The notes below the pieces were generated by a model. The model did no database searches. It saw only the letters and a program-made list of their open reading frames with translations, and was not told where the DNA came from. Shown in pieces: positions 1 to 64,000 of a stretch of DNA of 64,000 nucleotides. This stretch comes from Candidatus Micrarchaeota archaeon. Lineage in GTDB: Archaea > Micrarchaeota > Micrarchaeia > Micrarchaeales > CABMGC01. The number at the start of each line of letters is the position of its first letter. The stretch's first letter is position 1. The position numbers and the translations under genes are program-made. The DNA lies in contig JAJZYR010000001.1 in assembly GCA_021797995.1 (NCBI GenBank), forward strand, positions 6,114-70,113, written 5' to 3'.

Positions 1-1
1 T

Positions 2-742
2 TTCGGGTTCTCCGGAAGGGATATGATGATCAATTTCAGCGGCAACCGTGGCTACCATGTCCATGTGAACGACAAGTCGGTGCTTGCGCTGGACTCCGCG
101 GCAAGGAAGGAGATAACCGACTATATCTCAGGCAGGGGGGTGGAGATGGGGGAATTCTTCCCGACGTTAGGGATGCGCGGCAAGATGCTCAGGGGCCCGC
201 GCCATGCCGACAGGGGATGGGGAGGAAAGATGGCCAGGCAGTTCCTTGCTGACATGAATAACGGAATCGGTGCGCTCATGGCCCTTGGGATTGACAAACC
301 CACCGCAAGGATGATATACAGGAAGAGGGCGCTGATTGAACTCGGGATAAACAACGGAAACTGGGACATGGTCTACATAAAGGACAAGGCGGAGTTCTGG
401 AAGAGAATTCTCGAGAATCAGAGGGTAAAGCAGAGTGATAGGATAGACAAGAACGTGACAACCGACATATCGCACCTGATAAGGCTTCCCAATTCCATAC
501 ACGGGAGCACAGGGCTTGTGGCAAAGGCAGTGGGCTCGGTGGCGGATCTTGCAAGGTTTGATCCGATGAGGGATGCCATAGCATTCAAAGGGGAGGAGAT
601 GAGGATAAAGGCTGATACCGGATTCCCGCTGCTTATGAACGGGAGGAGCTTTGGGCCTTACGGAGGGGAGATAAAGGTGCCGGTGTACGTTGCACTTTAT
701 CTCTATCTCAAAGGGCATGCAAGGCTTCTTGGCCTTGCCTGA
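2..742 (+). CDS. priS: DNA primase small (catalytic) subunit PriS, C-terminal part; the 5' end lies outside the window
   Basis: The frame is open from the window edge. The translation GFSGRDMMINFSGNRGYHVHV matches the archaeo-eukaryotic primase SGxRGxHxH catalytic motif, and RLPNSIHGSTG follows downstream. Confidence 0.8.
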   Translation, partial: FGFSGRDMMINFSGNRGYHVHVNDKSVLALDSAARKEITDYISGRGVEMGEFFPTLGMRGKMLRGPRHADRGWGGKMARQFLADMNNGIGALMALGIDKPTARMIYRKRALIELGINNGNWDMVYIKDKAEFWKRILENQRVKQSDRIDKNVTTDISHLIRLPNSIHGSTGLVAKAVGSVADLARFDPMRDAIAFKGEEMRIKADTGFPLLMNGRSFGPYGGEIKVPVYVALYLYLKGHARLLGLA

Positions 743-890
743 TGCAGGGGCATGACAGGACCAGATACAGTGATGCTTTATGATATAGAACACGCGGAGC
801 TGGCGCTGCTGTTTCCAATTGGACTGCAGGGCATGAGCCTGCAGGCACCTTCTCGCAACCCTTTTATACATTCCTTCCCATTGCATAGTC

Positions 891-1517
891 ATGGATCTGC
901 TCTTGAGAGCGCTGGCACTTACAGTCATAATAGTTGTCGCGCTGGCTGCGGTATACTATGCCTTCCAGAGCGGGGTCTTCTCGCAGAAAGCGGTTACTGA
1001 ACAGCAGGCTGAGGCACTTGTGGTAAACTATCTGCAGAGCCATAACCCGAACGCCATAGTGAACGTAACAAATGTCACGCCTTCGCAGTATCGCGGGAGC
1101 TGGCATATCGTTGTGTCGTTCATAAGCAACCAGACAACACCGTGCCCAACATACCTTGTATATTCATATGACTACCCGAAGTACGGCTTTGTCAACAGGA
1201 CCGAAAATACGTATACGGACAACTGCACGGTAGCCGGTCTTGTGCCTGGGATGAACTATGCAATAGGTGCATATCCAATTGCAATAACCAGGTCCTACTC
1301 GCTTGGAACCCCGGCGGTAATGGCATACGTGGACAGGATTGGCTATGGCAATGTGGTGGTGCATGCCGATTACCACGCCGCTTTTTCGCTGGACGGCAGG
1401 AACCTTGCGAAGGTCTGGGTGGTGAACTACTCTTCAGTATATACTAACCAGTCAGTGTACTCGGTCATCTCACAGACCAACGGGAGCCTCGTCGCTGTGT
1501 ACAATGCCACGCGCTAA
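891..1517 (+). CDS. Membrane-anchored extracellular protein of unknown function
   Basis: It has an N-terminal hydrophobic helix (LALTVIIVVALAAVYYAF) and many N-x-S/T sequons (NVTNVT, NQTT, NRTENT, NYSS, NATR). I recognise no domain. Confidence 0.45.
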   Translation: MDLLLRALALTVIIVVALAAVYYAFQSGVFSQKAVTEQQAEALVVNYLQSHNPNAIVNVTNVTPSQYRGSWHIVVSFISNQTTPCPTYLVYSYDYPKYGFVNRTENTYTDNCTVAGLVPGMNYAIGAYPIAITRSYSLGTPAVMAYVDRIGYGNVVVHADYHAAFSLDGRNLAKVWVVNYSSVYTNQSVYSVISQTNGSLVAVYNATR

Positions 1518-1521
1518 GAGG

Positions 1522-2058
1522 TCAGAGTCTCTTCTCGAATACCAGCAGCTCGTGCTCCTTTCCGCCTATGGACACCAGCCTTTCCTCGCCGGCTGCCAGC
1601 GCATAGTTATTCTTTGAGAATAGACGCCTTGCGCCATCGTTCTCGGCGACCACCTCTGCAATTATCCTTTTAAGCCCGATGTGCCTGGCCTGCCCATATG
1701 CACACTCCATGAGCATAGTCGCTATTCCTTCCCTCTGTGCCTCCTTTTTCACTATTACCCCAAGGTAGCCGGTATCGTTGGTTATCTCAGCGATCTCGCA
1801 CTCTCCAAGTATGGCGCCATCACTGACCGCGACAATATCCACCACTTTGCCATCTGCCATGCCCATGAGCTTGTACTTGAACAGCATCCTGATATCGCGG
1901 CTGGTCGGCCGGCTCTCGAACCACATGGCCGTAGGATACTCGGCGTATATCTGGATTATGAACTCCGACAGGGCATCAAGATCGCCTGGCTTCAGGTCCC
2001 TGACTTCAATGGCGCCATACCGCACGTGAGCTGGCTTGGTTACCCCGCTTACTTCCAT
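1522..2058 (-). CDS. GNAT-family N-acetyltransferase
   Basis: The acetyl-CoA binding core pattern is present: GYLGVIVKKEAQREGIATMLMECAYGQARHIGLKRI...NDGARRLFSKNNY. Confidence 0.75.
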   Translation of the reverse strand: MEVSGVTKPAHVRYGAIEVRDLKPGDLDALSEFIIQIYAEYPTAMWFESRPTSRDIRMLFKYKLMGMADGKVVDIVAVSDGAILGECEIAEITNDTGYLGVIVKKEAQREGIATMLMECAYGQARHIGLKRIIAEVVAENDGARRLFSKNNYALAAGEERLVSIGGKEHELLVFEKRL

Positions 2059-2115
2059 AATCCCAACCTTAAGGCAAGGTTTTTAATCCTCGTTGTATAA
2101 AATACACTGTTCTCC

Positions 2116-2310
2116 ATGGGTATTACAAAGCTTACTGCTAGGAAAATACTTAAAGATGCCGGAGCGGTGAGAGTAAGCGACTCTGCGGCTGATGAGCTGT
2201 CGGAGATACTGAACAAGTCGGCATACGCAATGGCGGGCAAAGCGGTAAAGCTTGCTGCACATGCAAAGAGGCAGACGGTAAAGAAGGCAGATATAGAGCT
2301 TGCGAGGTAG
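2116..2310 (+). CDS. Archaeal histone (HMf-like histone fold)
   Basis: This 64-aa protein has the histone-fold pattern RVSDSAADELSEIL...AGKAVKLAAHAKRQTVKKADIELA. A/T-rich boxes at 2079-2103 lie just upstream. Confidence 0.8.
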   Translation: MGITKLTARKILKDAGAVRVSDSAADELSEILNKSAYAMAGKAVKLAAHAKRQTVKKADIELAR

Positions 2311-2321
2311 GCACGGCGAGA

Positions 2322-3014
2322 GTGGAGAGTGCTTTCATGTACAAACTGGTATTATTCGACGTGCCAAATCTGCTGCTGGCGGACAGCAAGGACGTTTCGG
2401 AGTACGTTTCAGAGTCCATAAGGAATATATACGGAAGGGTCGTACCAGTGGACCTCGGGAAGTATTGGGGGTGGACCTCGCAGGACATCGCAGAGGATGT
2501 TCTCCTTCAGAGCCACATGGACAACGACGAGATAAATGGAAAGCTGAAGAGGTACATGGAAGACCTCTATTATACATACTACAATGTCGCAGGCCATGAC
2601 AGGATAGTACTGCTTGCAGGCGCACGCGGGCTCCTTGCAGAACTCTGGAAGAGGAACGTGCAGCTGGGCATTGTCTCCGGGGAGGCGGAGAAGATAACGA
2701 GGTTCAAGGTGGAGAAGGCCGGCATACGCGGATTCTTCAAGACAGGCTATTTTGGGGAAGCCGGGAAGACGTACAGTGACATTATCGAGACTGCACTCAA
2801 GGGGATCGAGAGCGAACTCGGCATTGATAAGGACGGCATTCTCGTAGTCGCAGGCTCGGTGCGCCTGATACGCGATGCAAAGGAGGCCGGCCTGGCTGCG
2901 CTCGGAGTTGCCAACGTGAACTGCTCTGAGGCTGAGCTCCGGGCCGCGGGTGCCGACCTGACGGTGAAGAGCATCAAGGAGAGGAAACGGATCGCTGACT
3001 TTGCGACAGAATAG
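2322..3014 (+). CDS. HAD-superfamily hydrolase-like protein (Gph-like) with a degenerate motif I
   Basis: The layout is HAD-like (LVLFDVPNLL ... LGIVSGE ... VVAGSVRLIRDAKEAG). The usual DxDGT nucleophile motif reads DVPN. The start is probably the ATG at 2337 (MYKLVLFD). Confidence 0.55.
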   Translation: MESAFMYKLVLFDVPNLLLADSKDVSEYVSESIRNIYGRVVPVDLGKYWGWTSQDIAEDVLLQSHMDNDEINGKLKRYMEDLYYTYYNVAGHDRIVLLAGARGLLAELWKRNVQLGIVSGEAEKITRFKVEKAGIRGFFKTGYFGEAGKTYSDIIETALKGIESELGIDKDGILVVAGSVRLIRDAKEAGLAALGVANVNCSEAELRAAGADLTVKSIKERKRIADFATE

Positions 3015-3060
3015 CGGCAGATCCCATTGCTGCCGGATTCCGGGTTTACGCGCAGCCTTC

Positions 3061-3819
3061 TCAGTCTTCCCTCCATTTGGACTTCCTTATTGCAAGGAAG
3101 GCCATTACCGCAGCTATGGCCACTATTACCAGCCAGTCAACGGCTATGCTGTAACTGCTGAACGTCACCGCACCTATCGCATTCTGCAGTATCTCCGCCG
3201 CGTAAGTCGCTGGGGAGAGATATGCCAGGTACTGCAGCGGCTGCGGTATGTAGCTTATAGGATAGTATACCGGGGGGAGCGCCGATAGCACTGTCGAGAC
3301 TATCCCGGCAAACGCCCAGCTCTGGACAACGTCAGACGTAAAAGTGGAGAGCAGGAAACCGAGGGACACGGAGAAGACGAACATCACAGCAAGCACGGCC
3401 ACTATCTCGAGGAATGCAATCGCCGGCGCACTTATGTACAGGCCTGCGAGCGCGGCGAGAACGAGAAGCGCGGGAAGGGAGTATATGATCTCCGATGCCG
3501 CCATGCCTGCAAGGTACATGCGTGCCGTAGTGGGCGAGCTCACTATCATATCCTGCAGCTTGAAGTCGTTCTTCAGATGCGAGAGATCCTGCTGCAGGCT
3601 TGTCCCTGCCCCTATAATTGTCATTATCAGGGCACCGCCTATGGCTATCGGAAGGAGCGCGCCATGGCTGACAAATGTTATCACGATAAGCAGCGAGAAG
3701 GGCGCTAGGAGCGTGCTTATTAGCACGATCGGATAATTGACCATTGCGTATATCGCATTTACCAGTATCGAAGCCAGTATCTGGCTACCGCGATTCCTCT
3801 TTTCCATAATCATCAGCAT
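3061..3819 (-). CDS. ABC-2 type transporter permease
   Basis: It is a polytopic membrane protein of about 6 hydrophobic segments. It lies immediately downstream of, and overlaps, the ABC ATPase gene. Confidence 0.7.
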   Translation of the reverse strand: MLMIMEKRNRGSQILASILVNAIYAMVNYPIVLISTLLAPFSLLIVITFVSHGALLPIAIGGALIMTIIGAGTSLQQDLSHLKNDFKLQDMIVSSPTTARMYLAGMAASEIIYSLPALLVLAALAGLYISAPAIAFLEIVAVLAVMFVFSVSLGFLLSTFTSDVVQSWAFAGIVSTVLSALPPVYYPISYIPQPLQYLAYLSPATYAAEILQNAIGAVTFSSYSIAVDWLVIVAIAAVMAFLAIRKSKWRED

Positions 3820-4711
3820 CTATCGGCTTCTTTACTATGTAGTAAAAGATGTCATCGAGTGTGAGCGGGTTCATTGAAAATTTTATGCCCCTCTTTATCA
3901 GCTTCTTGGATATTCTGTACGCCTCTGACTCCGTGGTAGATATCTGGTAGTGGCCATCTGCGCCTCTTGTAAGGGTTCCGCTCACAGGCCTTGCCACAGC
4001 TCCGTCGGAGAGGGTCCTGATTATGTAATGGCGCTTTACCATCTTCCTCAGCTCTGCCATCGTCCCAATCGCCTTCAGCCTTCCTCCATCCAATATGCCT
4101 ATCTTGTCCGCCAGATACTCTGCCTCCTCGAGGTAATGCGTAGTGAGGAAGATGAAATGCTTTCCCTTTAGCGACATTAGGATGTCCCACAGCTCCTTTC
4201 TCGAGATCGGATCCAGGCCAGTTGTCGGCTCATCAAGGAAGAGTATCCTTGCACCGGATGCGACCGCGCTTGCAACAAGTACCTTCCTCTTATTCCCTCC
4301 GGAAAGCATCCTGTTAGGAAGGTCCATCGACCCGACTATGCCAAGCTGCTTTGCCGCCCTGGAAGCCTTCTCCACGGCCTCAGAATAGCCGAAGCCGCGC
4401 CAGAGCAGGTAAGAGACCATTGACTGCCTCGCCGTCAGCCATCCGACGGCCCTTGCTTCCTGCGGCACGCTTGCTATCCTTTCCCTGAGTTTCTGGGCCT
4501 GACGGAGCACGTCGATTCCGTCTATATGGGCAGAACCCGAGGTGGCCGACAGCTGCGTCGCAAGTATCCTGACGAGCGTTGTCTTGCCGGCCCCGTTCCT
4601 CCCTATCAGCGCGAATATCCCGCTTGCCGGTATCGACAGGCTTATGTCTCTGAGCGCATATGCGCCGCGGCCATATCGCTTTGCTATCCTGCTGCATTCC
4701 AGTCTCTCCAT
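3785..4711 (-). CDS. ABC transporter ATP-binding protein
   Basis: Walker A (GRNGAGKTT), ABC signature (LSGGNKRK) and Walker B (ILFLDEPTTGLD) are all present. Confidence 0.9.
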   Translation of the reverse strand: MERLECSRIAKRYGRGAYALRDISLSIPASGIFALIGRNGAGKTTLVRILATQLSATSGSAHIDGIDVLRQAQKLRERIASVPQEARAVGWLTARQSMVSYLLWRGFGYSEAVEKASRAAKQLGIVGSMDLPNRMLSGGNKRKVLVASAVASGARILFLDEPTTGLDPISRKELWDILMSLKGKHFIFLTTHYLEEAEYLADKIGILDGGRLKAIGTMAELRKMVKRHYIIRTLSDGAVARPVSGTLTRGADGHYQISTTESEAYRISKKLIKRGIKFSMNPLTLDDIFYYIVKKPIDADDYGKEESR

Positions 4712-4979
4712 GCCCTCAGCATAATATGCCTGCAGGGCTTATTTATCTATATGGGTCAGCCGTCCTTCCATGAATAGATTCACAGGGCAGGCAAGAGCAG
4801 GCACCACCACTTTCCGTAAATACCGGGGGCCTGTGCGCCGGCTTTTGACCCTTCATCGCCTGTGCCGATCCCCATCTTCTCAAGCTTTATATATCTTTTG
4901 CACTCATACCTTACTGCCAAATAGGCTGCTTATACGCGGGTGCACGTGCATTCCTCTTCTGTTTGCCTAATTGATTACC

Positions 4980-5282
4980 ATGAGTGACCTTACCAACGAT
5001 CTGAGATTAGCCATTGACACGGGAAAGGTGAGCTTCGGCAACAGGAGCGTCTCAAGGCTCATAAGCACAAACAGCGCAAAGGCCGTTGTTGTCGCGATAA
5101 AGGGAAAGAAGGAGATTATTGACGACCTAACGCACATATGCGGTGTGGCCGGGATGAAGGTAATAAGGTTCAATGGCAACTCCCTTGAGCTCGGGGCGGC
5201 ATGCGGAAGGCCCTTCTCTGTCAACAGCCTTGCCATAATAGAATCTGGAAACTCTAAGATACTTGATGCGGAATATGCTTGA
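4980..5282 (+). CDS. rpl30e: 50S ribosomal protein L30e
   Basis: MSDLTNDLRLAIDTGKVSFG...LELGAACGRPFSVNSLAIIESGNS is the typical L30e pattern. The track ORF starts at TTG 4971, but ATG 4980 fits the family N-terminus better. Confidence 0.85.
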   Translation: MSDLTNDLRLAIDTGKVSFGNRSVSRLISTNSAKAVVVAIKGKKEIIDDLTHICGVAGMKVIRFNGNSLELGAACGRPFSVNSLAIIESGNSKILDAEYA

Positions 5283-5722
5283 CTGGTGACTATTTGCCGA
5301 AGGGAGAATTTGCAGCAAGGGAGCTCATAAAGAAAAGGAAGAAGCACCGCATGCTTAACAAGTGGTGGAAGAGGAAATATTTCAAGATAAAGAAGAGGTA
5401 CGACCCTGTGGGAACCGTGCCGATGGCAAAGGCCCTTGTGCTGCAGAAGTTCGTGCTCCAGCAGAAGCAGCCGCACTCTGGGCTCATAAAGTGCGTCAGG
5501 GTGCAGGTGGTGAAGAACGGGAAGATTGTAGGGGCATACGTCCCATATGACGGCTCGATCAATTTCATAGAGGAACATGACGAGGTCACGATACAGGGCA
5601 TGGGAGGCTCGCAGAGAGGCGCCATGGGTTCCATACCAGGACTGCGCTTCAGGGTAATCGCAATAAACGGCGCTGACATATTCGAGGTTGTCAAGGGCAG
5701 GAAGGAGAAGCCAAAGAGATGA
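5279..5722 (+). CDS. rps12: 30S ribosomal protein S12 (uS12)
   Basis: GEFAARELIKKRKKHR...QPHSGLIKCVRVQVVKNGK...GSIPGLRFRV matches S12. The TTG start overlaps the L30e TGA stop (TTGA). Confidence 0.9.
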   Translation: MTGDYLPKGEFAARELIKKRKKHRMLNKWWKRKYFKIKKRYDPVGTVPMAKALVLQKFVLQQKQPHSGLIKCVRVQVVKNGKIVGAYVPYDGSINFIEEHDEVTIQGMGGSQRGAMGSIPGLRFRVIAINGADIFEVVKGRKEKPKR

Positions 5723-6573
5723 TCATCATGACAGAGCAGGCACCTGAAGTACATGCACCCGCTGGGCAGGCATCCGAAGCACAGGGAGAGGAGAAGGTGG
5801 CAGAGACACCCAAACCAAAGCGGAGCACGAGAAGGAAGGCAGTTGCTGTGCAGAATGCACAGCCCGCCGGAGCTGTGGCTGGTGAGGTCTCAGCATCCGA
5901 GGAAACAGCGGCACTCATGACGTTAAAGAAGGAGCATAATCAAAAAGCAGCAGAGCGCTACAGCGTGGTCGAGCAGCTCGTGTTCGGGAAATACAATCCG
6001 AAGGAGGTCGAGATAATAGACGGCAGCATTGCAGCATACGTGAACCTCGGCTCGTACATATACCCGAACATCTACGGAAGGAGGAAGTTCCTCGCCTACT
6101 ATACATCACACATAAGCGTCGTTGAGAGGCTGATAAACAAGCTCATGAGGGGAGGCACCGGGAAGAAGATTGGCGGGAAGGTGATAAGAACCAAGGGGAG
6201 GCTCCAGGGAAAGAAGATCAAGGTGACGCACGTCGTCGAGAAAGCCTTCGGAATCGTAAACAGGCAGACTGGGAAGAACCCGCTTCAGATACTTATTAAT
6301 GCACTCCAGAACTCCGCCCCCATAGAGGACACCACAAGGGTCAGATACGGCGGCATAAGCTACAACATCGCTGTGGGAATAAGCGCTCAGAGGAGGATCA
6401 ACGTAGCACTAAAGAACATCGCGCTTGCCGCCCTGATAGGCGCATTCAGGAACAGGAGGCCGCTTGCAGAGGCTCTCGCCAACGAACTCATGCTTGCAGC
6501 AAACAACAGCCCTGACAGCTATGCCATAAAGAAGAGGGTTGAGGGAGAGCGCATAGCAAAGAGGGCGAGGTGA
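5719..6573 (+). CDS. rps7: 30S ribosomal protein S7 (uS7) with a long low-complexity N-terminal extension
   Basis: The C-terminal ~200 aa is S7-like (LINKLMRGG...KKIKVTHVVEKAF...NPLQILINALQNSAPIEDTTRVRYGG). The first ~80 aa are A/E/Q/P-rich. Confidence 0.9.
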   Translation: MIIMTEQAPEVHAPAGQASEAQGEEKVAETPKPKRSTRRKAVAVQNAQPAGAVAGEVSASEETAALMTLKKEHNQKAAERYSVVEQLVFGKYNPKEVEIIDGSIAAYVNLGSYIYPNIYGRRKFLAYYTSHISVVERLINKLMRGGTGKKIGGKVIRTKGRLQGKKIKVTHVVEKAFGIVNRQTGKNPLQILINALQNSAPIEDTTRVRYGGISYNIAVGISAQRRINVALKNIALAALIGAFRNRRPLAEALANELMLAANNSPDSYAIKKRVEGERIAKRAR

Positions 6574-6577
6574 CTGC

Positions 6578-8770
6578 ATGGTAAGGAAGGAGCTCGTGGT
6601 AGAGGAAGCAGCAAGGATCATGAACTCAGCAGGGCATATAAGGAACGTGGCGATCATTGCGCATGTGCACCATGGAAAGACGACGCTCACAGATTCGCTC
6701 CTTGCACGTGCCGGCATCATATCCAAGACCGTGGCAGGGGATGCGCTCTACACAAACTATGAGGCCATCGAGAAGGACAGGAGGATGACCATAAAGTCCG
6801 CGAACATCTCCCTGGGCTTCGACTACAACGGCGAGGATTACATAATAAACCTTATCGACACGCCAGGGCACGTGGACTTCGGAGGCCACGTCACGAGATC
6901 AATGAGGGCGGTGGACGGCGTTGTGCTAGTGGTTGATCCTGTCGAGGGGATCATGCCGCAGACAGAGACGGTGCTCAGGCAGGCGCTGCAGGAGAGGGCG
7001 AAGCCAGTCCTGTTCGTAAACAAGACAGACAGGCTCCTGAACGAGCTCAAGCTCACGCCTGAGCAGGCCTTCGAGAGGCTGCTAAGGCTCATCAACGACA
7101 TAAACAAGCTCATAATAAGGTTTGCGCCGGAGGAGTTCGCAAAGAAATGGCAGGTGAGCGTCGAAGCGGGCAGCATCTGCTTCGGGAGCGCCTACAAGAA
7201 GTGGGCGATCTCAAAGAGAATCATGGAAAGGTACAAGGTAACGTTCAAGGACATATGGGACCTGTCGGCAAAGAACGACGAGAAGAGGCTCCAGGAGGTG
7301 GCCCCGATAGACGAGGCGGTGCTCTCGATGATAATAGAGCACATGCCAGATCCGGCAGCAGCGCAGCACTACAGGATACCTCACCTCTGGCACGGGGACC
7401 TTAACAGCACGGATGGAAAGTCGATGCTGGCTGTGGACAGGAACGGCCCGGTGTGCATGATAATCTTCGGGATAAACTATGACCAGCACAGCGGCGAAGT
7501 GGCGATAGGCAGGGTCTTCTCCGGCACGGTGAAGAAAGGAGTAGAAGTATACAGCACGGGGGTGAATGAGGTGCAGAAGATCCAGACGGTAAGCCTGTAC
7601 ATGGGCCCCGACAAGGTGGCTATAGATGCCGTGCCAGCGGGAAACATAGCCGCAATAGTGGGTCTTAAGAACGCTTCCATAGGGGACACTGTAAGCGAGA
7701 ATAACATAGAGCCGTTTGAGCAGATAAAGCATTACTCGCAGCCGGTTGTTACAAAGGCGATAGAGGCAAAGGATACGAGGGATATGGCCAGGCTCATAGA
7801 GGCATTAAGGGAGCTCACAAAGGGCGACCAGACGATAGTCACTGAGCTGAATCCCGAGACAGGGGAGCATCTCGTAAGCGGCATGGGCGAGCTGCATCTC
7901 GAGATCATCGAGACGAAGATAAGGGACGACTTCAAGGTGCCGATAACAACGAGTGAGCCCATAGTGGTGTACAGGGAAACTATCGAGAGGGGCGTGGAGG
8001 ACGTCGAAGGCAAGTCTCCAAACAAGCATACGCGCTTCTACATCAACGTTGAGCCGCTGGAGCCCGGCGTCGTGGAGCTGATAGAGAGCGGGGAGCTGCG
8101 GGAGGGCAAGCCCAAGGGCAAGGCGCACGTGGAGCCGCTGATAAAGGCGGGGCTGACCAGGGAGGAGGCAAAGGGGCTCGTCGACATATCTACAAGATGC
8201 GTGCTCATTGACGCAACGAAGGGGGTGCAGTACCTCAACGAGGTGATGGAGCTCCTCATAGAGGGTTTCGAGGAGGCGGTGAAGGACGGACCGCTTGCAC
8301 GCGAGAAGTGCTCCGGGATAAAGGTTTCGATTACCGATGCCACGATCCACGAGGATCCGGTCCACAGGGGCCCGGCGCAGATAATACCTGCGATTCGCAG
8401 GCCGATATATGCAGGCATGCTCAGTGCAGGAGTGGTGCTCATGGAACCTAAGCAGAAATTCACGATCAACATAGGCCAGGAGCACCTCTCCGACGTCATA
8501 TCATTCATCCAGGGGAAGAGGGGCGTGATCCAGGACATACAGCAGGAGAATGAGAATGTCACGATAATCGCGAAGCTGCCGGTGGCCGAGGTCATAAAGG
8601 GCTTCTCCAACGAGATAAGGGGGCTGACGCAGGGAAAGGCGATATGGTATCCCGAGTATGCGGGGTATGAGAAACTGAACAGGGAGCTGCAGGACAAGGT
8701 GGTAAAAGAGATAAGGAAGAGGAAGGGAGTGCCAGAGAATCCGCCTACTCCCGAGTCATTCCTTGATTAG
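6578..8770 (+). CDS. fusA: Translation elongation factor 2 (aEF-2)
   Basis: G1 motif AHVHHGKTTLTDSLL and G3 motif DTPGHVDF are present, along with the diphthamide-site context HEDPVHRGPAQ. The 730-aa length is typical. Confidence 0.95.
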   Translation: MVRKELVVEEAARIMNSAGHIRNVAIIAHVHHGKTTLTDSLLARAGIISKTVAGDALYTNYEAIEKDRRMTIKSANISLGFDYNGEDYIINLIDTPGHVDFGGHVTRSMRAVDGVVLVVDPVEGIMPQTETVLRQALQERAKPVLFVNKTDRLLNELKLTPEQAFERLLRLINDINKLIIRFAPEEFAKKWQVSVEAGSICFGSAYKKWAISKRIMERYKVTFKDIWDLSAKNDEKRLQEVAPIDEAVLSMIIEHMPDPAAAQHYRIPHLWHGDLNSTDGKSMLAVDRNGPVCMIIFGINYDQHSGEVAIGRVFSGTVKKGVEVYSTGVNEVQKIQTVSLYMGPDKVAIDAVPAGNIAAIVGLKNASIGDTVSENNIEPFEQIKHYSQPVVTKAIEAKDTRDMARLIEALRELTKGDQTIVTELNPETGEHLVSGMGELHLEIIETKIRDDFKVPITTSEPIVVYRETIERGVEDVEGKSPNKHTRFYINVEPLEPGVVELIESGELREGKPKGKAHVEPLIKAGLTREEAKGLVDISTRCVLIDATKGVQYLNEVMELLIEGFEEAVKDGPLAREKCSGIKVSITDATIHEDPVHRGPAQIIPAIRRPIYAGMLSAGVVLMEPKQKFTINIGQEHLSDVISFIQGKRGVIQDIQQENENVTIIAKLPVAEVIKGFSNEIRGLTQGKAIWYPEYAGYEKLNRELQDKVVKEIRKRKGVPENPPTPESFLD

Positions 8771-8928
8771 CCGGCCGCGTTTTCCGATGCGCTACTTCAG
8801 CCGACTTCAACATCCTTCTGATGCGGCACAGACCTGAAGGTATTTAAGTTTATCTGAGCAATATATCTGTCTACTAACCGCTAGGTTAGCGCAACTAATT
8901 GTTGCACCAATGAGATGAGGTGTTGTAA

Positions 8929-9423
8929 ATGGCAAAGGCATATGTGAAATTCGAGACGAACAAGGACGTGGCTGCAAGGATATCGGAGGTACTGGGGCTG
9001 GCAAAACAGAGCGGGACGGTACGGAAGGGTGCAAACGAGGTAACAAAGAGCGTGGAGCGCGGCCTTGCCAATTTCGTGGTGATTGCCGAGGATGTCGACC
9101 CGGAGGAGGTGGTAATGCATATACCCACCCTCTGCGAGCAGAAGAAGATCGCATACGGCTATCTTCCTACAAAACTTGAGCTTGGGAAGGCGATCGGGAT
9201 AAACGTCCCGTGCGCCGCTGCCTCGATAGAAAAACCTGGAGGGTCGGAGCACATGATGAAGGAAGTGATCTCGAAGATAACAGGGAGGAGCACCGGCGAG
9301 GAGAGGCCTGCGCAGGCACCTAAGGAGCAAAAACAGCAGGAACAGAAGCAGGCGCCAAAGCCGAAAAAGGAGGCGGCTCCCGCTGCGCCTAAGGCGGAGA
9401 AGAAGAATGCACCGCAAGCGTGA
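8929..9423 (+). CDS. rpl7ae: 50S ribosomal protein L7Ae with a K/E/Q/P/A-rich C-terminal tail
   Basis: VRKGANEVTKSVERGLANFVVIAEDVDPEEVVMHIPTLCEQKKIAYGY is the canonical L7Ae core. The last ~45 aa are low complexity. Confidence 0.9.
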   Translation: MAKAYVKFETNKDVAARISEVLGLAKQSGTVRKGANEVTKSVERGLANFVVIAEDVDPEEVVMHIPTLCEQKKIAYGYLPTKLELGKAIGINVPCAAASIEKPGGSEHMMKEVISKITGRSTGEERPAQAPKEQKQQEQKQAPKPKKEAAPAAPKAEKKNAPQA

Positions 9424-9653
9424 TCTTTATGGCTGAAGAGAAGAGGCTCGAAGGATGGCTGGCCGAAGTGGTGGACCTCGCGCCTAAAAGGACCGGCATC
9501 TATGGCGAGATTAAGCAGGTAATGTGCAAAATCCTCGAGGGAAACGACAAGGGCAGGGTCATAAGGAGGAATATCGCCGGCAGGGTCAAGAAGGGCGACT
9601 ACATAAGGCTGAACGATACGAACAGGGAGGACAAGCCGATAAGGTCGAGATAA
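9420..9653 (+). CDS. rps28e: 30S ribosomal protein S28e
   Basis: GRVIRRNIAGRVKKGDYIRLNDTNRE is the S28e pattern. Either GTG 9420 (a GTGA overlap with the L7Ae stop) or ATG 9429 could be the start. Confidence 0.85.
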   Translation: MIFMAEEKRLEGWLAEVVDLAPKRTGIYGEIKQVMCKILEGNDKGRVIRRNIAGRVKKGDYIRLNDTNREDKPIRSR

Positions 9654-9663
9654 GCTGTTTGCT

Positions 9664-9855
9664 GTGGTTACGATGGTTAAGTGCTCTTACTGCATAAAGG
9701 AGATTGAGAGAGGCACGGGCCTCATCTATGTCAAGAAAAACGGGGCTATAAGGCACTACTGCTCCGACAGATGCTATAAGTTCAACGAACTTTACGGCAA
9801 GAAGGCGAGCAAGAAGGAGATTGCTGCAAATTCGCCGGCCGGGACACTTGCCTGA
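9664..9855 (+). CDS. rpl24e: 50S ribosomal protein L24e
   Basis: The zinc-ribbon pattern CSYCIKEIERGTGLIYVKKNGAIRHYCSDRCYKFN matches L24e. L7Ae-S28e-L24e is the conserved archaeal gene order. Confidence 0.85.
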   Translation: MVTMVKCSYCIKEIERGTGLIYVKKNGAIRHYCSDRCYKFNELYGKKASKKEIAANSPAGTLA

Positions 9856-9926
9856 GCACAATGCAGCCAAGCTTTGCCCGCGCTCCTGCTATGGTTTATA
9901 TTTGTTGGTGTTGATACTCTAGAATC

Positions 9927-11408
9927 ATGGCGCTTTCAGACAACAGGCCATTGCACAAGAGGCACCACAAGGCCAAGCACCCGCTGTGGAAGACGGAGAT
10001 GGAGATAAGCGTTGCCGCAGGGCTTGTGCTCCTTGCCGTGCTCATCGTGCTTCTCTTCAACCTGCTCCTCCCGCCGCCGGCGCTCTTTGTGCAGGCCGAC
10101 CCGTCTGGATATGGGCATAACGACACAGTAAGCGCAATAGCCGCCCAGGGCCACAATACCAGCCGCGTATATGTCCTAGTCACCACGGCATCGGGAAACA
10201 CCCTTGCAATGCCCTCGGTATTTAACACCAGGATGCTCGCGGCAGGCACATACAAGTTGGTTGCATACGATGCAAACGACGGAAGGTACTCGGGGTCCGA
10301 AACGCTTATAATTACAAGGGGCTTCCCAGAGCTTGGACTCAGCGGCCCCTCAAGCCATGACTTCAACGGGCAGCAGGAAAACGTCTCCTTTTCCATAAGC
10401 TCACAGTCAGACCAGGTTGACGGAACCCTTTATCTGAACGGGACCGGAGTCGCAAACACAGCCTCATCAGGGTCTTACAGCATGGCCCCTGATCCAGGCG
10501 TGTACAATATCACCATTGCCTCGCAGGCGACCAGGAACTACAGCGCGGCATCGAAAAGTATATACTTCAGCATATATCCAAGCATGATATTCAACACTTC
10601 CCAGAACCTCACAAGCAACGTAAACGTCAGGGGAAACGTGACCGTAACGCAGGGCACCGTACTTACCCTGAACGGGCATAGCATTGTTGCCGGAGGCGCC
10701 TTCATCAACTATGGCACGGTAAGCTCCGGTCTCTCCGATTCCGGAGGCAGGCCACAAAGGAGCGTCAATCCGTACATAAAGAGCACCATAGAGGCCAACG
10801 CTACCGGAGGGGCATCATTCCCGCTCTCCTATGGCGGGGGCGGAGGTGCCGGAAGCGGTTGCGCGTCGTACGGCGGGAATACGATTGCACGCGGAGGCAG
10901 TTACGTTGTCACAGGAATACAGTGTACCATGCTACCGGGACTTGTTCCCCCTGTTCCTGAGATAAACGCGGACGTTATAGCATCGTGGTATGCCAATGGC
11001 ATAGACAATTATACGGCTGGAGGAGGCGGGGGAGGCGGTGAGGGGAGCCATTATGCGAGCGGAGGTCCCGGAGGCAGGGGCGCATATGGCGTCTTCATAC
11101 AGGCAAACAGGCTGCTTCCAGGGCGCATAACCGCTGACGGACAGAATGGCAGCGACGGCATAACAGGGCTGGTAGGATCCGGAGGGGGAGGAGGCGGTGG
11201 CGGCGCGATGGTGCTGCTAGCCTACGGGCCAGGAGGATATACCAAAGGCAACTACTCGGTAAACGGAGGAATTGGAGGGACCGGCGGGATCAACAGCTTC
11301 TTCTACGGAGGCAATGGAATCGCAGGCCAGGTTCTCGTCTACAACTTTACGACCCCGCCGGTGGAGGTCTGCAGTGGAGTCTGCCTTGGCTCAGACACGT
11401 ATCCCTGA
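9927..11408 (+). CDS. Membrane-anchored glycine-rich surface protein of unknown function
   Basis: It has a basic N-terminus followed by a TM helix (ISVAAGLVLLAVLIVLLFNLLL) and many N-x-S/T sequons. The C-terminal half carries poly-Gly blocks (YGGGGGAGSG, AGGGGGGGEGS, GSGGGGGGGGAMV, NGGIGGTGG). Confidence 0.5.
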   Translation: MALSDNRPLHKRHHKAKHPLWKTEMEISVAAGLVLLAVLIVLLFNLLLPPPALFVQADPSGYGHNDTVSAIAAQGHNTSRVYVLVTTASGNTLAMPSVFNTRMLAAGTYKLVAYDANDGRYSGSETLIITRGFPELGLSGPSSHDFNGQQENVSFSISSQSDQVDGTLYLNGTGVANTASSGSYSMAPDPGVYNITIASQATRNYSAASKSIYFSIYPSMIFNTSQNLTSNVNVRGNVTVTQGTVLTLNGHSIVAGGAFINYGTVSSGLSDSGGRPQRSVNPYIKSTIEANATGGASFPLSYGGGGGAGSGCASYGGNTIARGGSYVVTGIQCTMLPGLVPPVPEINADVIASWYANGIDNYTAGGGGGGGEGSHYASGGPGGRGAYGVFIQANRLLPGRITADGQNGSDGITGLVGSGGGGGGGGAMVLLAYGPGGYTKGNYSVNGGIGGTGGINSFFYGGNGIAGQVLVYNFTTPPVEVCSGVCLGSDTYP

Positions 11409-11443
11409 CTTTGCCAATCTTCCGTCGTCTTCTGTCAGTTATG

Positions 11444-12739
11444 TCAGCCTGGAGGGTGCGGGGTTTCCCGCCCCCCTTGCTGGCTGTCAACTATGGTCGA
11501 TGCCTTCAGCGACCTTCTTGCAAGGCCTTGTATCCTTTCATCCTTTATCAGCCTTGCAATCGTGGCCACGTCGGTGCGGGTTGCGGGATTCCTTGCATTT
11601 ATCGAGCAGACGTCCCTGTACGGCTTTATTGATTCCTCGTACGTTCCGATTGCCATGGCCTTATTGATTATCTCCTGTTTGTCGAATCCGACCAGCGGGC
11701 GGAGGATCTGCATCTTGAGCCCGTACTGCTCCGCGAGCATGTTCGATGCGGTCTGCGACGCCACCTGGCCGAGGCTCTCCCCGGTAAAGATCGCCTCGGC
11801 ATCTTCACTCTTCGCAACGAGCTCTGCGACCCTGAGCATGAATGCCTTAAGGAGGATCAATTCGAACCTTCCGCTCTTCAGCGTGCCTGCCTGGAAGAGA
11901 TGCGATGGCACATAGTAAACCCTGCTTCCAGGGCTGTATGCCGAGAGAATGCTTACTATCCTCGGCACCTTTGAGGCAATCGCCTCACCGGCATTTGGGA
12001 ATCCGTGGAAGTGCACGTAAACGGGCTTAATGCCCCGTTTCATTGCATACCACGCAGCTACTGGCGAGTCTATGCCTCCGGAGAGTAGTACAACGCCCTT
12101 TCCGCTCGTGCCTACCGGCAGGCCTCCGAGGCCCTTGATCCTTTCCATTGACACATATGCAGAGTCCTTGGTCACGTTTATGAAGATCTCGCGTCCGTAA
12201 TCGCGTATCTGCGGATCTATTCCCATTGATTCGGCAATGCTAATGACTTCCCTTGTGATGTCCATTGAGTTGAAGCTTAGCCCTTTGTACGTCCTGTGTG
12301 CATTTATCCTGAGCTTCTCCCCTTCCCTGATTCCCGCCCCCAATAGCACTTCCCTTGCAAGCCTGCTTATCCTGGCCAGACTTGGCTCAGTGGCATATCC
12401 TATCTCGTAGCTGCTTATCCCGAACAGGTGTGAAAGGCCGCCCTTTATCGCTTCCAGGCCGGAATCAGAGCCAGGACGTATTATAAATCTGTCATAGCCA
12501 TACTCGAGAGCAAATCGTTCTCCGGCCATGAGCCTGATAAGGTTGCTTCTCAGCATGTTTATATATGCACCGCGGTTCTTGCCCCTCAGCCAGAGCTCGC
12601 CGAATCGCACCGTGATGACCTTGTTCTTTGCAGCAGGATATGCCTGACTCCTCTCGCCTTTTATCCGGCGCAGACCGGCTCCCCGGTTCCGGCCGCGGAC
12701 GTGCTGCTGTGTCTTCTGACTTTGCATGATATAGCGCAT
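11444..12739 (-). CDS. thiI: tRNA 4-thiouridine synthase ThiI (THUMP + PP-loop ATPase)
   Basis: The PP-loop LLSGGIDSPVAAW is present, preceded by a THUMP-like N-terminal half (VRFGELWLRGKNR). Both the N-terminal ~35 aa and the extreme C-terminus may be over-extended. Confidence 0.85.
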   Translation of the reverse strand: MRYIMQSQKTQQHVRGRNRGAGLRRIKGERSQAYPAAKNKVITVRFGELWLRGKNRGAYINMLRSNLIRLMAGERFALEYGYDRFIIRPGSDSGLEAIKGGLSHLFGISSYEIGYATEPSLARISRLAREVLLGAGIREGEKLRINAHRTYKGLSFNSMDITREVISIAESMGIDPQIRDYGREIFINVTKDSAYVSMERIKGLGGLPVGTSGKGVVLLSGGIDSPVAAWYAMKRGIKPVYVHFHGFPNAGEAIASKVPRIVSILSAYSPGSRVYYVPSHLFQAGTLKSGRFELILLKAFMLRVAELVAKSEDAEAIFTGESLGQVASQTASNMLAEQYGLKMQILRPLVGFDKQEIINKAMAIGTYEESIKPYRDVCSINARNPATRTDVATIARLIKDERIQGLARRSLKASTIVDSQQGGRETPHPPG

Positions 12740-12951
12740 ATATGCTCTCTACTTATTCTTATATCCCTTTGCGCGAGCTCAGGCCGCTTTTGATGCGTTG
12801 CGGAAAGAGGTCACTTCCACCGTGCCGGGCGGGTTTCCTGAACAAACCTTTAAAAGGTTATTTACACAAATAGTATTGAAGATTTGCGCACTGCTTCGCC
12901 TTTTGCTTTCCTAAAGTATAAAGATGGGAAGCGCAGGATAATGGTAATTAA

Positions 12952-13530
12952 ATGGGAGGATACAGGTACATGGAAAAGGCCTTTCAGGACGAGTATAGCG
13001 TGAGGAGCGAGCTCTTCAAGAAGAGAGTGGCGGTCTGGAGAGGGGAAGGCGCAGTGACCAGGATAGGCGGACCGACAAACATCGCAAGGGCCAGAAAGCT
13101 TGGCTACAAGGCAAAGGAAGGAGTGGTGGTCGCAAGGGTCAAGGTGGAGAGGGGTCTCAGAAAGAGGATAAAACCGAGGGGCGGAAGGAAACCCTCGAAG
13201 AGCGGGCGCTTCTTCGCGCTAAGGAAATCCGCACAGGCTATCGCCGAGGAGCGGGCAGGCAGAAGATTCTCAAACTGCGAGGTGCTTAATTCCTATTATG
13301 TTGGAGAGGACGGGGAATACAAATTCTTTGAGGTTATAATGGTGGACAGGTCGCATCCGGCAATTGTGGGCGATGCCAGCTATGCCGGCATAATAAACCA
13401 CAATGGCAGGGTTTACAGGGGGCTCACGAACGCAGGGATAAAGCACAGGGGGATGCGCGTCAAGGGCTTCGGAACGAACAGGAACAGGCCAAGCGTCAGG
13501 TCGAGCCACAGGCATATCCTCAGGGTGTAA
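12952..13530 (+). CDS. rpl15e: 50S ribosomal protein L15e
   Basis: MGGYRYMEKAFQDEY...RIGGPTNIARARKLGYKAKEGVVVARVKV is the L15e pattern. Confidence 0.9.
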   Translation: MGGYRYMEKAFQDEYSVRSELFKKRVAVWRGEGAVTRIGGPTNIARARKLGYKAKEGVVVARVKVERGLRKRIKPRGGRKPSKSGRFFALRKSAQAIAEERAGRRFSNCEVLNSYYVGEDGEYKFFEVIMVDRSHPAIVGDASYAGIINHNGRVYRGLTNAGIKHRGMRVKGFGTNRNRPSVRSSHRHILRV

Positions 13531-13537
13531 TCCGGCA

Positions 13538-13843
13538 ATGTTAAAGGCCACTTTGATGATCGACCTCGGAAAAAAGAGCCCTGACGAGTATATTGCTGCG
13601 ATAGGCAGGGATATCAGGCATGCAAGGAACGGGACATGCATAATTGGGCAGGGGAATACGATAGTTGTCCGCGTAGAGGCTGATGAAATAGGAGCCATGC
13701 TGGCGTCGCTGAATGGGGCGCTGAAGCGGCTGAGAGTCGTGGCTGGCGTTGAGGCAGGGCTGGCAGGCAGACGGGGTAGAAAAGCCAGGTTTATTGAAGG
13801 GCGGTTGCAGGGAAGGGCGCGTGCCCTGCCCCTTAATAGATAA
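13538..13843 (+). CDS. Possible KEOPS subunit Pcc1-like protein
   Basis: This small protein has a Pcc1-like pattern (ATLMIDLG...IVVRVEADEIGAMLASLNGALKRLRVV). The call rests on my recollection of the pattern only, and the C-terminal Arg-rich tail is doubtful. Confidence 0.35.
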   Translation: MLKATLMIDLGKKSPDEYIAAIGRDIRHARNGTCIIGQGNTIVVRVEADEIGAMLASLNGALKRLRVVAGVEAGLAGRRGRKARFIEGRLQGRARALPLNR

Positions 13844-13935
13844 GGTTATAAATATATCCTGAGAAAAGTGGTAATACCTACTCGTTATCTTCAGGTTTAA
13901 TACTAAGGTAACTATTCCGCCTACGGTAGATATGC

Positions 13936-14907
13936 ATGGTAATAATGAGAAAGGGGTCTCTAGAATACTGGCCCCATAGGAGAGCAAAAAGGCAGATGCC
14001 AAGGGTAAGGGCATGGCCCGCCATAGCAGAGCCTGTCTTCGAGGGGCTTGTCGCGTACAAGGCAGGCATGACACACGTGGCCATGACCGACGACTCTGAA
14101 GGTCCTGGAAAGGGCATGGAGGTTGTCAGAGCGGTGACGGTCATGGAGATACCTAAGATATATTTATACGGAATCAGGGCTTACAAGAAGAAATACTTAT
14201 ACACTGAACCTTTCGCAGAGGTCTATGATGCGGTCCTTGCAAAAAGGGTAGGAATAAAGGCGATAAAGTCGAACGACTTAAATGCGCTGAGGTCAGGAGC
14301 TGCGGAGTTTGAGAGGGTCACGGCCCTCTGCTTCCTTGATGCAGGCAGCATGGGCTTCGGCAACAAGAGGGTAATGAGGTTCGAGGTGCCTGTGGGGGGA
14401 AAAGACACCGCAGAGAAGTTCGCCTTTGTTGAAAAGTGGTTAGGCAAGGAGGTAAAGGTGAGCGATGTCCTTTCCGCAGGCGAGTACATCGACGTAACAG
14501 GCATATCCAAGGGGAAGGGCTGGGCAGGAGTCATCAAGAGATTCGGAGTCTCAAGGAACGTAAGAAAGGCTACCGGCAAGGTAAGGCATGTCGGAGTGCT
14601 CGGGGCATGGCACCCTGCAAAGGTCATGTTCACCGTACCACACGCAGGCCACATGGGCTACAACTACAGGACGGAGCTGAACAAGAGGGTGCTCAGGGTA
14701 GGCACTGCTGCAGACGCCTCGACTGTAAACGTAAAGGGAGGCTTTCCGAATTTCGGGAATGTCAAGAGCGACTTTATAATTGTAGACGGATCCGTTCCCG
14801 GCCCGGCAAAGAGGCTGCTGAGGATAAGGAAGGCGCTCAGATCGACTGAGAAGGCAAAGGTTCCGCAGATGGCTTATCTGTCGCAGGCCTCGAAGCAGGG
14901 TGCATAG
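13936..14907 (+). CDS. rpl3: 50S ribosomal protein L3 (uL3)
   Basis: RKGSLEYWPHRRAKRQMPRVRAWP...GYKAGMTHV...GKGWAGVIKRFG matches L3. Confidence 0.95.
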   Translation: MVIMRKGSLEYWPHRRAKRQMPRVRAWPAIAEPVFEGLVAYKAGMTHVAMTDDSEGPGKGMEVVRAVTVMEIPKIYLYGIRAYKKKYLYTEPFAEVYDAVLAKRVGIKAIKSNDLNALRSGAAEFERVTALCFLDAGSMGFGNKRVMRFEVPVGGKDTAEKFAFVEKWLGKEVKVSDVLSAGEYIDVTGISKGKGWAGVIKRFGVSRNVRKATGKVRHVGVLGAWHPAKVMFTVPHAGHMGYNYRTELNKRVLRVGTAADASTVNVKGGFPNFGNVKSDFIIVDGSVPGPAKRLLRIRKALRSTEKAKVPQMAYLSQASKQGA

Positions 14908-14910
14908 TGG

Positions 14911-15723
14911 ATGGATGTTACTTTATACAAGCTCGATGGCAAAGGCTCAGGGAGCGTGACCCTGCCGGCCGTCTTCTCCGGTGAGTACAGGAAGGACTTG
15001 CTAATGAGGGCGCTGCTCGCGGAGCAGAGCATGAACTACCAGCCACAGGCCCATTCGCTAATGGCAGGGCTTAACACGACAGCGGTATACGTAGGGAGGT
15101 ATGACGCAAGCTGGAGGCGGGGCAGGCACATGGGAGTGGCGATAAGGCCCAGACAGGCTCTTGGCGGAGGGGCACAGGGAGACGTGAGGAGGATCCCATC
15201 AGCAACAAAGGGAAGGAGGGCGCATCCGCACAAGCTTGAGAAAAGGATCGTTGAGAATATTAACAGGAAGGAGTATATACGCGCGCTTGAATCCGCGATT
15301 GCTGGATGCGCAATGGCAGACTTAGTGAAGTCAGGCCACCCCTTCGGAGGAAATGCCCTTCCGATAGTGGTTGATGACGGAATTGAGAAAGTGGCAAAGA
15401 CAAGGGAACTTCTCAAGGTGCTTAGGGCGCTAGGCCTGGAGCAGGAGATGGAGAGGTCAAGGAAGCCGTCTAGGAGAAAGGGTTTAAAAAGGTCCTCTGT
15501 GCAGAGAAGGTTCAGGAAGAACGTTCTGATAATAGCAGATTCGGCAGATAGGATAAGCAGAGCTTGCAGGAACATACCAGGGCTTGACTTTTCGGACCTG
15601 CCCTCGCTCACGATCGGAAAGCTGGCCCCAGGTGCCGCTCCGAGGATAACCATATGGAGCGAAAGCGCCGTCAGGAACGTGGAAAAAGCCATTGCAGGCG
15701 CAAGGATGGGAATTAAGGGTTGA
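14911..15723 (+). CDS. rpl4: 50S ribosomal protein L4 (uL4)
   Basis: The position after L3 fits, and the sequence is L4-like (RGRHMGVAIRPRQALGGG...RRAHPHK). Confidence 0.9.
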   Translation: MDVTLYKLDGKGSGSVTLPAVFSGEYRKDLLMRALLAEQSMNYQPQAHSLMAGLNTTAVYVGRYDASWRRGRHMGVAIRPRQALGGGAQGDVRRIPSATKGRRAHPHKLEKRIVENINRKEYIRALESAIAGCAMADLVKSGHPFGGNALPIVVDDGIEKVAKTRELLKVLRALGLEQEMERSRKPSRRKGLKRSSVQRRFRKNVLIIADSADRISRACRNIPGLDFSDLPSLTIGKLAPGAAPRITIWSESAVRNVEKAIAGARMGIKG

Positions 15724-15980
15724 TTTTGATGAATGCGCTTTTATATCCGATTGCGACCGAGAAGGCGCTTGGAAAGGTTGATAAGGAGAACACGATAATA
15801 TATGTCGTTGATATGAGATCGGATAAGACTGCGATACGGAAGGAGTTCGAGAAGACGTTCGGCGTCAAGGTCTCTAGTGTAAACACCGTAAGGACCATAC
15901 GGAACATTAAGAAGGCTTACATAAAGCTTGATAAGGGAGTTAAGGCCAGTGAGATTGCAAGGAAGATGAAGCTTGTATGA
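15720..15980 (+). CDS. rpl23: 50S ribosomal protein L23 (uL23)
   Basis: The sequence is L23-like (LYPIATEKAL...IIYVVDMRSDKTAIRKEFEKTFGVKVSSVNT), and the gene overlaps the L4 stop. Confidence 0.9.
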   Translation: MILMNALLYPIATEKALGKVDKENTIIYVVDMRSDKTAIRKEFEKTFGVKVSSVNTVRTIRNIKKAYIKLDKGVKASEIARKMKLV

Positions 15981-15995
15981 TAAATCGGTGAGGCA

Positions 15996-16715
15996 ATGGG
16001 AAAGAAGATACGAGTGCAGAGGCGCGGGAAGGGAGGCAGGGCCTTCAGGAGGCCGGAAAACACCTTCAAGGCCGATGTTAACTTCGCAAACCAGCCCGCG
16101 TCAGGCAGGATTACCGGCGAAGTGATAGAATTTATCGACGATCCCGGGCACTCGGCACCCCTCATGCGGATAAAATACGATGATTCGGCTGAGAACATAC
16201 TCATAGCCCCAGAGGGGATAAAGATAGGCGATAGGATACAGGAAGGCAGGAGCGCCGAGGTCTCCCTGGGAAGTGTGCTCCCACTTGGAAACATCCCGGA
16301 CGGTGTGCCTATATACAACATAGAGGTGACCCCCGGAGACGGAGGAAGGATGGCCAGGGCTGCAGGGAACTTTGCAACGGTCCTGTCGCATGCCGAGAAC
16401 AGGGTAAACGTGATGCTTCCATCAAAGAAGACGCTTTATATCGACGCAGAGTGTAGGGCCGAGATCGGAGCCGTGGCAGGAGGGGGAAAGGAGGCGCAGC
16501 CGATACTCAAGGCGGGCAAGCACCATTATATGATGCGTGCCATCAATGGATACTGGCCCGGGCACAGAGGGGTCAAGTCAAACCCAGTCGATCATCCGTT
16601 CGGAGGAAAGCAGCATCATAAGGGCTTCTCGAGCATGGTTTCGAGGAATGCCCCGCCTGGAGCCAAAGTCGGGCATATTGCGGCAAGGAGAGTTGGAAGG
16701 AAGAAGAGGGGTTGA
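15996..16715 (+). CDS. rpl2: 50S ribosomal protein L2 (uL2)
   Basis: GRMARAAGNFATV...GHRGVKSNPVDHPFGGKQHH is the L2 signature region. Confidence 0.95.
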   Translation: MGKKIRVQRRGKGGRAFRRPENTFKADVNFANQPASGRITGEVIEFIDDPGHSAPLMRIKYDDSAENILIAPEGIKIGDRIQEGRSAEVSLGSVLPLGNIPDGVPIYNIEVTPGDGGRMARAAGNFATVLSHAENRVNVMLPSKKTLYIDAECRAEIGAVAGGGKEAQPILKAGKHHYMMRAINGYWPGHRGVKSNPVDHPFGGKQHHKGFSSMVSRNAPPGAKVGHIAARRVGRKKRG

Positions 16716-16720
16716 ATTAG

Positions 16721-17113
16721 ATGGCCAGAATCTTTACGTTTAGGGGGAAGACAGAGGAGGAGTGGAAGGGCATGCCTGTGGACAAGTACCTTCCGTACCT
16801 CAGGTCTGCAGAGAGGCGGGCCGTGAGGAGGATGGGATACGAGTACAAGGCCCTCTGTGCAAAGGCTGACGAGGCGAGGAAGAGCGGCAGCACAAAGACG
16901 ATAAAGACGCATACGCGCGAGGCCGTCATACTGCCATCATGGCTCGGCCTGAAGTTCGGCGTTTACAACGGCAAGGAGTATAGGGAGTTCGAGATAAAGG
17001 CGGAGCATCTGGGCCACAGGCTCGGAGAGTTCTCGCATACGACCAAGCACGTGGTCCATTCCGCGCCTGGCATCAGGGCGACGCGCGGCAGCAAGTTCCT
17101 GGCGGTGAAGTGA
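16721..17113 (+). CDS. rps19: 30S ribosomal protein S19 (uS19)
   Basis: GVYNGKEYREFEIKAEHLGHRLGEFSHTTKHVVH is the S19 pattern. Confidence 0.9.
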   Translation: MARIFTFRGKTEEEWKGMPVDKYLPYLRSAERRAVRRMGYEYKALCAKADEARKSGSTKTIKTHTREAVILPSWLGLKFGVYNGKEYREFEIKAEHLGHRLGEFSHTTKHVVHSAPGIRATRGSKFLAVK

Positions 17114-17117
17114 CTCT

Positions 17118-17747
17118 ATGAAATATTCTTTCAATCTGGATAAGGAAGGGATTGTCTTCGCGCAGCGATACAATATCAATGCGAGCTACAAGGACCTTTG
17201 CGCTGCATGCGACGCGGTAAGGTACATGAAGGTCAGCAATGCGCTTGCGGCGCTTGACGGGATAATCACGATGCGCATGCCTATATTATACAGGAAGTTC
17301 TCACGGCATATGGGTGCAAGGCACGAGCTTGGAGGAAGGAAGGGCGCATATCCGGTAAAGGCGGCGCGGGAGGTAAGGCTTGCGCTGCTCAACGCGATGG
17401 GAAACGCGAAGAACAACGGACTTGACGGCGAGGGGATGATAATAATACACTCTTCGGCAAACAAGACCAGGATTGAAAGGAGATATCCGTCAAAGGGAAG
17501 TATAAGCTGGGGCAGGGGCATGTACGGCAGGGGGGCCACAAACCACAGCGACATCGAGTATGCAAAAGTGGAGATAGGGCTTGGCCAGGGAGACGAGAAG
17601 GCGATAACTGACAATATGAGATATTTTATCCGCCAGAAGTCGGGGCAGTGGGCCAAGGAAACAAATGCAGGATATGACGCTAAGAAGCCGGTGAAACAGA
17701 AGGCGCCGGCCAAGATGAGGGAGAAGAAGGCAAAGGAGCTGGCGTGA
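17118..17747 (+). CDS. rpl22: 50S ribosomal protein L22 (uL22) with a Lys-rich C-terminal tail
   Basis: The core is L22-like (ASYKDLCAACDAVRYMKVSNALAALDGII...) and sits between S19 and S3. The tail reads KKPVKQKAPAKMREKKAKELA. Confidence 0.9.
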   Translation: MKYSFNLDKEGIVFAQRYNINASYKDLCAACDAVRYMKVSNALAALDGIITMRMPILYRKFSRHMGARHELGGRKGAYPVKAAREVRLALLNAMGNAKNNGLDGEGMIIIHSSANKTRIERRYPSKGSISWGRGMYGRGATNHSDIEYAKVEIGLGQGDEKAITDNMRYFIRQKSGQWAKETNAGYDAKKPVKQKAPAKMREKKAKELA

Positions 17748-17751
17748 TCGT

Positions 17752-18381
17752 ATGGTAGTCGAGAGAAAGTTTATAGAGGATTTGATAGTGAAGCAGGGGA
17801 TCTCGAAGTACCTTGAGCGGGAGCTCATGAGGGCAGGATTCTCCAGGGTTGAGATACAGAAGACCCCGATCATCACAAGGATAACGACATATGTTACAAA
17901 CCCCGGGAGGGTGATAGGCAGGGGAGGCGAAACTATAGACGCGCTTACCGACAATATGAGGAAGAAGTTCAAGATAGAAAATCCGCAGATAAGCGTCGCG
18001 GAGGTAAAGAACCAGAGGCTAGAACCGAGGCTCGTTGCAAGATACATCGCAAACTCGCTTGAGCGCGGGATGAATGCAAGGAGGCTGCTTCACTCCATGA
18101 TAAAGGAGGTGATGAACAACGGCGCTCTCGGTGCGGAGATAGTGGCTACTGGAAAGCTCGCTGCAAAGGGGGCGCGGTCAAAGCAGATGAAGATAAGGCT
18201 TGGATACCTGCCGAAGGCCGGAAACGTCACGAAACTCGTCGACGAGGCGAAGGTTGCATCGTACCCCAAGTACGGCGCGATAGGGATAAAGGTAAGGATA
18301 GTGCAGCCCGGGACTGTCTTCCCGCACAGGAAGATAAAAAAGGTTGAGCTGCCGAAGAGCATCGCAGCTGCCGGACAGTAA
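17752..18381 (+). CDS. rps3: 30S ribosomal protein S3 (uS3)
   Basis: The KH-domain pattern is present (VEIQKTPIITRITTYVTNPGRVIGRGGETI), and the operon position fits. Confidence 0.9.
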   Translation: MVVERKFIEDLIVKQGISKYLERELMRAGFSRVEIQKTPIITRITTYVTNPGRVIGRGGETIDALTDNMRKKFKIENPQISVAEVKNQRLEPRLVARYIANSLERGMNARRLLHSMIKEVMNNGALGAEIVATGKLAAKGARSKQMKIRLGYLPKAGNVTKLVDEAKVASYPKYGAIGIKVRIVQPGTVFPHRKIKKVELPKSIAAAGQ

Positions 18382-18438
18382 GACGCAGGACGTGGAGCGG
18401 CAATAGGTTTATATTGGAAAGGAGGGCAATGTGGTATT

Positions 18439-18636
18439 ATGAAAATAAAGGATCTTAGGGGCCTGTCAAAGGAGGCGCTTGAGGCCAGGCTCGCGGAGCT
18501 GGACCTTGAGAGCAGCATAGAGAGAAGGAAGATAGCTTCTACAGGGGTGGCAAGCAAGAAGACCAAGATCAGGGAGATGAGGCGGACGAAAGCCCAGGTT
18601 CTCACGCTGCTTAACGAGAGAGGTGCCAAGTCCTAA
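18439..18636 (+). CDS. rpl29: 50S ribosomal protein L29 (uL29)
   Basis: The 65-aa sequence MKIKDLRGLSKEALEARLAELDLES... is the typical L29 pattern. Confidence 0.85.
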   Translation: MKIKDLRGLSKEALEARLAELDLESSIERRKIASTGVASKKTKIREMRRTKAQVLTLLNERGAKS

Positions 18637-18941
18637 TGCCTGAGATGTGCCCTAAGTGCGGACTGCCCAAGGAGATCTGTGTATGCGAGGTTCTTGACAG
18701 GGAGACCAACAGGCGGATAAAGATATACAAGGAGAAGAAGAAGTTCAGAAAGTACATGACCGTAGTCTCCGGGCTCTCTGGGGAGGAGATGGAGAAGACG
18801 GCGAAGGAACTGAAGCGCATGCTGGCATGCGGTGGTACCTACAAGAACGGGATGATAGAGCTTCAGGGCGACCACAAGGATGCTGCGAAGAAGGCGCTGC
18901 TCCAGCTCGGCTACCAGGAAGACACGATAGATATGGCCTGA
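18636..18941 (+). CDS. sui1: Translation initiation factor SUI1 (aSUI1/eIF1 homolog)
   Basis: An N-terminal zinc knuckle (CPKCGLPKEICVCE) is followed by the SUI1 core (LACGGTYKNGMIELQGDHKDAAKKALLQLGY). Confidence 0.85.
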   Translation: MPEMCPKCGLPKEICVCEVLDRETNRRIKIYKEKKKFRKYMTVVSGLSGEEMEKTAKELKRMLACGGTYKNGMIELQGDHKDAAKKALLQLGYQEDTIDMA

Positions 18942-19097
18942 CCTTGGGCAGCATGGCTGTGCCAGGCGCATGGGCATGCAGAACCGGTAGTGACCGGCTC
19001 CCACCCGAAACGGCGCGGGATTTCCCGCCCATGCTGTTAAGCCACATAGATAAATTGGCAGGTCTTATATTACACTTGATTCTCCAAGGCTGAGGGC

Positions 19098-21218
19098 ATG
19101 CAGTTGGAAGAGCTGAGAGGCAGGATTCCCGATGAGTTCATTGAAGCAGCAGCGGCGCAGGGAATCACGGCCCTCACGCCACCGCAGGAGCTCGCAGTGG
19201 AGAATGGACTCCTTGACGGCAAGAGCTTCGTTGTCGCGGCGCCTACTGCAAGCGGAAAGACGCTGATAGCGGAGATGGCGATAATAAAATCGGCAATCGA
19301 GAGGAAGAGGAAGGCAGTATACGTAGCGCCTATGCGTGCCCTTGTCAGCGAAAAGTTCGCCGACTTCAGGAGATTTTACCCGTCCCTCAGAATTGCTATG
19401 TCTATAGGCGACCTTGACGCGCTCGACCAGTGGCTTACGGAGTACGACATAGTGCTGGCCTCGACAGAGAAGCTTGACAGCCTTATAAGGCACGGCGCAG
19501 GGTGGCTCGGCGAGGCCGGATGCCTGGTCTTCGATGAGGTGCACATGCTTGGAGACCAGGGCAGGGGGCCGACCCTTGAGATACTCATGACGAGGCTGAG
19601 GAGGCTCTGCAAGGATGCACAGATGCTGGCGCTCAGCGCAACGGTAGGAAATTCCGGTGAGCTCGCTGGATGGCTGAACGCCGAGCTCGTCGAAAGCGAC
19701 TACAGGCCCGTGGCCCTTGAGAAAGGGGTGGAGTTCGGTTCGGTGATACACTACGGCGACAGGGAGGAGAAGTTATCCGGCACCCACAAGCTGCCGGAAC
19801 TGAGGATAACGCAGGACACGCTTGAGAAGAAGAAGCAGATACTGCTCTTCTATAGTACCAAGAGAAACGCAGAATCTGGTGCGGAGAAACTCGGCGAGGT
19901 CGTTTCCGGATGCCTGTCCTCTGCCGAGAGGAAAGCACTGGAGTCCCTGAGCAAGACAGCAGTAAGCGCACTCGACAGCCCCACGGCGCAATGCGAGAAG
20001 CTTGGAAGGGCCATCAGGAATGGCGTCGCATTCCATCACAGCGGCCTGGTGAACGAGCAGAGGAAGCTTGTTGAGGACGCCTTCAGGCAGGGGCTGCTGA
20101 AGGCGCTATGCTCTACCACCACTCTTGGAATCGGAGTCAACCTCCCGGCGCACACGGTGGTCGTCAGGGATACGAGCAGGTACAGCGAGGCCGGCGGCGC
20201 GGAAAGAATCGGGGTGAACGAGGTAACGCAGCTCTTCGGGCGGGCTGGCAGGCCCAAGTACGACAAATCCGGCAGGGCCCTTCTCATAGCAAGGTCAGGA
20301 GACGAGATCACAGACCTTTATGACAGGTACATAGCAGGAGAACTCGAACCCATCGTCTCCAAGCTGGGCGTGAAGCCGATTCTGAGGACGCACGTGCTTG
20401 CATTCGTCGCAACGCGCTTCCTTACAAACGAGGACTCCATCCTGGGATTCCTCAGCGAAACGCTCTACGGATACCAGTACTCCAGCCTGTCTGAGCTCAG
20501 GGAGATAACAAGGGAGGTGCTCGGCGAGCTGGAGAAGTGGGGATTTCTCGAGAAGAGGGGAAGCGTATACTCCACAACAAGACTTGGCGGGAGGGTCAGC
20601 GAGCTTTACATAGACCCGCTTTCCGCCAGATGGATACTGGATTCGCTCATGAAGGAGAGGGATGACACCGCAAACCTCTTCATGTTGGCAAACACTGTCG
20701 AGATGCGGCCATATGTCAGGGAGACCGAGGATGCTGCCGAGGCATTCATGCACTACCAGTACATGCTCTCCGGCAACAGCGTCAATTACGACTCTGAAGA
20801 GCTTTTGTTCTATGACCCGATAAAGCCGCTGAGCACGGCACTCATGCTGCGCAGATGGATAAATGAGACTCCTGAGAGGGAGCTCACGCAGGCATACAGA
20901 ACCACACCTGGAGCAATCTACGCAAAGGTCACCAATGCGGACTGGCTGCTTTACGCCTGCACTGAACTTGGAAAGATTGCAAGGGTAAATACGCGGCCGC
21001 TGCTTGAACTCAGGATAAGGATGAAGTATGGGATAAAGAAGGAGCTGGTCGACCTGGTAAGGCTGCGGCAGGTGGGGCGGGCGAGGGCAAGGCTCTTGTA
21101 CGACAATGGCATAAGGAGCGTTGCTGACCTCAGGAAGGAGGGCGCGGCAACGAGGGCCGAGCTGCTCTTTGGAAAGGAAATTTCAAAGATAATACTCGAG
21201 CAGGTGAAGACGCTATGA
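19098..21218 (+). CDS. hel308: Ski2-like DNA helicase Hel308/Hjm
   Basis: Walker A (AAPTASGKTLIAEMA), DEVH box (FDEVHML) and motif VI (GRAGRP) are present. The ~700-aa length with a C-terminal winged-helix/ratchet/HhH region fits. Confidence 0.85.
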   Translation: MQLEELRGRIPDEFIEAAAAQGITALTPPQELAVENGLLDGKSFVVAAPTASGKTLIAEMAIIKSAIERKRKAVYVAPMRALVSEKFADFRRFYPSLRIAMSIGDLDALDQWLTEYDIVLASTEKLDSLIRHGAGWLGEAGCLVFDEVHMLGDQGRGPTLEILMTRLRRLCKDAQMLALSATVGNSGELAGWLNAELVESDYRPVALEKGVEFGSVIHYGDREEKLSGTHKLPELRITQDTLEKKKQILLFYSTKRNAESGAEKLGEVVSGCLSSAERKALESLSKTAVSALDSPTAQCEKLGRAIRNGVAFHHSGLVNEQRKLVEDAFRQGLLKALCSTTTLGIGVNLPAHTVVVRDTSRYSEAGGAERIGVNEVTQLFGRAGRPKYDKSGRALLIARSGDEITDLYDRYIAGELEPIVSKLGVKPILRTHVLAFVATRFLTNEDSILGFLSETLYGYQYSSLSELREITREVLGELEKWGFLEKRGSVYSTTRLGGRVSELYIDPLSARWILDSLMKERDDTANLFMLANTVEMRPYVRETEDAAEAFMHYQYMLSGNSVNYDSEELLFYDPIKPLSTALMLRRWINETPERELTQAYRTTPGAIYAKVTNADWLLYACTELGKIARVNTRPLLELRIRMKYGIKKELVDLVRLRQVGRARARLLYDNGIRSVADLRKEGAATRAELLFGKEISKIILEQVKTL

Positions 21219-21485
21219 GTCCATACGAAGCCACAAGGCTCGCATACGACAGGATAGCCAGGGGCGTGGGCGCTCAAGAATTTCGGGGCATCAGGAATGG
21301 ATGATGAAGTTGGGAGGTTCCTGGATTACGTAAAGGCAGGGAAGACGATACTTGATGCGGGCTGTGGCCCAGGCAGGTACACAAAGCAGTTCATGGAGAG
21401 GGGGTATGAGGCCATAGGAATAGACTTCCCGAGCAATATGCCTGAGGAGGCCATGAGACTCGTGCCCGGGGGAAGTCCCGGCTAG
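21215..21485 (+). pseudogene. Class I SAM-dependent methyltransferase remnant (frameshifted and 3'-truncated)
   Basis: ATG 21215 overlaps the hel308 stop (ATGA) and reads MSPYEATRLAYDRIA... to a stop at 21304. The homology then continues in another frame (ILDAGCGPGRYTKQFMERGYEAIGIDFPSNM, SAM motif I) and stops at 21485 with about 100 aa of the fold missing. Confidence 0.45.
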
Positions 21486-21667
21486 AGGATGTGCTCGACT
21501 CGCACATAAAGAGGCTCACGAACACGCGGATTGTAGTGTTCGCCTAGGCGCAGAAATTGGATTTCCAGAGTGTTTTGTGTGTCCGCCACAAAACGACGAC
21601 GGCAGAAAGATTTATATAAACGCCGTTCGTAGTACTCTCCAGACCAAAAAGGCGATTGGTGATAAAA

Positions 21668-22039
21668 ATGGGAGTTTTTGACAAACTAGGACAGGCATTT
21701 GGCTCGGCCAAAGAGATAAACGTGGAAGATTACATGAACTCGGTGGAAATGGATGACGTCGATCTGCTCCATGAACCGGCAGATATGTACATAAAGCCGG
21801 TATCGATAGCAAGCGAGGATGACGTCAAACCTATCGAGGAGGAACTTGCAAAGAAGAACATAATCCTCCTTGACATGACAGAGCTCAACAAGAGACCCAC
21901 GACCAGGGGCAATGTGGTAACTGAGCTGAAGAGGTACGTTGACAAGATAAACGGCGACATCGGCCAGATAGACGCCAACAGGGTACTGATCACGCCTGCG
22001 AAGGTAAAGATCGTAAAGAGAAAGAAGTCGGGAAAGTAA
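21668..22039 (+). CDS. sepF: SepF-like cell-division protein (FtsZ anchor)
   Basis: An amphipathic N-terminus (MGVFDKLGQAFG) is followed by a DUF552-like core (YIKPVSIASEDDVKPIEEELAKKNIILLDMTEL...ITPAKVKIV). The track ORF starts at TTG 21656. Confidence 0.7.
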   Translation: MGVFDKLGQAFGSAKEINVEDYMNSVEMDDVDLLHEPADMYIKPVSIASEDDVKPIEEELAKKNIILLDMTELNKRPTTRGNVVTELKRYVDKINGDIGQIDANRVLITPAKVKIVKRKKSGK

Positions 22040-22163
22040 GCGTGCAGCTGGGCGCAATCGCATGCGCATGCCAGGCGCGCCGCCGCAGGAGCTTGCGCCT
22101 ACTACAGGATTTGGTCCTCATGCGGATCCGGATCGGGGTCCGCGCCGTTTAGAGGCAAGCGGT

Positions 22164-22835
22164 TTACTTTAGTGCAGTAATCAGCGAATGCACCTCCCGC
22201 CTGGTCGGCTGCGCGCTGAATATAAGTCTTTTGAATGCATTCATCACGGCGCGCCTGTTCCTTATCTTCTTCCTGCTTATCAGCTCCCGAAATGTTGAGA
22301 ATAGGAACTCCAGCTCCTTCCTGTCCGGATCTTCGGCTGTGGCCTCTTCCTTTATCCCTGAAAATCCGGCCTTCGTGAAGGCGTATAAGAGGACGGCAAG
22401 GGCGTGGGATACGTTTAGGACAGGATAGCCGGGATTCGCCCCTATATGGACAAGCATGTCGCACTTCTCAAGCTCCTCGGTGCTGAGCCCGGTTCCCTCC
22501 CTTCCCAGTACGACTCCTACAATGCCGCTCTTCCTTATTCTTGACTTATTGATCTTTGCTATTGCATCGTCCAGCAGGAGGAGATTCCTGAAGTTCCTCC
22601 TCGCCTTTTCCCTTATGCCTGTCGTTCCCACGACCACGCTGCAGTCTCTTATCGCATCATCAAGGCTGCTGAACACGGTTGCCCCGAGAAGAAGGTCCTT
22701 TGCGTGCTTTGAGTACATTATCGCCCTCTTTCCCCCCTTGTCTGCTATGGGATTGACAAGCGCTAAACCCCCTACTCCGAAGTTCTCTGAGACCCTTGCA
22801 ATGTAGCCCAGGTTCAGCTGGTATCTCGGCTCCAC
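22164..22835 (-). CDS. trmJ: SPOUT-class tRNA 2'-O-methyltransferase, TrmJ-like
   Basis: The sequence LNLGYIARVSENFGVGGLALVNP ... VVLGREGTGLSTEEL ... NPGYPVLNVSHALAVLLY carries the SpoU motifs. Homology continues upstream of the annotated GTG (see findings). Confidence 0.7.
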   Translation of the reverse strand: MEPRYQLNLGYIARVSENFGVGGLALVNPIADKGGKRAIMYSKHAKDLLLGATVFSSLDDAIRDCSVVVGTTGIREKARRNFRNLLLLDDAIAKINKSRIRKSGIVGVVLGREGTGLSTEELEKCDMLVHIGANPGYPVLNVSHALAVLLYAFTKAGFSGIKEEATAEDPDRKELEFLFSTFRELISRKKIRNRRAVMNAFKRLIFSAQPTRREVHSLITALK

Positions 22836-22852
22836 GACTATTACCTTAAGCC

Positions 22853-23548
22853 TCAGACGACCACCGAGAACAGGATGAGAAGGGAGATTGAGTTCAGCAG
22901 TATGTGCGCTATTATAGACGGGTAAAGCGAATTCGTCTTCTTGTACACGTAGCCGCTTATCAGCCCGAATACGAATGCGGCGATGACCTCTATGCCGAAG
23001 GTTGAGTTGTATGTAAAGTGGGCGAGGCCGAAGATCGCAGCGCTTGCCAGGATTCCGACCCTTGGAACCAGGAATCCGCGGAAGAACACCTCCTCGTTTA
23101 TCGGAGCAATTATCGCTGAGAAAACCAGGAACCAGGCAGGCGCAGAGCCGAAGATCGCAGCTACATTGGAGCTTATATGGACCCCGGTTGCATAAGAGGC
23201 AACGGCTACAATTACCTCCAATGTGAGGAGGATCGCCAGGATCAGAAAGCCAAGAAGGACATTGGAGATCCGTATGCTGCCCTTCCCGAGCCCGAGCATC
23301 GACGGTATCCTTACTGGTTTGAGCCTTTTGTACAGGAGGAAGTAATAAAGCACCGAGAGCGAAAAGGACATCGAGAGCGATGCTGCCGAGTCATACTCAA
23401 GGCTGCTGTAGCTCATGGCCCCGGTAGAGTAGAGGTATGCCCATGGGATGCTGAGTATAAGCAGTAGTACTGCAAAGATCAGTAGGAAGATGGAGACTGG
23501 CCTTGCCAGACCTGCGCCGTCGCCCCGCCCTGATTTTTTGGCCCCCAA
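22853..23548 (-). CDS. CPBP-family intramembrane metalloprotease (CAAX protease-like)
   Basis: It is polytopic, with motifs INEEVFFRGF (EExxxR), FGLAHF (FxxxH) and AHILLN (HxxxN). Confidence 0.8.
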   Translation of the reverse strand: MGAKKSGRGDGAGLARPVSIFLLIFAVLLLILSIPWAYLYSTGAMSYSSLEYDSAASLSMSFSLSVLYYFLLYKRLKPVRIPSMLGLGKGSIRISNVLLGFLILAILLTLEVIVAVASYATGVHISSNVAAIFGSAPAWFLVFSAIIAPINEEVFFRGFLVPRVGILASAAIFGLAHFTYNSTFGIEVIAAFVFGLISGYVYKKTNSLYPSIIAHILLNSISLLILFSVVV

Positions 23549-23561
23549 TCAGACCCAACCT

Positions 23562-23720
23562 CTACTTGTTAGCCTTCCATTCTGTGTATTTGCACCTTCC
23601 GCATGCAAACCTGTCCTTGTGGTCCGCCATCCTCGCACCGCACTTCGAGCAGAACTTTGCCGCAGGCTTATAGGCTTTGATGCTCTTCTTCTTCGCATGC
23701 TGCACTGCTTTATCCTCCAT
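23562..23720 (-). CDS. rps27ae: 30S ribosomal protein S27ae (eS31) zinc-ribbon protein
   Basis: This 52-aa ORF is absent from the track (under 60 aa). My hand translation is MEDKAVQHAKKKSIKAYKPAAKFCSKCGARMADHKDRFACGRCKYTEWKANK. It sits directly downstream of S24e, as in other archaea. Confidence 0.8.
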   Translation of the reverse strand: MEDKAVQHAKKKSIKAYKPAAKFCSKCGARMADHKDRFACGRCKYTEWKANK

Positions 23721-23730
23721 GTCTACACCA

Positions 23731-24063
23731 TCATTCCTTCTTCTCAGCCGTCGGAGCCCCTGCCGCAGCTGCAGGAGACGCGTCTGCCGGCTTCTTCGGC
23801 TTCTTCTCCTTGTACTTCTTCGCGAACCTGTCCATCGACTCCTTTGAACCGTATGAGTATGCGGTAATCTTGCTAACCCTGAGCCCGTACTCCTGGTCTA
23901 TCCTTATAATGTCAAGCGTATCCGGGCTGAGGCCTAGCTTCTTGCATATGCCCTCCCTAATCTCGTCGCGTGTGGGCGTCTTGCCCTCATAGCTCGCTTC
24001 TATTGAGAGCTCGTGCCTCCCGAAGAGCTTGTTCTCTTTATCTTCAAGCAGTTTCAATTCCAT
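23731..24063 (-). CDS. rps24e: 30S ribosomal protein S24e
   Basis: LLEDKENKLFGRHELSIEASYEGKTPTRDEIREGICKKLG matches S24e. A K/A/P-rich tail follows. Confidence 0.85.
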   Translation of the reverse strand: MELKLLEDKENKLFGRHELSIEASYEGKTPTRDEIREGICKKLGLSPDTLDIIRIDQEYGLRVSKITAYSYGSKESMDRFAKKYKEKKPKKPADASPAAAAGAPTAEKKE

Positions 24064-24064
24064 C

Positions 24065-24469
24065 TCATTGACCTCCTGATATCCTTGATATTGCCTTCCT
24101 TCCCATCGTCTCTATTATCTCGACTTCAGCTCCTGCCTTTATTGAGTCCCTGAACTCCTCCTGTATCGGCACGTCGAACGTGTCATAAGTGTCGAGATCC
24201 ATGAGCTGTGCCGTCGTGCCGGCGATTGACACCACCTGCGCCTTCTTCTTGCTGATGATCGGAACCTCTATATCGGCATGGCTTGGGGCGAGCATCGTCC
24301 TCTTCGCACCGTCGAAGACGCCTACTGCGGTGACCCGTACCTTCGCCGCCCCATGCTTTCCAGGGGCCGAAAAGTCGAGCTCCACGACCTTGCACGGAAT
24401 CCCGTCGATCAGTATATACTTTCCAGGCTTCACTTCTTTCATTGAGGAATACATTATGTCTTCCGGCAT
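24065..24469 (-). CDS. eif5a: Translation initiation factor 5A (aIF5A)
   Basis: The hypusine loop context (SAPGKHGAAKVRVTAVGVFDG) is present and the OB-fold C-terminal half fits. Confidence 0.9.
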   Translation of the reverse strand: MPEDIMYSSMKEVKPGKYILIDGIPCKVVELDFSAPGKHGAAKVRVTAVGVFDGAKRTMLAPSHADIEVPIISKKKAQVVSIAGTTAQLMDLDTYDTFDVPIQEEFRDSIKAGAEVEIIETMGRKAISRISGGQ

Positions 24470-24573
24470 TATATCAACATTAGCCTGGATGGAATAAAAG
24501 CTAAGGCCCTTCAGAATATTATGTATAGAAATGAATATAAATAGAGTGGAGGTATCTGCTATACGGCCCTCTT

Positions 24574-24858
24574 ATGGGAATAAGCATTATGCTTGGATCC
24601 TTGTATGCATTTGGCATATCCGCCGCCCAGTATGCAGGCTCCGCTGCGGAGCGCGGATACATACTTACTGGCCAGGTATCCATCGCTGCCGGCATTGCGT
24701 TTCTGGTGTTCCTCCCGCTGTCGATAGTGTTGCTGACCCTGTCCCTGCTGACCAAGAATGACGAGCATGGAAGGGATAGAAAGAGAACATTAAGGAGGAT
24801 AACCTTCGTGCTGCTCTCCCTTACGGTGCTCAGCTTCCTGATGGTCGTATTTGCATGA
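24574..24858 (+). CDS. Small integral membrane protein (3 predicted TM helices)
   Basis: Hydrophobic segments are separated by a basic loop (KNDEHGRDRKRTLRR). It looks more protein-like than the antisense ORF 24519..24932. Confidence 0.4.
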   Translation: MGISIMLGSLYAFGISAAQYAGSAAERGYILTGQVSIAAGIAFLVFLPLSIVLLTLSLLTKNDEHGRDRKRTLRRITFVLLSLTVLSFLMVVFA

Positions 24859-24882
24859 GTTGTTGCTTGCATCTCCATGCCG

Positions 24883-24972
24883 ACTATAACTCCGAGCATC
24901 AGCAAGACGGGCTTAAGATTCATCAACGTCACCGCATACTTCCAGGCAGTCGTGGCCTAATCACGATGGCAA
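24883..24972. repeat. Left copy of a perfect 90-bp direct repeat
   Basis: I compared gactataactccgagcatcagcaag...cacgatggca base by base with 26937..27026 and the two are identical. It contains a duplicated start codon plus 17 codons (MTLMNLKPVLLMLGVIV) and 40 nt of 5' flank of the minus-strand gene 26656..26988. Confidence 0.95.
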
Positions 24973-25079
24973 GGGGCCGCGTGCTATAGAGTATCTCAAA
25001 ATAACAAAATACTGTAACTGATCTGCTCAAAAGGAAAATAGTTATATACGAGAAAATTCAAAACTGGTAGTGTGAAGAG

Positions 25080-26615
25080 ATGGGCGTTGAATCCAATAGA
25101 ATATCATCTGGTGTACCGCGTGTACCGTCATCTGGTGTGCCGCCGATTTGTAATCTATTACGAGGAACAGGCTCAGATCTTAGCCGTAGGGGTGTATGGC
25201 AACGACGACCCCTACAGAGTCCAGATCGGTTGGATTTGGAAAGAAGTCCCGAAGCATATATTGAACGCGAAATACCTGGAGAAGTGAGTCTGCCTAAGCC
25301 GATTAGCCTTATTCCAGGATACCCCCTTAAGGAGGTATTCTATCAAAGGGAACCGGTATCGATGTACAGGGATGTGTGGGAACCAGAGGGGAATTGCAGG
25401 AAGAGCCCGGTATGGGTATTCTTCGATAATATCCACGTTGCATCTATTACAACAGAGGGGGAATCGCGCATTGGGTTTACTTCAAAGACACAGGACACTT
25501 TCTTATCTAGATACTTCACTCCAAGAGAAATTCTTCTCCTTACGCTGGCAATGGCGCCGCAAATGCCGCTAAGAGATCGGATAGCAGAAGCTGCAGGCAT
25601 ATCGACAGATAGACTTGAAAATGCACAGCAGCTCGTAACAAGATATCAGGATTTGCGCGATAGGCTTGTCTTTAGACTCCAACCGGTAAGGACCATAGAT
25701 TATCAATATGCTATAGATAACATATTCTATGAAAGTGGGGAAGTAAGCGTATCGAATTCCTCTAGCAAGGATAATCCAAATCCGTCTTATGTGCGGATCT
25801 GCTTTGGAAAAGAGGTCGTTGCCATAATAGATATAGACCCAGAAACAGGAAGAATTAGAGGTATGTCGGAGGGGAAGAGAAACCTTCTGATTATTGCCTT
25901 GGATACTGCAAAGGACATGCCTTTTAGGGATGACATTATAAAAGTACTGGACGTAACCGGAGATGAATTAGCAGGGGCAGGGGTGCTGCGTGAGAAGTAT
26001 GAAGAGTACAAAAGCAGGCATAGTAGGGTTACACCAACGCGCGAGACGCTAGAATGGGGGAGCATGACCGATCCAAAAGAGCATAATCCAGACTATTTTG
26101 CTTATATAGTACATGGTTTGTCTGGTGATTCTAATCACAGTCAACAAAGGCTTGTTGATCTTTATGCGCTAAGGGATGGCGAAGAAATTGCCACAAGTTA
26201 TGAAAATCCGCTGGCCAAGCCCGAACTTTTCGTTACTAGAAGCCACATCTCCTGCTCTCTTATAACTCAAGACTACCATAACTTATGGATGAATAAGGGT
26301 GGATTGATACTAAAAGTGCCGAGAGAGAACATAAGGAAGGCGGCACCGGAAGACTTAGGGACAGTTTCTGTTGGAGATGAGTATGATGCTTACCTGCCAG
26401 ATCCGGCATGGGTACTTCATGGAGGGCTTAATGAGGTAAGTATAGCTGGTGTAAATAAGCAGGCCGGTACGCAGATAGAGATCGAAGGGGGTATAATCAT
26501 TGTTGATCCGCTTACAGGTGCTCCTGTAGATAAGGAGCTAGCACGCAATGTGAGGCTCTTCTGCGAGAAGCTGGGCCTGCCTGTAATAGAACTGGGGGAT
26601 AATATAGCGCTCTGA
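25080..26615 (+). CDS. ORFan protein with an internal tandem duplication of an HTH-like module; function unknown
   Basis: This is a long open frame in a low-GC segment. Two repeat units align: VWVFFDNIHVASIT..REILLLTLAMAPQMPLRDRIAEAAGISTDRLENA versus VRICFGKEVVAIID..RNLLIIALDTAKDMPFRDDIIKVLDVTGDELAGA. The N-terminal ~68 aa look non-genic, so the true start may be GTG 25284 or a later codon. Confidence 0.6.
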   Translation: MGVESNRISSGVPRVPSSGVPPICNLLRGTGSDLSRRGVWQRRPLQSPDRLDLERSPEAYIEREIPGEVSLPKPISLIPGYPLKEVFYQREPVSMYRDVWEPEGNCRKSPVWVFFDNIHVASITTEGESRIGFTSKTQDTFLSRYFTPREILLLTLAMAPQMPLRDRIAEAAGISTDRLENAQQLVTRYQDLRDRLVFRLQPVRTIDYQYAIDNIFYESGEVSVSNSSSKDNPNPSYVRICFGKEVVAIIDIDPETGRIRGMSEGKRNLLIIALDTAKDMPFRDDIIKVLDVTGDELAGAGVLREKYEEYKSRHSRVTPTRETLEWGSMTDPKEHNPDYFAYIVHGLSGDSNHSQQRLVDLYALRDGEEIATSYENPLAKPELFVTRSHISCSLITQDYHNLWMNKGGLILKVPRENIRKAAPEDLGTVSVGDEYDAYLPDPAWVLHGGLNEVSIAGVNKQAGTQIEIEGGIIIVDPLTGAPVDKELARNVRLFCEKLGLPVIELGDNIAL

Positions 26616-26655
26616 ATCGGGGCTGGTGGCGGTGTAAAGTCCGGCAGAAGCCTGC

Positions 26656-26988
26656 TTACCTGTACGACGTCGATGGAGGCTCGCTCTTTGCCTGTTTCTG
26701 CTTTGGAGGGGCAGTTGGCCTCTGGCGCATTATGTATGCCCTCTGCATAAAGTCGAGATGCTGGCCGAACAGCATGATGCGTATTATTATGGCGGCGATG
26801 ACCAGCCAGAACGACTCCCAAAAGGTTATCGTTATAGGCGTTCCGAGAAGCTTCCATGAGTAAAGGAGGTAGAAGACATAGTTGAGCGCAAACATGAGGA
26901 GGAAGGGTCCGAGGAACAGGAGCAGGAGTATGGCCATGACTATAACTCCGAGCATCAGCAAGACGGGCTTAAGATTCATCAACGTCAC
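26656..26988 (-). CDS. Small integral membrane protein (3 TM) with a P/K/Q-rich tail
   Basis: MTLMNLKPVLLMLGVIVMAILLLLFLGPFLLMFALNYVFYLLY... is strongly hydrophobic. Its 5' end lies inside the right 90-bp repeat. Confidence 0.55.
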   Translation of the reverse strand: MTLMNLKPVLLMLGVIVMAILLLLFLGPFLLMFALNYVFYLLYSWKLLGTPITITFWESFWLVIAAIIIRIMLFGQHLDFMQRAYIMRQRPTAPPKQKQAKSEPPSTSYR

Positions 26989-27026
26989 CGCATACTTCCA
27001 GGCAGTCGTGGCCTAATCACGATGGC
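26937..27026. repeat. Right copy of the perfect 90-bp direct repeat
   Basis: It is identical to 24883..24972, at a spacing of 2054 bp. Confidence 0.95.
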
Positions 27027-27073
27027 AGCCGGCATGGACTTCCCCATGCCCGGGCCAGGATAATGAGGATGTG

Positions 27074-28093
27074 TTAGTAGAGCCTGTCCATCGACTCTAT
27101 GGCCATGGCAGAACCAGTCTCACGCTCCCGCTTCACTCCGAACTTTGCCTTCACTCCGGTAATAACTGACATGACGCGTATCTGGTCGGCAAGCTCAGGC
27201 ATCATCCTCGCCCCGAATATTACGTTTGCATCAGGCGCAAGCGATTCCGTCACTCCTTCACCTATCCTTGTGGCGTCGCTTATCGTGAGATTCGTGCCTC
27301 CTACGACATGTATCAGGCCGCCCTTTGCCCCTTCATAGTCTACATTGAGCAGCGGATGCATGCGCGTGGACCTTATTGCTTGCTCCACCCTGTCATGCCC
27401 GCTTCCCATTCCAAGGCTTATCACAGCCGTCCCTGTGTCCTTGACGACATTCCTGAGGTCGGCAAAGTCAAGATTGATCAGGCTTGGAAGCGTTATTGTA
27501 TCAGATATGCCCTTTACCGCATTTCCAGTTATGTTGTCAACGAGCTCAAATGCGCGCTCTATCGGCAGATTTGGCACATAAGAGAGAAGCTGGTCATTCT
27601 CTATCACTATCGTGCAGTCAGCCTGCTTCTGCAGCTGCTCAAGGCCCCAGTCGGCCTTCTGCTTCCTGGATCTCTCGAGCGCGAATGGATATGTGACTGT
27701 TGCTATGACCGTTGCTCCAAGCTCCCTTGCGACGTTTGCGACCGTAGGCGCAGCTCCGGTGCCTGTTCCGCCTCCCATGCCTGCCGCAATAAAGACGAGA
27801 TTGTAGTTGGCAAGCGCAGCTTCGAGCTCCTTCCTTGACATATCCGCGCATTTTGCAGCCACTTCGGGGAAGCCTCCTGCACCGAGCCCCTGTGTAATCT
27901 CCTTGCCTATGAGTATCTTCTTGTGGGCCTTTATCATGTTAAGATGCCCGACGTCCGTATTTACGGCTATAGTGTCCGCGCTCTTTATGTTGTGCGAATA
28001 CAGTCTGTTCACCAAGTTGCTGCCCTGCCCGCCGACACCCACTACCGCTATCTTTGGCGAGAAGGCGTCATAATCAAACTGATTTTCTCCCAT
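27074..28093 (-). CDS. ftsZ: Cell division protein FtsZ (paralog 2)
   Basis: VVGVGGQGSNLVNRL and the tubulin signature GMGGGTGTGAAP are present. ATG 28093 (MGENQFDYD) is the likely start; the track ORF extends to 28144. Confidence 0.9.
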   Translation of the reverse strand: MGENQFDYDAFSPKIAVVGVGGQGSNLVNRLYSHNIKSADTIAVNTDVGHLNMIKAHKKILIGKEITQGLGAGGFPEVAAKCADMSRKELEAALANYNLVFIAAGMGGGTGTGAAPTVANVARELGATVIATVTYPFALERSRKQKADWGLEQLQKQADCTIVIENDQLLSYVPNLPIERAFELVDNITGNAVKGISDTITLPSLINLDFADLRNVVKDTGTAVISLGMGSGHDRVEQAIRSTRMHPLLNVDYEGAKGGLIHVVGGTNLTISDATRIGEGVTESLAPDANVIFGARMMPELADQIRVMSVITGVKAKFGVKRERETGSAMAIESMDRLY

Positions 28094-28163
28094 TTGGTCA
28101 CCGATTAAGCATGAAGGCAGCAATAAAGAGAGCTGCCAAAGCAAAATCCTGCAATTAAACCAG

Positions 28164-29213
28164 TCATATGGCTTCGAGGCCGCCGTACGTCGTCTCCTTC
28201 TGCTCCTCGAATTTGCCTACTATGCTTGATCCCTTTACCCCGGTAACTATCGCGACGATCTCTATCTGGCCCTCATATCCAGGGATGATTCTTGCCCCCC
28301 ACTTTATGTTGGCCTTTGGATCCATGCGCTCGGTTATTACCTCCCCTGCCTTAATCGCATCTCCAAGCGTAAGGTCAGACGCACCTGATATGTGTATGAG
28401 AGCGCCCCTTGCATTCTCAAAGTCCACATCAAGAAGCTTGTTCTTCAATACGGCCTCTGCCGCTGCAGTCACCTTGTCGTTGCCCTTTCCGGTGCCGACT
28501 GAGATGAAACCCACATCGCCGCTTCCCATTATGGAGCGCACGTCGGCAAAGTCTATGTTAATCAGGCTTGGTTGCGTAATCGTCCATACCAGGCCCCCTA
28601 TGGCCTTTGCTAGTATGTCATCGGCAACGGCAAACGCCTCGTTCATCGGGAGGTTTGGCACAAGCTTTACCAGCCTGTTGTTGTCCAGTATGATCACGCT
28701 GTCAGAGTACTTCCTCAACTTCTGTATGCCCTCCTCGGCCTTTACCTTTCTTACTCTTTCGAGGTCGAACGGGTATGTTACCATGGACACCACGATTGCG
28801 CCCTGCTCCTTTGCTATCTGTGCGACTACAGGCATCGCCCCAGTTCCTGTTCCGCCTCCCATGCCTGCGCATAGAAAGACAAGCTGCGCCCCGTAGAGCA
28901 CCTCCTCAAGCTGCTGCCTGTCCACCTCGGCTGCCTTCGCGCCTATGTCAGGAGCGCCTCCGGCTCCCAGGCCGCGGGTTATGCTCTTCCCTATGAGTAT
29001 CTTTTTGATCCTGTCATCTATGATCTTGAAGTGAGTAACGTCTGTGTTCAAAGCCACAAGGTCAGTGCCCTTCACGCCCACCTTCAAAAGCCTATTTACG
29101 GTGTTGTTTCCCCCGCCCCCCACTCCGATAGTCACTATCTTTATCTGCGGCGACGCCGAAGCGTCATCGTTGCTCTTTGCTCCCCCTAACAATTCGTTTG
29201 TAAAGTCTACCAT
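28164..29213 (-). CDS. ftsZ: Cell division protein FtsZ (paralog 1)
   Basis: TIGVGGGGNNTVNRL and GMGGGTGTGAMPVVA are present, and the length and layout are FtsZ-like. Confidence 0.9.
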   Translation of the reverse strand: MVDFTNELLGGAKSNDDASASPQIKIVTIGVGGGGNNTVNRLLKVGVKGTDLVALNTDVTHFKIIDDRIKKILIGKSITRGLGAGGAPDIGAKAAEVDRQQLEEVLYGAQLVFLCAGMGGGTGTGAMPVVAQIAKEQGAIVVSMVTYPFDLERVRKVKAEEGIQKLRKYSDSVIILDNNRLVKLVPNLPMNEAFAVADDILAKAIGGLVWTITQPSLINIDFADVRSIMGSGDVGFISVGTGKGNDKVTAAAEAVLKNKLLDVDFENARGALIHISGASDLTLGDAIKAGEVITERMDPKANIKWGARIIPGYEGQIEIVAIVTGVKGSSIVGKFEEQKETTYGGLEAI

Positions 29214-29390
29214 ACAGATCGCCTGTGATTGAGATTACAATAGATAGGTTTAAATATCTTTTGTAAAATCCAGGGTAGTGGAATGTGTTTATCCCGATGG
29301 CATAAGTGATACTGCAGTACATGAATCTTACCTGATATGCAATAAAAGCTTGGCGGGGATATCCATTTATTGCGATAAAAAACAGGAAAG

Positions 29391-29708
29391 ATGTGCATGC
29401 CCGGAATTGGAAAAGGCAGGATAATGGATAGACTGCGCAGGGAAGGGCTTACCCAATTCCAGCAGAATGTGCTCGTAAAGGTAATGGAGATTCCGAAGGG
29501 GGAGACAAGGAGCTACAAGCAGGTTGCAGTCATGGCAGGATACCCTAATGCGTACAGGGCCGTAGGCACTGCGATGAAGAAAAATCCGATGGCGCCAGTG
29601 ATTCCGTGCCATAGGGTAATAAAGAGCAGTGGGGAGCCCGGGGAATACTCTGGAAGAGGGGGAAGAACCGAGAAAGTGCGCATGCTGAAGAAGGAGAGGG
29701 CCTTGTAA
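29391..29708 (+). CDS. ogt: Methylated-DNA--protein-cysteine methyltransferase, stand-alone C-terminal (DNA-binding/active-site) domain
   Basis: TQFQQNVLVKVMEIPKGETRSYKQVAVMAGYPNAYRAVGTAMKKNPMAPVIPCHRVI contains the PCHR active site. At only ~100 aa it lacks the N-terminal domain. Confidence 0.8.
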   Translation: MCMPGIGKGRIMDRLRREGLTQFQQNVLVKVMEIPKGETRSYKQVAVMAGYPNAYRAVGTAMKKNPMAPVIPCHRVIKSSGEPGEYSGRGGRTEKVRMLKKERAL

Positions 29709-29817
29709 TATCGCGTAGTGCCGCCCTGGATGTGCCTGCCTTATCCATCGTGACAGGCAATGCTTATGCACACAGGCGCCAATTGCATATCAAGAGCATG
29801 AGCTTATGGCAGCACTC

Positions 29818-31584
29818 TTATTTGTCCTCGACCCTTATCTTCCTCTGCTGCCCAAACATCTCGATTATCTCCTTTGTCGTGGTCGCATCCTCAGCACTCT
29901 TGTCCTTCCGCACCCCATCGCTTATTATCCTTGGGAATCTCAGCGCGTACCCTATGCCTGAGGAGTCCTTCCCGCATGCATGCATCGGCGACCTTGTTAT
30001 CTCATCTGCCCTTACCTCGACTATATATGTTGGCTCGACCCAAAAATCCGGCACGACAACGGAGTCTACTCTTGCGGGCTTGTGCGATACCTTTATCTTG
30101 TCAAGCATCCTCTTGAAGCTCTTCATCTGCTCTTCCGAGAATCCTGTCCCAATCCTAGTTACCGATTCGAACACGTCCTTCTTCTCATCGTAGGCCGCAG
30201 CAAGGAGTCCGCCAAACTGAAACTCGGCCCTCTGCCCTCTTCCAAGATAGTAGCCTATTATAACCAGATCGACCGTGTCTGAGAGCTCCCCCTTGTAGCT
30301 CCTCTTGAGCTTTATCCAGCTGAACTTCCTTGCGCCTGCAACGTACGGCGAATCAAGACCCTTTGCCACGATGCCTTCAAGCCCGTTACCCACCTGCTCC
30401 TCGAAGTACTTCTCAAGCTCGCCTGGCTTCTCGGCCAGTATCCTGTCCGACGGAAGGATTATACCCCCTTTGCCTATTATCGACTCAAGGCCCGCCCTCC
30501 TCTCATGGTATGGCTTATTCAGATAGTCCTCGCCGTCCAGGTACATGAGGTCAAACGCGAAGAGATGAAGCGGGATCGAGAGGCTTTTCTCCTCTATCCC
30601 GTGCTTTCTCTTCCTTTGTATTGTCTCCTGGAAGGGCCTAAACTCCCCTGTAGCCTCGTCATACGCTATCGCCTCTCCCTCAATTATGACCTTGTCGGCA
30701 TTTATCTCGGACAGCGCCGCCGCTGCTATGTCAGGGAGCATCGGCGTCAGCCTTTCGAGGTTCCTCGAGAATATCTCCACTTTCTTCTTGGCCCTGTCCA
30801 TATGGACCTGCGCCCTGAGCCCGTCGTACTTAGACTCCACGGCGCACCTTCCGTGCATCTTCTCAAGGATTTCCTCGGCAGTTGGAAGCCTCTCCGCAAG
30901 GGCCGGCCTTATGGGATTGAAAAGCGAGACCTTGAGCTCCGCCGCTCCGCCAACCCCTGACTCCGCAAGGATCTCGCCCACCTTTCCGAGGTCGCCGCAT
31001 ATGTTGTATGCATTTTCAAGGGCCTGCTTTGCCTCTCTCCCTCCCGTCGCATTCTTTGATAGCGCCTCCAGTATCGTTGCATCTCCTACCCCTAATCTCA
31101 GCTTTCCGAGAGCAAACCTTATTATGTACCTGGACTCCAGGGGCGACGCCGCAGAGAGGAGCGAAACGAGGAGGTGTATCTTTGCCTCCTGGCTCCCCTG
31201 CCCTGATGTGCCTGCAATCTTCAGCATCGTCCCAAACACATCGCTTATGCCGTGCTTCTCCGACCTTATCCTCCTGAGCCTTGTTTTACCTGCAAGCTCC
31301 TCTGCCACACTTCCTATGTCCCCTGCCTTCCTTGAAAGTGCAACAACCTCTTCCTTGGAGAATCCGGTGGCAGCGGCGACTGCCTGCTGCGCAAACTTCT
31401 CGGCAATGCCGAGATCTAAGCTCTCAAAAGGCGGGCCGAGCAGCCCCTGCGTCATATATATCAGCGGACGCATCTCACCTCTCTTTGCCTTTCCAAACAT
31501 CCCAGCAAGTATGTCTATCATCGTCAGGCGTGACGAAACGGCTTCAAGCTTCTGGTAATAAAACGCAACCTCCTCGAAGAGCAT
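29818..31584 (-). CDS. lig: ATP-dependent DNA ligase (archaeal Lig1 type)
   Basis: The adenylation motif ESKYDGLRAQVH (KxDG) is present, with EGEAIAYD, EGIVAK and WIKLKRSY as further motifs. The protein is 588 aa. Confidence 0.95.
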   Translation of the reverse strand: MLFEEVAFYYQKLEAVSSRLTMIDILAGMFGKAKRGEMRPLIYMTQGLLGPPFESLDLGIAEKFAQQAVAAATGFSKEEVVALSRKAGDIGSVAEELAGKTRLRRIRSEKHGISDVFGTMLKIAGTSGQGSQEAKIHLLVSLLSAASPLESRYIIRFALGKLRLGVGDATILEALSKNATGGREAKQALENAYNICGDLGKVGEILAESGVGGAAELKVSLFNPIRPALAERLPTAEEILEKMHGRCAVESKYDGLRAQVHMDRAKKKVEIFSRNLERLTPMLPDIAAAALSEINADKVIIEGEAIAYDEATGEFRPFQETIQRKRKHGIEEKSLSIPLHLFAFDLMYLDGEDYLNKPYHERRAGLESIIGKGGIILPSDRILAEKPGELEKYFEEQVGNGLEGIVAKGLDSPYVAGARKFSWIKLKRSYKGELSDTVDLVIIGYYLGRGQRAEFQFGGLLAAAYDEKKDVFESVTRIGTGFSEEQMKSFKRMLDKIKVSHKPARVDSVVVPDFWVEPTYIVEVRADEITRSPMHACGKDSSGIGYALRFPRIISDGVRKDKSAEDATTTKEIIEMFGQQRKIRVEDK

Positions 31585-31678
31585 TATATCCCAGAAACCC
31601 TCTCAGGCAAGCAATAAATGTGTTGCTGTGCCTCTGCAAACTGAATACCGGAAGTAAAGGCACCATACGCCTTTTTAT

Positions 31679-31969
31679 ATGATAAAAAGAAAATACTATT
31701 TCGGTGTAGGAATGGCAGCATCGAATACGTTGGGGGTCGGGAAGCAGCAGTTCAGGAGCCTTAATGGAAGGCCGCAGGACGCAGAGCAGATAGCAGATCA
31801 CTTGTGGGAGCACGTAAAGTATCCTGCAAGCAGGAGAAGTATAATAAGTGCCTGCGGCGGACTGGAATGCCTGAACAGCGAGGAAGACAGAAGGTGGTTG
31901 ATGGAAAACCTCTACGACGGTACCTTTAGGAATGCAAGAGAGGTCGAAAAGTCCCTCAACATAGAGTGA
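31679..31969 (+). CDS. DUF2795-like small protein
   Basis: The pattern IADHLWEHVKYPASRRSIISACGG...LYDGTFRNAREVEKSL resembles DUF2795. This is from recollection only. Confidence 0.4.
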   Translation: MIKRKYYFGVGMAASNTLGVGKQQFRSLNGRPQDAEQIADHLWEHVKYPASRRSIISACGGLECLNSEEDRRWLMENLYDGTFRNAREVEKSLNIE

Positions 31970-32046
31970 AGCGGGGCGCATGGCGCCCCCTTCAGCTTAC
32001 TGGCTTACTTTTTTATCCTTTGCCTGTGGAATGCTGTCGTGGTCGG

Positions 32047-32664
32047 ATGATAGAGTACAGCGGGCTTGCGCTGGAGACGGCTATGGAGGTATATGAACCG
32101 TCCGACGATTCATTTCTAGCGGCTGACTTCGTTCAGGAGTACCTTGATCGGCTCGGCAAGGGAGGTATCAGAGCCATCGATATAGGAACAGGGACTGGAA
32201 TCCTGGGGCTGGTTGCGGCGAGGAGCAAGAAAGTCAGGAGCATGGTGCTCTCCGATATAGACCCCAAGGCCGTGTCACTGGCATTATCGAACTATAGAAG
32301 AAACCGTGAGCACGTTGCTGCCGAGTGCTCCTTTGTCAAAAGCGATATGTTCTCTGAGATAAATGGATGTTTTGACATGATCATATTCAATGCGCCGTAT
32401 TTGAGGCACGAAGAGAAGGCTGGCAGCGGGGGTGGCTGGTGGGACGGCGGCCCAAACGGGATAGAGGTCTCAAAGAGGTTTTTAGCCGAAGCAGTAGGGC
32501 ATCTTAGCAGGGCTGGTGTTGTATTCCTGGTTTACAGTTCGCTGGGTGCTGTCGGGAATCTGAAGGCGGCAATAAACGATCTGGGCATGTGTGAGGTCAA
32601 TTCCAGATCCCTGCACCTCTTCTTCGAGGACATTGTAGTGTCTATGCTTTCCTGCACACATTAG
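32047..32664 (+). CDS. HemK/Mtq2-like N5-glutamine methyltransferase
   Basis: VYEPSDDSFLAADF, SAM motif I (IDIGTGTGILGL) and an NPPY-type motif (IIFNAPYL) are present. The track ORF starts at GTG 31966, which gives an unlikely N-terminus. Confidence 0.7.
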   Translation: MIEYSGLALETAMEVYEPSDDSFLAADFVQEYLDRLGKGGIRAIDIGTGTGILGLVAARSKKVRSMVLSDIDPKAVSLALSNYRRNREHVAAECSFVKSDMFSEINGCFDMIIFNAPYLRHEEKAGSGGGWWDGGPNGIEVSKRFLAEAVGHLSRAGVVFLVYSSLGAVGNLKAAINDLGMCEVNSRSLHLFFEDIVVSMLSCTH

Positions 32665-32673
32665 CCTGTTGTA

Positions 32674-33933
32674 TTATCTCGGCTTTTGCAGCCTCAATAC
32701 CTTCCTTACTTTGGCTATGGCGCCAACAGCCCTGTCCACATCCTCCATGTTATTATACAGATAGAAGCTCATCCTTGCCACTGAGGGCTCGTTCAGCACC
32801 TTATTCACCAATGGCATTGCACAGTGATGGCCTGCTCTTATTGCAACCCCTTCGCTGTCGAAGATGGTCGCGACATCATGCGGATGCGCGCCCTTTATAT
32901 TGAACGATATTACGCCTCCGCGGTGTTCCGTGTCCTGCCCGTCTGGCCCATAGACAGTGACGCCGGCTTCAGAGGAAAGTCTCTCAAGCGCATACGCTGT
33001 AAGCGCAACCTCGTGCGCCCTTATCATTTTCATGCCCGCAGAGTTAAGGTACTCTATGGCCCTTCCCAGACCTATGCCTCCCTCTATGTTCGGGGTTCCG
33101 GCCTCAAATTTCCACGGAAGCTCGTTCCACGTAGACTCCTTGAAGTCCACGCTGCGTATCATGTCGCCTCCACCAAGGAACGGTGGCATCTCCTCAAGGA
33201 GTTCCTCGCGGCCGTATAGCACGCCTATCCCAGCTGGGGCAAGCATCTTATGCCCGGAAAAAGCATAGAAGTCTGGATTTATTTCGCCGATGTCCACTGC
33301 GAAGTGCGGCGCTGCCTGGGCGCCATCCACAAGCACGACTGCCCCGGCCTTGTGGCCCAGTTCAGTTATCTTCTTAGCATCGGTTATAGATCCAAGGACA
33401 TTAGACGCATGCGTGAATGCAAGCATCTTAGGCCCTTCCGCAAGCTTTGCCTTAAGATCATCCATATCTATGCCGCCACTTCCCCGGCTAAGCCTTACAA
33501 AGTCGAGAATGGCACCGTTCCTCTGCGCAAGGAGCTGCCATGGGACTATGTTGCTGTGGTGCTCCATCTCGGTTATAAGAATACGGTCCCCCTTACCTAT
33601 GTTCTTCTCACCCCATGAGCGCGCGACGAGGTTTATCGACTCTGTGGTATTCCTTGTGTAGATTATGTTCCTGTATGATGCAGCGTTGACAAACCTGGCG
33701 ACGAGATCCTTTGAGCCTGTATAAGCCTCTGTGGCCCTTACCGAGATTTCATAGAGTCCGCGGTGTATGTTTGCATTATATCCTTTGTAGTACGCCGATA
33801 TCGCCTCTATGACTTGTATTGGCTTCTGCGAAGTCGATGCGCTGTCAAGGTAAACTAGAGGCTTTCCATGGGACAGCGTTGACAGTATTGGAAAGTCCTT
33901 CCTTATCACTTTCGTATCAAGTCCCTGCTGCAT
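32674..33933 (-). CDS. sufS: Cysteine desulfurase SufS
   Basis: The PLP-lysine context (AFSGHKMLAPAGIGVLYG) and the active-site Cys region (RAGHHCAMPL) are present. It is the last gene of the suf cluster. Confidence 0.9.
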   Translation of the reverse strand: MQQGLDTKVIRKDFPILSTLSHGKPLVYLDSASTSQKPIQVIEAISAYYKGYNANIHRGLYEISVRATEAYTGSKDLVARFVNAASYRNIIYTRNTTESINLVARSWGEKNIGKGDRILITEMEHHSNIVPWQLLAQRNGAILDFVRLSRGSGGIDMDDLKAKLAEGPKMLAFTHASNVLGSITDAKKITELGHKAGAVVLVDGAQAAPHFAVDIGEINPDFYAFSGHKMLAPAGIGVLYGREELLEEMPPFLGGGDMIRSVDFKESTWNELPWKFEAGTPNIEGGIGLGRAIEYLNSAGMKMIRAHEVALTAYALERLSSEAGVTVYGPDGQDTEHRGGVISFNIKGAHPHDVATIFDSEGVAIRAGHHCAMPLVNKVLNEPSVARMSFYLYNNMEDVDRAVGAIAKVRKVLRLQKPR

Positions 33934-33937
33934 GATG

Positions 33938-34663
33938 TCATCCTAGGCCGTATCCGGACCTCTCTATCTCATCTATAAGCTCCTTTCCGCCTTCCCTGAC
34001 AATCCTGCCGTCTTGCATGATGTGTATGACCTTCGGCTGCATGTAATTTAATATCCTGCTGTAGTGGGTTATGATAAGAAGCCCGAGCTTCGTTTCCCTC
34101 TGAAGCTCGTTTACGTTCTCTGCAACAAGCTTTACCGCGTCGATATCCAGCCCTGAGTCTGGCTCATCGAGTATTGCGATCTTCGGCTTCAGCACCGCCA
34201 TCTGGAGTATTTCCACTTTCTTCTTCTCGCCCCCTGAAAAGCCGTAGTTCAACGACCTCCCTATCAGATCCTCCTTCATTTTAAGCTTCTCTGACCTTTC
34301 CTTAACCTCGGCCATAAACTCCTTGAATGGCTTGGTGTTCCCTGCCGAGCCCCTTGCGGTGTTCAGAAAATTCATGAAGCCGAGGCCCTCTATCTCAGTG
34401 GGGCTCTGGAATTCCAGGAAGAGCCCGCACTTTGCACGCTCATTTGGCTTCATCCCTTTTATGCTCTCCCCGTCAACCAGTATGTCACCATGCGTCACTT
34501 TCAGCAGGGGATGACCCATTATCGCCTTTGCTAGGGTCGTCTTTCCGGAGCCGTTCGGCCCCATGAGGACGTGCTGCTCCCCGCCTTTTACTGTAAGGCT
34601 TAGTCCTTTCACTATCTCCTTTCCTTCGGCTTCCACATGCAGATCCTTTATTTCCAGTATCAT
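33938..34663 (-). CDS. sufC: Fe-S cluster assembly ATPase SufC
   Basis: Walker A (GPNGSGKTTLAKAIMGHP), signature (FSGGEKKKVEILQ), Walker B (ILDEPDSGLDIDA) and THY are present. Confidence 0.95.
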   Translation of the reverse strand: MILEIKDLHVEAEGKEIVKGLSLTVKGGEQHVLMGPNGSGKTTLAKAIMGHPLLKVTHGDILVDGESIKGMKPNERAKCGLFLEFQSPTEIEGLGFMNFLNTARGSAGNTKPFKEFMAEVKERSEKLKMKEDLIGRSLNYGFSGGEKKKVEILQMAVLKPKIAILDEPDSGLDIDAVKLVAENVNELQRETKLGLLIITHYSRILNYMQPKVIHIMQDGRIVREGGKELIDEIERSGYGLG

Positions 34664-34667
34664 CGCA

Positions 34668-35909
34668 TCACTTCTTTCTTACTTCCCCGAGCCATATATT
34701 CTTTGGCGTTATGTCTGATATGACCCCGAATGCCTTGGTATCGAGCTTATCGAGCATTATCGACATCGCAATCTCCCTCATGTTCGGATCTTCCATTCTT
34801 GAGATGTATTTTGCCATGAATGCAGTAACGATTATCTTCTTTGCCTTCTCTTCATCGAGCCCCCTTGACGTAAGATAGAACAGGGACTCCAAGTCGATTG
34901 GTGAGGTAGAAGCGGAGTGAGTCGCCTTGACCTCATTGCTGTAATCTATGGCCATGTCGGGCAGCGCGTCTATATGGGCATCGGGGCTGAGCAGAATCCC
35001 CCTCTCCGCTATCTTTGAGTCTGCGCCTTTTGCGCCATGGCTTACCTTTGCATAGCCCTTTAGCATGCACCCTGATGAGTCGTCAAGGACAGCCCCAGAC
35101 TCTATGTTTGCGCTGCTGTATGGGGCCGTATTTAATACGGCTGCATTGAGGTCGAAGACCTGGGCCTTTGCACCATATGCAAATTCAGTCACATCTATCC
35201 TGCTTGAATGGCCTCCTGAGTCCAAGATGCTTACGGCCTTTGTTGCATTTCCGCCGCAGTAAAAGTAGTTTGCATTTATCCTTGCACCTTCTGCCGCACT
35301 TGCCTTGCAGAGGCCCAATACCGACGTATGCTCATTCTCATTGTGCAGGGCATTCATCTCTATCTGCGAGTTCTTTGCTGCAGAGACCTCATGAAGGATT
35401 GAGACTGTCGAGCTGCTCTTTGAATTGGAGACATATAACTCTGAAAGCCTGAGCCTCGAATATTCGCCGAGGTTCACTATTACCTGTACTGAAAGGTTGC
35501 CTGCGTTTACGAAGAGGATATTCATTTTCTCTTCCGATCTTTCTGGAGAGTCTATGAGGATGAAGTACCGCGCATTTCCATTGACATATGCGGCAAGCTT
35601 GCTCTCGCTGCTGCGGAATAGCTTATTCTTCAGGAGAGAGTCGCTTGCGTCCTTTGCCTCTATTATCCTTATCTTACCGTTTATGGCTTTAGTAAACGAG
35701 TCGGAGATTATCGCATCGAACTTCATCCTCGTCTTGTTGCATATCGAACTTATGAGTGCATCGAGCCCGCTGATGCCCGTCTTTTGGAACGGCTCTTCGT
35801 CTCCGGGAAGCGGAATAGCCACATTATATCTCTTATACACCTCGTTACTCTCATACGGAAGCATTTGGTAATACTCCCTGGCCTCTTTGATAAATTCGGT
35901 ATAAGACAA
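34668..35909 (-). CDS. sufD: Fe-S cluster assembly protein SufD
   Basis: The C-terminus belongs to the SufB/SufD family (KATHSASTSPIDLESLFYLTSRGLDEEKAKKIIVTAF) and the region is beta-helix-like. Confidence 0.8.
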   Translation of the reverse strand: MSYTEFIKEAREYYQMLPYESNEVYKRYNVAIPLPGDEEPFQKTGISGLDALISSICNKTRMKFDAIISDSFTKAINGKIRIIEAKDASDSLLKNKLFRSSESKLAAYVNGNARYFILIDSPERSEEKMNILFVNAGNLSVQVIVNLGEYSRLRLSELYVSNSKSSSTVSILHEVSAAKNSQIEMNALHNENEHTSVLGLCKASAAEGARINANYFYCGGNATKAVSILDSGGHSSRIDVTEFAYGAKAQVFDLNAAVLNTAPYSSANIESGAVLDDSSGCMLKGYAKVSHGAKGADSKIAERGILLSPDAHIDALPDMAIDYSNEVKATHSASTSPIDLESLFYLTSRGLDEEKAKKIIVTAFMAKYISRMEDPNMREIAMSIMLDKLDTKAFGVISDITPKNIWLGEVRKK

Positions 35910-35928
35910 ATTAGCACCAGCCGTTGAC

Positions 35929-37857
35929 TTAGCCTATCCCATTGCTCGTATCCAGCTTTATTAGCCTCTTGAGTTCCAACGAATATTCAAGGGGTAGCAC
36001 CTTCGTAAGGTCGTCTATAAATCCCAGGACTATCATAGCTATCGCATCATCCTCCTGGATTCCCCTTGACGTCAGGTAGAAGATGTCGTCATCGCTTATC
36101 TTCCCAACCCTCGCCTCGTGGCTTACCATCGCGTCGCTCCGGTTTATCTGGTTGTACGGAAAGGTATTTGTCTTTGCGTTCTCGTCGAGCAGGAGCGCAT
36201 CGCATGAGACGTGGGCCTTTACGTTAGCAGCATTCTTCGCCACGTGCATAAGTCCCCGGAAGGTGGTTACTCCACTTCCCTTTGATATACTCTTCGAGAC
36301 TATCTTTGAAGTGGTGTTAGAAGCGAGATGGTATATCTTGCCGCCAGAGTCCTGAACCTGTCCATCCCCCGCTATTGCTATCGAGAGAACCTCCCCGCGT
36401 GCGTGTTCTCCCATAAGGTATATCGAGGGATATTTCATGTTCACCTTGCTGCCTATATTCGCGTCGATCCATTCAACTCTTCCATTCTTCGCAACGTGGG
36501 CGCGCTGCGTGACAAGGTTGTAGATATTTTTTGACCAGTTCTGAACTGTTACGTATCTGATGTGGGCCCCTTCAAGCGCAACGAGCTCTACAACTGCAGC
36601 ATGAAGTGAGTCTTTCTTGTAGACTGGCGCAGTGCAGTTGTGTACAAGTACCCCTCCGGCAACATAACTTTCGTCCTCCTCAACACTGAAGTTGTACACG
36701 TTTATCTTATCAACTTCTATAGATGATATGGAATTAACTGCTACGAGCGCATAGTCTTCCAGGGTCTCTGATCTCAACAGCTTTACATTCCCGGAAAGGA
36801 TCTCTGTTAAGATGTCCAATTTGTGGTTGATTACGCTTGATATCGGCATGACTAGATAGTCTCCAATATGAACATTTGATACTTTCACCCACGTTGCAGT
36901 AAGGTTCTTGTTATTCGGTTTCTCTACCTCGCGCCTAACAACAAGCAATGGATGTTCTTCTGTAACATTCAAGTCTTGTTTGCAGTTAACATAACTGACC
37001 TGATACAATTTTCCGGCATACTGCCTTACCTGGGCACTGTAGACCCTCCTGTATACGCCATTATGGGTCAGGGTCCTGTCCCCTACTTTTATCTCTTCTA
37101 TCGCTTTTACCCCATTATCTGTAACCACCCCTGTCCCTGCTATGAAACACCCCTCGATATAGGTAACATCAGCGCCCTCATCGGCGATTATGAGCGTCCT
37201 CTCGAACTGGCCGGCATTCATGGCGTTTATCCTGAAATATGCGTTGAGCGCCATCGGAACCTTGACTCCTTTTGGGACATAAATAAAACTTCCACCACTC
37301 CATGTTGCGGTGTTTAGCGCCGCGAACTTGTTGTCCGTGGCTGGTATCTCCGCCCCAAAGTACTTCTTCATGAGCTCCGGGTACTTCTTTACGGCACTGT
37401 CCGTATCCGTGAATATTATTCCGAGCCTGTCCAGCTCCTTGTTCACATGCGAGTACACGACCCCACTGTCGAACTGCGCCTCTGCGCCGGAGAAGAACTT
37501 CCTCTCTGCTTCAGGCACCCCCAGCTTGTCGAACGTGTCCTTGATCTCCGGAGGCACGTCCTCCCAGCTCTTTGACTCTCCCCCCTTGGGCTTCAGGTAA
37601 TAGTAATATTCATTGAAATCGATTTTGCTGAGGTCTGCACCCCATGCCGGTACAGGCTTGTGCTGAAAGACCCTGAAACCTGTGAGCCTTTTCTCAAGCA
37701 TCCACTCCGGCTCGCCCTTCAGCTTAGAGATTCTTCTGACAATCTCTTCGGACAACCCCCTTGGAAACACATCGTATTCGACATCCTTGCTGAATCCGTA
37801 CTTCTTTATGTACTCCGACTTGTCAGCCATCTCCCCTATTCCTTCATTTGCCATCAA
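35929..37857 (-). CDS. sufB: Fe-S cluster assembly protein SufB, interrupted by an in-frame mini-intein
   Basis: The SufB exteins (…ADEGADVTYIEG | CTAPVYKKDSLHAAVVE… and …EARVGKISDDDIFYLTSRGIQEDDA) flank a 171-aa insertion. The total is 642 aa against about 470 for intein-less SufB. Confidence 0.9.
   Translation of the reverse strand: MMANEGIGEMADKSEYIKKYGFSKDVEYDVFPRGLSEEIVRRISKLKGEPEWMLEKRLTGFRVFQHKPVPAWGADLSKIDFNEYYYYLKPKGGESKSWEDVPPEIKDTFDKLGVPEAERKFFSGAEAQFDSGVVYSHVNKELDRLGIIFTDTDSAVKKYPELMKKYFGAEIPATDNKFAALNTATWSGGSFIYVPKGVKVPMALNAYFRINAMNAGQFERTLIIADEGADVTYIEGCFIAGTGVVTDNGVKAIEEIKVGDRTLTHNGVYRRVYSAQVRQYAGKLYQVSYVNCKQDLNVTEEHPLLVVRREVEKPNNKNLTATWVKVSNVHIGDYLVMPISSVINHKLDILTEILSGNVKLLRSETLEDYALVAVNSISSIEVDKINVYNFSVEEDESYVAGGVLVHNCTAPVYKKDSLHAAVVELVALEGAHIRYVTVQNWSKNIYNLVTQRAHVAKNGRVEWIDANIGSKVNMKYPSIYLMGEHARGEVLSIAIAGDGQVQDSGGKIYHLASNTTSKIVSKSISKGSGVTTFRGLMHVAKNAANVKAHVSCDALLLDENAKTNTFPYNQINRSDAMVSHEARVGKISDDDIFYLTSRGIQEDDAIAMIVLGFIDDLTKVLPLEYSLELKRLIKLDTSNGIG
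36637..37149 (-). mobile_element. Mini-intein (171 aa, no homing-endonuclease domain) inside SufB
   Basis: It starts with Cys (CFIAGTGVVT, block A), has TLTH (block B TxxH), and ends VYNFSVEEDESYVAGGVLVHN followed by the +1 Cys of CTAP. I checked the codons at both junctions: aca at 37147-37149 and gtt at 36637-36639 on the plus strand. Confidence 0.85.
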
Positions 37858-37863
37858 TCAAAC

Positions 37864-38262
37864 CTACCCTCTCGCTGCCTTTGAAAACCTGCATGCAAAG
37901 CCGTTTTCCATGCTGCATATAGTGCAGATTGCCATGCCCGCATACTCCTTCCTCCCAGCAGCTATCCGGCTTACATGGCCCGCTATGGCACTCCTGTCAA
38001 TGCCAGCCTCTATTTTCATTATTTCATTGGAATATCTGCCTTTGAGATACTTTGAGACAGCCGCCTGCGCCACATCGAGGTAGTTTGCAATCTCCTGCTC
38101 GGTCATCTCATACTTTTCGTTCAGCTCCTTTGCTATGATCGATCGCGCTGCCGGTACGATTAACTTTGTTGCGCGCATGTATCCGTTGATCATCAAACCT
38201 CCGCCTACATTTATAACTGAGTTATATGGCACGCTCTGCTTTATATATCTTAGTGCTGGCAC
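37864..38262 (-). CDS. HTH transcriptional regulator with a C-terminal Cys cluster, upstream of the suf genes
   Basis: The HTH reads MTEQEIANYLDVAQAAVSKYLKG. The C-terminus is AICTICSMENGFACRF (C-x2-C-x7-C). The likely start is ATG 38193 (MINGYM). Confidence 0.55.
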   Translation of the reverse strand: MPALRYIKQSVPYNSVINVGGGLMINGYMRATKLIVPAARSIIAKELNEKYEMTEQEIANYLDVAQAAVSKYLKGRYSNEIMKIEAGIDRSAIAGHVSRIAAGRKEYAGMAICTICSMENGFACRFSKAARG

Positions 38263-38311
38263 TGCGGCATTGGCGCAGGAAGGGAGCGCAGATGCATCAT
38301 GGCAGGGCGGC

Positions 38312-39061
38312 CTATAGGCCTTCCTGCGGCTCCTTTGAGGCTATGCCGTTGGGCGTTATCTCAAACTGCACAGGAGTTTCCTTAAAATCAGTGTATCGCA
38401 TCTTCACAATCGTAGCCCTGTGCTTCACCTTCCCATCCTCATTGCGCTTGCCGAGCTTTATTATTCCGTCGAACATCGCCTCGTCGTAGAGCCCCGCAAC
38501 CCTCCCTCCCGACCTTGACGAGGTTTCACTTACTATTATGCTTGTAACGCCCTTTCCCCTCAGGTAATCGGTTATCAGGGCAAGCGCCTTTGTAAAGGCC
38601 CTGTCGTCGTTCAGGTTTGCGCGTATCATCCCGAGCGAATCTATGAACATCAGATTTGCACCCTTTGCCTTTATCGCGTTCTCGAGTATGACGAGGAACC
38701 TCTCTATCACATCGCTCGATTTTATGGCTATGATTATCTCCCGCTGCACTATGAAGAAGTTGCCTGACTCAACAAGCGCGTCGACGTCGCTGAACGCAGG
38801 GAATACTGTCTTCATATCCTTTATCAGAAACTCCTTTGACTCATCTATTGCAAGATAGACTATAGGGTTTCCAGACTTTGCGTTTGTGTATGCTGTGGTA
38901 AGCGCCAGCAGCGTCTTGCCAGTGCCGGTATCTCCTATTACAAGGACCTGGCTTCCCTGCGGTATGCCTCCCTTGAGCACATTGTCTATCCCTGCGACGC
39001 CAGTGCCGATTCTAGTTATCTTACCAGAAGCTTCCGACATATGCATCGCCTGATCTAACAT
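38312..39061 (-). CDS. KaiC/RecA-superfamily ATPase (single-domain KaiC-like)
   Basis: TGVAGIDNVLKGGIPQGSQVLVIGDTGTGKTLLAL carries Walker A and LMFIDSLG is Walker B-like. The ~250-aa length is typical of archaeal KaiC-like proteins. Confidence 0.75.
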   Translation of the reverse strand: MLDQAMHMSEASGKITRIGTGVAGIDNVLKGGIPQGSQVLVIGDTGTGKTLLALTTAYTNAKSGNPIVYLAIDESKEFLIKDMKTVFPAFSDVDALVESGNFFIVQREIIIAIKSSDVIERFLVILENAIKAKGANLMFIDSLGMIRANLNDDRAFTKALALITDYLRGKGVTSIIVSETSSRSGGRVAGLYDEAMFDGIIKLGKRNEDGKVKHRATIVKMRYTDFKETPVQFEITPNGIASKEPQEGL

Positions 39062-39190
39062 AACCCCAACTTACTTAAAAAGGCTTTCGGACTGTATTAC
39101 CGCGACTTGAATTCCGCCTGAACATGAATATGCGGGGATAACGGATAGGAACTATAATACCGGACTATAGGATGCTTTTCAGTGTTGAGT

Positions 39191-39958
39191 CTACAGGAGA
39201 CGGAGAAATCCTGCCCATGGATCCGCATCCCCGCTTAATATGATGTCGAATCCCTTATAACCGGACAGACCTGGCTTTGGATTTATGCCGACCCTTAGGC
39301 TAGCCTTTTTGGCTATTGGCAGATCGTCTGTGCTATCGAAGAAGCAGGCAAACTTGCCTTCGGCATGCCGCTGCTCCACCAATCTTGATAGCATCCTCTC
39401 TTTCATTTGTTGCGGATCTTCTATCGGCATGTCGGTCTTACCAGAAAATCTTTCGCCAGATCCTGCGCTTTCCGACAGGTATCCAACTGAAAAGGCCTTG
39501 GCCAGACCAAGGTGCTCCTGCGCTATCTCGGCCACAAAGTCTGCCGTAAGCGAGATCAGATAAGCGCGAATGCCGTACTTTTCCTTCAGTTCCCGGATTA
39601 CGGCGCCAGCTGATTTATAAGAATTTGATATCAGCTTTCTGGACATTGAGATAAATTCTCCTCTGTCCTCGTTCTTTAATAGGCTGACATATCCGGTGTA
39701 CGCGCTCTTGAAGTCCCCTCCTTTATAAATCGTTGCGATATTTTTGAGCTTCTCTAATTTGTCTCTGTACGCGCTTTCGCCATTATGTTCCAGAAAGACT
39801 TTCCGTGTTAAGTCAAATATAAAGAGCCCTGGATATAGCGTTCCGTCAAAATCGAAGACGGCGTAATCCATTGTTGCAAGGGCTTCCAAGAAGCTGCCAT
39901 AGTTACTTCCTTGCGTGAAGATAATTGAACCCCTTTCCGGTTCCTCTGCGCCCCTCAT
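39191..39958 (-). CDS. HAD-superfamily (IB/SerB-like) phosphatase
   Basis: Motif I is canonical (AVFDFDGTLYPG), and the later motifs are LISLTADF and FFDSTDDLP. ATG 39958 overlaps the upstream stop (ATGA). ATG 39871 (MDYAVFDFDGT) is an alternative start. Confidence 0.7.
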   Translation of the reverse strand: MRGAEEPERGSIIFTQGSNYGSFLEALATMDYAVFDFDGTLYPGLFIFDLTRKVFLEHNGESAYRDKLEKLKNIATIYKGGDFKSAYTGYVSLLKNEDRGEFISMSRKLISNSYKSAGAVIRELKEKYGIRAYLISLTADFVAEIAQEHLGLAKAFSVGYLSESAGSGERFSGKTDMPIEDPQQMKERMLSRLVEQRHAEGKFACFFDSTDDLPIAKKASLRVGINPKPGLSGYKGFDIILSGDADPWAGFLRLL

Positions 39959-40734
39959 AGGAATTTCCTGCCAGGATACTCTTTTGCAGCAGCATACATG
40001 CCGTCTAGTTCTTTAAATCCGCCATCCTGCTCTAATCGGTTTCCTACGTGTATGGCATCGGCTCCGGCTGCAAATAATGCTTTGGCATTGGCTACCGTAT
40101 TAATTCCGCTGGTGGGGATTACAAAGAGTTGCGTATGTTCCGCAAGCCTTTCTATATGCGATGTTGGAGGCGGACTGGCGCTGCCTGACCCGCCAGCCAT
40201 GACATAGAATCTTATGCCCAGGAACTGGGCCGCTTTGGCTACGGCAAGACTGAGTTCTGGCTTGTCCTTTGGTATGGGATTGCTCCTAGTAATCCAATTC
40301 GCCGTGCCTACTGAGCCCCTATCGTCAAACACATATACAGTGGGGAGAGCCTCCAATTCATTCTTCTCCATCTGCATCGAATTTGAGATAAGACCGTCCC
40401 AGTTGTAAAGCGTATTGAGGGCGTTTGGCACCTGCATCCAGTACGCGGCTGTTCTTCCGGCCTTCCCTTTTATGGCATTTATATTTGCAGTCAGATACAG
40501 CAGGACCAGGAAATCGTAGTCATTTACCGCCATATCCAGCAATCTCTGTGTATTAACAGCGTCTATGGTGCTGCCGCCCACTGCAATTAGCTTTATTCCT
40601 ATGTCTTTAACCTGCCTGAACCATTTGTTGCCTTGCTCTACCGTATTCTTATCGGGATCCAATTGCGGTATAACAAGAGGGTGCTCCTCCCTCAACTCGT
40701 ATATCACCTTCTCTACTTTACCTATCTGGAGCAT
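39955..40734 (-). CDS. Geranylgeranylglyceryl-phosphate synthase / PcrB-family prenyltransferase (divergent)
   Basis: VIPQLDPDK, LIAVGGS, EALPTVYVFDDRGSVGTANW...IPKDKPELSLAVAKAAQFLGIRFYVMAGGSGS and AAGADAIHVGN match the GGGPS layout. The usual GGGI turn reads PTSGI. Confidence 0.7.
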   Translation of the reverse strand: MLQIGKVEKVIYELREEHPLVIPQLDPDKNTVEQGNKWFRQVKDIGIKLIAVGGSTIDAVNTQRLLDMAVNDYDFLVLLYLTANINAIKGKAGRTAAYWMQVPNALNTLYNWDGLISNSMQMEKNELEALPTVYVFDDRGSVGTANWITRSNPIPKDKPELSLAVAKAAQFLGIRFYVMAGGSGSASPPPTSHIERLAEHTQLFVIPTSGINTVANAKALFAAGADAIHVGNRLEQDGGFKELDGMYAAAKEYPGRKFL

Positions 40735-40741
40735 TATGCCA

Positions 40742-41881
40742 TCATTCCTCGAAGATCAAAGCCAAATGATTATTATGCATGTCTGCCTGCGGCTTATTAA
40801 GTTTAACCTCACGCTTGTATATCTTGGAGAATATGCCGCCCAAGAGGCCCCTTATGATAAGGAAGTCGATGTCCTTGTACCATTTCGTCCAGGGGAAATG
40901 GTTTATAACAATCTGGATTTTATTCATTGGCGCAGGGATGAGTATAACCTCGCCCCACCCCAGCGCTGTCATTAGTTCTACTGTGGATTTCGCGTCGTTG
41001 CCTAGACCTTCGAACAGATTCTGGCCTATCGAATATGCGATGCTGAATATCTTTCCATCCATCCCATTTTCTTTTAGCCCAAGCTCCAGGAGATAGAGTC
41101 CGCTTGCCTCCATGAGGAAAAATCTTTCGTTGCCTGACCTGAGCTTGATTATGCCGCCTTCATAATTGAATATCTTTGCGTCTAGATAGCTGCTGAATGA
41201 CTTGTCGTATCTTACCTTTACCTCCTGGTTGAACAGGTTATACTGCTTCACCTCCTGCTGCAGACCATCCAAGTTGGTTTCCCTGAATACCTTATCTTTA
41301 GACGACTTAAGATTATCGAACGTGGAGCAAGTAACATTGCAAATGTACTTATTGTCAACTACTTTGCTGTTTGAGTAATATCCTTCTATGGTCTTATCTT
41401 GCAATAGCCATGCAATAACACCTGCCGCGCCACCCGTAGCAAGGAAGAAGTCGTAGCCGAGCTTTCTGCATATGACGAAATTCTTTAGCGTGTAATTGAC
41501 CGTCTTGCTGCTTAGGTCTATTTCCTGCCGTATCTCACTTGCATAAGTGCCTTCAACGAACTTGCTGGCTATTATGATCCAGTCTTTTATGCCATTACCT
41601 GGATGGTCCTTAATATTCTCAAATCTGCCAAGCTGGGAAAAGCTATATCCGAATTTCTTGCCTATGGAATAAATAGCACTTCTTCCTGCATCCCCGTACT
41701 CTTCGATTATGTCCTTCTCGAGCTGGATAAAGAATCCCTCAGGCACGAGCACCTGTCTGGCAAATACGTTTGTTTTACCTGAGATCTTAAAGTCCACAAA
41801 CCCTGGCTTATCAAGGATCAGGGCCTTCGGGATAACAAACCGCCTTATATAAAGCCTGACAAGATTATCTTTAATGTCCAT
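40742..41881 (-). CDS. Protein with two V4R-like (4-vinyl-reductase-type ligand-binding) modules
   Basis: Two halves each end in a V4R-like pattern: FVICRKLGYDFFLATGGAAGVIAWLL...YICNVTC, and FPWTKWYKDIDFLIIRGLLGGIFSKIY. The call is by pattern recollection only. Confidence 0.4.
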   Translation of the reverse strand: MDIKDNLVRLYIRRFVIPKALILDKPGFVDFKISGKTNVFARQVLVPEGFFIQLEKDIIEEYGDAGRSAIYSIGKKFGYSFSQLGRFENIKDHPGNGIKDWIIIASKFVEGTYASEIRQEIDLSSKTVNYTLKNFVICRKLGYDFFLATGGAAGVIAWLLQDKTIEGYYSNSKVVDNKYICNVTCSTFDNLKSSKDKVFRETNLDGLQQEVKQYNLFNQEVKVRYDKSFSSYLDAKIFNYEGGIIKLRSGNERFFLMEASGLYLLELGLKENGMDGKIFSIAYSIGQNLFEGLGNDAKSTVELMTALGWGEVILIPAPMNKIQIVINHFPWTKWYKDIDFLIIRGLLGGIFSKIYKREVKLNKPQADMHNNHLALIFEE

Positions 41882-41889
41882 TCGACCGC

Positions 41890-42657
41890 CTATAGCAGGC
41901 TTATCCCATTTTGATCAATGTCATAAGACTTTGCTCCTCCATCGATTTTTGTACTTCTCATCTTCTTTATCTCAAGCGTCCTGCTTAGGGTGTCCCCGAC
42001 AGTCATGGCCGTAAGATTCACCAAACCGTCACATACGTACTCGCTTACGCCATCTACCGTGGCTTGGCTGTTCTGGCCACCGCCGGATGCCTCATCCGTA
42101 ATAATAATGTTAGTGGTGCCGAACTTTGAGAGATGGTTTATTGTCAGGTAGGTAATCCGCTGCTTTGAATCGCCTGTATAGAACAGGTTCTGGTCCACTA
42201 TGTTCGACGAGCTCAGAACCCTGACGATATCCTCATCGTATACAAGGGGCACCTCAAACTGGTCTATGTTTATCGCAAACGCGGCGAGGCTGTCAAAGAC
42301 CATGCGCTCGGCCTTGATCCTCTTGACTTCTTCCGATATGCTGTCGAAGAGCTTTACTTTCTTTCTGTCCAGGGGCACCTTTACTATTGCAAGCTTATCT
42401 TCTTTTTCAAGCTTCGCTATATCCCATCCGAACTGTCTTCCCTGTTCCCTGAAGATATCATCTGCCATGTCGAGCGAGACGTAGACTCCAGGATGTCCCT
42501 CGATGGCCCCTTTGTAAAGATACTCCATCCCGAAGATGGTTTTGCCCGTTCCTGGAAGGCCGGAAACCAGGATGTTAAAGCCTTTCGGGAATCCTCCCTC
42601 AATTAGCTTGTCAAAGCCCTTTATTCCTGTACTTACCCTCTCTATGCGAACACCCAG
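41890..42657 (-). CDS. KaiC/RecA-superfamily ATPase (second KaiC-like); start codon unresolved
   Basis: The track ORF starts at ATG 42528. However, the frame upstream reads (L)GVRIERVSTGIKGFDKLIEGGFPKGFNILVSGLPGTGKTIFG, which is the canonical N-terminus plus Walker A. That stretch is bounded by an in-frame TAG at 42658-42660 and has no ATG, GTG or TTG in between. Confidence 0.7.
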   Translation of the reverse strand: MGVRIERVSTGIKGFDKLIEGGFPKGFNILVSGLPGTGKTIFGMEYLYKGAIEGHPGVYVSLDMADDIFREQGRQFGWDIAKLEKEDKLAIVKVPLDRKKVKLFDSISEEVKRIKAERMVFDSLAAFAINIDQFEVPLVYDEDIVRVLSSSNIVDQNLFYTGDSKQRITYLTINHLSKFGTTNIIITDEASGGGQNSQATVDGVSEYVCDGLVNLTAMTVGDTLSRTLEIKKMRSTKIDGGAKSYDIDQNGISLL

Positions 42658-42872
42658 CTACTAATAAGAGGTGATGATTTAAATACATGACCTCAATATT
42701 CGTGCGGCGGGTTCTGGAGATGCAGCAATTAGATTGCCGGTGGGCGCTCCAATCGCTGACGCTGACTTCCGCCTGCACCGTAGCGCATGGATAGACAGAC
42801 TAGGCTGCGGCCGTGCTGCCTGCCGCTCGTGGAAACGATGCCAGGCGCCCTGCAGGCATGGCACCTCACCCA

Positions 42873-45800
42873 TCATGACCTGCACAGGGGCGATGCTGTC
42901 ATCCACTTGCAGTTCGTCGCCACAGGCCCTAGGCATGCATTTCCGCCTGTATCAAGGTTGCCGCTGCTTACATTGACAGAGCCTCCGGAACACAGTATCC
43001 CTTCCTTTGAAAATCCTGAAAACCTGTTGTTTCCTATAATGGCCTGGTCTGCGCCTATCATGTACATCCCCACCGCCCCCCCGGTAGCGTTAGTCATGTT
43101 AACCGCCATGTTCGAACCGCCGATTATCGAAAGGCTGACATTCACATCTGCAAAGGTATTGTTTCTTATACTGCCAAACGTGGAACCTTGCGCATATACC
43201 CCATATGATGCGTTCTCCACCCTGTTGTTTGCCACGGTTGCATACTTGGCGTTGGAGAGCGTTATGGAGGCATTGGCGCTACCCACTGTGTTATTTATGA
43301 TCTCTGTGTACGAGCCCCCAGATATTATGGGAGTCGTAAAGTTCTTTATGTAGCAGTTCTCGATCCTGACGTTGGAAGCGTTTATGTCCCTGACAAAGGT
43401 TCCGCCTTTGCTTGCAAAGATCGTATGTCCATTGCAGTTTATCACTGTGCCATTTGCCGAGCTCGTCGCAGTCACTGTTATGGTATTCGAGGTCCTGTTA
43501 AGAGTCCGGCCCTGGGTATTGTATACCGTGTAGCATGTCTGTCCGTAAGGATAGTATATATCGGAGGACATCGAGACAAGGGTGGTGCCGCTTATCGCCA
43601 TGCACTGCGACTGCAACTGCACCGGCGGTATCTCGACGAGCCATCTGCAGTCGACCTTGCTGACTCCGTTGTTTACGCCGCCCTGCTGCGCATACAGGCC
43701 TGAGGAGTCGGCAGAGCAGTAATAATCTCCCTTTGCGTTGTCCGAAGCCGTGTTGTTCGAGATCCTGTTATTTATGGAATTGACAAACGAGAAGCCATGG
43801 CCTCCGCTTCCTATCGCATTGTTTGACAGTATGGCATCCCCGCTCGAATTGTTGAATGAATAGCCTACCTTCCCATCAACCGTGGCATTGACTGACGTTC
43901 CGGTTACCGTTGAGTTGTCGAGGCTGTTAAAAGCGAAGCCCGCGGCAACAGGATCAAGCACCCTTATTCCTGAGAATTTTGCGTAAATAGCGTTGTAGAT
44001 AGACAGGCCTGTGGCCGACGCATTGACGTTTATACCGTTTATACTTAGATATGCCGTATTGGTAAAGTTCATGCCTAAGCCGAAATTCTGTATGTTGCAT
44101 CCGCTGATAGTGTCGTTTGACACCCCGTCGCCCATGAATGCGCTTCCGCTTCCCGTATTTATAATCAGATAGTTGTTGCAGCTGAAGTCTACATTGTTAG
44201 CCGCTATCACAAAGCAGTTGCCTCCCTGCTTGTTCACGTTGCCGGTAAGCGAGTAGTTGCCAGGTTTCAAGATCGTTTCGCATGAGGTTACCGGAAGGAC
44301 GCTGAGGGGCGGAGGGGCCCTGACGCTGCATGCGGCCCAGCCGCAATCGCTGACGCCGCAGGTGTTGCCCGAGAAGAGGTTTGACTGCGCTTTGTAGGTG
44401 CCCACATTGCAGTAAAGGTCCTGGTTTGCATTGTTTTCAAGCCGGTCCTGCCTGTAGATATTCGAACCGCCGCTTGACGAGTATATTCCATATGTATTAT
44501 TGCTTACTGACAGGCTGCTGAACGTCATTCCAGTTGTCGCATTTATGTATATCCCGTATTTGCTTCCGGTCAGCACCGAATTGGATATCGCCCCTGTGGT
44601 CACATTGTTCAGCAGGATGCCCGTTACAGAACCAGAGAGCGTAATGCCTGTTACATTGAACTGGAAGACCCTTGCCGCGTTTATCCCTATCGTGTCATTC
44701 GAGAGGACGCAGTCAGACACGGTGATATTGTATAATCCAGAGGATTCCGGCGGGATGTTTATCCCGTATCCGGAATTACGTATCGAATTGCCATGGCAGT
44801 CCAGCTTCACGTCAGGAGCCGCAATGTTTATGCATGCTGCAGTTTTGGATGACGGAGCCGAGAGATTCAGGTAATCGCCAAGATTCAGGTTCTCCTGCAC
44901 CGCATACGTTCCGGGGGAGGTTATAGAACCGCACTGGCTTACCTGCTTCGAGAGCGTCACGGTGCTTATGTTTGTCGGTATATTGACATTCGAGCATTGC
45001 GCAAAGTTGCAGAACCTGTTTATGCTGCACTTCGAACTGGTGAAGTTGTTTGACGAGCGGAAGCCGGCACTGCCTGAGCAGACAAGGTCCACTGGATTGC
45101 CAATGAAGCTGTCCCCGGAAAACCTGTTCCCGGTAGAATTGACCACTACGCCATAGAATGCGTTGCCCTGGATATTGTCCTTCAGGATCCTGTCAGAGCC
45201 CCCTCCCTGCAGCGAGATGCCGCCCAGATTGCTTGCAATCCCGGAGATGTTGTCTCCGGCGATTAAGTTGTTTGCCGATGAGCTCAGGTAAATGCCTGAG
45301 ACCGTGCCGTTCATTGCGCTGCTGTTTGTCACAGAGGACTCGGTAGACCTGTTAAAGTAGATATCGAAAGAGAACTTTGAGACGTCAACTCCGGTCACGG
45401 TCACATTAGTGACCCCGTCAAGCCTTATCCCATAGGTATATGGGGGGGTAAGCACGTACGGACCGCTGCCATCGATCTTGTTGCCGTTCCCGACAAGCCT
45501 TACGTCGCTGCTCTTTATGTCTATGCAAGAGCCGTTGGAGATGCCGGTGTTTATGGTGCCTGTGATGAAGTATGTGCCGGGAGAGGTTATCACAGCACAC
45601 GAGGATATCTTGAAGACCTGCGTGGCAGGCACTGTGGTGGTTGCCACAGGCCCCGGATGGCCCTTGTTCAAGAATGCAAGGTAATAAGCTGCGATGGCTA
45701 TTGCTATGACTGCAACGGCAACCGCAATAAGCTTAACCTTCCTTCTCGACCTTATCTTGCTGTCTATATTTTCGATTATCTCTGGGTTGCCCGCGGATTC

Positions 45801-45956
45801 AGGCTGTGGGGCACTTATTATCCGAGGCGCCTGCTGCGGCTGGGCCGGGCTTGCAGGCGGCACCGGAGGCACCTCGACCGGCTGGGGGTTCCCTGGGGCT
45901 GCTGGGGTTCCTTCAGGCACCTGTGCCGATACCTTATAATTTTCGTACTTAGTCAT
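42873..45956 (-). CDS. Large membrane-anchored surface protein with four right-handed beta-helix (NosD/PbH1-like) modules
   Basis: It has an N-terminal Pro-rich segment and a TM helix (LIAVAVAVIAIAIAAYYLAF). Four modules each open with C-x-x-I-x-x-PG-x-Y ... C-I-x-I ... (SCAVITSPGTY, QCGSITSPGTY, SCETILKPGNY, QCMAISGTT) followed by ~22-residue N/G/S-rich repeats. N-x-S/T sequons are dense. Confidence 0.7.
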   Translation of the reverse strand: MTKYENYKVSAQVPEGTPAAPGNPQPVEVPPVPPASPAQPQQAPRIISAPQPESAGNPEIIENIDSKIRSRRKVKLIAVAVAVIAIAIAAYYLAFLNKGHPGPVATTTVPATQVFKISSCAVITSPGTYFITGTINTGISNGSCIDIKSSDVRLVGNGNKIDGSGPYVLTPPYTYGIRLDGVTNVTVTGVDVSKFSFDIYFNRSTESSVTNSSAMNGTVSGIYLSSSANNLIAGDNISGIASNLGGISLQGGGSDRILKDNIQGNAFYGVVVNSTGNRFSGDSFIGNPVDLVCSGSAGFRSSNNFTSSKCSINRFCNFAQCSNVNIPTNISTVTLSKQVSQCGSITSPGTYAVQENLNLGDYLNLSAPSSKTAACINIAAPDVKLDCHGNSIRNSGYGINIPPESSGLYNITVSDCVLSNDTIGINAARVFQFNVTGITLSGSVTGILLNNVTTGAISNSVLTGSKYGIYINATTGMTFSSLSVSNNTYGIYSSSGGSNIYRQDRLENNANQDLYCNVGTYKAQSNLFSGNTCGVSDCGWAACSVRAPPPLSVLPVTSCETILKPGNYSLTGNVNKQGGNCFVIAANNVDFSCNNYLIINTGSGSAFMGDGVSNDTISGCNIQNFGLGMNFTNTAYLSINGINVNASATGLSIYNAIYAKFSGIRVLDPVAAGFAFNSLDNSTVTGTSVNATVDGKVGYSFNNSSGDAILSNNAIGSGGHGFSFVNSINNRISNNTASDNAKGDYYCSADSSGLYAQQGGVNNGVSKVDCRWLVEIPPVQLQSQCMAISGTTLVSMSSDIYYPYGQTCYTVYNTQGRTLNRTSNTITVTATSSANGTVINCNGHTIFASKGGTFVRDINASNVRIENCYIKNFTTPIISGGSYTEIINNTVGSANASITLSNAKYATVANNRVENASYGVYAQGSTFGSIRNNTFADVNVSLSIIGGSNMAVNMTNATGGAVGMYMIGADQAIIGNNRFSGFSKEGILCSGGSVNVSSGNLDTGGNACLGPVATNCKWMTASPLCRS

Positions 45957-46241
45957 TCAAGCAGCCGTTTATGCATTCGTCTGTCCCCAAAGCACCCTTC
46001 TCTCATCTCTGACCTGCTATTGAAATGGTGGGTTTGCATGTCGGATCATTCATCAAGAGTGCTAGTGTCCTATCTAGATTACACTGCACATTATTAAGCC
46101 TTTTTAAGGTTTGATATATTACCTGTGAATCCACAGAAAGCCCACCTCCTTCAGAGGTGGGATGAATGTGGTTAGTTAGACACACGATATTGGATATAGT
46201 ATATAAATAAGATTTGATATATATAGACAATGGGATAAGGT

Positions 46242-46440
46242 ATGATTCTAACCTTCAAGATCAAACATGACAGGGATTTCTCGTTAGAGTTGGGAAAAGC
46301 AAAAAAGATTGCAGAGTTCGTTCTGTCGCACAAGACTCGTTCCTCGAAAGATGTTAAACAATTTGGTTTGAAGTCTGCTATTGCAAATCAGATTCTTAGA
46401 AAGTATGGGAATTCGTGGGAGGATGTCAGTATTTATACAT
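46242..46440 (+). pseudogene. Possible tnpB (IS200/IS605-family) 5' fragment truncated at the tRNA-Thr gene
   Basis: MILTFKIKHDRDFSLELGKAKKIAEFVL...FGLKSAIANQILRKYG resembles archaeal TnpB N-termini. The hairpin cccacct-ccttcag-aggtggg at 46140-46160 lies ~80 nt upstream. The C-terminus of the track ORF is simply the tRNA read as protein. Confidence 0.3.
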
Positions 46441-46512
46441 GCCTCTGTAGCTCAGTGGTAGAGCGACTGCTTCGTAAGCAGTAAGTCGAGGGTTCGATCC
46501 CCTTCAGAGGCT
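46441..46512 (+). tRNA. tRNA-Thr (anticodon CGU)
   Basis: Hand-folded cloverleaf: acceptor gcctctg/cagaggc, D arm gctc-agtggta-gagc, anticodon arm actgc-ttCGTaa-gcagt, T arm gaggg-ttcgatc-ccctt. No CCA is encoded. Confidence 0.9.
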
Positions 46513-46659
46513 TTCTGTGGTGCATCTGCAAGTCGGGGCTCTCTGAGCCACTGCCTGAAGCAGAGTCTTGGACTTGCAGTCATCTGGACAGGCAGGCAGG
46601 ACGCATTCTTACGCTATCAGGATGCATGCCAGGTCAGTTATGGAATATGCACGTAAAGG

Positions 46660-48411
46660 TCAGCCCTTTGCCTTTGCCTTGATATCCGACATCTCTTCCA
46701 GAAGGTCCTTCGACTCGCTGTCAAGCATGTCTGGGAACTTGTACCTCAATGCCCGCTCATTTTCATCGTTCATGAAGACGTACAGCGTCTCGTTCTCCTT
46801 GACCTGCCTGCCGAACGTGACATCTTCCATGGAGATGGCCACGCTCTCCCCGGCCTTTGACTCCTTAAGGCTGATGGCATTGTCCTGGATCTCCTTAACC
46901 CTGCCGACTATCTCGCCATGCTGATTCATCAGCTGCCATGATGGCTTAAGCCTTCCCTCCTCCACCCTAACACCGAAGACCGCGGGATGCGAGATCCTAA
47001 AGCAGCTGTTCGGCAGCACGGTAAGCTTGCCAGGGAAGACCAGGGCTCTCTCTATTGCCTCCCTGTCCGTCTTCCTTTCCGCATCAGCCCATTCCTTATA
47101 GTCACCGATTATCTTGTAGATTATATCGCTGCTTATTATCCTTATTCCTGTTGCCTCGCTCTCTGCCTTGGCCTCATCGTCTATGGGAACATTGAACGCA
47201 AGCACTATCCCGCCATAGGGATCGCTTGCCTTCATGGTATATGCATCGAGAACGTCCCTTTTTGTAACCCTGCCTATCTCCTTCTTGCTTATCGCTATCT
47301 TCTCAGCACCGAGGAGCCTCGAGAGCGCCTCTATGCTCCCCATAGTGTCCGCCTTGAGTATGACTCCGGTCTTTTCAACATTGAACACCTCGCTTATCTC
47401 CGACTTTATCTCCTGCTCATAGCCCGATATCTCCGTTGACAGGATCAGCGACCCGGGAAGCGCATTGTCAAGGTTTGACGCACTTATCTTTATCCCTGAC
47501 GCGGCGCTGACGCTGTCTATGTAGTAGAATTTGCTGGAAGACTCTCGGAGCTCCTGCAGCTCCTTCGGTTTCAGCAGCGCCTTTATCCTTGCCGTACCTA
47601 TGCCGATGGGGGTCGCAAACGCCACAGTGTCGTTCACCTTCAGGGTGCCGTTGTAAAGTATGACGTCTACCGTTGCCCCGAGGCCCCTGTCCTCCTTCTT
47701 CTCTATTATATTGCCCCTTCCGGGCCCCATAACCTCTATTTCCAGCCTTTGCTCCAGGAACCTCTGTGCAAGCCCTGTGGCATACATCAGGAGCTCCGCA
47801 AGCCCTTCCCCTGTCTTGGCGCTCTCAGGGACTATCACTATCTCCTTCTTGAAGTCCTTGACCCTGTCGAACCTCTCGCTGTTGAACCCGAGCTCGCTTA
47901 GCTTCCCGACGAGCCCGTATATCCTTGCATCGAGATCGTTCGCCACGCTGCCGCTCTGCTTTGATATCGATTCCGTGAAGGAGTTTGTCTGCTGCGCCCT
48001 CCACCCGGTTATCACATCGATCTTGTTGGCGGCGACTATGAACGGGGTCTTGTACTCCTTTAGTATCTCAAGGGCCTCGTATGTCTGCGGCTCGAAACTC
48101 TTGGTCACATCGACGACGAGTATGGCAAGGTCGGCCACTGATCCCCCTCTCTTCCTGAGGTTCGTGAAGGCCTCGTGGCCTGGCGTATCTATGAATAAAA
48201 GGCCAGGTATGGTTATCTTGACGCTGAACTTCTCGAGGAGCGGACCCACTATCTTTCTGATGACGCTGAAAGGTACCTCGCTCGCGCCAATGTGCTGCGT
48301 TATTCCTCCTGCCTCGCGGTTCGTGATGGTCGTGCTGCGTATGCGGTCCAGTAATGTTGTCTTCCCGTGGTCCACGTGTCCCATCACGCATATTATTGGC
48401 TGCCTGATCAT
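46660..48411 (-). CDS. infB: Translation initiation factor aIF5B (IF-2 family GTPase)
   Basis: MIRQPIICVMGHVDHGKTTLLDRIR carries G1 and DTPGHEAF is G3. With the start at ATG 48411 the protein is ~584 aa; the track ORF runs to 48555 with a non-genic N-terminus. Confidence 0.9.
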   Translation of the reverse strand: MIRQPIICVMGHVDHGKTTLLDRIRSTTITNREAGGITQHIGASEVPFSVIRKIVGPLLEKFSVKITIPGLLFIDTPGHEAFTNLRKRGGSVADLAILVVDVTKSFEPQTYEALEILKEYKTPFIVAANKIDVITGWRAQQTNSFTESISKQSGSVANDLDARIYGLVGKLSELGFNSERFDRVKDFKKEIVIVPESAKTGEGLAELLMYATGLAQRFLEQRLEIEVMGPGRGNIIEKKEDRGLGATVDVILYNGTLKVNDTVAFATPIGIGTARIKALLKPKELQELRESSSKFYYIDSVSAASGIKISASNLDNALPGSLILSTEISGYEQEIKSEISEVFNVEKTGVILKADTMGSIEALSRLLGAEKIAISKKEIGRVTKRDVLDAYTMKASDPYGGIVLAFNVPIDDEAKAESEATGIRIISSDIIYKIIGDYKEWADAERKTDREAIERALVFPGKLTVLPNSCFRISHPAVFGVRVEEGRLKPSWQLMNQHGEIVGRVKEIQDNAISLKESKAGESVAISMEDVTFGRQVKENETLYVFMNDENERALRYKFPDMLDSESKDLLEEMSDIKAKAKG

Positions 48412-48490
48412 GTGGATTACCCCATCTAAATAGTAGCAGATATAAATAGCAAGGATAGATATAAAGACTGATAATGCACATGGTGAGTTT

Positions 48491-49036
48491 ATGAGCCGAG
48501 AACTAATATTCATGAAACCTGACGGGATAGCGCGCAAACTCGTGGGAAGGGTCATATCGCGGTTTGAGGATGCGGGATTCTCAATCGCAAGGATGCAGAA
48601 GGGCAGGATTTCAAGGCAGCTTTCGGAGCTGCTCTACCAGGACTCTGAGGCCCAGCTCACTGGAATGGGCAACAAGACCATAAAGGCGATGACTGACAAG
48701 GGAAACAGGGAAGGGATAATGAAGCTCTTCGAAACCGAGGCGCCTTTTGGCATAGGAAAGCGTCTAAACGAGTGGAACCGGATATATGCCACCTCATCTG
48801 ACGTTATCGCCGTAATAATAGAGAAGGACGGCGATGCTGTAACTGAGGCAAGGGCGATAGTTGGAAAGACGGATCCGGAAATCTCGCCGAAGGGGACGAT
48901 ACGCGGCGACTTCGCCGCGGATTCAATCTACAAAGCAAACCTTGAGAAGAGGGCTTGCCAGAACATAGTCCATGCATCCGACGTCGATACTGCGGAAATG
49001 GACATAAAGAACTTCGAGAAGCATTTCTTCAGGTAG
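48491..49036 (+). CDS. ndk: Nucleoside diphosphate kinase (divergent, with an internal insertion)
   Basis: ELIFMKPDGIARKLVGRVISRFEDAGFSI, GTIRGDFA and the active-site NIVHASD are present. At 181 aa it is ~30 aa longer than typical Ndk. Confidence 0.8.
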   Translation: MSRELIFMKPDGIARKLVGRVISRFEDAGFSIARMQKGRISRQLSELLYQDSEAQLTGMGNKTIKAMTDKGNREGIMKLFETEAPFGIGKRLNEWNRIYATSSDVIAVIIEKDGDAVTEARAIVGKTDPEISPKGTIRGDFAADSIYKANLEKRACQNIVHASDVDTAEMDIKNFEKHFFR

Positions 49037-49210
49037 CATGCTGTGCAGACAGACATGCGTGCTTATCCCCATTGCAACGCATGCAGGCGGGAGGAAATAC
49101 CCGGCTTCGTAAGGCTTGCAAGCTATGGCTCGACTTTCGGCATGTTGCCACTGGGAGTGAGCCGCAACTAAATGCTTAGTTGAGGAATAGGCGCTCTTCT
49201 CAGAGTGGCG

Positions 49211-49516
49211 TTACGCCTGCATGCTCATTCTCACTTCCTCAGTTATGCATTCAGGAGTCCATGCAGGCTCCCACACTAGGTCTATGTTAACCTGGCCCGC
49301 ACCCTGAAGGTGCTCCAATCTGAGCTGAATGTCTGCAAGTATAACGCTTGTGACAGGGCACATTGGGCTCGTCATCGTAATCTTTAGGCTTATGTTGTTG
49401 CTTGCATCTATATTTATGCCATAGATGAGACCAAGATCGACTATGTTTATGCCTATCTCCGGATCAACACAGCCCTTCAAGGCTGTGATTATATCGTTTA
49501 TCGTAAGTCTTTGCAT
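49211..49516 (-). CDS. DUF59/MIP18-family Fe-S assembly protein (SufT-like)
   Basis: VDPEIGINIVDLGLIYGI ... ITMTSPMCPV is the hallmark DUF59 pattern. Confidence 0.8.
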   Translation of the reverse strand: MQRLTINDIITALKGCVDPEIGINIVDLGLIYGINIDASNNISLKITMTSPMCPVTSVILADIQLRLEHLQGAGQVNIDLVWEPAWTPECITEEVRMSMQA

Positions 49517-49541
49517 GCCTTATAGTGGGCCATAACAATTA

Positions 49542-49634
49542 TTTAAAGGCTTGCGAGCGGGAAATCACGCCCATTCATAATGAGGACAGGAGCAGACCGC
49601 AGCAAGGCGTATAAATGCGCTGCGATACGCACGC
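49542..49634 (+). repeat. IS200/IS605-type element end (promoter plus first codons of tnpB); copy of 63381..63472 in inverted orientation
   Basis: My hand alignment with the reverse complement of 63381-63472 shows about 7 mismatches in 93 nt. The region includes ggcgtataaATGcgctgcgatac, and similarity is lost after 49634. Confidence 0.7.
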
Positions 49635-49807
49635 CAGTGAAGATCCGGACTATTTTTGCACCAGGAAATGGGTGCGAAAGCCGGGATCTGTGAAGCGGGA
49701 ACATATCGTGGGATCCGTGAACTAGACCCCAAGGGAAGCCCCGGACTCTAGCCCGGGGATGCTGTCACCTTATTGTGGCCGGTCACGCGGTTCTTGCAAG
49801 CTGCATG

Positions 49808-51211
49808 CTATGCTATCCTGAAGAGATACGAAGAGGCATTGCCCACTACATGGATTAGTGGCTGGGGATACATGCCTATTGCTATTGTGATTACCAGGCA
49901 TGTGACAACGACAAGAACTGTTCCCGTATTCATCCTCATGCGCGCTGAGCCTGCCTTTTGGGCGTATGCCGCCATTATCGGCCTTGCGTAGTAGTACACC
50001 GAGATTATGCTGTTCATCACGCCGAGCACTGCAAGCCACACCAGCCCCGAGTTCACGGCCCCTAGGAAGAGCAGGAACTTGCCCACGAAGCCGGTGGTGA
50101 ACGGCAGCCCTACGAGAGAGAGCATGAAGATGGTCATGCAGAACGCCGCCACCCTGTTCTCACCGTTAAGGCCTATGATGTCATTTATCTCGGTGCGGTT
50201 CTTCGACTCCAGCCATGCGACTATTGCAAGGAGCCCTATGAATAGGAACATGTGCGCGAATATCTGGAAGAGGGCGGCGGAGATGCCTGCCGATGACGAC
50301 GATGCGATCCCTATCAGGATATATCCGGCCTGTGAGATGGACGAATACGCGAGCATGCGCTTTATGTTCCTTTGCATTATGGCGGCTATGTTTCCGTAGA
50401 ACATAGTTGCGACTGACAGTATTGCTATGATTAGGAATGCGGACCTGAATGCGATGAATACCATGATGAGAACCTGCATAAGCGCGATGAACCCGACTTT
50501 CTTGTTTATGCCGCCGAGCATTGCCGTAGCGTATGCAGGCGAGCCCTCGTACACGTCCGGCATAAGCACATTGAACGGGAATACCGATGCTTCTATCCCA
50601 AGCGATGCTATGAACAGCACCATGGCAAAGGCCAGTATGCCGGATTCCTGGTAAACTGGCTGCAGGCTGAGCGAATTGGTCCCCCCATAGAGGGCCACTA
50701 TGGCGAACGAGAGGACACCGACCGAGATTGAGCCGATGATGAATAGCTTTGTCGCGGCCTCAAGGCTCTTTCTCGAGAGCAGCACTATGAATACGGTAGG
50801 TATCACCATAAGCTCAAGGCCCAGAAAGAGCGTTATGAGGGTAACTGAGAGCGACACGAGGTACATGCCCATGAGCGCAAACGACGCCATGAGCGCAAAG
50901 TCACCAAACCCTCCGGCGTATTCGTATGCGAGCACGCTTACCAGTAGCATCGAGAAGGTGAGTATCAGAATGAAGAAGGTCGAGAAGGGGTTTACTGAGA
51001 GCACGCCGAGCACAGTCTGCTGTGTGTTTGCGTATGCCATCGCTCCTGCCGTAATCGTAAGGAGGAGCAGAATGGCTGCGTTGCAGGCGAATTGCGCCCG
51101 CCTCCTGTTTGCAGCCCTTAGCACGAGGTTTACGAGGACAAGCGCACCTGCAAGCAGGAGGAAGAGGTGCACAGGCGTTGCAAAAGCTGCTATCTGCGAT
51201 ACATCTATCAT
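49808..51211 (-). CDS. nuoN: NADH-quinone oxidoreductase subunit N (antiporter-like)
   Basis: It is polytopic, with LGLELMVIPT and KRMLAYSSISQAGYILIG as NuoN-type motifs. It is the last gene of the nuo cluster. Confidence 0.8.
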   Translation of the reverse strand: MIDVSQIAAFATPVHLFLLLAGALVLVNLVLRAANRRRAQFACNAAILLLLTITAGAMAYANTQQTVLGVLSVNPFSTFFILILTFSMLLVSVLAYEYAGGFGDFALMASFALMGMYLVSLSVTLITLFLGLELMVIPTVFIVLLSRKSLEAATKLFIIGSISVGVLSFAIVALYGGTNSLSLQPVYQESGILAFAMVLFIASLGIEASVFPFNVLMPDVYEGSPAYATAMLGGINKKVGFIALMQVLIMVFIAFRSAFLIIAILSVATMFYGNIAAIMQRNIKRMLAYSSISQAGYILIGIASSSSAGISAALFQIFAHMFLFIGLLAIVAWLESKNRTEINDIIGLNGENRVAAFCMTIFMLSLVGLPFTTGFVGKFLLFLGAVNSGLVWLAVLGVMNSIISVYYYARPIMAAYAQKAGSARMRMNTGTVLVVVTCLVITIAIGMYPQPLIHVVGNASSYLFRIA

Positions 51212-53001
51212 TATATCACCAGGAGCGCATACGCAAGGAGGAGGATTGCACTCACCGCGAAGATGAATGCATATGGATTGATGGCTCCTACTGACATCCT
51301 CCTGAGCCGCGATGCGGAGAGTACGAGGAGATGGCCGAGATAATCGAACATGCCGTTAAGATAGCTCTCGAAAAGCGCGACTCCTTCCCCAAGGTCATAG
51401 AGAAAGCTCGCGGAGAGTATATACAGAAGCGCGAATGCGCCGCGGCGGTGTGCTGCCGCCAATGAAACAGACTTTCCCTGAGCCGGAGCCCTGCTTCTCC
51501 GCTTATATGCCAGATAGCTGGCTGCGGCGCCCACGAGCGCGAGAGCCATTACGATTATACCATCCTGCAAGCTTATTGATATCGGCATGCCTGACGCCAG
51601 GTAGGCCGACCAGCCGTACCCGCCTGCCAGGAAACTATTGAGAAAGACGACAAAGACTGACGCAAAAGCCGTAAGGCATGCAAGGATTACTATCGGGAAG
51701 AGCATGCTCCTTGGCTGGCCCAGGTACCTGAGCGCAGTGGCTTCGGCGCCTGCGGGCTTTGACACAAGGAGAAACCACCTGAAGATATAGAAGCTCGTTG
51801 CGAGCCCTATCAGCGAGATTATCACATAAATGACAAGATTCTGGGAGAACGCGCCGCCTGTCGACGCTGCTGCAAAGAAACCGGAAAGCGGAAAGAAGCC
51901 CGCGAGGGAGAGCACGCCGATGAGGGTGGAAACATAAAGTACCTTGTTTATACCCAGGCCGGAGGTCCTGTCGAGGCCCTCTTCGTCCGTGGCCTTCATT
52001 ATCGAACCTGCGCTGAAGAAGAGCAGGGCCTTGTATAGGCTCTGGACAAGGAAGAAGTATATTGCGGCGAAGAGCGCGCCTCCGCTCACGGCAACCAGCA
52101 TGAGCGAGAGCTCCTGGATGGTTGAGTATGCGATCACGCGCTTGACATGACGCGACCTCATTGCACTGACCGTCGAGATTGCCGCGGTCACCACTGCAAA
52201 GGCCATTATGACCGGGGTTACGCCAGCCCTGTATAGGAGGGGATAGAGGATTATCGCAAGGAACACGCCGGCCTTTACCATTGTCGTAGAGTGCAGGAAT
52301 GCCGATACCGGGGTCGGACCCTCCATCGCGTCTGGCAGCCACTCCTGGAATGGAAACTGGGCTGACTTGGTCAGCACCGCGACTACCAGGAGCAGGGCGC
52401 CCAGATACAGCTGCGGCGACGCATGCGACGGTAGCGCTGCAAGTATGCCGGAAAAGCCAAGGGTCCCGAAGAGGTTCAGGAAGACCGCGATGGCCGCCAG
52501 GAGGGCTATGTCCCCCATTAGCACAATGGTTACCGCAAGGCGCGACGACCTGACCGCCCTCTCCCTGCCGTGCCAGAAACCTATCAGGAGATAGCTGGTG
52601 AGGCTCATGAACTCCCATGATATGAAGAGAAGGACGAAATTGCCACTCATGGCAAAGGCGCACATGGAGATCTCGAACGCAAGCATCTCTGCGTAGAACC
52701 TCCTCTGCTCGCTGAGCGTGGACATGAATCCTGATGAGTATACCATTACCAGCGAGCCGATGAACAGGACCGTACCGAGCAGGGCGAGGTTGAGCGGTGC
52801 TATGGTAGTGGTTATGTTAAATGCAAAGCTGCCTGCAGTAAACCACGGGATTGTTACCGTCCCATAAGAGACAAAATACAGGAGGGCAAAGCTTGCAATG
52901 CTGCCCCCTACTGCAACATACCTGAGCCCCATGCTGTTCCTCGAGAGGAGCACGGCTGCAAGGGAGAGCGCCATGGGGATTAGGAGCAGCAATGGAAACA
53001 T
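51211..53001 (-). CDS. nuoL: NADH-quinone oxidoreductase subunit L (antiporter-like)
   Basis: ISWEFMSLTSYLLIGFW, HSTTMVKAGVFL and RVIAYSTIQELSLM are NuoL-type motifs. The protein is 596 aa. Confidence 0.8.
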   Translation of the reverse strand: MFPLLLLIPMALSLAAVLLSRNSMGLRYVAVGGSIASFALLYFVSYGTVTIPWFTAGSFAFNITTTIAPLNLALLGTVLFIGSLVMVYSSGFMSTLSEQRRFYAEMLAFEISMCAFAMSGNFVLLFISWEFMSLTSYLLIGFWHGRERAVRSSRLAVTIVLMGDIALLAAIAVFLNLFGTLGFSGILAALPSHASPQLYLGALLLVVAVLTKSAQFPFQEWLPDAMEGPTPVSAFLHSTTMVKAGVFLAIILYPLLYRAGVTPVIMAFAVVTAAISTVSAMRSRHVKRVIAYSTIQELSLMLVAVSGGALFAAIYFFLVQSLYKALLFFSAGSIMKATDEEGLDRTSGLGINKVLYVSTLIGVLSLAGFFPLSGFFAAASTGGAFSQNLVIYVIISLIGLATSFYIFRWFLLVSKPAGAEATALRYLGQPRSMLFPIVILACLTAFASVFVVFLNSFLAGGYGWSAYLASGMPISISLQDGIIVMALALVGAAASYLAYKRRSRAPAQGKSVSLAAAHRRGAFALLYILSASFLYDLGEGVALFESYLNGMFDYLGHLLVLSASRLRRMSVGAINPYAFIFAVSAILLLAYALLVI

Positions 53002-53002
53002 G

Positions 53003-53311
53003 TCACCACTTCATCCTGGACAGCCTTGCAACGTCAAAGTCTATTCTCCTGGACTTCATGTATACATAGAAGGTTACCAGCGTGATTATCTCCGCCGCCG
53101 CCACCGCCCAGATGCTTATGAGCATTACTATTGCGCCCTGGTTCGGCACTGCGCCATAGGAAAAGAACGACACCAGCGCTATCGCGCTTGCCACAAACAT
53201 GAGCTCTATTCCAAGCATTATCACGATGAAGTGCCTATCGGTGGCGAGCCCTGCGAATGCAATGCCGACAAGCACGACAGCGACGGCAAACAGATAGATC
53301 AGTTCCAGCAT
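53003..53311 (-). CDS. nuoK: NADH-quinone oxidoreductase subunit K
   Basis: This 102-aa, 3-TM protein carries LGIELMFVASAIALV, the NuoK pattern with the conserved Glu. Confidence 0.85.
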   Translation of the reverse strand: MLELIYLFAVAVVLVGIAFAGLATDRHFIVIMLGIELMFVASAIALVSFFSYGAVPNQGAIVMLISIWAVAAAEIITLVTFYVYMKSRRIDFDVARLSRMKW

Positions 53312-53312
53312 G

Positions 53313-53792
53313 TCAGACCACCAATTTTATGAACTTCCTGATGAATAGCACGCTTCCCACCGCAGCCGCAGATAGAAGCAGCACAACCGCGAACAGGACA
53401 GGGTAGTACTCCTGAAATGCCGACGGGAAGGTCTGGGCCATGCTGCTTCCGGCATCAGGCACAGCAGCAACAGCCCTTGAGGTAAAGAAAAGCAGGGCCA
53501 GGGACAGCCCGACGGCAACTGGTATGAAGCTCGCCATGCTTATGTACGCCGACTTCTCCTCTGCAGCTATTGCGACCATGAGGTACGTCGAGAGGCCCCC
53601 TACAAATATGAAGAGCTGGAGGAGCGCGACGATTGGCTGGCCCAGAAGGAGGATGATAAGCGCGCTTCCGAGGAATACCGAGGTAAGGGCAAGCACCGCA
53701 TGCATCAGCCTCTTGAAGATGAAGATTGCAAGGGACGACGCTACCGTCACCGCGGCGAGCGATAAAAATGCAACTGTGTATATTCCGAACAT
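53313..53792 (-). CDS. nuoJ: NADH-quinone oxidoreductase subunit J
   Basis: The pattern HAVLALTSVFLGSALIILLLGQPIVALLQLFIFVGG is NuoJ-like, and the gene sits between nuoI and nuoK. Confidence 0.75.
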   Translation of the reverse strand: MFGIYTVAFLSLAAVTVASSLAIFIFKRLMHAVLALTSVFLGSALIILLLGQPIVALLQLFIFVGGLSTYLMVAIAAEEKSAYISMASFIPVAVGLSLALLFFTSRAVAAVPDAGSSMAQTFPSAFQEYYPVLFAVVLLLSAAAVGSVLFIRKFIKLVV

Positions 53793-53799
53793 GCAAAAA

Positions 53800-54159
53800 C
53801 TACTCCAGCTCCTCGGGTCTTTTCAGGAGCTCCCGCTTGTCGCGCACCTCGAGGGAATAATCCTTTGAAAGCGTAAGGCACTTTGGAGGGCAGACTTCGG
53901 CGCACAGCGCACAGAAGAGGCACCTCTCCAGTCCTACCTGGGGCATTAGCTTCATGCCGCGGTCGGTGGGTGTGTTTACCATCGTTATGGTCTTGTTCGG
54001 GCAGATACGCTCGCATGCGGAGCAGCTTATGCACGTTGGCATATCGAGCCGGAGCTTTCCCCTGTAGCAGTCCGGAAGCGATTCCTTCTCTTCGGGGAAT
54101 TCCAGCGTTGACCTCTTTTCCCCGAGCGCCTTTATCGACTGCATTATGGGTCTCAGCAT
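53800..54159 (-). CDS. nuoI: NADH-quinone oxidoreductase subunit I (2x[4Fe-4S] ferredoxin)
   Basis: Two CxxCxxCxxxCP motifs are present: CISCSACERICP and CLFCALCAEVCP. Confidence 0.85.
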   Translation of the reverse strand: MLRPIMQSIKALGEKRSTLEFPEEKESLPDCYRGKLRLDMPTCISCSACERICPNKTITMVNTPTDRGMKLMPQVGLERCLFCALCAEVCPPKCLTLSKDYSLEVRDKRELLKRPEELE

Positions 54160-54163
54160 CCGA

Positions 54164-55201
54164 TCACGCCACGAATATCATATAAGCCAGTATAAGGTTT
54201 ATTAATGAAAGGGGAAGAAGCCAGAGCCAGCCGAGGCGCAGCACCCTGTCTATCCTCATCCTTACCGTTGTTGCCCTTATCACGACAGTAAAGAGAGCTA
54301 TTACGAATGCCTTAAGTATGAGCCAGGCGACTCCAGGCAGGAATGGCGGACCGAGCCATCCGCCGAAGAACAGGAGAGATATCAGGAGGCCCCACAGGAA
54401 TATCCTGGTATAGTCGAGGAAGAGGGCCAGTGCATAGTAGGGCCCGCTGAAGTCAGTAAGCCATCCGGCTATGAGCTCTGAATCTGCTTCCCTCAGGTCG
54501 AATGGCGGCCTTTCCAGCTCAGCAAGCATGGCAATGAAGAAGACGACAAGGCCGATTGGCATTGCGATCGCAAAGTAGAAGAGCTTTGACTGTGCTGCCA
54601 CTATGCCGCTTATATTGTAGCCGCCGGAGAGGAGCGCTGCTGCCGCGATGACCACGATGAGCGGCAGCTCGTAGCTCAGGAGCATGAGCACAGACCTCTG
54701 GGCGCTTATGTCGGCAAACTTGTTGGAGCTCGAGAAGCCGGCGATGAACACAAGCAGCGGGAAGAATGAGATTGCCGTGAACAGCACGAGCAGGCCAAGG
54801 CCGAGGTTGGTCGCCTGGAGCGTGGGGGAGAACGGGACAAGGAGGATAAGGAAGGTGGTCATCCCGAGGAGGAGCACCGGTCCTAGCTTCATGAGCAGCC
54901 TGTCAGCCCTGTCTGGCTCCACATACTCCTTTGCAAGGAGCTTTACCAGGTCGGCGAGATTCTGGAATATCCCATATTTGCCGACATACGTAGGCCCGTG
55001 CCTGTGCTGCATCCTTGCAATGAGCTTCCTTTCCACCCATCCGAAAATATAGGCAAACACAGACGTGATTATCAGTACTGCGACTGCGTATGCTATTATC
55101 GCCGCGGCGTACGGAAGGAGGCCGCCTGAGCTCAACCAACCCTGCCAGACCGAGATAAGCCTGCTTATGGCCGGTAATGCCGTCATGTTACTATCCTGCA
55201 T
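54164..55201 (-). CDS. nuoH: NADH-quinone oxidoreductase subunit H
   Basis: WVERKLIARMQHRHGPTYVGKYGIFQNLADLVKLL and ELERPPFDLREADSELIAGW are the NuoH signatures. Confidence 0.9.
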   Translation of the reverse strand: MQDSNMTALPAISRLISVWQGWLSSGGLLPYAAAIIAYAVAVLIITSVFAYIFGWVERKLIARMQHRHGPTYVGKYGIFQNLADLVKLLAKEYVEPDRADRLLMKLGPVLLLGMTTFLILLVPFSPTLQATNLGLGLLVLFTAISFFPLLVFIAGFSSSNKFADISAQRSVLMLLSYELPLIVVIAAAALLSGGYNISGIVAAQSKLFYFAIAMPIGLVVFFIAMLAELERPPFDLREADSELIAGWLTDFSGPYYALALFLDYTRIFLWGLLISLLFFGGWLGPPFLPGVAWLILKAFVIALFTVVIRATTVRMRIDRVLRLGWLWLLPLSLINLILAYMIFVA

Positions 55202-55342
55202 CCCGCCAAGGCGGTAATCGCATCAATAAGTCTGCCGTATGGTCTTTGGGACCTGGAAGTGGAACCGTCTACGGCGGTCCGCCTCTCCTTGCCTGGATGT
55301 ATCCTGAACCTGTAGGCGCGCGCTGTCCCCATGCTCCCTGTT
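55183..55342 (-). pseudogene. tnpB (IS200/IS605-family) 5' remnant overlapping the nuoH start
   Basis: MGTARAYRFRIHPGKERRTAVDG... keeps the TnpB N-terminal AYRFRIxP motif and then degenerates. Confidence 0.5.
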
Positions 55343-55362
55343 TTGTTTTGCGTTTTTATATA

Positions 55363-55372
55363 CCTTTCCCGC
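55363..55372 (-). promoter_or_regulatory. TATA-box-like element of the IS remnant, oriented toward nuoH
   Basis: The minus strand reads tatataaaaa about 25-30 nt upstream of the remnant ATG (55342). The same geometry occurs at the other remnants: tataaa at 60307-60312 before ATG 60284, and tataaa at 63401-63406 before ATG 63380. Confidence 0.4.
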
Positions 55373-55470
55373 CCCGTGGGATTGGAGCCGTATGAAAATG
55401 AGTGTCGAAACAGGCCGCATGCGCCTGTAAGGTATTTATACCTTGAAAGCACAATGGCTCTATGTAGTGC

Positions 55471-55944
55471 ATGGACAACAAGACCATGATCAAAGGAATC
55501 ATCTTCGATTTCAATAGGACACTGTACGATCCCGACACAGGGCAACTTGTTGATGGCGCAACTACACTCCTTAAATCACTTCATGGAAAAGGCTATCTGC
55601 TCTGCCTGATAAGCAAGAAGTCCGTTGAGGGAAGGAAAGAGCAGATTACTTCGTTGGGCCTTGACAGATACTTCATAAAGATCCTAATAATAGAAGGAAA
55701 TAAGCTGGAGGCGCACTTCATGGAGTGCCTAAAGGCCATGGCATTGTCCGCTGCAGAAGTGGCTGTTGTAGGGGATAGAATAAACGAGGAAATATTACTG
55801 GGCAATAAGATTGGAATGCGCACCATATGGTATAAGTCCGGTAAATTCGCGGCCGAGGCACCCAAGGAGGCGGTCCAAGAACCGGATTATACGATAACGG
55901 ATCTGCAGAACGTTCCGACCTGTCTTGAAGAGAATGCAGGGTAA
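55471..55944 (+). CDS. HAD-superfamily hydrolase-like protein (motif I variant DFNRT)
   Basis: GIIFDFNRTLYDP, LCLISKKS and VVGDRINEEILLGNKIGMRTIW give a HAD layout. The second Asp of DxD is Asn. Confidence 0.6.
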   Translation: MDNKTMIKGIIFDFNRTLYDPDTGQLVDGATTLLKSLHGKGYLLCLISKKSVEGRKEQITSLGLDRYFIKILIIEGNKLEAHFMECLKAMALSAAEVAVVGDRINEEILLGNKIGMRTIWYKSGKFAAEAPKEAVQEPDYTITDLQNVPTCLEENAG

Positions 55945-55974
55945 AAAGGCTTTCGTAATCTCAAACGCCTTATC

Positions 55975-57303
55975 TCAGTCCCCAGCTCTAAGTGCCCATA
56001 CCCTTACTTCTGTCTTGCGGTCTTCAATGGCACCATCCCCTACCAGCTCTTCTACAACTACCGTACGTATATCCGAGGCGGCTATCTTCCCTATTGTCTT
56101 TTTCATTTCTAGTCTATGCCTCGGATTGTCTATTGAGTAGAAAAATGCAGTGGTTGCGCTCTTGCCTTTGGTTCCGGGCTTAAGAACTGCATCGCTCACG
56201 CCGTTTATGTGCATCCAGTCAAGCACGGTTGAGAACGCCATTTCTGTGCCATTGCCTATCTCAACCCGCAACATTTTGGGAACGCAGACCAGTCTCTCAA
56301 GGTCGGCTCTCAAGTCTATGTCGACTGTCTCTGTCACTGCTTGCTTCTGCATTAAAGGTATAAAACGCGGAGGGTCTATCATACGCAGGCCATCTACTTC
56401 TGCTTTGTTTAACCTTTCGACCTCTACTTGGCTAGCTGCTCTGAAGAATCTCAGCACAGGCGGGGCACTTGCATTATATGCACCGCTTTGCACCCTGTTC
56501 AGGAAATCGTCTTTTGTAAGCAATTCTGCATGAATTCCTGCGCCATTAAGCCTCTCTTTGATGCCTTCAAACTCGAAAGGCATCCCCTGCAGCATGCGAT
56601 CGTCTTGATACACGATCATTACACTGTTCCGGCTATCCACAAACCCTTTAGCCATATTGGCATACATGCCTGCAAAGTCGAGGCCCGTCCCTGCCAAGCC
56701 ATGCATCTGTGAACCAAGCACGAAGCCAAGATTGGACTCTCCAACATCAACCAGCCACCACTCATATAAACCATTTGACCTTTCTAGCACAAAGTCAGCT
56801 CTGATGCAGTACTTCGACCCGTCTGGATCCAAGTGCGTGGATATCAGTTCGGTGGCGGCTCTGAGCCTCTGGAAGGATACCTCATCTATCTTAAGCGAGT
56901 ACGTTGCCGGGACAGAAAACAGCATTGGACCTTCTTCGAAAGTAATTGACCCTGACCGGTTCATGACGTTGGAAGATATGCAATCGCCGGAAGCGGACCA
57001 TGGCGCCCACGATGTCTTTGCAGAGCCGCCAGCCCTGAGTATTGAGCTCTTGAGTATGCCATCGATGAACGTTACTTCACTGGCGGATTTTATGTCTCCC
57101 CTGTCCATAACCCGCAACGCGCTGCCACGTAACTGGACGCGCAGCGCAGATTCGAGATCCGAATGCTGCCTTGCGAATTCCAGCAGCTCCCCTCCCGTAT
57201 TAAGGCGCTTGAGGTCTTTCCAATAAGAGAAGGGCACATTCTGCACCTTGGCAAGACCGCCGCGCTGGACCATTAGTCTCTCCGTTGTGCATTTATCTAT
57301 CAA
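55975..57303 (-). CDS. Hypothetical protein with ATP-grasp-like motifs in GSP-synthetase/permuted order
   Basis: This is a 442-aa open frame overlapping the nuoD stop. The order of motifs is CIRADFVLERSNGLYEWWLVDVGESNLGF (Mg/ATP-site-like), then AVLKPGTKGKSATTAFF, then TVVVEELV..EDRKTEVRVWAL (ATP-grasp central motifs). The assignment is tentative. Confidence 0.3.
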   Translation of the reverse strand: MIDKCTTERLMVQRGGLAKVQNVPFSYWKDLKRLNTGGELLEFARQHSDLESALRVQLRGSALRVMDRGDIKSASEVTFIDGILKSSILRAGGSAKTSWAPWSASGDCISSNVMNRSGSITFEEGPMLFSVPATYSLKIDEVSFQRLRAATELISTHLDPDGSKYCIRADFVLERSNGLYEWWLVDVGESNLGFVLGSQMHGLAGTGLDFAGMYANMAKGFVDSRNSVMIVYQDDRMLQGMPFEFEGIKERLNGAGIHAELLTKDDFLNRVQSGAYNASAPPVLRFFRAASQVEVERLNKAEVDGLRMIDPPRFIPLMQKQAVTETVDIDLRADLERLVCVPKMLRVEIGNGTEMAFSTVLDWMHINGVSDAVLKPGTKGKSATTAFFYSIDNPRHRLEMKKTIGKIAASDIRTVVVEELVGDGAIEDRKTEVRVWALRAGD

Positions 57304-58393
57304 CGCAGGCCATCACCAGATCCAGCGAACCCATTATCGAGAAGAGGTCCGCGAACCGCTGCTCCTTTGCCATGTGCTCCAGTGCGAAGAGATTTATGAA
57401 GCATGGGGAGCGCACCGAGAGCCTGTACGGCCGCTGCGGATCGGCGATCATGTACATCATGCCCTCGCCACGGGGCAGCTCCCTGCTCACTGAAGCTATG
57501 CGATTCTTTGCTGCAGGCCCTATGAGCCTCACCTGGGCCCCCAATGCGTCTCCCTCAGGCATCCTCTTCAGAGCCCCGCGTATGAGCCTTATGCTTTCCT
57601 TTATCTCAAGTATCCTGACCTTGTACCTGGCAAGGTTGTCTCCGCCGCCCAGGACCTGGGAGTTGAAGTTGAGTTCACGGTAGGCGTAATATGGCCTTGC
57701 CTTCCTCACGTCGTAGTCAACGTTCGATGCCCTCAGGACCGGACCGGTGACGCCAAGCCCCTTTGCTTCCTCTGCAGTGAGTATCCCCACGCCTTTCATC
57801 CGCTCCATAAACACAGGATTTGACTCTAGGTATTTACCATACACCTCAAGCCTCTTTTCAATGTGGCCTAGGAGCGACTGGCAGTCTTCATCGAAGCCCG
57901 GAGGGAGATCGCGGGCAACGCCACCCAGCCTCATGTTTACATAGAACATGCGCTGGCCTGTGGCCTGCTCGAGAAGCGCAAGGACCCTGTCCCTGTCCTC
58001 GAACACCCACATGAACATGGTGAACATCTGGCCCATGTCGTTGCAGAGCGCGCCGATGAAGAATAGATGACTTGCTATTCGCTGGAGCTCCAATTCGATG
58101 ACTCTTATATACTGCGCCCTTTCCTTTACCTCTATGCCAAGCGCAGCCTCGACTGTTGCGACATATGCCTCGTCATATGCAAGCGGCGCGACATAGTCAA
58201 GCTTCTCCATGTAAGGCGGGCACTGCATGTACATGCGCGTCTCTACTAGCTTCTCCACCCCCCTGTGCAGGAACCCTACGTGCGCCTCGAGGTTCTTGAT
58301 TGTATCACCGTCAAGGTCAACGACAAGCCTGAGCACGCCATGGGTGCTCGGATGCACGGGCCCTATGTTGATTTTTGTCGTCGTCTTTGTCAC
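57293..58393 (-). CDS. nuoD: NADH-quinone oxidoreductase subunit D
   Basis: INIGPVHPSTHGVLRLVVDLDGD matches NuoD, and the C-terminus reads GSLDLVMACVDR. GTG 58393 overlaps the nuoC TGA (GTGA) and gives a family-typical N-terminus. The track ORF starts at 58459. Confidence 0.9.
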   Translation of the reverse strand: MTKTTTKINIGPVHPSTHGVLRLVVDLDGDTIKNLEAHVGFLHRGVEKLVETRMYMQCPPYMEKLDYVAPLAYDEAYVATVEAALGIEVKERAQYIRVIELELQRIASHLFFIGALCNDMGQMFTMFMWVFEDRDRVLALLEQATGQRMFYVNMRLGGVARDLPPGFDEDCQSLLGHIEKRLEVYGKYLESNPVFMERMKGVGILTAEEAKGLGVTGPVLRASNVDYDVRKARPYYAYRELNFNSQVLGGGDNLARYKVRILEIKESIRLIRGALKRMPEGDALGAQVRLIGPAAKNRIASVSRELPRGEGMMYMIADPQRPYRLSVRSPCFINLFALEHMAKEQRFADLFSIMGSLDLVMACVDR

Positions 58394-58767
58394 CCTTCGG
58401 CCTTGTACTCCGAGTTCCAGGCGAAGCTCTTCCTGAACGGCGGCTCCGTGCCGTCCCACTTCTCGAGCAGAAGCCTCCTGGCGGCCCTGCCCCTTATTTG
58501 TATCCCGAACATCTCTGAGAGCTCCCTTTCATACCAGTCCGCGCACGGAAAGATGTCTATTATGGTAGGCACCCATGCGTCCTTGCAGTCGAGGTCTGCT
58601 TCGATGATGTCGTCCCTGTTGCCGCCTATGTCCCTCAGAAAATAGATAACAGTAATGCTCTGCACATAGTCGATTGCGGTTATTTTCACCAGGTAATCGA
58701 AGCCGGATTTCCTCATTTCCTGCGCTTTCTGCGCTATGTCTTCCGCATTAACTTTCAATAGCTCCAC
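58390..58767 (-). CDS. nuoC: NADH-quinone oxidoreductase subunit C (short form)
   Basis: [29 protein letters not shown] is the NuoC signature. The protein is 125 aa. Confidence 0.85.
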
Positions 58768-59353
58768 CTATCTTCTCCTGCAGTTTGATCAGGGACGCGA
58801 ACAGGCTCTCTGGTCTGGGAGGGCATCCTGCAACGTATACGTCCACTGGCAGCACCTGATCTATTCCCTTCACGATATTGTAGCTCTCCCACCATGGACC
58901 ACCACATGTTGCGCACTCGCCGAATGCGATCACATGCCTCGGCTCGGCCATCTGCTCGTAGAGCCTTTTTATCTCAGGGACCATTGACTTTGTGACCCAG
59001 CCTGCGACAAGCATGACATCGCACTGCCGCGGCGTGGCCCTGAAGAGAAGATACCCCTTCCTCTCTGCGTCTATCCTTGCGGCGCCGAAGTCCATGAGCT
59101 CTATGGCACAGCAGGCGAGCCCGAACTGCAACGGCCATAGCGAGTTCTTCCTAGACCAGTTGACCGCACCCTTGGTCCCGGGAACCATCTTCAGGAGGTC
59201 CGATAGCCTTGCAAAAATCGCATTTGGCTTTATCTCCCTATAACTTATGGAGTCGGCAACCAGCTTGTCCATCTCCCGCTTTGCACTCAGGAACTCGCCG
59301 CTGCTTCTGTCTATCTGCTCTGTCATGGTCTTACACCTGCGCCTCCCTTGCAA
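58748..59353 (-). CDS. nuoB: NADH-quinone oxidoreductase subunit B
   Basis: The N2-cluster ligand patterns are present: [25 protein letters not shown] and AGCPPRPE. Confidence 0.9.
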
Positions 59354-59702
59354 ATATGATTATGAACATCTCGAATATAAAACCTGACACAAAAAGGCCA
59401 AGGATATAATAATTTGCAACGACTGGCAGCGCCCTTGCGGACAGGATCCACATGAGCATTATCGCCGCTATAACCTCAAATGACAGGAACATCGGAAAGT
59501 AGTGCAGGTACTCGTTCATCACGCTGGTGCGCCCACCTGAACTGCTCTCCGCACTCTCATAGCTGTTGTCCTTTACGGAATTAGGCCTGCTGCCCCTTCG
59601 TATGAACTTTGAGGTAAGGAGCATAAGGAGCGGTTCCATGACGGCAAATGCAGCAAGTATTATTATTGCGACGTATACGGAAACCATGATTGAAGATGCC
59701 AT
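59331..59702 (-). CDS. nuoA: NADH-quinone oxidoreductase subunit A
   Basis: It is a 123-aa, 3-TM protein and the first gene of the cluster. The loop NSYESAESS sits where the YECG motif is expected, and [11 protein letters not shown] follows. Confidence 0.7.
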
Positions 59703-59753
59703 GTGAAAGTTTATAATATGTTGTCGTTACATCTTACTACCGTCGGATTCATC

Positions 59754-59828
59754 GGGTCCGTAACTCAGTTTGGCTAGAGTGAGAGGCTTTTAACCTCCAA
59801 GTCGTGGGTTCAAATCCCACCGGGCCCG
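59754..59828 (+). tRNA. tRNA-Lys (anticodon UUU)
   Basis: Hand-folded cloverleaf: acceptor gggtccg/cgggccc (one G-U), D arm actc-agtttggcta-gagt, anticodon arm agagg-ctTTTaa-cctcc (one A-C mismatch at 27-43), T arm gtggg-ttcaaat-cccac. Confidence 0.85.
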
Positions 59829-59925
59829 CCTATTCTTACCCTTCAGCGGGGCAGGGTTCAAATCCGAATTTCAAGCATGTGCAAGAAGCGCAGGAAGCGG
59901 CGCGGTCCGTGCGCGCCATGGCAAG

Positions 59926-60284
59926 TCATTCCTGTCCGTGCGCCTTGAGCGCGGCCCTGGCGATGTCCCTGACCCTCTTCCCTGCCCTCCTCTCCCTCAC
60001 CCTCCTGAAGAAGTTCTGGTACGCCCTCTGCAGCCTTACGAATACGTTCTGGAGGGCCTGCGAGTATATCCTGTTGAGTTCCCCATTCTCACCCCTATCT
60101 CTTTCATGAACCTGTTGAATGTGGACTTTGTTATCTGCAGGTTCCTGCCCTTCAGGTACTCCTCCTTCGCCATCCCAAGGAGTTTGTTGTAGAGGAATCG
60201 CGCGAGTTCTATCTGTTCGTCTATCTCCCTCTGCCTCTTGGCGTCGGGATAGATCCTGAACCTGTACGCCCGCACAGATTCCAT
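59926..60284 (-). pseudogene. tnpB (IS200/IS605-family) 5' portion, frameshifted and truncated
   Basis: Frame 1 reads MESVRAYRFRIYPDAKRQREIDEQIELARFLYNKLL. After a frameshift the homology continues in a second frame (IYSQALQNVFVRLQRAYQNFFRRVRERRAGKRV). Only about 120 of the ~400 aa expected remain. Confidence 0.65.
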
Positions 60285-60514
60285 GACATTTATTATATTG
60301 TAAGTGTTTATACGCCTTCACTTCATCCCGCGATTGAAATCGTGGGTTTTCAGCTCAGATGAATCATTATAATAGCAGCAGAGGTGCTGACCGCTCTTGC
60401 GGCATACCTCTCACTGAGGGGCAGGGCTGGAGGGATTGGGGATCCACATGAACTGGATATATATACGTTATCCGGTCAAGACTCTCTGAACCAGACCAGC
60501 AAACTAGTGGCAGC

Positions 60515-61975
60515 ATGACGGATGAGTTCAGACTTGAGAAGCTGAAGAAGCTGAGGGATCTCGGCATAAATCCTTACCCCTACTCTTACAGAGTCACCCA
60601 CAAGGCGAGGGACGTGGTTTCCATGTTCGCGTCGCTTGAGGGCAAGGCCGTGAGCATAGCAGGCAGAATGGTGAAGAGGAGGGAGATGGGGAAGCTCTTC
60701 TTCATAGACCTGCTCGATGACAGCGGCAAGGTGCAGGTAATGGTGACAGAGGGCTCTGCCGGGAAGGGCTTGATGGATGTGGTGAGGCTCACCGATGTCG
60801 GGGACATAATAGGGGTGAGGGGCACGGTGACGAAGAGCATGAGAGGGGAGGTGACTGTGGATGCGAAAGAGGTGACGATACTCGCCAAGTCCCTCGCGAC
60901 GCTCCCGGAGAAGTACCACGGGCTCACCGACATCGAGGCGAGATACAGGAAGAGGCATTTGGACCTGATCATGAATCCGAATGTGAGGAGTTTCTTCGTC
61001 ACGCGCGCCGCAATACTCAAGTACCTCAGGGATGCGCTTGATTCCTTAGGGTATATCGAGTTTGAGACGCCGGTGCTCCAGCCTGCATACGGAGGAGCCA
61101 ACGCAAAGCCTTTCCTTACCGAGTACAATGCGCTCGACGCTAAGGTCTTCCTCAGGATATCGGATGAGCTATACCTCAAGAGGCTGGTAATCGGAGGATT
61201 CGAGAAGGTCTACGAGGTCTCCAAGGACTTCAGGAACGAGGACATAGACTCTACGCACAACCCTGAGTTCACGCAGATAGAGTTCTATGAAGCTTACAGG
61301 GATTACGAGGACTTCATGAAGCTAACTGAGAAAATGATGTCTGGGCTCGTGAAGAAGCTCTTTGGCAGCCACAAGATAGGGTATCAGGGCAGGGAGCTCG
61401 ATTTCACTCCGCCGTTTGCGAGGGTGCACTGGGTTGAGGAGCTAAAGAAGAGGGCCGGAATAGACATAACGGAGATGGGCGACGACGAGGCCGCCGAGAT
61501 CGCAAGTAGGGAAAAGCTTGGGATAGGGATAAAGAACGCATATCACGTGGCTGACGGTCTGTTCGACAAGTACGTAAAGCCGGAGCTCTGGAACCCTGCC
61601 TTCGTAGTCGATTATCCATCGTACATGTGCCCGCTCACCAAGGATAAACGCGGAAACCCTAAGCTAAGCGAGAGGTTCGAGTTCTTCATAGCCGGTAGGG
61701 AGCTGGGTAATTGCTATTCAGAGCTCACCGACCCGGTCGAACAGAGGGAGAAGTTCGAGCGGCAGGATGCGGAGAGGGGAAAGGGCGATTACGAGGCGCC
61801 TCCGAGTGACGCTGATTTCCTTGAAGCGATGGAATACGGCATGCCGCCGACCGCCGGGATGGGCATTGCGATAGACAGGCTGGCGATGATACTCACAGAC
61901 AACATATCCATCAAGGAAGTGATGCCGTTTCCTGCCGTCAGACCAGATAGGAAAGCTGAACGCGAGAAGGAGTAG
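60515..61975 (+). CDS. lysS: Lysyl-tRNA synthetase, class II
   Basis: An N-terminal OB region is followed by motif 2 (FRNEDIDSTHNPEFTQIEFYEAYRDYED) and ELGNCYSELTDP. The C-terminal part reads GDYEAPPSDADFLEAMEYGMPPTAGMGIAIDRLAMIL (motif 3). Confidence 0.95.
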   Translation: MTDEFRLEKLKKLRDLGINPYPYSYRVTHKARDVVSMFASLEGKAVSIAGRMVKRREMGKLFFIDLLDDSGKVQVMVTEGSAGKGLMDVVRLTDVGDIIGVRGTVTKSMRGEVTVDAKEVTILAKSLATLPEKYHGLTDIEARYRKRHLDLIMNPNVRSFFVTRAAILKYLRDALDSLGYIEFETPVLQPAYGGANAKPFLTEYNALDAKVFLRISDELYLKRLVIGGFEKVYEVSKDFRNEDIDSTHNPEFTQIEFYEAYRDYEDFMKLTEKMMSGLVKKLFGSHKIGYQGRELDFTPPFARVHWVEELKKRAGIDITEMGDDEAAEIASREKLGIGIKNAYHVADGLFDKYVKPELWNPAFVVDYPSYMCPLTKDKRGNPKLSERFEFFIAGRELGNCYSELTDPVEQREKFERQDAERGKGDYEAPPSDADFLEAMEYGMPPTAGMGIAIDRLAMILTDNISIKEVMPFPAVRPDRKAEREKE

Positions 61976-62003
61976 CTGCACGGAATCCTGTCTGGCTCAA
62001 TAG

Positions 62004-62747
62004 TCATGTATATGAAAAGGCTGCGCTTATGCTTGTAACCACGGAACTGGACCCTGAGAAGATTATAGGGCCTGAGCTCTTTGCTGATCCCGCATTTACC
62101 GCACCGTAAAAGATAGGGTAGACAGGATAGCTGTTTATGGTTATGTTGCGTACCGACACTGTCGCATTTCCAGCAACTATCTGAGCCTGGCCCGTTGCAT
62201 TCAGGAGTGCTTTTTTGAGCGATTCTGATTTCAGGGCCGAGAGCTGAGATTCGGAGAACTGCGCGTTCACGTTTTCTATGTATACGCTGGATATATTCGA
62301 GAGCGCAGCAGCTGCGGCGCTTGCATTGCTGAATTCAGGTATTGTAACGGTAAGCGACTCCGCCGCTTCATACCCTGTCGCGTTGCATGTGCCATTGTAT
62401 GGCCTGCTGGCGTATATGTAATTGCACGTATTCTTCCGCACCGAGTAGTATGTCGTAGATATCAGGCTCTGGTTCCCGTTTACGTAGTTGTAAAGCGTCT
62501 TGTTTACCAGGCTTATGGTTTCAGACAGGTTTGCAGCTGCAGCCTCTGCGTCGGCTCCGGTGCCGTTCGCGGACAGTGAGATGCGTGCCTCCGACGGAAT
62601 TGCCGATGCGGAACCCGTAGCCGAGACAAAGATGGTATGCGCTCCTTGAACTGCCGACCTGCTGCCTAAAACAGGATAGAGCACCGGCACTGCAAGCAGC
62701 AGGACTGCGACAAGGGCTATTATCGCAACGATAAGATCCGCTTTCAT
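62004..62747 (-). CDS. Membrane-anchored SIMPL/DUF541-like protein
   Basis: An N-terminal TM helix is followed by IFVSATGSASAIPSEARISLSANGTGADAEAAAANLSETISLVNKTL, a SIMPL-like pattern. This is from recollection only. Confidence 0.45.
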   Translation of the reverse strand: MKADLIVAIIALVAVLLLAVPVLYPVLGSRSAVQGAHTIFVSATGSASAIPSEARISLSANGTGADAEAAAANLSETISLVNKTLYNYVNGNQSLISTTYYSVRKNTCNYIYASRPYNGTCNATGYEAAESLTVTIPEFSNASAAAAALSNISSVYIENVNAQFSESQLSALKSESLKKALLNATGQAQIVAGNATVSVRNITINSYPVYPIFYGAVNAGSAKSSGPIIFSGSSSVVTSISAAFSYT

Positions 62748-62977
62748 ACTCTGACATTGTGGTGCATATGTTTATAAGATATTGCTGGTTTCATGGGGTT
62801 TTAGTCCTGCCTGACCCATATCGCTTCCACTATGCCAAGGCATATATGCCGGCATCTTCTGGCCAGGAGCCTCGCTGGATAAGCGAGTTTACGGCAAGCT
62901 TTGCGGCATTTCCGTCAAACTGCAGATTTAGGCAATGTTTTTATAATGGGTAGGTTGCAATATATACGGGAGATCCA

Positions 62978-63118
62978 ATGGAAGCATATTGTATGAAGTG
63001 CAAGCAGAAGAAGGAGATGAAGGACGCTAAGGAAGTTACCATGAAGAATGGGAGGAAGGCGAGTTCTGGAAGTTGTCCTGTCTGCGGAACGAAGATGTTC
63101 AAGATAGGCGGGAAGTAG
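62978..63118 (+). CDS. Small zinc-ribbon protein (DUF5679-like)
   Basis: This 46-aa ORF is absent from the track. My hand translation is MEAYCMKCKQKKEMKDAKEVTMKNGRKASSGSCPVCGTKMFKIGGK, with two CxxC pairs. A TATA-like tttttataat lies ~35 nt upstream. Confidence 0.5.
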   Translation: MEAYCMKCKQKKEMKDAKEVTMKNGRKASSGSCPVCGTKMFKIGGK

Positions 63119-63197
63119 CCTTTTCATCTATTCTAATGGCAGGCCGTCCCGAGTCGTAGTTAGATTTGGTAAAGCTGCCAAGGACAGGGAAAGGGAA

Positions 63198-63380
63198 CTA
63201 CAGCCGCTGCTTGGCGCGATGAAGGAACTCAAACCGAAAAGGAGCATACTTGCGACTTTCGAGCGTATTCTCAAGAAGAGGGTTGTAGAAGTCCTTTGCA
63301 AGAACGAGCCTCTCGTCTGTCTCCCTCCGCCTCTTGGCGTCGGGATAGACCCTGAACCCGTATGCCAGCACAGCTCCCAT
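63198..63380 (-). pseudogene. tnpB (IS200/IS605-family) 5' remnant
   Basis: MGAVLAYGFRVYPDAKRRRETDERLVLAKDFYNPLLE keeps the TnpB N-terminal motif, but the ORF ends after ~60 codons. Confidence 0.55.
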
Positions 63381-63472
63381 GGCGTATGTATCGCAGCGCA
63401 TTTATACGCCTTGCTGCGGTCCGCTCTCATCCTCATTATGAATGGGCGTGATTTCCCGCTCGCAGGCCTTTA
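63381..63472 (-). repeat. IS200/IS605-type element end; inverted copy of 49542..49634
   Basis: See 49542..49634. The two are about 92% identical by hand alignment, and the region includes the TATA-like box immediately upstream of the tnpB remnant. Confidence 0.7.
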
Positions 63473-63480
63473 ATCCACTC

Positions 63481-63999
63481 TTACCTTCCGGCTTCTCTCC
63501 TCGGACCGAGTATCTTGTCAAGCGTCTTCCTGTCAAGGATCTTCATCTCAAGGCATACCTCCTTTATTGTCTTGTTCTCTTTGAGTGCCCTCCGTGCAAT
63601 CTTCGCCGCCTTTTCATAGCCTATGTACTGGTTCAGGGCTGTCGCAAGCGAGAGGTTCTCATCAAGGTGCTTTGATATGGAGGCCCTATCGGCCCTTATC
63701 CCGTTGATGCAGCTCTTCCTGAATACGCCAAGTGCATTGGCAAGTATGTCTATGGAAAAGATCGTGTTATACGATATCAGCGGCATGAAGACATTCAGTT
63801 CTAGCTGGCCGTTCTCCGCCGCTTCAGTTATGCCTGCGTTCAGCCCTATGACCTCAAAGCACACCATGGTGAGCATCTCCGGAACGCTTGGATTTACCTT
63901 GCCCGGCATTATCGACGAGCCTGGCATCGTCTCAGGCAGCAGTATCTCATGCATTCCAGCCCTGGGGCCTGATGCGAGCAGGCGCAGGTCGTTCGCTAT
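63481..63999 (-). CDS. Aspartate ammonia-lyase / class II fumarase family protein, C-terminal part; the 5' end lies outside the window
   Basis: The frame is open to the window edge. IANDLRLLASGPRAGMHEILLPETMPGSSIMPGKVNPSVPEMLTMVCFEVIG contains the GSSxMPxKxN signature, and the VPE..VCF.VIG stretch looks more AspA-like than FumC-like. Confidence 0.85.
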   Translation of the reverse strand: MANDLRLLASGPRAGMHEILLPETMPGSSIMPGKVNPSVPEMLTMVCFEVIGLNAGITEAAENGQLELNVFMPLISYNTIFSIDILANALGVFRKSCINGIRADRASISKHLDENLSLATALNQYIGYEKAAKIARRALKENKTIKEVCLEMKILDRKTLDKILGPRREAGR

Positions 64000-64000
64000 C

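Follow-up and report, generated by a model that had tools for sequence, protein, structure and literature searches.

Complex I (Nuo) lacking NuoEFG has been described in Micrarchaeota and Thermoplasmatales (PMC5864196). As in the Micrarchaeota complexes of that study, the locus analysed here, which lies in a 64,000-nucleotide stretch of DNA from a Candidatus Micrarchaeota archaeon (the window), comprises nuoABCD and nuoHIJKL(M)N without an NADH-binding module. Unlike them, the present operon is interrupted between nuoD and nuoH, and only two antiporter-like subunits are encoded at the locus. The host belongs to a lineage of small, acidophilic, uncultivated and genome-reduced archaea.

Promoters borne by insertion sequences (IS) and driving adjacent genes are a known feature of these elements. 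The interruption resembles such cases in that an element end with promoter signals lies directly upstream of host genes in the same orientation, which would otherwise have no promoter. It differs from the usual cases in that the putative donor is the archaeal BRE/TATA promoter of tnpB itself, a candidate recognised from sequence within a decayed relic of ~200 nt, and in that a relic ORF is apparently coupled to the host gene via an ATGA overlap. The element is like the tnpB-only (IS1341-like) members of the IS200/IS605 group in its TnpB N-terminus and ~90-nt left end, in the subterminal palindrome carried by its sibling left ends (CCCGCGAT/ATCGCGGG in the profile consensus), in showing no significant target duplication, and in having a full-length relative of 425-451 aa in L030. 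Unlike these elements, it is without the RuvC/zinc-finger region, the left-end hairpin, and a recognisable right-end hairpin or omega-RNA.

The nuo operon lies on the minus strand throughout, and about 2.1 kb separate the nuoD stop (57293) from the nuoH start (55186; Table 1). This gap holds the ORF432 gene, a HAD-superfamily hydrolase gene and an IS200/IS605-type remnant of ~200 nt. An earlier interpretation of this DNA (the sequence-only reading) had also placed three elements here, and all three were found in position. It described the largest as a 442-aa minus-strand ORF overlapping the nuoD stop; the ORF is real, but the overlap and the greater length arise when the frame is extended mechanically as far as a TTG at 57303. 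Translation is likely to begin at the ATG at 57273, 19 nt past the nuoD stop and with GGAG 6 nt upstream, and the resulting 432 aa equal the length stored in public databases. Likewise, the HAD gene is indeed opposite to nuo, but the large ORF runs in the nuo direction, since the operon is entirely on the minus strand. In gene calls on same-species contigs, Oxidored_q4, Oxidored_q6, Complex1_30kDa and Complex1_49kDa were assigned to genes of the upstream half, and the genes of the downstream half also carry Pfam families; nuoH was called from the ATG at 55186 (340 aa) on one of these contigs (L048).

Table 1. Positions of the nuo genes, the inserted genes and the IS-derived features within the window.
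Feature	Position	Strand	Remarks
Solo IS left end without tnpB	49533-49636	+	nhmmer E=4.1e-8
Single nuoM/N-type gene	49808-51211	-	ORF listing
nuoL	51211-53001	-	ORF listing
nuoK	53003-53311	-	ORF listing
nuoJ	53313-53792	-	ORF listing
nuoI	53800-54159	-	ORF listing
nuoH	54164-55186 (or 55201)	-	PF00146, E=5e-90
Downstream operon half, nuoH-N	49808-55201	-	
Relic ORF	55183-55332	-	49 codons; TGA stop 55183-55185
Internally deleted IS200/IS605-type element	55196-55403	-	three pieces
Candidate TATA box, putative tnpB promoter	55354-55362 (with BRE 55354-55369)	-	TATATAAAA, preceded by BRE GGGAAAGG
HAD-superfamily hydrolase, capless	55471-55944	+	157 aa; convergent with ORF432
T5 run, candidate terminator	55943-55947	- (nuo strand)	
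ORF432	55975-57273	-	432 aa; predicted ATP-grasp ligase
Deleted segment inside ORF432	55997-57216		1220 nt; in the window, absent from six of six same-species contigs
nuoD	57293-58393 (mechanical ORF up to 58459)	-	PF00346, E=4e-74
nuoC	58390-58767	-	ORF listing
nuoB	58748-59326	-	ORF listing
nuoA	59331-59702	-	ORF listing; probable start M6, 59687
Upstream operon half, nuoA-D	57293-59702	-	
tRNA-Lys	59754-59830	+	between sibling remnant and nuoA
Sibling tnpB remnant	59926-60372	-	left end and ~120 frameshifted N-terminal codons

We compared the nuo loci of related genomes. In every one of ~26 related species (NuoD at least 63% identical), nuoH follows nuoD within 7-125 nt, and neither ORF432 nor the HAD gene is present between the two. 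The downstream nuo order is seen in relatives without the island. The outcome that the sequence-only reading had named as refuting an insertion, relatives that all carry the three genes free of IS traces, was thus not obtained. By this comparison of gene order, the arrangement at the nuoD-nuoH boundary is a derived insertion and not an ancestral state, in agreement with the sequence-only reading, and the ~2.1 kb were acquired there by the ancestor of a single species of Micrarchaeota. The side of the island extending from the HAD gene through the remnant to nuoH is reproduced in six independent same-species contigs (L045-L050), derived from three NCBI MAGs, two ENA assemblies and one JGI metagenome; base-by-base inspection covered these six of at least 23 contigs carrying the HAD gene. 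A separate ENA contig (L003) spans the 3' part of nuoD, ORF432 and the 3' part of the HAD gene. The island is not an assembly artefact. Its right-hand boundary falls somewhere in 55165-55200 and cannot be fixed further because the N-terminus of NuoH varies among the relatives. Base composition was considered as a sign of foreign origin and set aside as weak: the GC3 of the island, at 0.54-0.55, is lower than the 0.67-0.74 of most nuo genes but only ~1 SD below the window mean.

The tnpB remnant noticed earlier beside the nuoH start is genuine. An nhmmer search, its profile built from the sibling copies to the exclusion of the present one, matched 55287-55393(-) (envelope 55267-55403, E=1.5e-9), and the sibling copy at 60036-60284 matched PF12323 (HTH_OrfB_IS605) at 6.5e-11; the remnant alone gave no match to any Pfam model, even at E up to 10. 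The remnant, a member of the 69-nt repeat family D1, consists of a partial left end, approximately the first 22 codons of tnpB (ATG 55332) and a 16-nt piece of the tnpB 3' end (55196-55211), and retains only these ~22 N-terminal and ~6 C-terminal codons. Its peptide AYRFRIHP corresponds to the N-terminus typical of TnpB (AYRFRIYP; AYxFRIYP motif), and 15 of the 16 nt of the 3' piece match positions 1412-1427 of L030, the end of the full-length tnpB, with a score that was reached in none of 500 shuffles. The region coding for the RuvC-like nuclease and zinc finger is lost, the left-end palindrome is eroded relative to the sibling left ends in the profile alignment, and the remnant has no counterpart of the right-end hairpin of L030 (CCCCTGCC...GGCAGGGG). 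An Rfam search for omega-RNA or other RNAs found only tRNA-Lys. Judged by its content, the remnant is a relic that can neither move nor encode a nuclease.

At least four IS left-end copies lie within 15 kb. The solo left end, which has the nuoN stop on one side and a DUF59/FeS_assembly_P gene (PF01883) on the other, forms the inverted repeat I1, 94 nt long and 93% complementary to 63380-63473. The same-species contigs diverge from the window at ~60368-60372, a left-end edge, and this change of neighbourhood, together with the number of copies, suggests that the IS repeats mediate rearrangements. A tRNA fragment or att site beside the remnant was also considered, as a 16-mer there resembles the T-arm of tRNA-Lys with 2 mismatches, and was rejected, the stretch aligning better as an IS left end.

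We then considered the signals that could govern transcription and translation across the island. Within the remnant, GGGAAAGG-TATATAAAA conforms to an archaeal BRE/TATA sequence and represents a candidate promoter. The TATA box begins at -30 relative to the relic ATG and is directed at nuoH. The block AAGG..TATAAA is the longest invariant one in the four left-end copies of the window, which are otherwise 54% identical per column, and no other part of the remnant is conserved as well, the rest being only ~68% identical. At the level of strains, an identity of 99.7% leaves no power for a selection test on this TATA box. TATA-like motifs at -25 to -37 were found upstream of 12 of 66 genes, compared with 2.25% per gene (~1.5 genes) expected by chance; the genes concerned are typically first in their unit and never internal to the nuo operon. 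For nuoA, a TATA-like TTATAAA begins at -29 relative to the M6 ATG, and the HAD gene has its own TTTATA at 55435-55440, 36 nt upstream of its ATG. ORF432 shows no TATA box of its own.

The relic ORF (MGTARAYRFRIHPGKE...) ends in a TGA that overlaps the nuoH ATG (55184-55186) as ATGA. It was called as a 49-aa gene on two of the same-species contigs (L046 and L047), and the full-length tnpB of L030 likewise ends in an ATGA overlap, there on nuoB. Oligo-T tracts terminate archaeal transcription, which is the basis for reading the T5 run as a candidate terminator; it lies 28 nt past the ORF432 stop, overlaps the HAD stop codon, and is short, at the minimal length for a terminator, with no stronger signal seen.

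A split of the operon into two units fits the T5 run, the TATA box of the remnant and the HAD gene, which is convergent and has a TATA box itself, and it is plausible that nuoA-D and nuoH-N are now transcribed separately. ORF432 is apparently co-transcribed with nuoA-D, a point missed in the sequence-only reading, and the promoter of the IS fragment itself probably now drives the downstream half, nuoH-N. The best overall explanation, which we hold with moderate confidence, combines insertion, IS decay, two transcription units and rescue by an IS promoter. The insert consists of a two-gene module, encoding a novel predicted ATP-grasp ligase and the HAD hydrolase, and of a tnpB element from which nearly the entire coding region has since been lost; ORF432 was subsequently removed by a 1220-nt deletion in the six inspected contigs of the species. 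The first unit would run from the nuoA promoter through nuoABCD and ORF432, with the GGAG as the putative ribosome-binding site of ORF432, and its transcript would probably end at the T5 run, where it faces the oppositely directed HAD gene. The second, nuoHIJKLN, would start at the tnpB promoter kept in the remnant, where the distance between TATA box and relic ATG would be the spacing used by the leaderless first genes of this genome. Ribosomes would translate the 49-codon relic ORF and re-initiate on nuoH at the overlapping ATGA, and the IS scar would thereby restore expression of nuoHIJKLN.

The plus-strand HAD-like gene was confirmed by three Pfam models above their curated gathering scores, which recognise its Rossmannoid HAD core and place the protein in the HAD superfamily: PF13242 (7.8e-12, 45.4 bits against a cut-off of 22), PF13419 (1.4e-10, 42.0 bits against 23.8) and PF00702 (8.9e-8, 33.2 bits against 26.4). 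Searches of NCBIfam gave sub-threshold family matches only, and no equivalog threshold was reached. In motif I of HAD enzymes, DxDx(T/V), the first Asp is the nucleophile and the Asp at +2 serves as general acid/base. The present motif reads D-F-N-R-T, with the nucleophile Asp in place and Asn at +2 instead of the usual second Asp, and DFNRT is likewise found in the ortholog in L001. HAD orthologs (62% and 73% identity) adjoin ORF432 orthologs in L001 and L002, where the pair is convergent and divergent, respectively, and lies away from nuo with neighbours that include a pilin-like gene, Trm5 and RibA. As judged by this adjacency, ORF432 and the HAD gene are a module that travels together elsewhere.

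Within the species, the module is not always kept intact. In blastn comparisons, positions 48001-55996 and 57217 onwards of the window match L045-L050 at 99.6-99.9%, with nothing matching in between. The junction of the deletion is GTGCC-A-TTTCC, without microhomology, and what the deleted allele retains of ORF432 is 57 nt at the beginning, which encode the conserved N-terminus, and 22 nt at the end. Intact ORF432 is found on two short contigs (L003 and L004), and the HAD gene and the IS remnant are kept in all six contigs with the deletion. ORF432 is a presence/absence polymorphism of which the deletion is the derived state, and the gene is dispensable, having been deleted in each of the six same-species contigs inspected. 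The presence of this deletion in all six contigs had escaped the sequence-only reading.

Several other explanations of the locus were weighed. That the arrangement is ancestral, or a chimera of assembly or binning, is extremely improbable. Splits between nuoD and nuoH do occur, as a more distant clade overlooked earlier (L029-L041) has nuoABCD without nuoH nearby; however, the genes that follow nuoD there (prefoldin-like, DHH and Mre11) are not those of the present island, nuoD and nuoH are adjacent in all close relatives, and both junctions recur in independent assemblies from different samples. Several observations speak against the proposal that the cargo came with the IS: the cargo lies outside the ends of the element, an apparent 13-nt target-site duplication at both edges of the island, GATAG(A)TAA(C)ATG, is not significant (16% of shuffles reach the same score), and no such IS was seen beside the pair in L001 and L002, where tblastn with peptides of the remnant gave marginal or no matches. 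The same observations favour an IS and a cargo that came in separate, unrelated events, the cargo by illegitimate or homologous recombination without help from the IS. The IS would then have inserted upstream of nuoH first or later, in the manner of the full-length tnpB upstream of nuoB in L030, which is a solitary insertion inside the nuo operon without cargo. Carriage of flanking cargo is not known for IS200/IS605 elements, which also counts in favour of separate events. Against them stand the immediate adjacency of remnant and cargo, the at least four left-end copies in 15 kb and the same-species contigs that switch neighbourhood exactly at one left-end edge; we regard separate events as a serious contender, while leaning slightly against it.

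With respect to expression, the operon could still be a single transcript running from the nuoA promoter through ORF432, the antisense HAD gene and the scar into nuoH-N, in which case the remnant TATA box would be functionless. A T5 run of minimal length without a stronger signal agrees with this, as does the solo left end, which aims its TATA box antisense into nuoN and so indicates that presence of the motif does not imply use. We nevertheless consider a single transcript unlikely, because transcription from the well-placed TATA box of the convergent HAD gene would collide with it, the TATA block is what the remnant has conserved best, and the relic ORF is open exactly as far as its ATGA overlap with nuoH. 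Two transcription units, with the second starting in the IS remnant, remain the preferred reading. A further suggestion would be that ORF432 and the HAD gene were recruited to act on complex I, for instance as a modification or assembly factor, and that their position is adaptive. ORF432 is sited for co-transcription and translation with nuoA-D, and the pairing of the genes is conserved in three genomes. Such a role is nonetheless very improbable, as the pair is not beside nuo in L001 and L002, the same complex operates in ~26 related species that lack the pair, ORF432 is deleted in six of six inspected strains of the island-bearing species, and a more distant member of the ORF432 family in L051 (one locus, from a metagenome scan) has neither a nuo nor a HAD neighbour.

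What ORF432 encodes was approached through its family and its predicted structure. The protein has no Pfam or NCBIfam match. In Pfam searches up to E=1, 21 members of its family returned scattered noise and no Pfam family, and a sequence profile search of the PDB gave noise only (e.g. FNR, E=0.014), so that by these searches its sequence belongs to neither the glutathione synthetase nor the ATP-grasp families of Pfam. The family is small: a set of 5.8 billion non-redundant sequences contained only 3 clusters of it and a set of 1.84 billion proteins ~27 representatives (clusters at 50% identity), and searches of mobile replicons (IMG/VR, plasmids and phages) gave no match. An AlphaFold2 model based on a 21-sequence alignment reached a pLDDT of 91.7 and a pTM of 0.91; this alignment was used in place of one of 3 sequences, which had given an unusable model (pLDDT 50). 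The top matches of the model in Foldseek were human, yeast and plant glutathione synthetases (E=2e-10 to 1e-6, 345-383 columns), followed by YjfC, YgiC, GspS and D-Ala-D-Ala ligase. There were 51 PDB matches at E up to 1e-3, and nearly all of the best 50 are ATP-grasp proteins (GS, GspS, YjfC/YgiC, Ddl and DcsG), the exceptions among these 50 being three NisB dehydratase chains and one putative gamma-glutamylcysteine synthetase. As modelled, ORF432 has the ATP-grasp fold.

The model matches eukaryotic-type glutathione synthetase (2HGS, 1M0W, 3KAL and 8FBZ) over nearly its full length, with TM-scores of only 0.35-0.41 and an rmsd of ~10 Å. Unlike glutathione synthetase, ORF432 has a HAD hydrolase as partner, and it shows no detectable sequence similarity to that enzyme. 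Residues D160, D176, R275, K310, K365, E422 and R424 are invariant or nearly so in the family. As in ATP-grasp enzymes, Lys, Glu and Arg are conserved in the C-terminal strands, together with a D-x-G-E-S-N motif in the middle of the protein, a pattern that would be expected for binding of ATP and Mg2+. A small ATP-grasp family without sequence annotation may be of interest for the study of the origin of the eukaryotic glutathione synthetase class.

A joint reading of these results can be put forward tentatively. The tnpB relic may have been domesticated as promoter and translational-coupling leader of nuoH-N, the membrane-arm half of complex I, and may now be indispensable in this species, and ORF432 may found a prokaryotic, glutathione synthetase-like ATP-grasp family that acts with a HAD partner of the Asp-x-Asn type. 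If this were true, an indispensable relic would explain the persistence of the remnant and the HAD gene in every inspected strain while the ATP-grasp gene was deleted, and the ORF432 family would be a previously unrecognised one with a small molecule or a protein as its substrate. The locus offers a dated example of an essential respiratory operon tolerating a cut, in which insertion, loss of an intruder gene and probable rescue by an IS promoter appear as successive states across species and among the strains of one population. It is a concrete target for questions of operon architecture and subunit stoichiometry. As a whole it represents tidy but fairly ordinary operon remodelling, introducing no new principle and overturning nothing known.

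The composition of the complex also required correction. The locus had been taken to encode an 11-subunit complex, for which the core gene order is A-B-C-D-H-I-J-K-L-M-N; it has 10 genes, with the D|H interruption, and its only antiporter-like genes are nuoL and one of the M/N type. No third antiporter-like gene was found in the 64-kb window, and such a gene is present in the relatives L023, L026 and L042.

The interval between nuoD and nuoH in the nuo (complex I) operon was occupied by three elements, a large ORF, a HAD gene and a tnpB remnant, as the sequence-only reading had described. The large minus-strand ORF exists and is co-directional with nuo, but the overlap with nuoD attributed to it arises artefactually from mechanical ORF calling, which starts it at TTG 57303 within the last nuoD codons and yields 442 aa. 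ATG 57273 lies 19 nt past the nuoD stop with GGAG 6 nt before it, and gives 432 aa (ORF432), the length stored in the public database (P0001), in agreement with the N-termini of orthologs. The locus holds 10 genes, and not those of the 11-subunit complex that had been assumed; the complex of this clade appears to be a 10-subunit one. Nuo without NuoEFG is carried by Micrarchaeota (PMC5864196). Two antiporter-like subunits, nuoL and one M/N-type gene (49808-53001), are present, as at this locus in the closest relatives, and more distant relatives (L023, L026 and L042) have a third such gene of ∼487 aa between the two.

Coordinates of the nuo genes and the intervening island
Feature	Position	Strand	Remark
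nuoA	59331-59702	-	
nuoB	58748-59326	-	
nuoC	58390-58767	-	
nuoD	57293-58393	-	mechanical ORF extends to 58459
nuoD/nuoH gap	∼2.1 kb		island of three elements
ORF432	55975-57273	-	
HAD gene	55471-55944	+	157 aa; PF13242, PF13419, PF00702 above threshold; convergent with ORF432
relic ORF	55183-55332	-	in tnpB remnant
nuoH	54164-55186 (or 55201)	-	
nuoI	53800-54159	-	
nuoJ	53313-53792	-	
nuoK	53003-53311	-	
nuoL	51211-53001	-	
nuoM/N-type, single	49808-51211	-	

A scan with one genome per species identified nuoD at 40 loci, every one in a MAG of Micrarchaeota or Marsarchaeota. At every locus with a NuoD at least 63% identical to that of the window (∼26 species; closest 79%), nuoD was followed by nuoH after 7-125 nt, and in several relatives the nuoH start overlapped or abutted the nuoD stop. 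Since none of these ∼26 nuo loci contained ORF432 or the HAD gene, the comparison indicates that the island is a lineage-specific, derived insertion, and the proposal that the three-gene arrangement is not ancestral was upheld. In a more distant clade (L029-L041, 54-60% identity), the genes that come after nuoABCD, ∼1-5 kb downstream of nuoD, are of prefoldin-beta-like, DHH-family and Mre11-like types, and nuoH was not found within 8 kb after nuoABCD; the membrane arm is either encoded elsewhere or lost. As nuoH is missing after nuoABCD here too, these loci point to the nuoD/nuoH boundary as a recurrent break point in the group, reached by a route other than the island of the window.

In L005, the closest relative, the apparent nuoH start overlaps the nuoD stop, and its sequence is that of the TTG that extends ORF432 (TTGATAGATAA, window 57290-57303). 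TTG 57303 is in frame with ORF432, a match with a 1 in 3 probability by chance, and an old nuoH translational coupling site might have been inherited by ORF432.

The trace of an insertion sequence upstream of nuoH proved genuine. The remnant translation opens with MGTARAYRFRIHPGKE, a hallmark TnpB N-terminus; the 49-aa relic alone gave no Pfam match even at E up to 10. Repeat family D1 places sibling copies at 60217-60285 and 63313-63381, inverted repeat I1 marks a solo left end (49543-49636), and the sibling copy at 60036-60284 matches PF12323 (HTH_OrfB_IS605; 6.5e-11). An nhmmer profile of the sibling copies and the full-length element of a related Micrarchaeota MAG (L030), from which the nuoH copy was withheld, recovered 55287-55393(-) (E = 1.5e-9) as well as the solo left end (4e-8). 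The final codons of the full-length L030 tnpB agree with window 55196-55211 (CCTTGGCGGGATGCAG) at 15/16 positions, a score equalled in 0/500 shuffles. Together, the profile match and the tnpB 3' match indicate that the scar is a ∼200-nt, internally deleted IS200/IS605-type element that retains a portion of the left end together with ∼22 codons from the N-terminus and a few from the C-terminus. The hairpin at its left end has eroded, a right-end hairpin is absent and no Rfam RNA family was found. Of the other pieces of this family, the solo left end (49533-49636, +) lies just downstream of nuoN with its TATA box directed antisense into nuoN, and the piece near 63.4 kb (63275-63491, -) comprises a left end and ∼36 tnpB codons; these two left ends share 93% identity over 94 nt.

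The suggestion that the cargo arrived with the IS was not borne out, since ORF432 and the HAD gene are located outside the IS ends and a 13-nt repeat that seemed to flank the island on both edges was rejected as not significant. Two loci of other genomes with orthologs of both genes (L001 and L002) matched the tnpB remnant peptides only marginally or not at all, and entry of such elements into nuo operons on their own is seen in L030. There, a full-length tnpB (L030:83-1480; 425-451 aa) lies directly upstream of and co-oriented with nuoB, its TGA overlapping the ATG that opens nuoB (ATGA) in the same manner as the relic ORF and nuoH. Homology to the nuoB of sister genomes resumes only ∼45 nt after this ATGA, and the intervening stretch contains an IS right-end hairpin (CCCCTGCC...GGCAGGGG).

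The nuo operon is surrounded by closely spaced left-end copies, four in 15 kb. Same-species contigs (L045, L046 and L047) stay collinear as far as the outer edge of the tnpB-remnant left end near 60372 (window 60296-60372), upstream of tRNA-Lys and nuoA. Beyond ∼60372, three neighbourhoods are seen, namely LysRS as in the window, polyprenyl synthase with ProRS, or three unannotated genes, which represent either strain rearrangements or repeat-induced misjoins. IS-mediated recombination at the locus is plausible, given the density of left ends and the switch of contigs exactly at a left-end edge.

At least 23 contigs are indexed with an identical HAD protein, and we inspected six (three NCBI MAGs, two ENA assemblies and one JGI metagenome). 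Window 55997-57216 (1220 nt, internal to ORF432) was missing from 6/6, with 99.6-99.9% identity to the window on both sides of the deletion. The junction reads GTGCC-A-TTTCC, with no microhomology. Because the deleted allele retains both gene ends (the first 57 nt, coding for the conserved N-terminus, and the last 22 nt), the deletion is the derived state, and its occurrence in all six contigs shows that ORF432 is dispensable and undergoing loss. Intact ORF432 is also present on two short ENA contigs, one covering nuoD-3'/ORF432/HAD-3'; the size of both would suit variant 'bubbles' of a k=141 assembly. Every copy seen keeps both the HAD gene and the IS scar. The island is real and not an artefact, a derived and polymorphic interruption of the complex I operon by a two-gene module and an IS relic, and is a known type of event.

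ORF432 had no match in Pfam, NCBIfam or a PDB sequence search, and its family is small (3 clusters in a set of 5.8 billion non-redundant sequences and 27 representatives in one of 1.84 billion proteins). AlphaFold2 gave a pLDDT of only 50 on 3 sequences, and 91.7 with a pTM of 0.91 on a 21-member family alignment. Foldseek against the PDB ranked human, yeast and plant glutathione synthetases at the top (E = 2e-10 to 1e-6, 345-383 aligned columns), followed by the glutathionylspermidine-synthetase-like YjfC, YgiC and GspS, and then D-Ala-D-Ala ligases (∼205-220 columns). TM-scores were modest (0.35-0.41), as would be expected for multi-domain enzymes with mobile lids. Residues conserved across the family, K365 (VLKP strand), E408/E409, E422-x-R424, D176-x-G-E179-S-N181 and R275/R278, fit predicted ATP-grasp nucleotide and metal binding. 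Eukaryotic glutathione synthetase is circularly permuted, and the central E-x-N motif of ORF432 would fit a permutation of this type. A predicted, unannotated ATP-grasp family would be a modest bonus of the case.

The HAD protein is capless, with motif I (DFNRT) kept in the Marsarchaeota ortholog (L001:1645-2100). In both, position +2 carries Asn where an Asp normally acts as general acid/base, a hint of non-canonical chemistry. ORF432 and the HAD gene are adjacent in two other genomes, convergent in the Marsarchaeota MAG (L001), as in the window, and divergent in L002, and neither pair adjoins nuo. Adjacency that outlasts rearrangement suggests that the two proteins may act together on some substrate and, being maintained away from nuo, argues against a role in complex I. 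No ORF432 copies were found on viral contigs, plasmids or phages. GC3 of the pair is 0.54-0.55 vs 0.67-0.74 in most nuo genes, only ∼1 SD under the window mean.

A TATA-like motif starting 25-37 nt upstream of the ATG was found for 12/66 window genes, with ∼1.5 expected by chance (2.25% per gene). These genes are typically first in transcription units, including nuoA when counted from its sixth codon; in internal nuo genes the motif is absent, and ribosome-binding sites of GGTG- or GAGG-like sequence take its place. ORF432, with GGAG and no TATA box, 19 nt behind nuoD, follows the internal pattern. The HAD gene has TTTATA at -36, and the relic tnpB ATG (55332) has GGGAAAGG-TATATAAAA at -30; no invariant stretch in the four left-end copies is longer than AAGG..TATAAA, against a mean column identity of only 54%. 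The relic ORF is open for 49 codons and its terminal TGA overlaps the nuoH ATG as ATGA, and a T5 run lies on the nuo strand 28 nt past the ORF432 stop. A single read-through transcript across the island is a live rival; the promoter-motif pattern, the ATGA overlap and the T5 run suggest that there are probably two transcription units, with the IS relic supplying the promoter of the downstream half. In the two-unit arrangement, nuoABCD-ORF432 would be transcribed from the nuoA promoter and relic-ORF-nuoHIJKLN from the captured tnpB promoter, with nuoH translation coupled to the relic ORF, and persistence of the scar would be explained.

Elsewhere in the window, 90-nt direct repeats, 100% identical and 2056 nt apart (24882-24971 and 26938-27027), each include a small ORF's start along with the region upstream of it. 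Between them lies a 511-aa gene (25080-26615) that has no Pfam match and whose GC3 of 0.41 is the window minimum, and the locus looks like another insertion or like a duplication junction.

Follow-up and report, generated by a model that had tools for sequence, protein, structure and literature searches.

A putative permuted ATP-grasp ligase of DPANN archaea, paired with a HAD-superfamily protein, inserted behind nuoD and probably not part of complex I

The eukaryotic-type glutathione synthetase represented by 2hgs is the classic circularly permuted ATP-grasp enzyme, in which the half that supplies the Mg ligands precedes the half with the lysines and the hinge. The same permuted fold is seen in the C-domain of GspS and in the peptide-spermidine ligases YgiC and YjfC (2io8, 7uk8 and 7uk6), whose blocks run in the order R-x-D, E/D-x-N-x-D, V-x-K-P and hinge; 3k1t, a 'putative gamma-glutamylcysteine synthetase' that is itself uncharacterised, we take to belong to the Pfam CP_ATPgrasp family. 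Classical ATP-grasps such as D-Ala-D-Ala ligase (Ddl) are non-permuted, and ITPK1-type ATP-grasps are kinases. In E. coli, ygiC belongs to the tolC operon yet leaves TolC unaffected, a precedent for hitch-hiking (PMC11762307), and the complex I of Micrarchaeota lacks nuoEFG, its donor being only presumed to be ferredoxin (PMC5864196).

The gene described here lies directly behind nuoD in a window of 64,000 nucleotides from a Candidatus Micrarchaeota archaeon, the whole stretch of DNA that was analysed. The features around its start are:

57293..58402, minus strand: nuoD (Pfam Complex1_49kDa; tail alignment; homologues of 363-366 aa)
57301..57303, minus strand: alternative TTG start (442 aa), overlapping the nuoD 3' end (codon read; junction comparison with the relative L012)
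57278..57283, minus strand: GGAGAG, a Shine-Dalgarno-like element with its GGAG core 6 nt upstream of ATG 57273 (read from the sequence)
55975..57273, minus strand: gene of a ligase with predicted ATP-grasp fold, 432 aa, orphan family (ORF translation, identical public gene call, AF2 model, Foldseek)

The minus-strand frame is open without interruption over 55975-57303 and ends in a TGA at 55977-55975. The nuoD stop lies where an earlier note on this DNA had placed it (TAA at 57295-57293), the nuoD C-terminus (ending LDLVMACVDR) is intact, and the true nuoD start is probably near 58393. That note had offered two ATG starts for the frame, at 57273 and 57303; the first is present and is the only in-frame ATG near the ORF start, 19 nt past the nuoD stop, but the codon at 57303-57301 reads TTG. 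The length of 442 aa that it gave is likewise replaced by 432 aa, the length of the identical protein in the public gene call P0001, and the ORF is most likely 55975-57273 on the minus strand. The nuoH gene of L012 begins GTG TTG ATA GAT in the same frame as the alternative TTG, which from this comparison appears to be a relic of an ancestral overlapping nuoH start.

One could suppose that the frame is no gene, its annotation being 'hypothetical protein' and nothing more. This reading is effectively refuted: homologues fall into 24 clusters at E<=1e-3 (best E 1e-137), dN/dS is about 0.15 in one pair, the sole pair with estimable dS, and the fold is predicted with confidence, which together confirm a genuine gene, far beyond chance.

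The family is small. About 24 clusters at 50% identity, all labelled 'hypothetical', were found among 1.8 billion representatives, and so far they have been seen only in DPANN archaea, namely Micrarchaeota, NCBI-labelled 'Marsarchaeota' and Woesearchaeota. Widening the family by a word-indexed profile search gave 4 proteins only, a metagenome scan added nothing beyond a duplicate of one known locus (L007), and a literature search found no description of it. At the sequence level it is an orphan. The ligase protein had no match in Pfam, NCBIfam, PADLOC, PHROG or PDB sequences, and none of 19 family members matched a Pfam or NCBIfam family, the Pfam scan returning scattered chance matches only. 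The obvious candidates were absent as well: Pfam GSP_synth had no match at E<=10 in the 19 members, neither GSH_synth_ATP nor GSH_synthase matched the ligase or the 19-member family, and phmmer and hmmsearch against PDB sequences found no glutathione synthetase. An FNR regulator hit by the profile search of PDB sequences (E 0.02, 64 residues) was judged a chance match. Alignment of the family by hhalign to YgiC, or to an alignment of YgiC, YjfC and Gss, gave a probability below 1%; the aligned stretches are topologically sensible and were taken as evidence neither way.

Structure prediction was more informative. An AF2 model from a 3-sequence alignment (pLDDT 50) was unusable and was replaced by one built from the alignment of 19 family members, with pLDDT 91.3 and pTM 0.90. 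Foldseek of this model against the PDB gave 49 matches at E<=1e-3, nearly all of them ATP-grasp ligases. Glutathione or homoglutathione synthetases from human, yeast and plants match with E-values from 3e-10 to 1e-6 and 340-373 aligned columns (the top match at 3e-10 over 373 columns), and YjfC, YgiC, 3k1t and GspS at E around 1e-5 over about 360 columns. Ddl aligns over about 210 columns only, because its domain order differs by the permutation, and near-full-length alignments were obtained with permuted ATP-grasps only. In the viral library BFVD the top matches were Ddl and TTL-type ATP-grasps only. The exceptions among the 49 PDB matches, three NisB dehydratase chains, were set aside, their alignments exceeding the query length with a TMt of only 0.25. 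These results support an ATP-grasp superfamily fold for the modelled protein; as the sequence searches found no link to any ATP-grasp family, the call depends on a predicted structure, whose matches have TM-scores that are modest (0.3-0.4) and a large rmsd. The earlier note had assigned the ORF to the permuted, glutathionylspermidine-synthetase-type amidoligases from motif resemblance, and this domain call is upheld, because Foldseek groups the AF2 model with ligases of the circularly permuted ATP-grasp type, such as eukaryotic glutathione synthetase and GspS, and the motif order is permuted.

The best structural matches are the eukaryotic-type glutathione and homoglutathione synthetases (2hgs, 8fbz, 1m0w and 3kal; E 3e-10 to 1e-7), which are also alike in size (about 430-470 aa). 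Identity to them is nevertheless 11-14%, with TM of only 0.3-0.4 and rmsd of about 10 A; the ligase family has no conserved Gly-rich GGG loop after the V-x-K-P lysine, and it has a HAD pairing instead of a gamma-glutamylcysteine ligase context. With the GspS C-domain, YgiC and YjfC the ligase shares fold and block order, but no significant sequence or profile similarity; its N-terminal 130 residues are unrelated, it has no amidase domain, and it ends about 35 residues sooner after the last strand than YgiC. The most balanced match is 3k1t (TM 0.40/0.40, rmsd 7.5 A, 365 columns), at 11% identity and with no CP_ATPgrasp match on the side of the ligase. Classical ATP-grasps such as Ddl resemble the ligase in the nucleotide-binding half and, presumably, in acyl-phosphate chemistry, whereas the domain order of the ligase is permuted.

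Two stretches of the gene carry the motifs:

56731..56802, minus strand: R158-N181 block (RADF...LVDVGESN), with the presumed catalytic Arg and Mg2+ ligand (conservation, YgiC parallel, AF2 model)
56002..56346, minus strand: K310-R424, the putative nucleotide-binding half (invariant residues; hhalign pairing with YgiC)

The three motifs quoted in the earlier note are all present in the order given there (CIRADFVLERSNGLYEWWLVDVGESNLGF, AVLKPGTKGKSATT and VVVEELV...EDRKTEVRVWAL). The R158-N181 block parallels RLDL...LLENNADTP of YgiC, and the AF2 model has a beta-hairpin at residues 156-178; the block is C-terminal in classical ATP-grasps and N-terminal in the ligase ORF. The nucleotide-binding half contains K310, P332, V-L-K365-P, a loop at 367-376, the E408-E409 hinge and K420-x-E422-x-R424, and hhalign pairs its VLKPGTKGKS with VVKPIFSREG of YgiC, a pairing that is not significant. 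Across the 19 members (20-57% identity) D160, D176, K310, P332, K365, K420 and E422 are invariant, G412 is nearly so, and E408-E409 is kept in most. Judged by this conservation, with roles assigned from the corresponding motifs of YgiC, K310 and K365 would be the phosphate-binding lysines and E408-E409 the acidic adenine hinge. R158, D160 and D176 precede K310, K365 and E408, so that R-x-D...D-x-x-E-x-N comes before K...V-x-K-P...EE; this order and the alignment lengths agree on the circularly permuted type, with the Mg-ligand half first.

Where ATP-grasps canonically have the E-x-N Mg2+ pair, the ligase has D176-V-G178 (within D-V-G-E-S-N), and catalysis may therefore differ. Asn at D176+2 occurs only in long-form members (D-I-N-D), and short-form members have D-V-G. 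On this ground the protein might have the fold without being a ligase, as a kinase of the ITPK1 type or a catalytically degenerate binding protein; membership of a sequence family was not detected, and a phosphatase-like partner would also suit a kinase/phosphatase pair. We consider this improbable: the best near-full-length structural matches are all amide-forming ligases, and the invariance of K310, K365, D160 and D176 argues against degeneration, as does E179-x-N181, which lies three residues on and may stand in for the E-x-N pair.

Taken as a whole, the evidence makes it likely that the ORF and its HAD neighbour are a DPANN-restricted pair of permuted ATP-grasp ligase and HAD protein, inserted after nuoD and not part of complex I. 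The features downstream of the ligase are:

approx. 55170..57292, strand not applicable: two-gene insertion (ATP-grasp and HAD), about 2.1 kb, between nuoD and nuoH (comparison with relatives; GC)
55471..55944, plus strand: convergent partner, a 157-aa capless HAD-superfamily hydrolase (Pfam HAD_2, Hydrolase_like)
55436-55441, plus strand: TTTATA, candidate archaeal TATA box some 30 nt upstream of the HAD start codon (ATG)
~55353-55362, minus strand: TATATAAAAA, candidate archaeal TATA box upstream of nuoH
55202..55470, strand not applicable: spacer inside the insertion, 269 bp (sequence)
54164..55201, minus strand: nuoH with a replaced N-terminus (MQDSNMTALPAISRL...) (Pfam NADHdh; N-termini compared with L012, L014 and L015)

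In relatives whose nuoD is 79, 76 and 71% identical (five loci, L012-L016, from three close relatives), nuoH directly follows nuoD, the two genes overlapping or sitting 4-44 nt apart. The flanks are common to the window and these relatives, with FeS_assembly_P-NDK-aIF5B downstream and LysRS and SIMPL upstream. Identity with L012 stops just past the nuoD stop and the nuoH N-terminus is new; the 269-bp spacer has no similarity to the nuoD-nuoH junctions of the relatives, and GC content, 53-58% in the nuo genes on either side, falls to 45-50% across most of the insert. These comparisons show the ligase and HAD genes to be a lineage-specific insertion that split a once-contiguous nuoABCD-HIJKL-N operon. 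TTTATA and TATATAAAAA are candidate promoters whose function is suggested by motif and position. A T5 run at 55943-55947 is a possible site of termination.

The earlier note had tied the ORF to the nuo operon, in the slot where bacteria encode the electron-input module, and both points give way here. The slot is empty in the closest relatives, which run from nuoD to nuoH without a gene between, and the HAD gene, which arrived in the same lineage-specific insertion, also stands with the spacer between the ORF and nuoH, neither of which had been mentioned. Nor does nuo linkage recur: among 11 distinct homologue loci only the one in the window is nuo-linked, and 0 of the 10 others are, an outcome that the note itself had named as refuting the tie. 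What does hold is that the protein is not an E/F/G-type subunit, for it has neither a CxxC motif nor a Pfam domain. The reported absence of Cys motifs is likewise correct, with three isolated Cys counted from ATG 57273, none in a CxxC-type motif, and a fourth that sits in the optional TTG extension only.

It might still be argued that the ligase is a lineage-specific accessory, an electron-input or assembly/modification factor recruited for acting on a complex I without NuoEFG. BtpA, named for a role in cyanobacterial membrane-complex biogenesis, adjoins two homologues; the ligase gene is on the same strand as nuoD, 19 nt past it and behind the Shine-Dalgarno-like element, and would overlap nuoD if the TTG start were used; and ferredoxin is no more than the presumed donor of this complex I (PMC5864196). 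We regard this as very improbable. Linkage to nuo is confined to one genome lineage, the closest relatives have the same operon with no gene in the slot, redox cofactor motifs are absent from the protein, and it came in with a HAD gene that runs the other way and breaks up the operon; YgiC, which is also encoded in a membrane-protein operon, that of tolC, and does not serve that protein (PMC11762307), is a precedent for such hitch-hiking. Capture of the pair by the nuo operon for acting on complex I, for example by placing an amide-linked group on a Nuo subunit or by making a small conjugate for electron input or assembly, is hardly to be expected; if true, it would give a respiratory complex an ATP-grasp accessory for the first time. 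Much more likely is an undescribed DPANN-specific two-enzyme pathway, made up of the ligase and the capless HAD with its D-x-N motif, BtpA being present or not, in which the ligase family would represent relatives, in archaea, of the permuted fold of eukaryotic-type glutathione synthetase. The ligase is a passenger in the complex I operon, neither a complex I subunit nor an input module, and its co-transcription with nuoABCD is plausible in this one genome.

The capless HAD gene is kept at 6 of the 11 ligase loci (window, L001, L002, the P0009 contig, L020/L021 and L022), which span three subgroups, reach down to 28% identity and show three gene orders: convergent, divergent and co-directional with a 5-nt gap. 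It is absent as a neighbour from the other five (L005, L007, L008, L009 and L023). Gene neighbourhood thus points to the small phosphatase-like HAD gene, and not the respiratory complex, as the conserved partner of the ligase. The HAD protein matches Pfam HAD_2, Hydrolase_like and Hydrolase above cut-offs, all NCBIfam matches being sub-threshold, and lacks a cap insertion. Its motif I reads D-F-N-R-T, where Asn replaces the second Asp of D-x-D; this Asn at Asp+2, atypical for a HAD phosphatase, is kept in five orthologues. In one subgroup (the P0009 and P0010 loci) BtpA lies upstream of the ligase homologue, and other neighbours of homologues are SerK-like and arginine decarboxylase genes. At the single locus L002 a RibA-like gene follows the homologue; a riboflavin or F420 link was considered and set aside, the gene being seen at this one locus only. 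A search of the window itself for homologues of these neighbours (BtpA, SerK-like, arginine decarboxylase and RibA) found none.

Capless members of the HAD superfamily often act on macromolecules, and the partner lacks a cap. The ligase could accordingly modify a protein or peptide, as RimK, TTL and the peptide-spermidine ligases do, and no small metabolite, with the HAD protein acting on the same macromolecule; YgiC and YjfC are among the structural matches, and TTL-family proteins among those in the viral library. This is possible, yet unlikely. The neighbourhoods of the homologues show neither a candidate precursor peptide nor a conserved target gene, and the BtpA, SerK-like and arginine decarboxylase neighbours suggest small phosphorylated or amine metabolites.

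The analysis shows the fold class, the conservation of the motifs, the insertion and the recurrence of the HAD linkage; on ligase chemistry, HAD function and substrate class we infer the following. The ORF would encode an ATP-dependent carboxylate-amine ligase of circularly permuted ATP-grasp architecture, with ATP held between two halves, one with K310, K365 and E408, the other with R158, D160 and D176-E179-N181. The substrate carboxylate would be converted to an acyl-phosphate and captured by an amine, and the capless D-x-N HAD would probably strip phosphate off the substrate or product. Ligation followed by dephosphorylation would make a two-step route to a small molecule or modified peptide, joined in one subgroup by the BtpA-type phosphate-binding TIM barrel, and in the window the ligase gene may be carried along on the transcript of nuoABCD.

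The ligase gene found between nuoD and nuoH is thus no stand-in for the NuoEFG input module that DPANN/Micrarchaeota complex I lacks, and an attractive lead is removed. In its place stands a sequence-orphan family, new within a known kind of enzyme. Its permuted ATP-grasp fold is predicted with confidence and comes nearest to that of eukaryotic glutathione synthetase, and its conserved partner is a capless HAD protein with an unusual D-x-N motif. The family provides a concrete, testable two-gene module in organisms of poorly known metabolism, and adds a data point on the spread of the 'rare' glutathione-synthetase-type permutation beyond eukaryotes and bacteria.

An open reading frame (here the ORF) runs on the minus strand of the window from 57303 to 55975, between nuoD and nuoH. 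The earlier note had placed an ATG start at 57303; the codon at 57303-57301 is TTG, and the first in-frame ATG, at 57273, lies 19 nt 3' of the nuoD stop codon (TAA, 57295-57293), with GGAGAG (57283-57278) ahead of it. An identical protein in public assemblies (P0001) is called from ATG 57273 and has 432 aa. Homologues reach 7-8 residues N-terminal of the ATG version and, given these longer N-termini, TTG 57303 is a possible alternative start. With the start codon corrected, the ORF observation as such was confirmed: the three motifs quoted were all found, in the order given, and the protein indeed has no cluster-binding Cys motif, the ATG 57273 product holding 3 isolated Cys and a 4th occurring only in the TTG extension. 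Because of rough purifying selection (dN/dS ~0.15 where dS is estimable) and family conservation, we conclude that the ORF is a functional gene.

AlphaFold2 gave a poor model with three sequences (pLDDT 50) and a confident one with a 19-member alignment (pLDDT 91.3, pTM 0.90). Foldseek against the PDB gave 49 matches (E<=1e-3); apart from three NisB chains, these were ATP-grasp ligases, and the viral structure library returned Ddl and TTL-type ATP-grasps only. TM-scores of the structural matches were modest (0.3-0.4).

Foldseek matches of the ORF protein model
Human, yeast, plant and nematode glutathione or homoglutathione synthetases: E 3e-10 to 1e-6, 330-373 aligned columns
E. coli YjfC, YgiC and GspS, and the uncharacterised 3k1t: E about 1e-5, about 360 aligned columns
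Classical D-Ala-D-Ala ligases: E 4e-5 to 5e-4, about 210 aligned columns

A full-length match to permuted members together with a half-length match to classical ones is as expected of a circularly permuted ATP-grasp. The order of motifs in the ORF protein is a first block R158-A-D160-F...L-V-D176-V-G-E179-S-N181, then K310, P332, V-L-K365-P, E408-E409 and K420-x-E422-x-R424, the same block order as in E. coli YgiC (RLDL...LLENNADTP...VVKP...IVQQF); in a classical ATP-grasp, the equivalent of the first block is the C-terminal Mg2+/catalytic part. D160, D176, K310, P332, K365, K420 and E422 are invariant across members, whose identity to the query ranges from 20 to 57%. The canonical E-x-N position is D-V-G in the ORF protein, with E179-x-N181 three residues further on, and only "long-form" members of roughly 520 aa have Asn at +2 (D-I-N-D). 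The model, the Foldseek matches and the motif order thus support the earlier reading of a permuted ATP-grasp; the predicted circularly permuted fold is well supported, and we infer ligase chemistry for the protein.

Searches of Pfam, NCBIfam, PDB sequences, PADLOC and PHROGs with the ORF protein gave no match, nor did Pfam give a meaningful one for any of 19 family members. When 1.84 billion cluster representatives were scanned exhaustively with HMMER, no more than 24 relatives were found at E<=1e-3 (9 at E<=1e-30), every one annotated "hypothetical protein"; the named sources are MAGs of Candidatus Micrarchaeota/Micrarchaeia, "Marsarchaeota" and Woesearchaeota. Profile comparison of the family with YgiC, YjfC and Gss was not significant. 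The protein resembles the eukaryotic glutathione synthetase/GspS class in predicted fold and would be expected to work similarly, but every sequence-model test of membership places it outside these families. Its identification as a glutathione or glutathionylspermidine synthetase was set aside on this ground, and we class it as a family that is new at the sequence level among the permuted ATP-grasp ligases, a known kind.

The surrounding genes, with nuo assignments from Pfam, are as follows.

59331-59702, minus: nuoA
58748-59353, minus: nuoB
58390-58767, minus: nuoC
57293 to about 58400, minus: nuoD
55975-57273, minus: ORF
55471-55944, plus: HAD-superfamily gene, 157 aa, convergent with the ORF (stop codons 30 nt apart)
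54164-55201, minus: nuoH
53800-54159, minus: nuoI
53313-53792, minus: nuoJ
53003-53311, minus: nuoK
51211-53001, minus: nuoL
49808-51211, minus: one further antiporter-like subunit
49211-49516: FeS_assembly_P
48491-49036: NDK
46660-48555: aIF5B

The nuo operon (49808-59702) comprises just ten genes, A, B, C, D, H, I, J, K, L and the single further antiporter-like subunit, as it does in L012-L016, the loci of the closest nuoD relatives; one of nuoM/nuoN, besides nuoEFG, is absent from the operon in the window and its Micrarchaeota relatives. Micrarchaeota complex I is described without nuoEFG, ferredoxin being the presumed donor (PMC5864196).

The earlier note had tied the ORF to complex I, in the slot of the electron-input module. 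In the closest nuoD relatives (79, 76 and 71% identity) the order is nuoA-B-C-D-H-I-J-K-L-(M/N), and nuoD overlaps nuoH or nuoH starts within 4-44 nt in all five loci. FeS_assembly_P, NDK and aIF5B come after nuo in L012-L014, as they do in the window, and the window, L013 and L014 share LysRS and SIMPL upstream of it. The left junction is ...GCCTGCGTTGATAGATAA followed by ATGCAC in the window and ...GCCTGTGTTGATAGATAG followed by CATCGT in L012, so that similarity ends right after the nuoD stop. Window 57293-57303, around TTG 57303, is homologous to the overlapping nuoH start region of relatives (GTG TTG ATA GAT...; L012 8060-8100); TTG 57303 is a remnant of the overlapping start that nuoH had ancestrally, and the insertion point is exactly the nuoD/nuoH overlap. 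On the right side, the window nuoH has a different, newly gained N-terminus. The intervening block is mostly 45-50% GC, and the nuo genes on either side have 53-58%. The contiguous nuoD-nuoH of relatives, the junction break and the GC difference therefore show that the window operon is split by a two-gene insertion (ORF and HAD) of roughly 2.1 kb.

Flanks could be read for eleven distinct homologue loci; of these, the window alone adjoins nuo, and the arrangement is seen again only in L003 and L004, two short contigs encoding an identical protein. Linkage thus does not recur, the outcome that the earlier note had named as counting against the tie, and with relatives having no gene between nuoD and nuoH the tie to complex I is not supported. 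The ORF protein is not a Nuo subunit and does not fill the nuoEFG gap. Operon membership without a role for the neighbour has a precedent in E. coli, where ygiC, encoding a GspS-like ligase, is co-operonic with tolC and has no effect on TolC (PMC11762307).

The HAD gene, which the earlier note did not mention, points to a different partnership. An orthologous small HAD (144-157 aa) adjoins the ATP-grasp homologue in 6 of 11 loci, which represent three subgroups, with identity to the query as low as 28%. It is convergent in the window and L001, divergent in L002, and co-directional with a 5-nt gap in the P0009 contig, L020/L021 and L022; because it is kept through these three gene orders, this argues for functional coupling of ATP-grasp and HAD. 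The partner HADs (window 55471-55944; L001 1645-2100; L002 166-618; L020 7347-7784; L022 1349-1795) align well and, unlike the conventional HAD that L015 carries downstream of nuo, contain no cap insertion. Their common motif I is D-[FY]-N-R-T, in which Asn occupies the Asp+2 general acid/base position, unusual for HAD phosphatases, and they fall below every NCBIfam cut-off (best matches TIGR02253 and YqeG-type IIIA).

Other neighbours vary. The P0009/P0010 subgroup has a BtpA-family (PF03437) TIM barrel directly upstream of the ATP-grasp; at L020 (5105-5926) and on the P0009 contig, this gene precedes the pair of ATP-grasp and HAD and has a two-subunit pyruvate:ferredoxin oxidoreductase cluster beside it. 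At the HAD-less Micrarchaeia loci L007 (6866-7846) and L009 (1089-2089), a distant SerK-like protein of ParB fold (48 bits; cut-off 380) is encoded ahead of the homologue; SerK is an ADP-dependent serine kinase. A DnaJ-type CxxCxGxG zinc-finger protein is also a neighbour at both, and the L009 SerK-like gene appears to be broken into two ORFs. HAD-less L008 (6479-7811) has a pyruvoyl-dependent arginine decarboxylase and an SfLAP-family membrane protein immediately upstream, a possible polyamine/agmatine link at one locus only. HAD-less L005, with a long-form member, carries a radical-SAM, aspartate-dehydrogenase-like and methyltransferase cluster, and HAD-less L023 has no recognisable neighbours. 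The recurrence of phosphate-handling enzymes suggests that the ligase substrate or product is phosphorylated, which is a lead and not a result.

What the analysis shows is the permuted ATP-grasp fold of the model, the invariance of residues of the nucleotide and metal sites, and the partnership with HAD. In the reaction proposed, ATP would activate a carboxylate as an acyl-phosphate, an amine would capture it, and the HAD protein would dephosphorylate substrate or product. The ORF is probably transcribed with nuoABCD, because of the same strand, the 19-nt gap and the Shine-Dalgarno-like element. A T5 run at 55943-55947 (minus strand) could terminate this transcript. The spacer between the HAD gene and nuoH (269 bp) holds TATA-like TTTATA at 55436-55441 and TATATAAAAA at about 55353-55362, which could be promoter elements for HAD and nuoH-N, respectively.

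Elsewhere in the window, tRNA-Lys(UUU), at 59754-59830, lies just upstream of nuoA, and the gap of about 690 bp to LysRS (59830-60515) holds short overlapping ORFs only; one (59926-60321, minus) resembles by eye the IS605 OrfB/TnpB N-terminus (...YSQALQNVFVRLQRAYQNFFRR...), with no Pfam match. tRNA-Thr(CGU) is at 46441-46512, about 150 nt beyond the aIF5B 3' end. A 1027-aa protein (42873-45956), probably a surface glycoprotein, combines NosD/right-handed beta-helix repeats with a Pro-rich N-terminal segment, a transmembrane helix and a very large number of N-x-S/T sequons. A 212-aa fragment of a KaiC-like ATPase and then a 379-aa protein without Pfam match occupy 40742-42528, adjoining a PcrB/GGGP-synthase-family gene (39955-40734).

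The apparent oddity of the find, its position within nuo, is an insertion artefact of one lineage, and the ORF and its HAD partner represent a new orphan ATP-grasp/HAD module of DPANN archaea.
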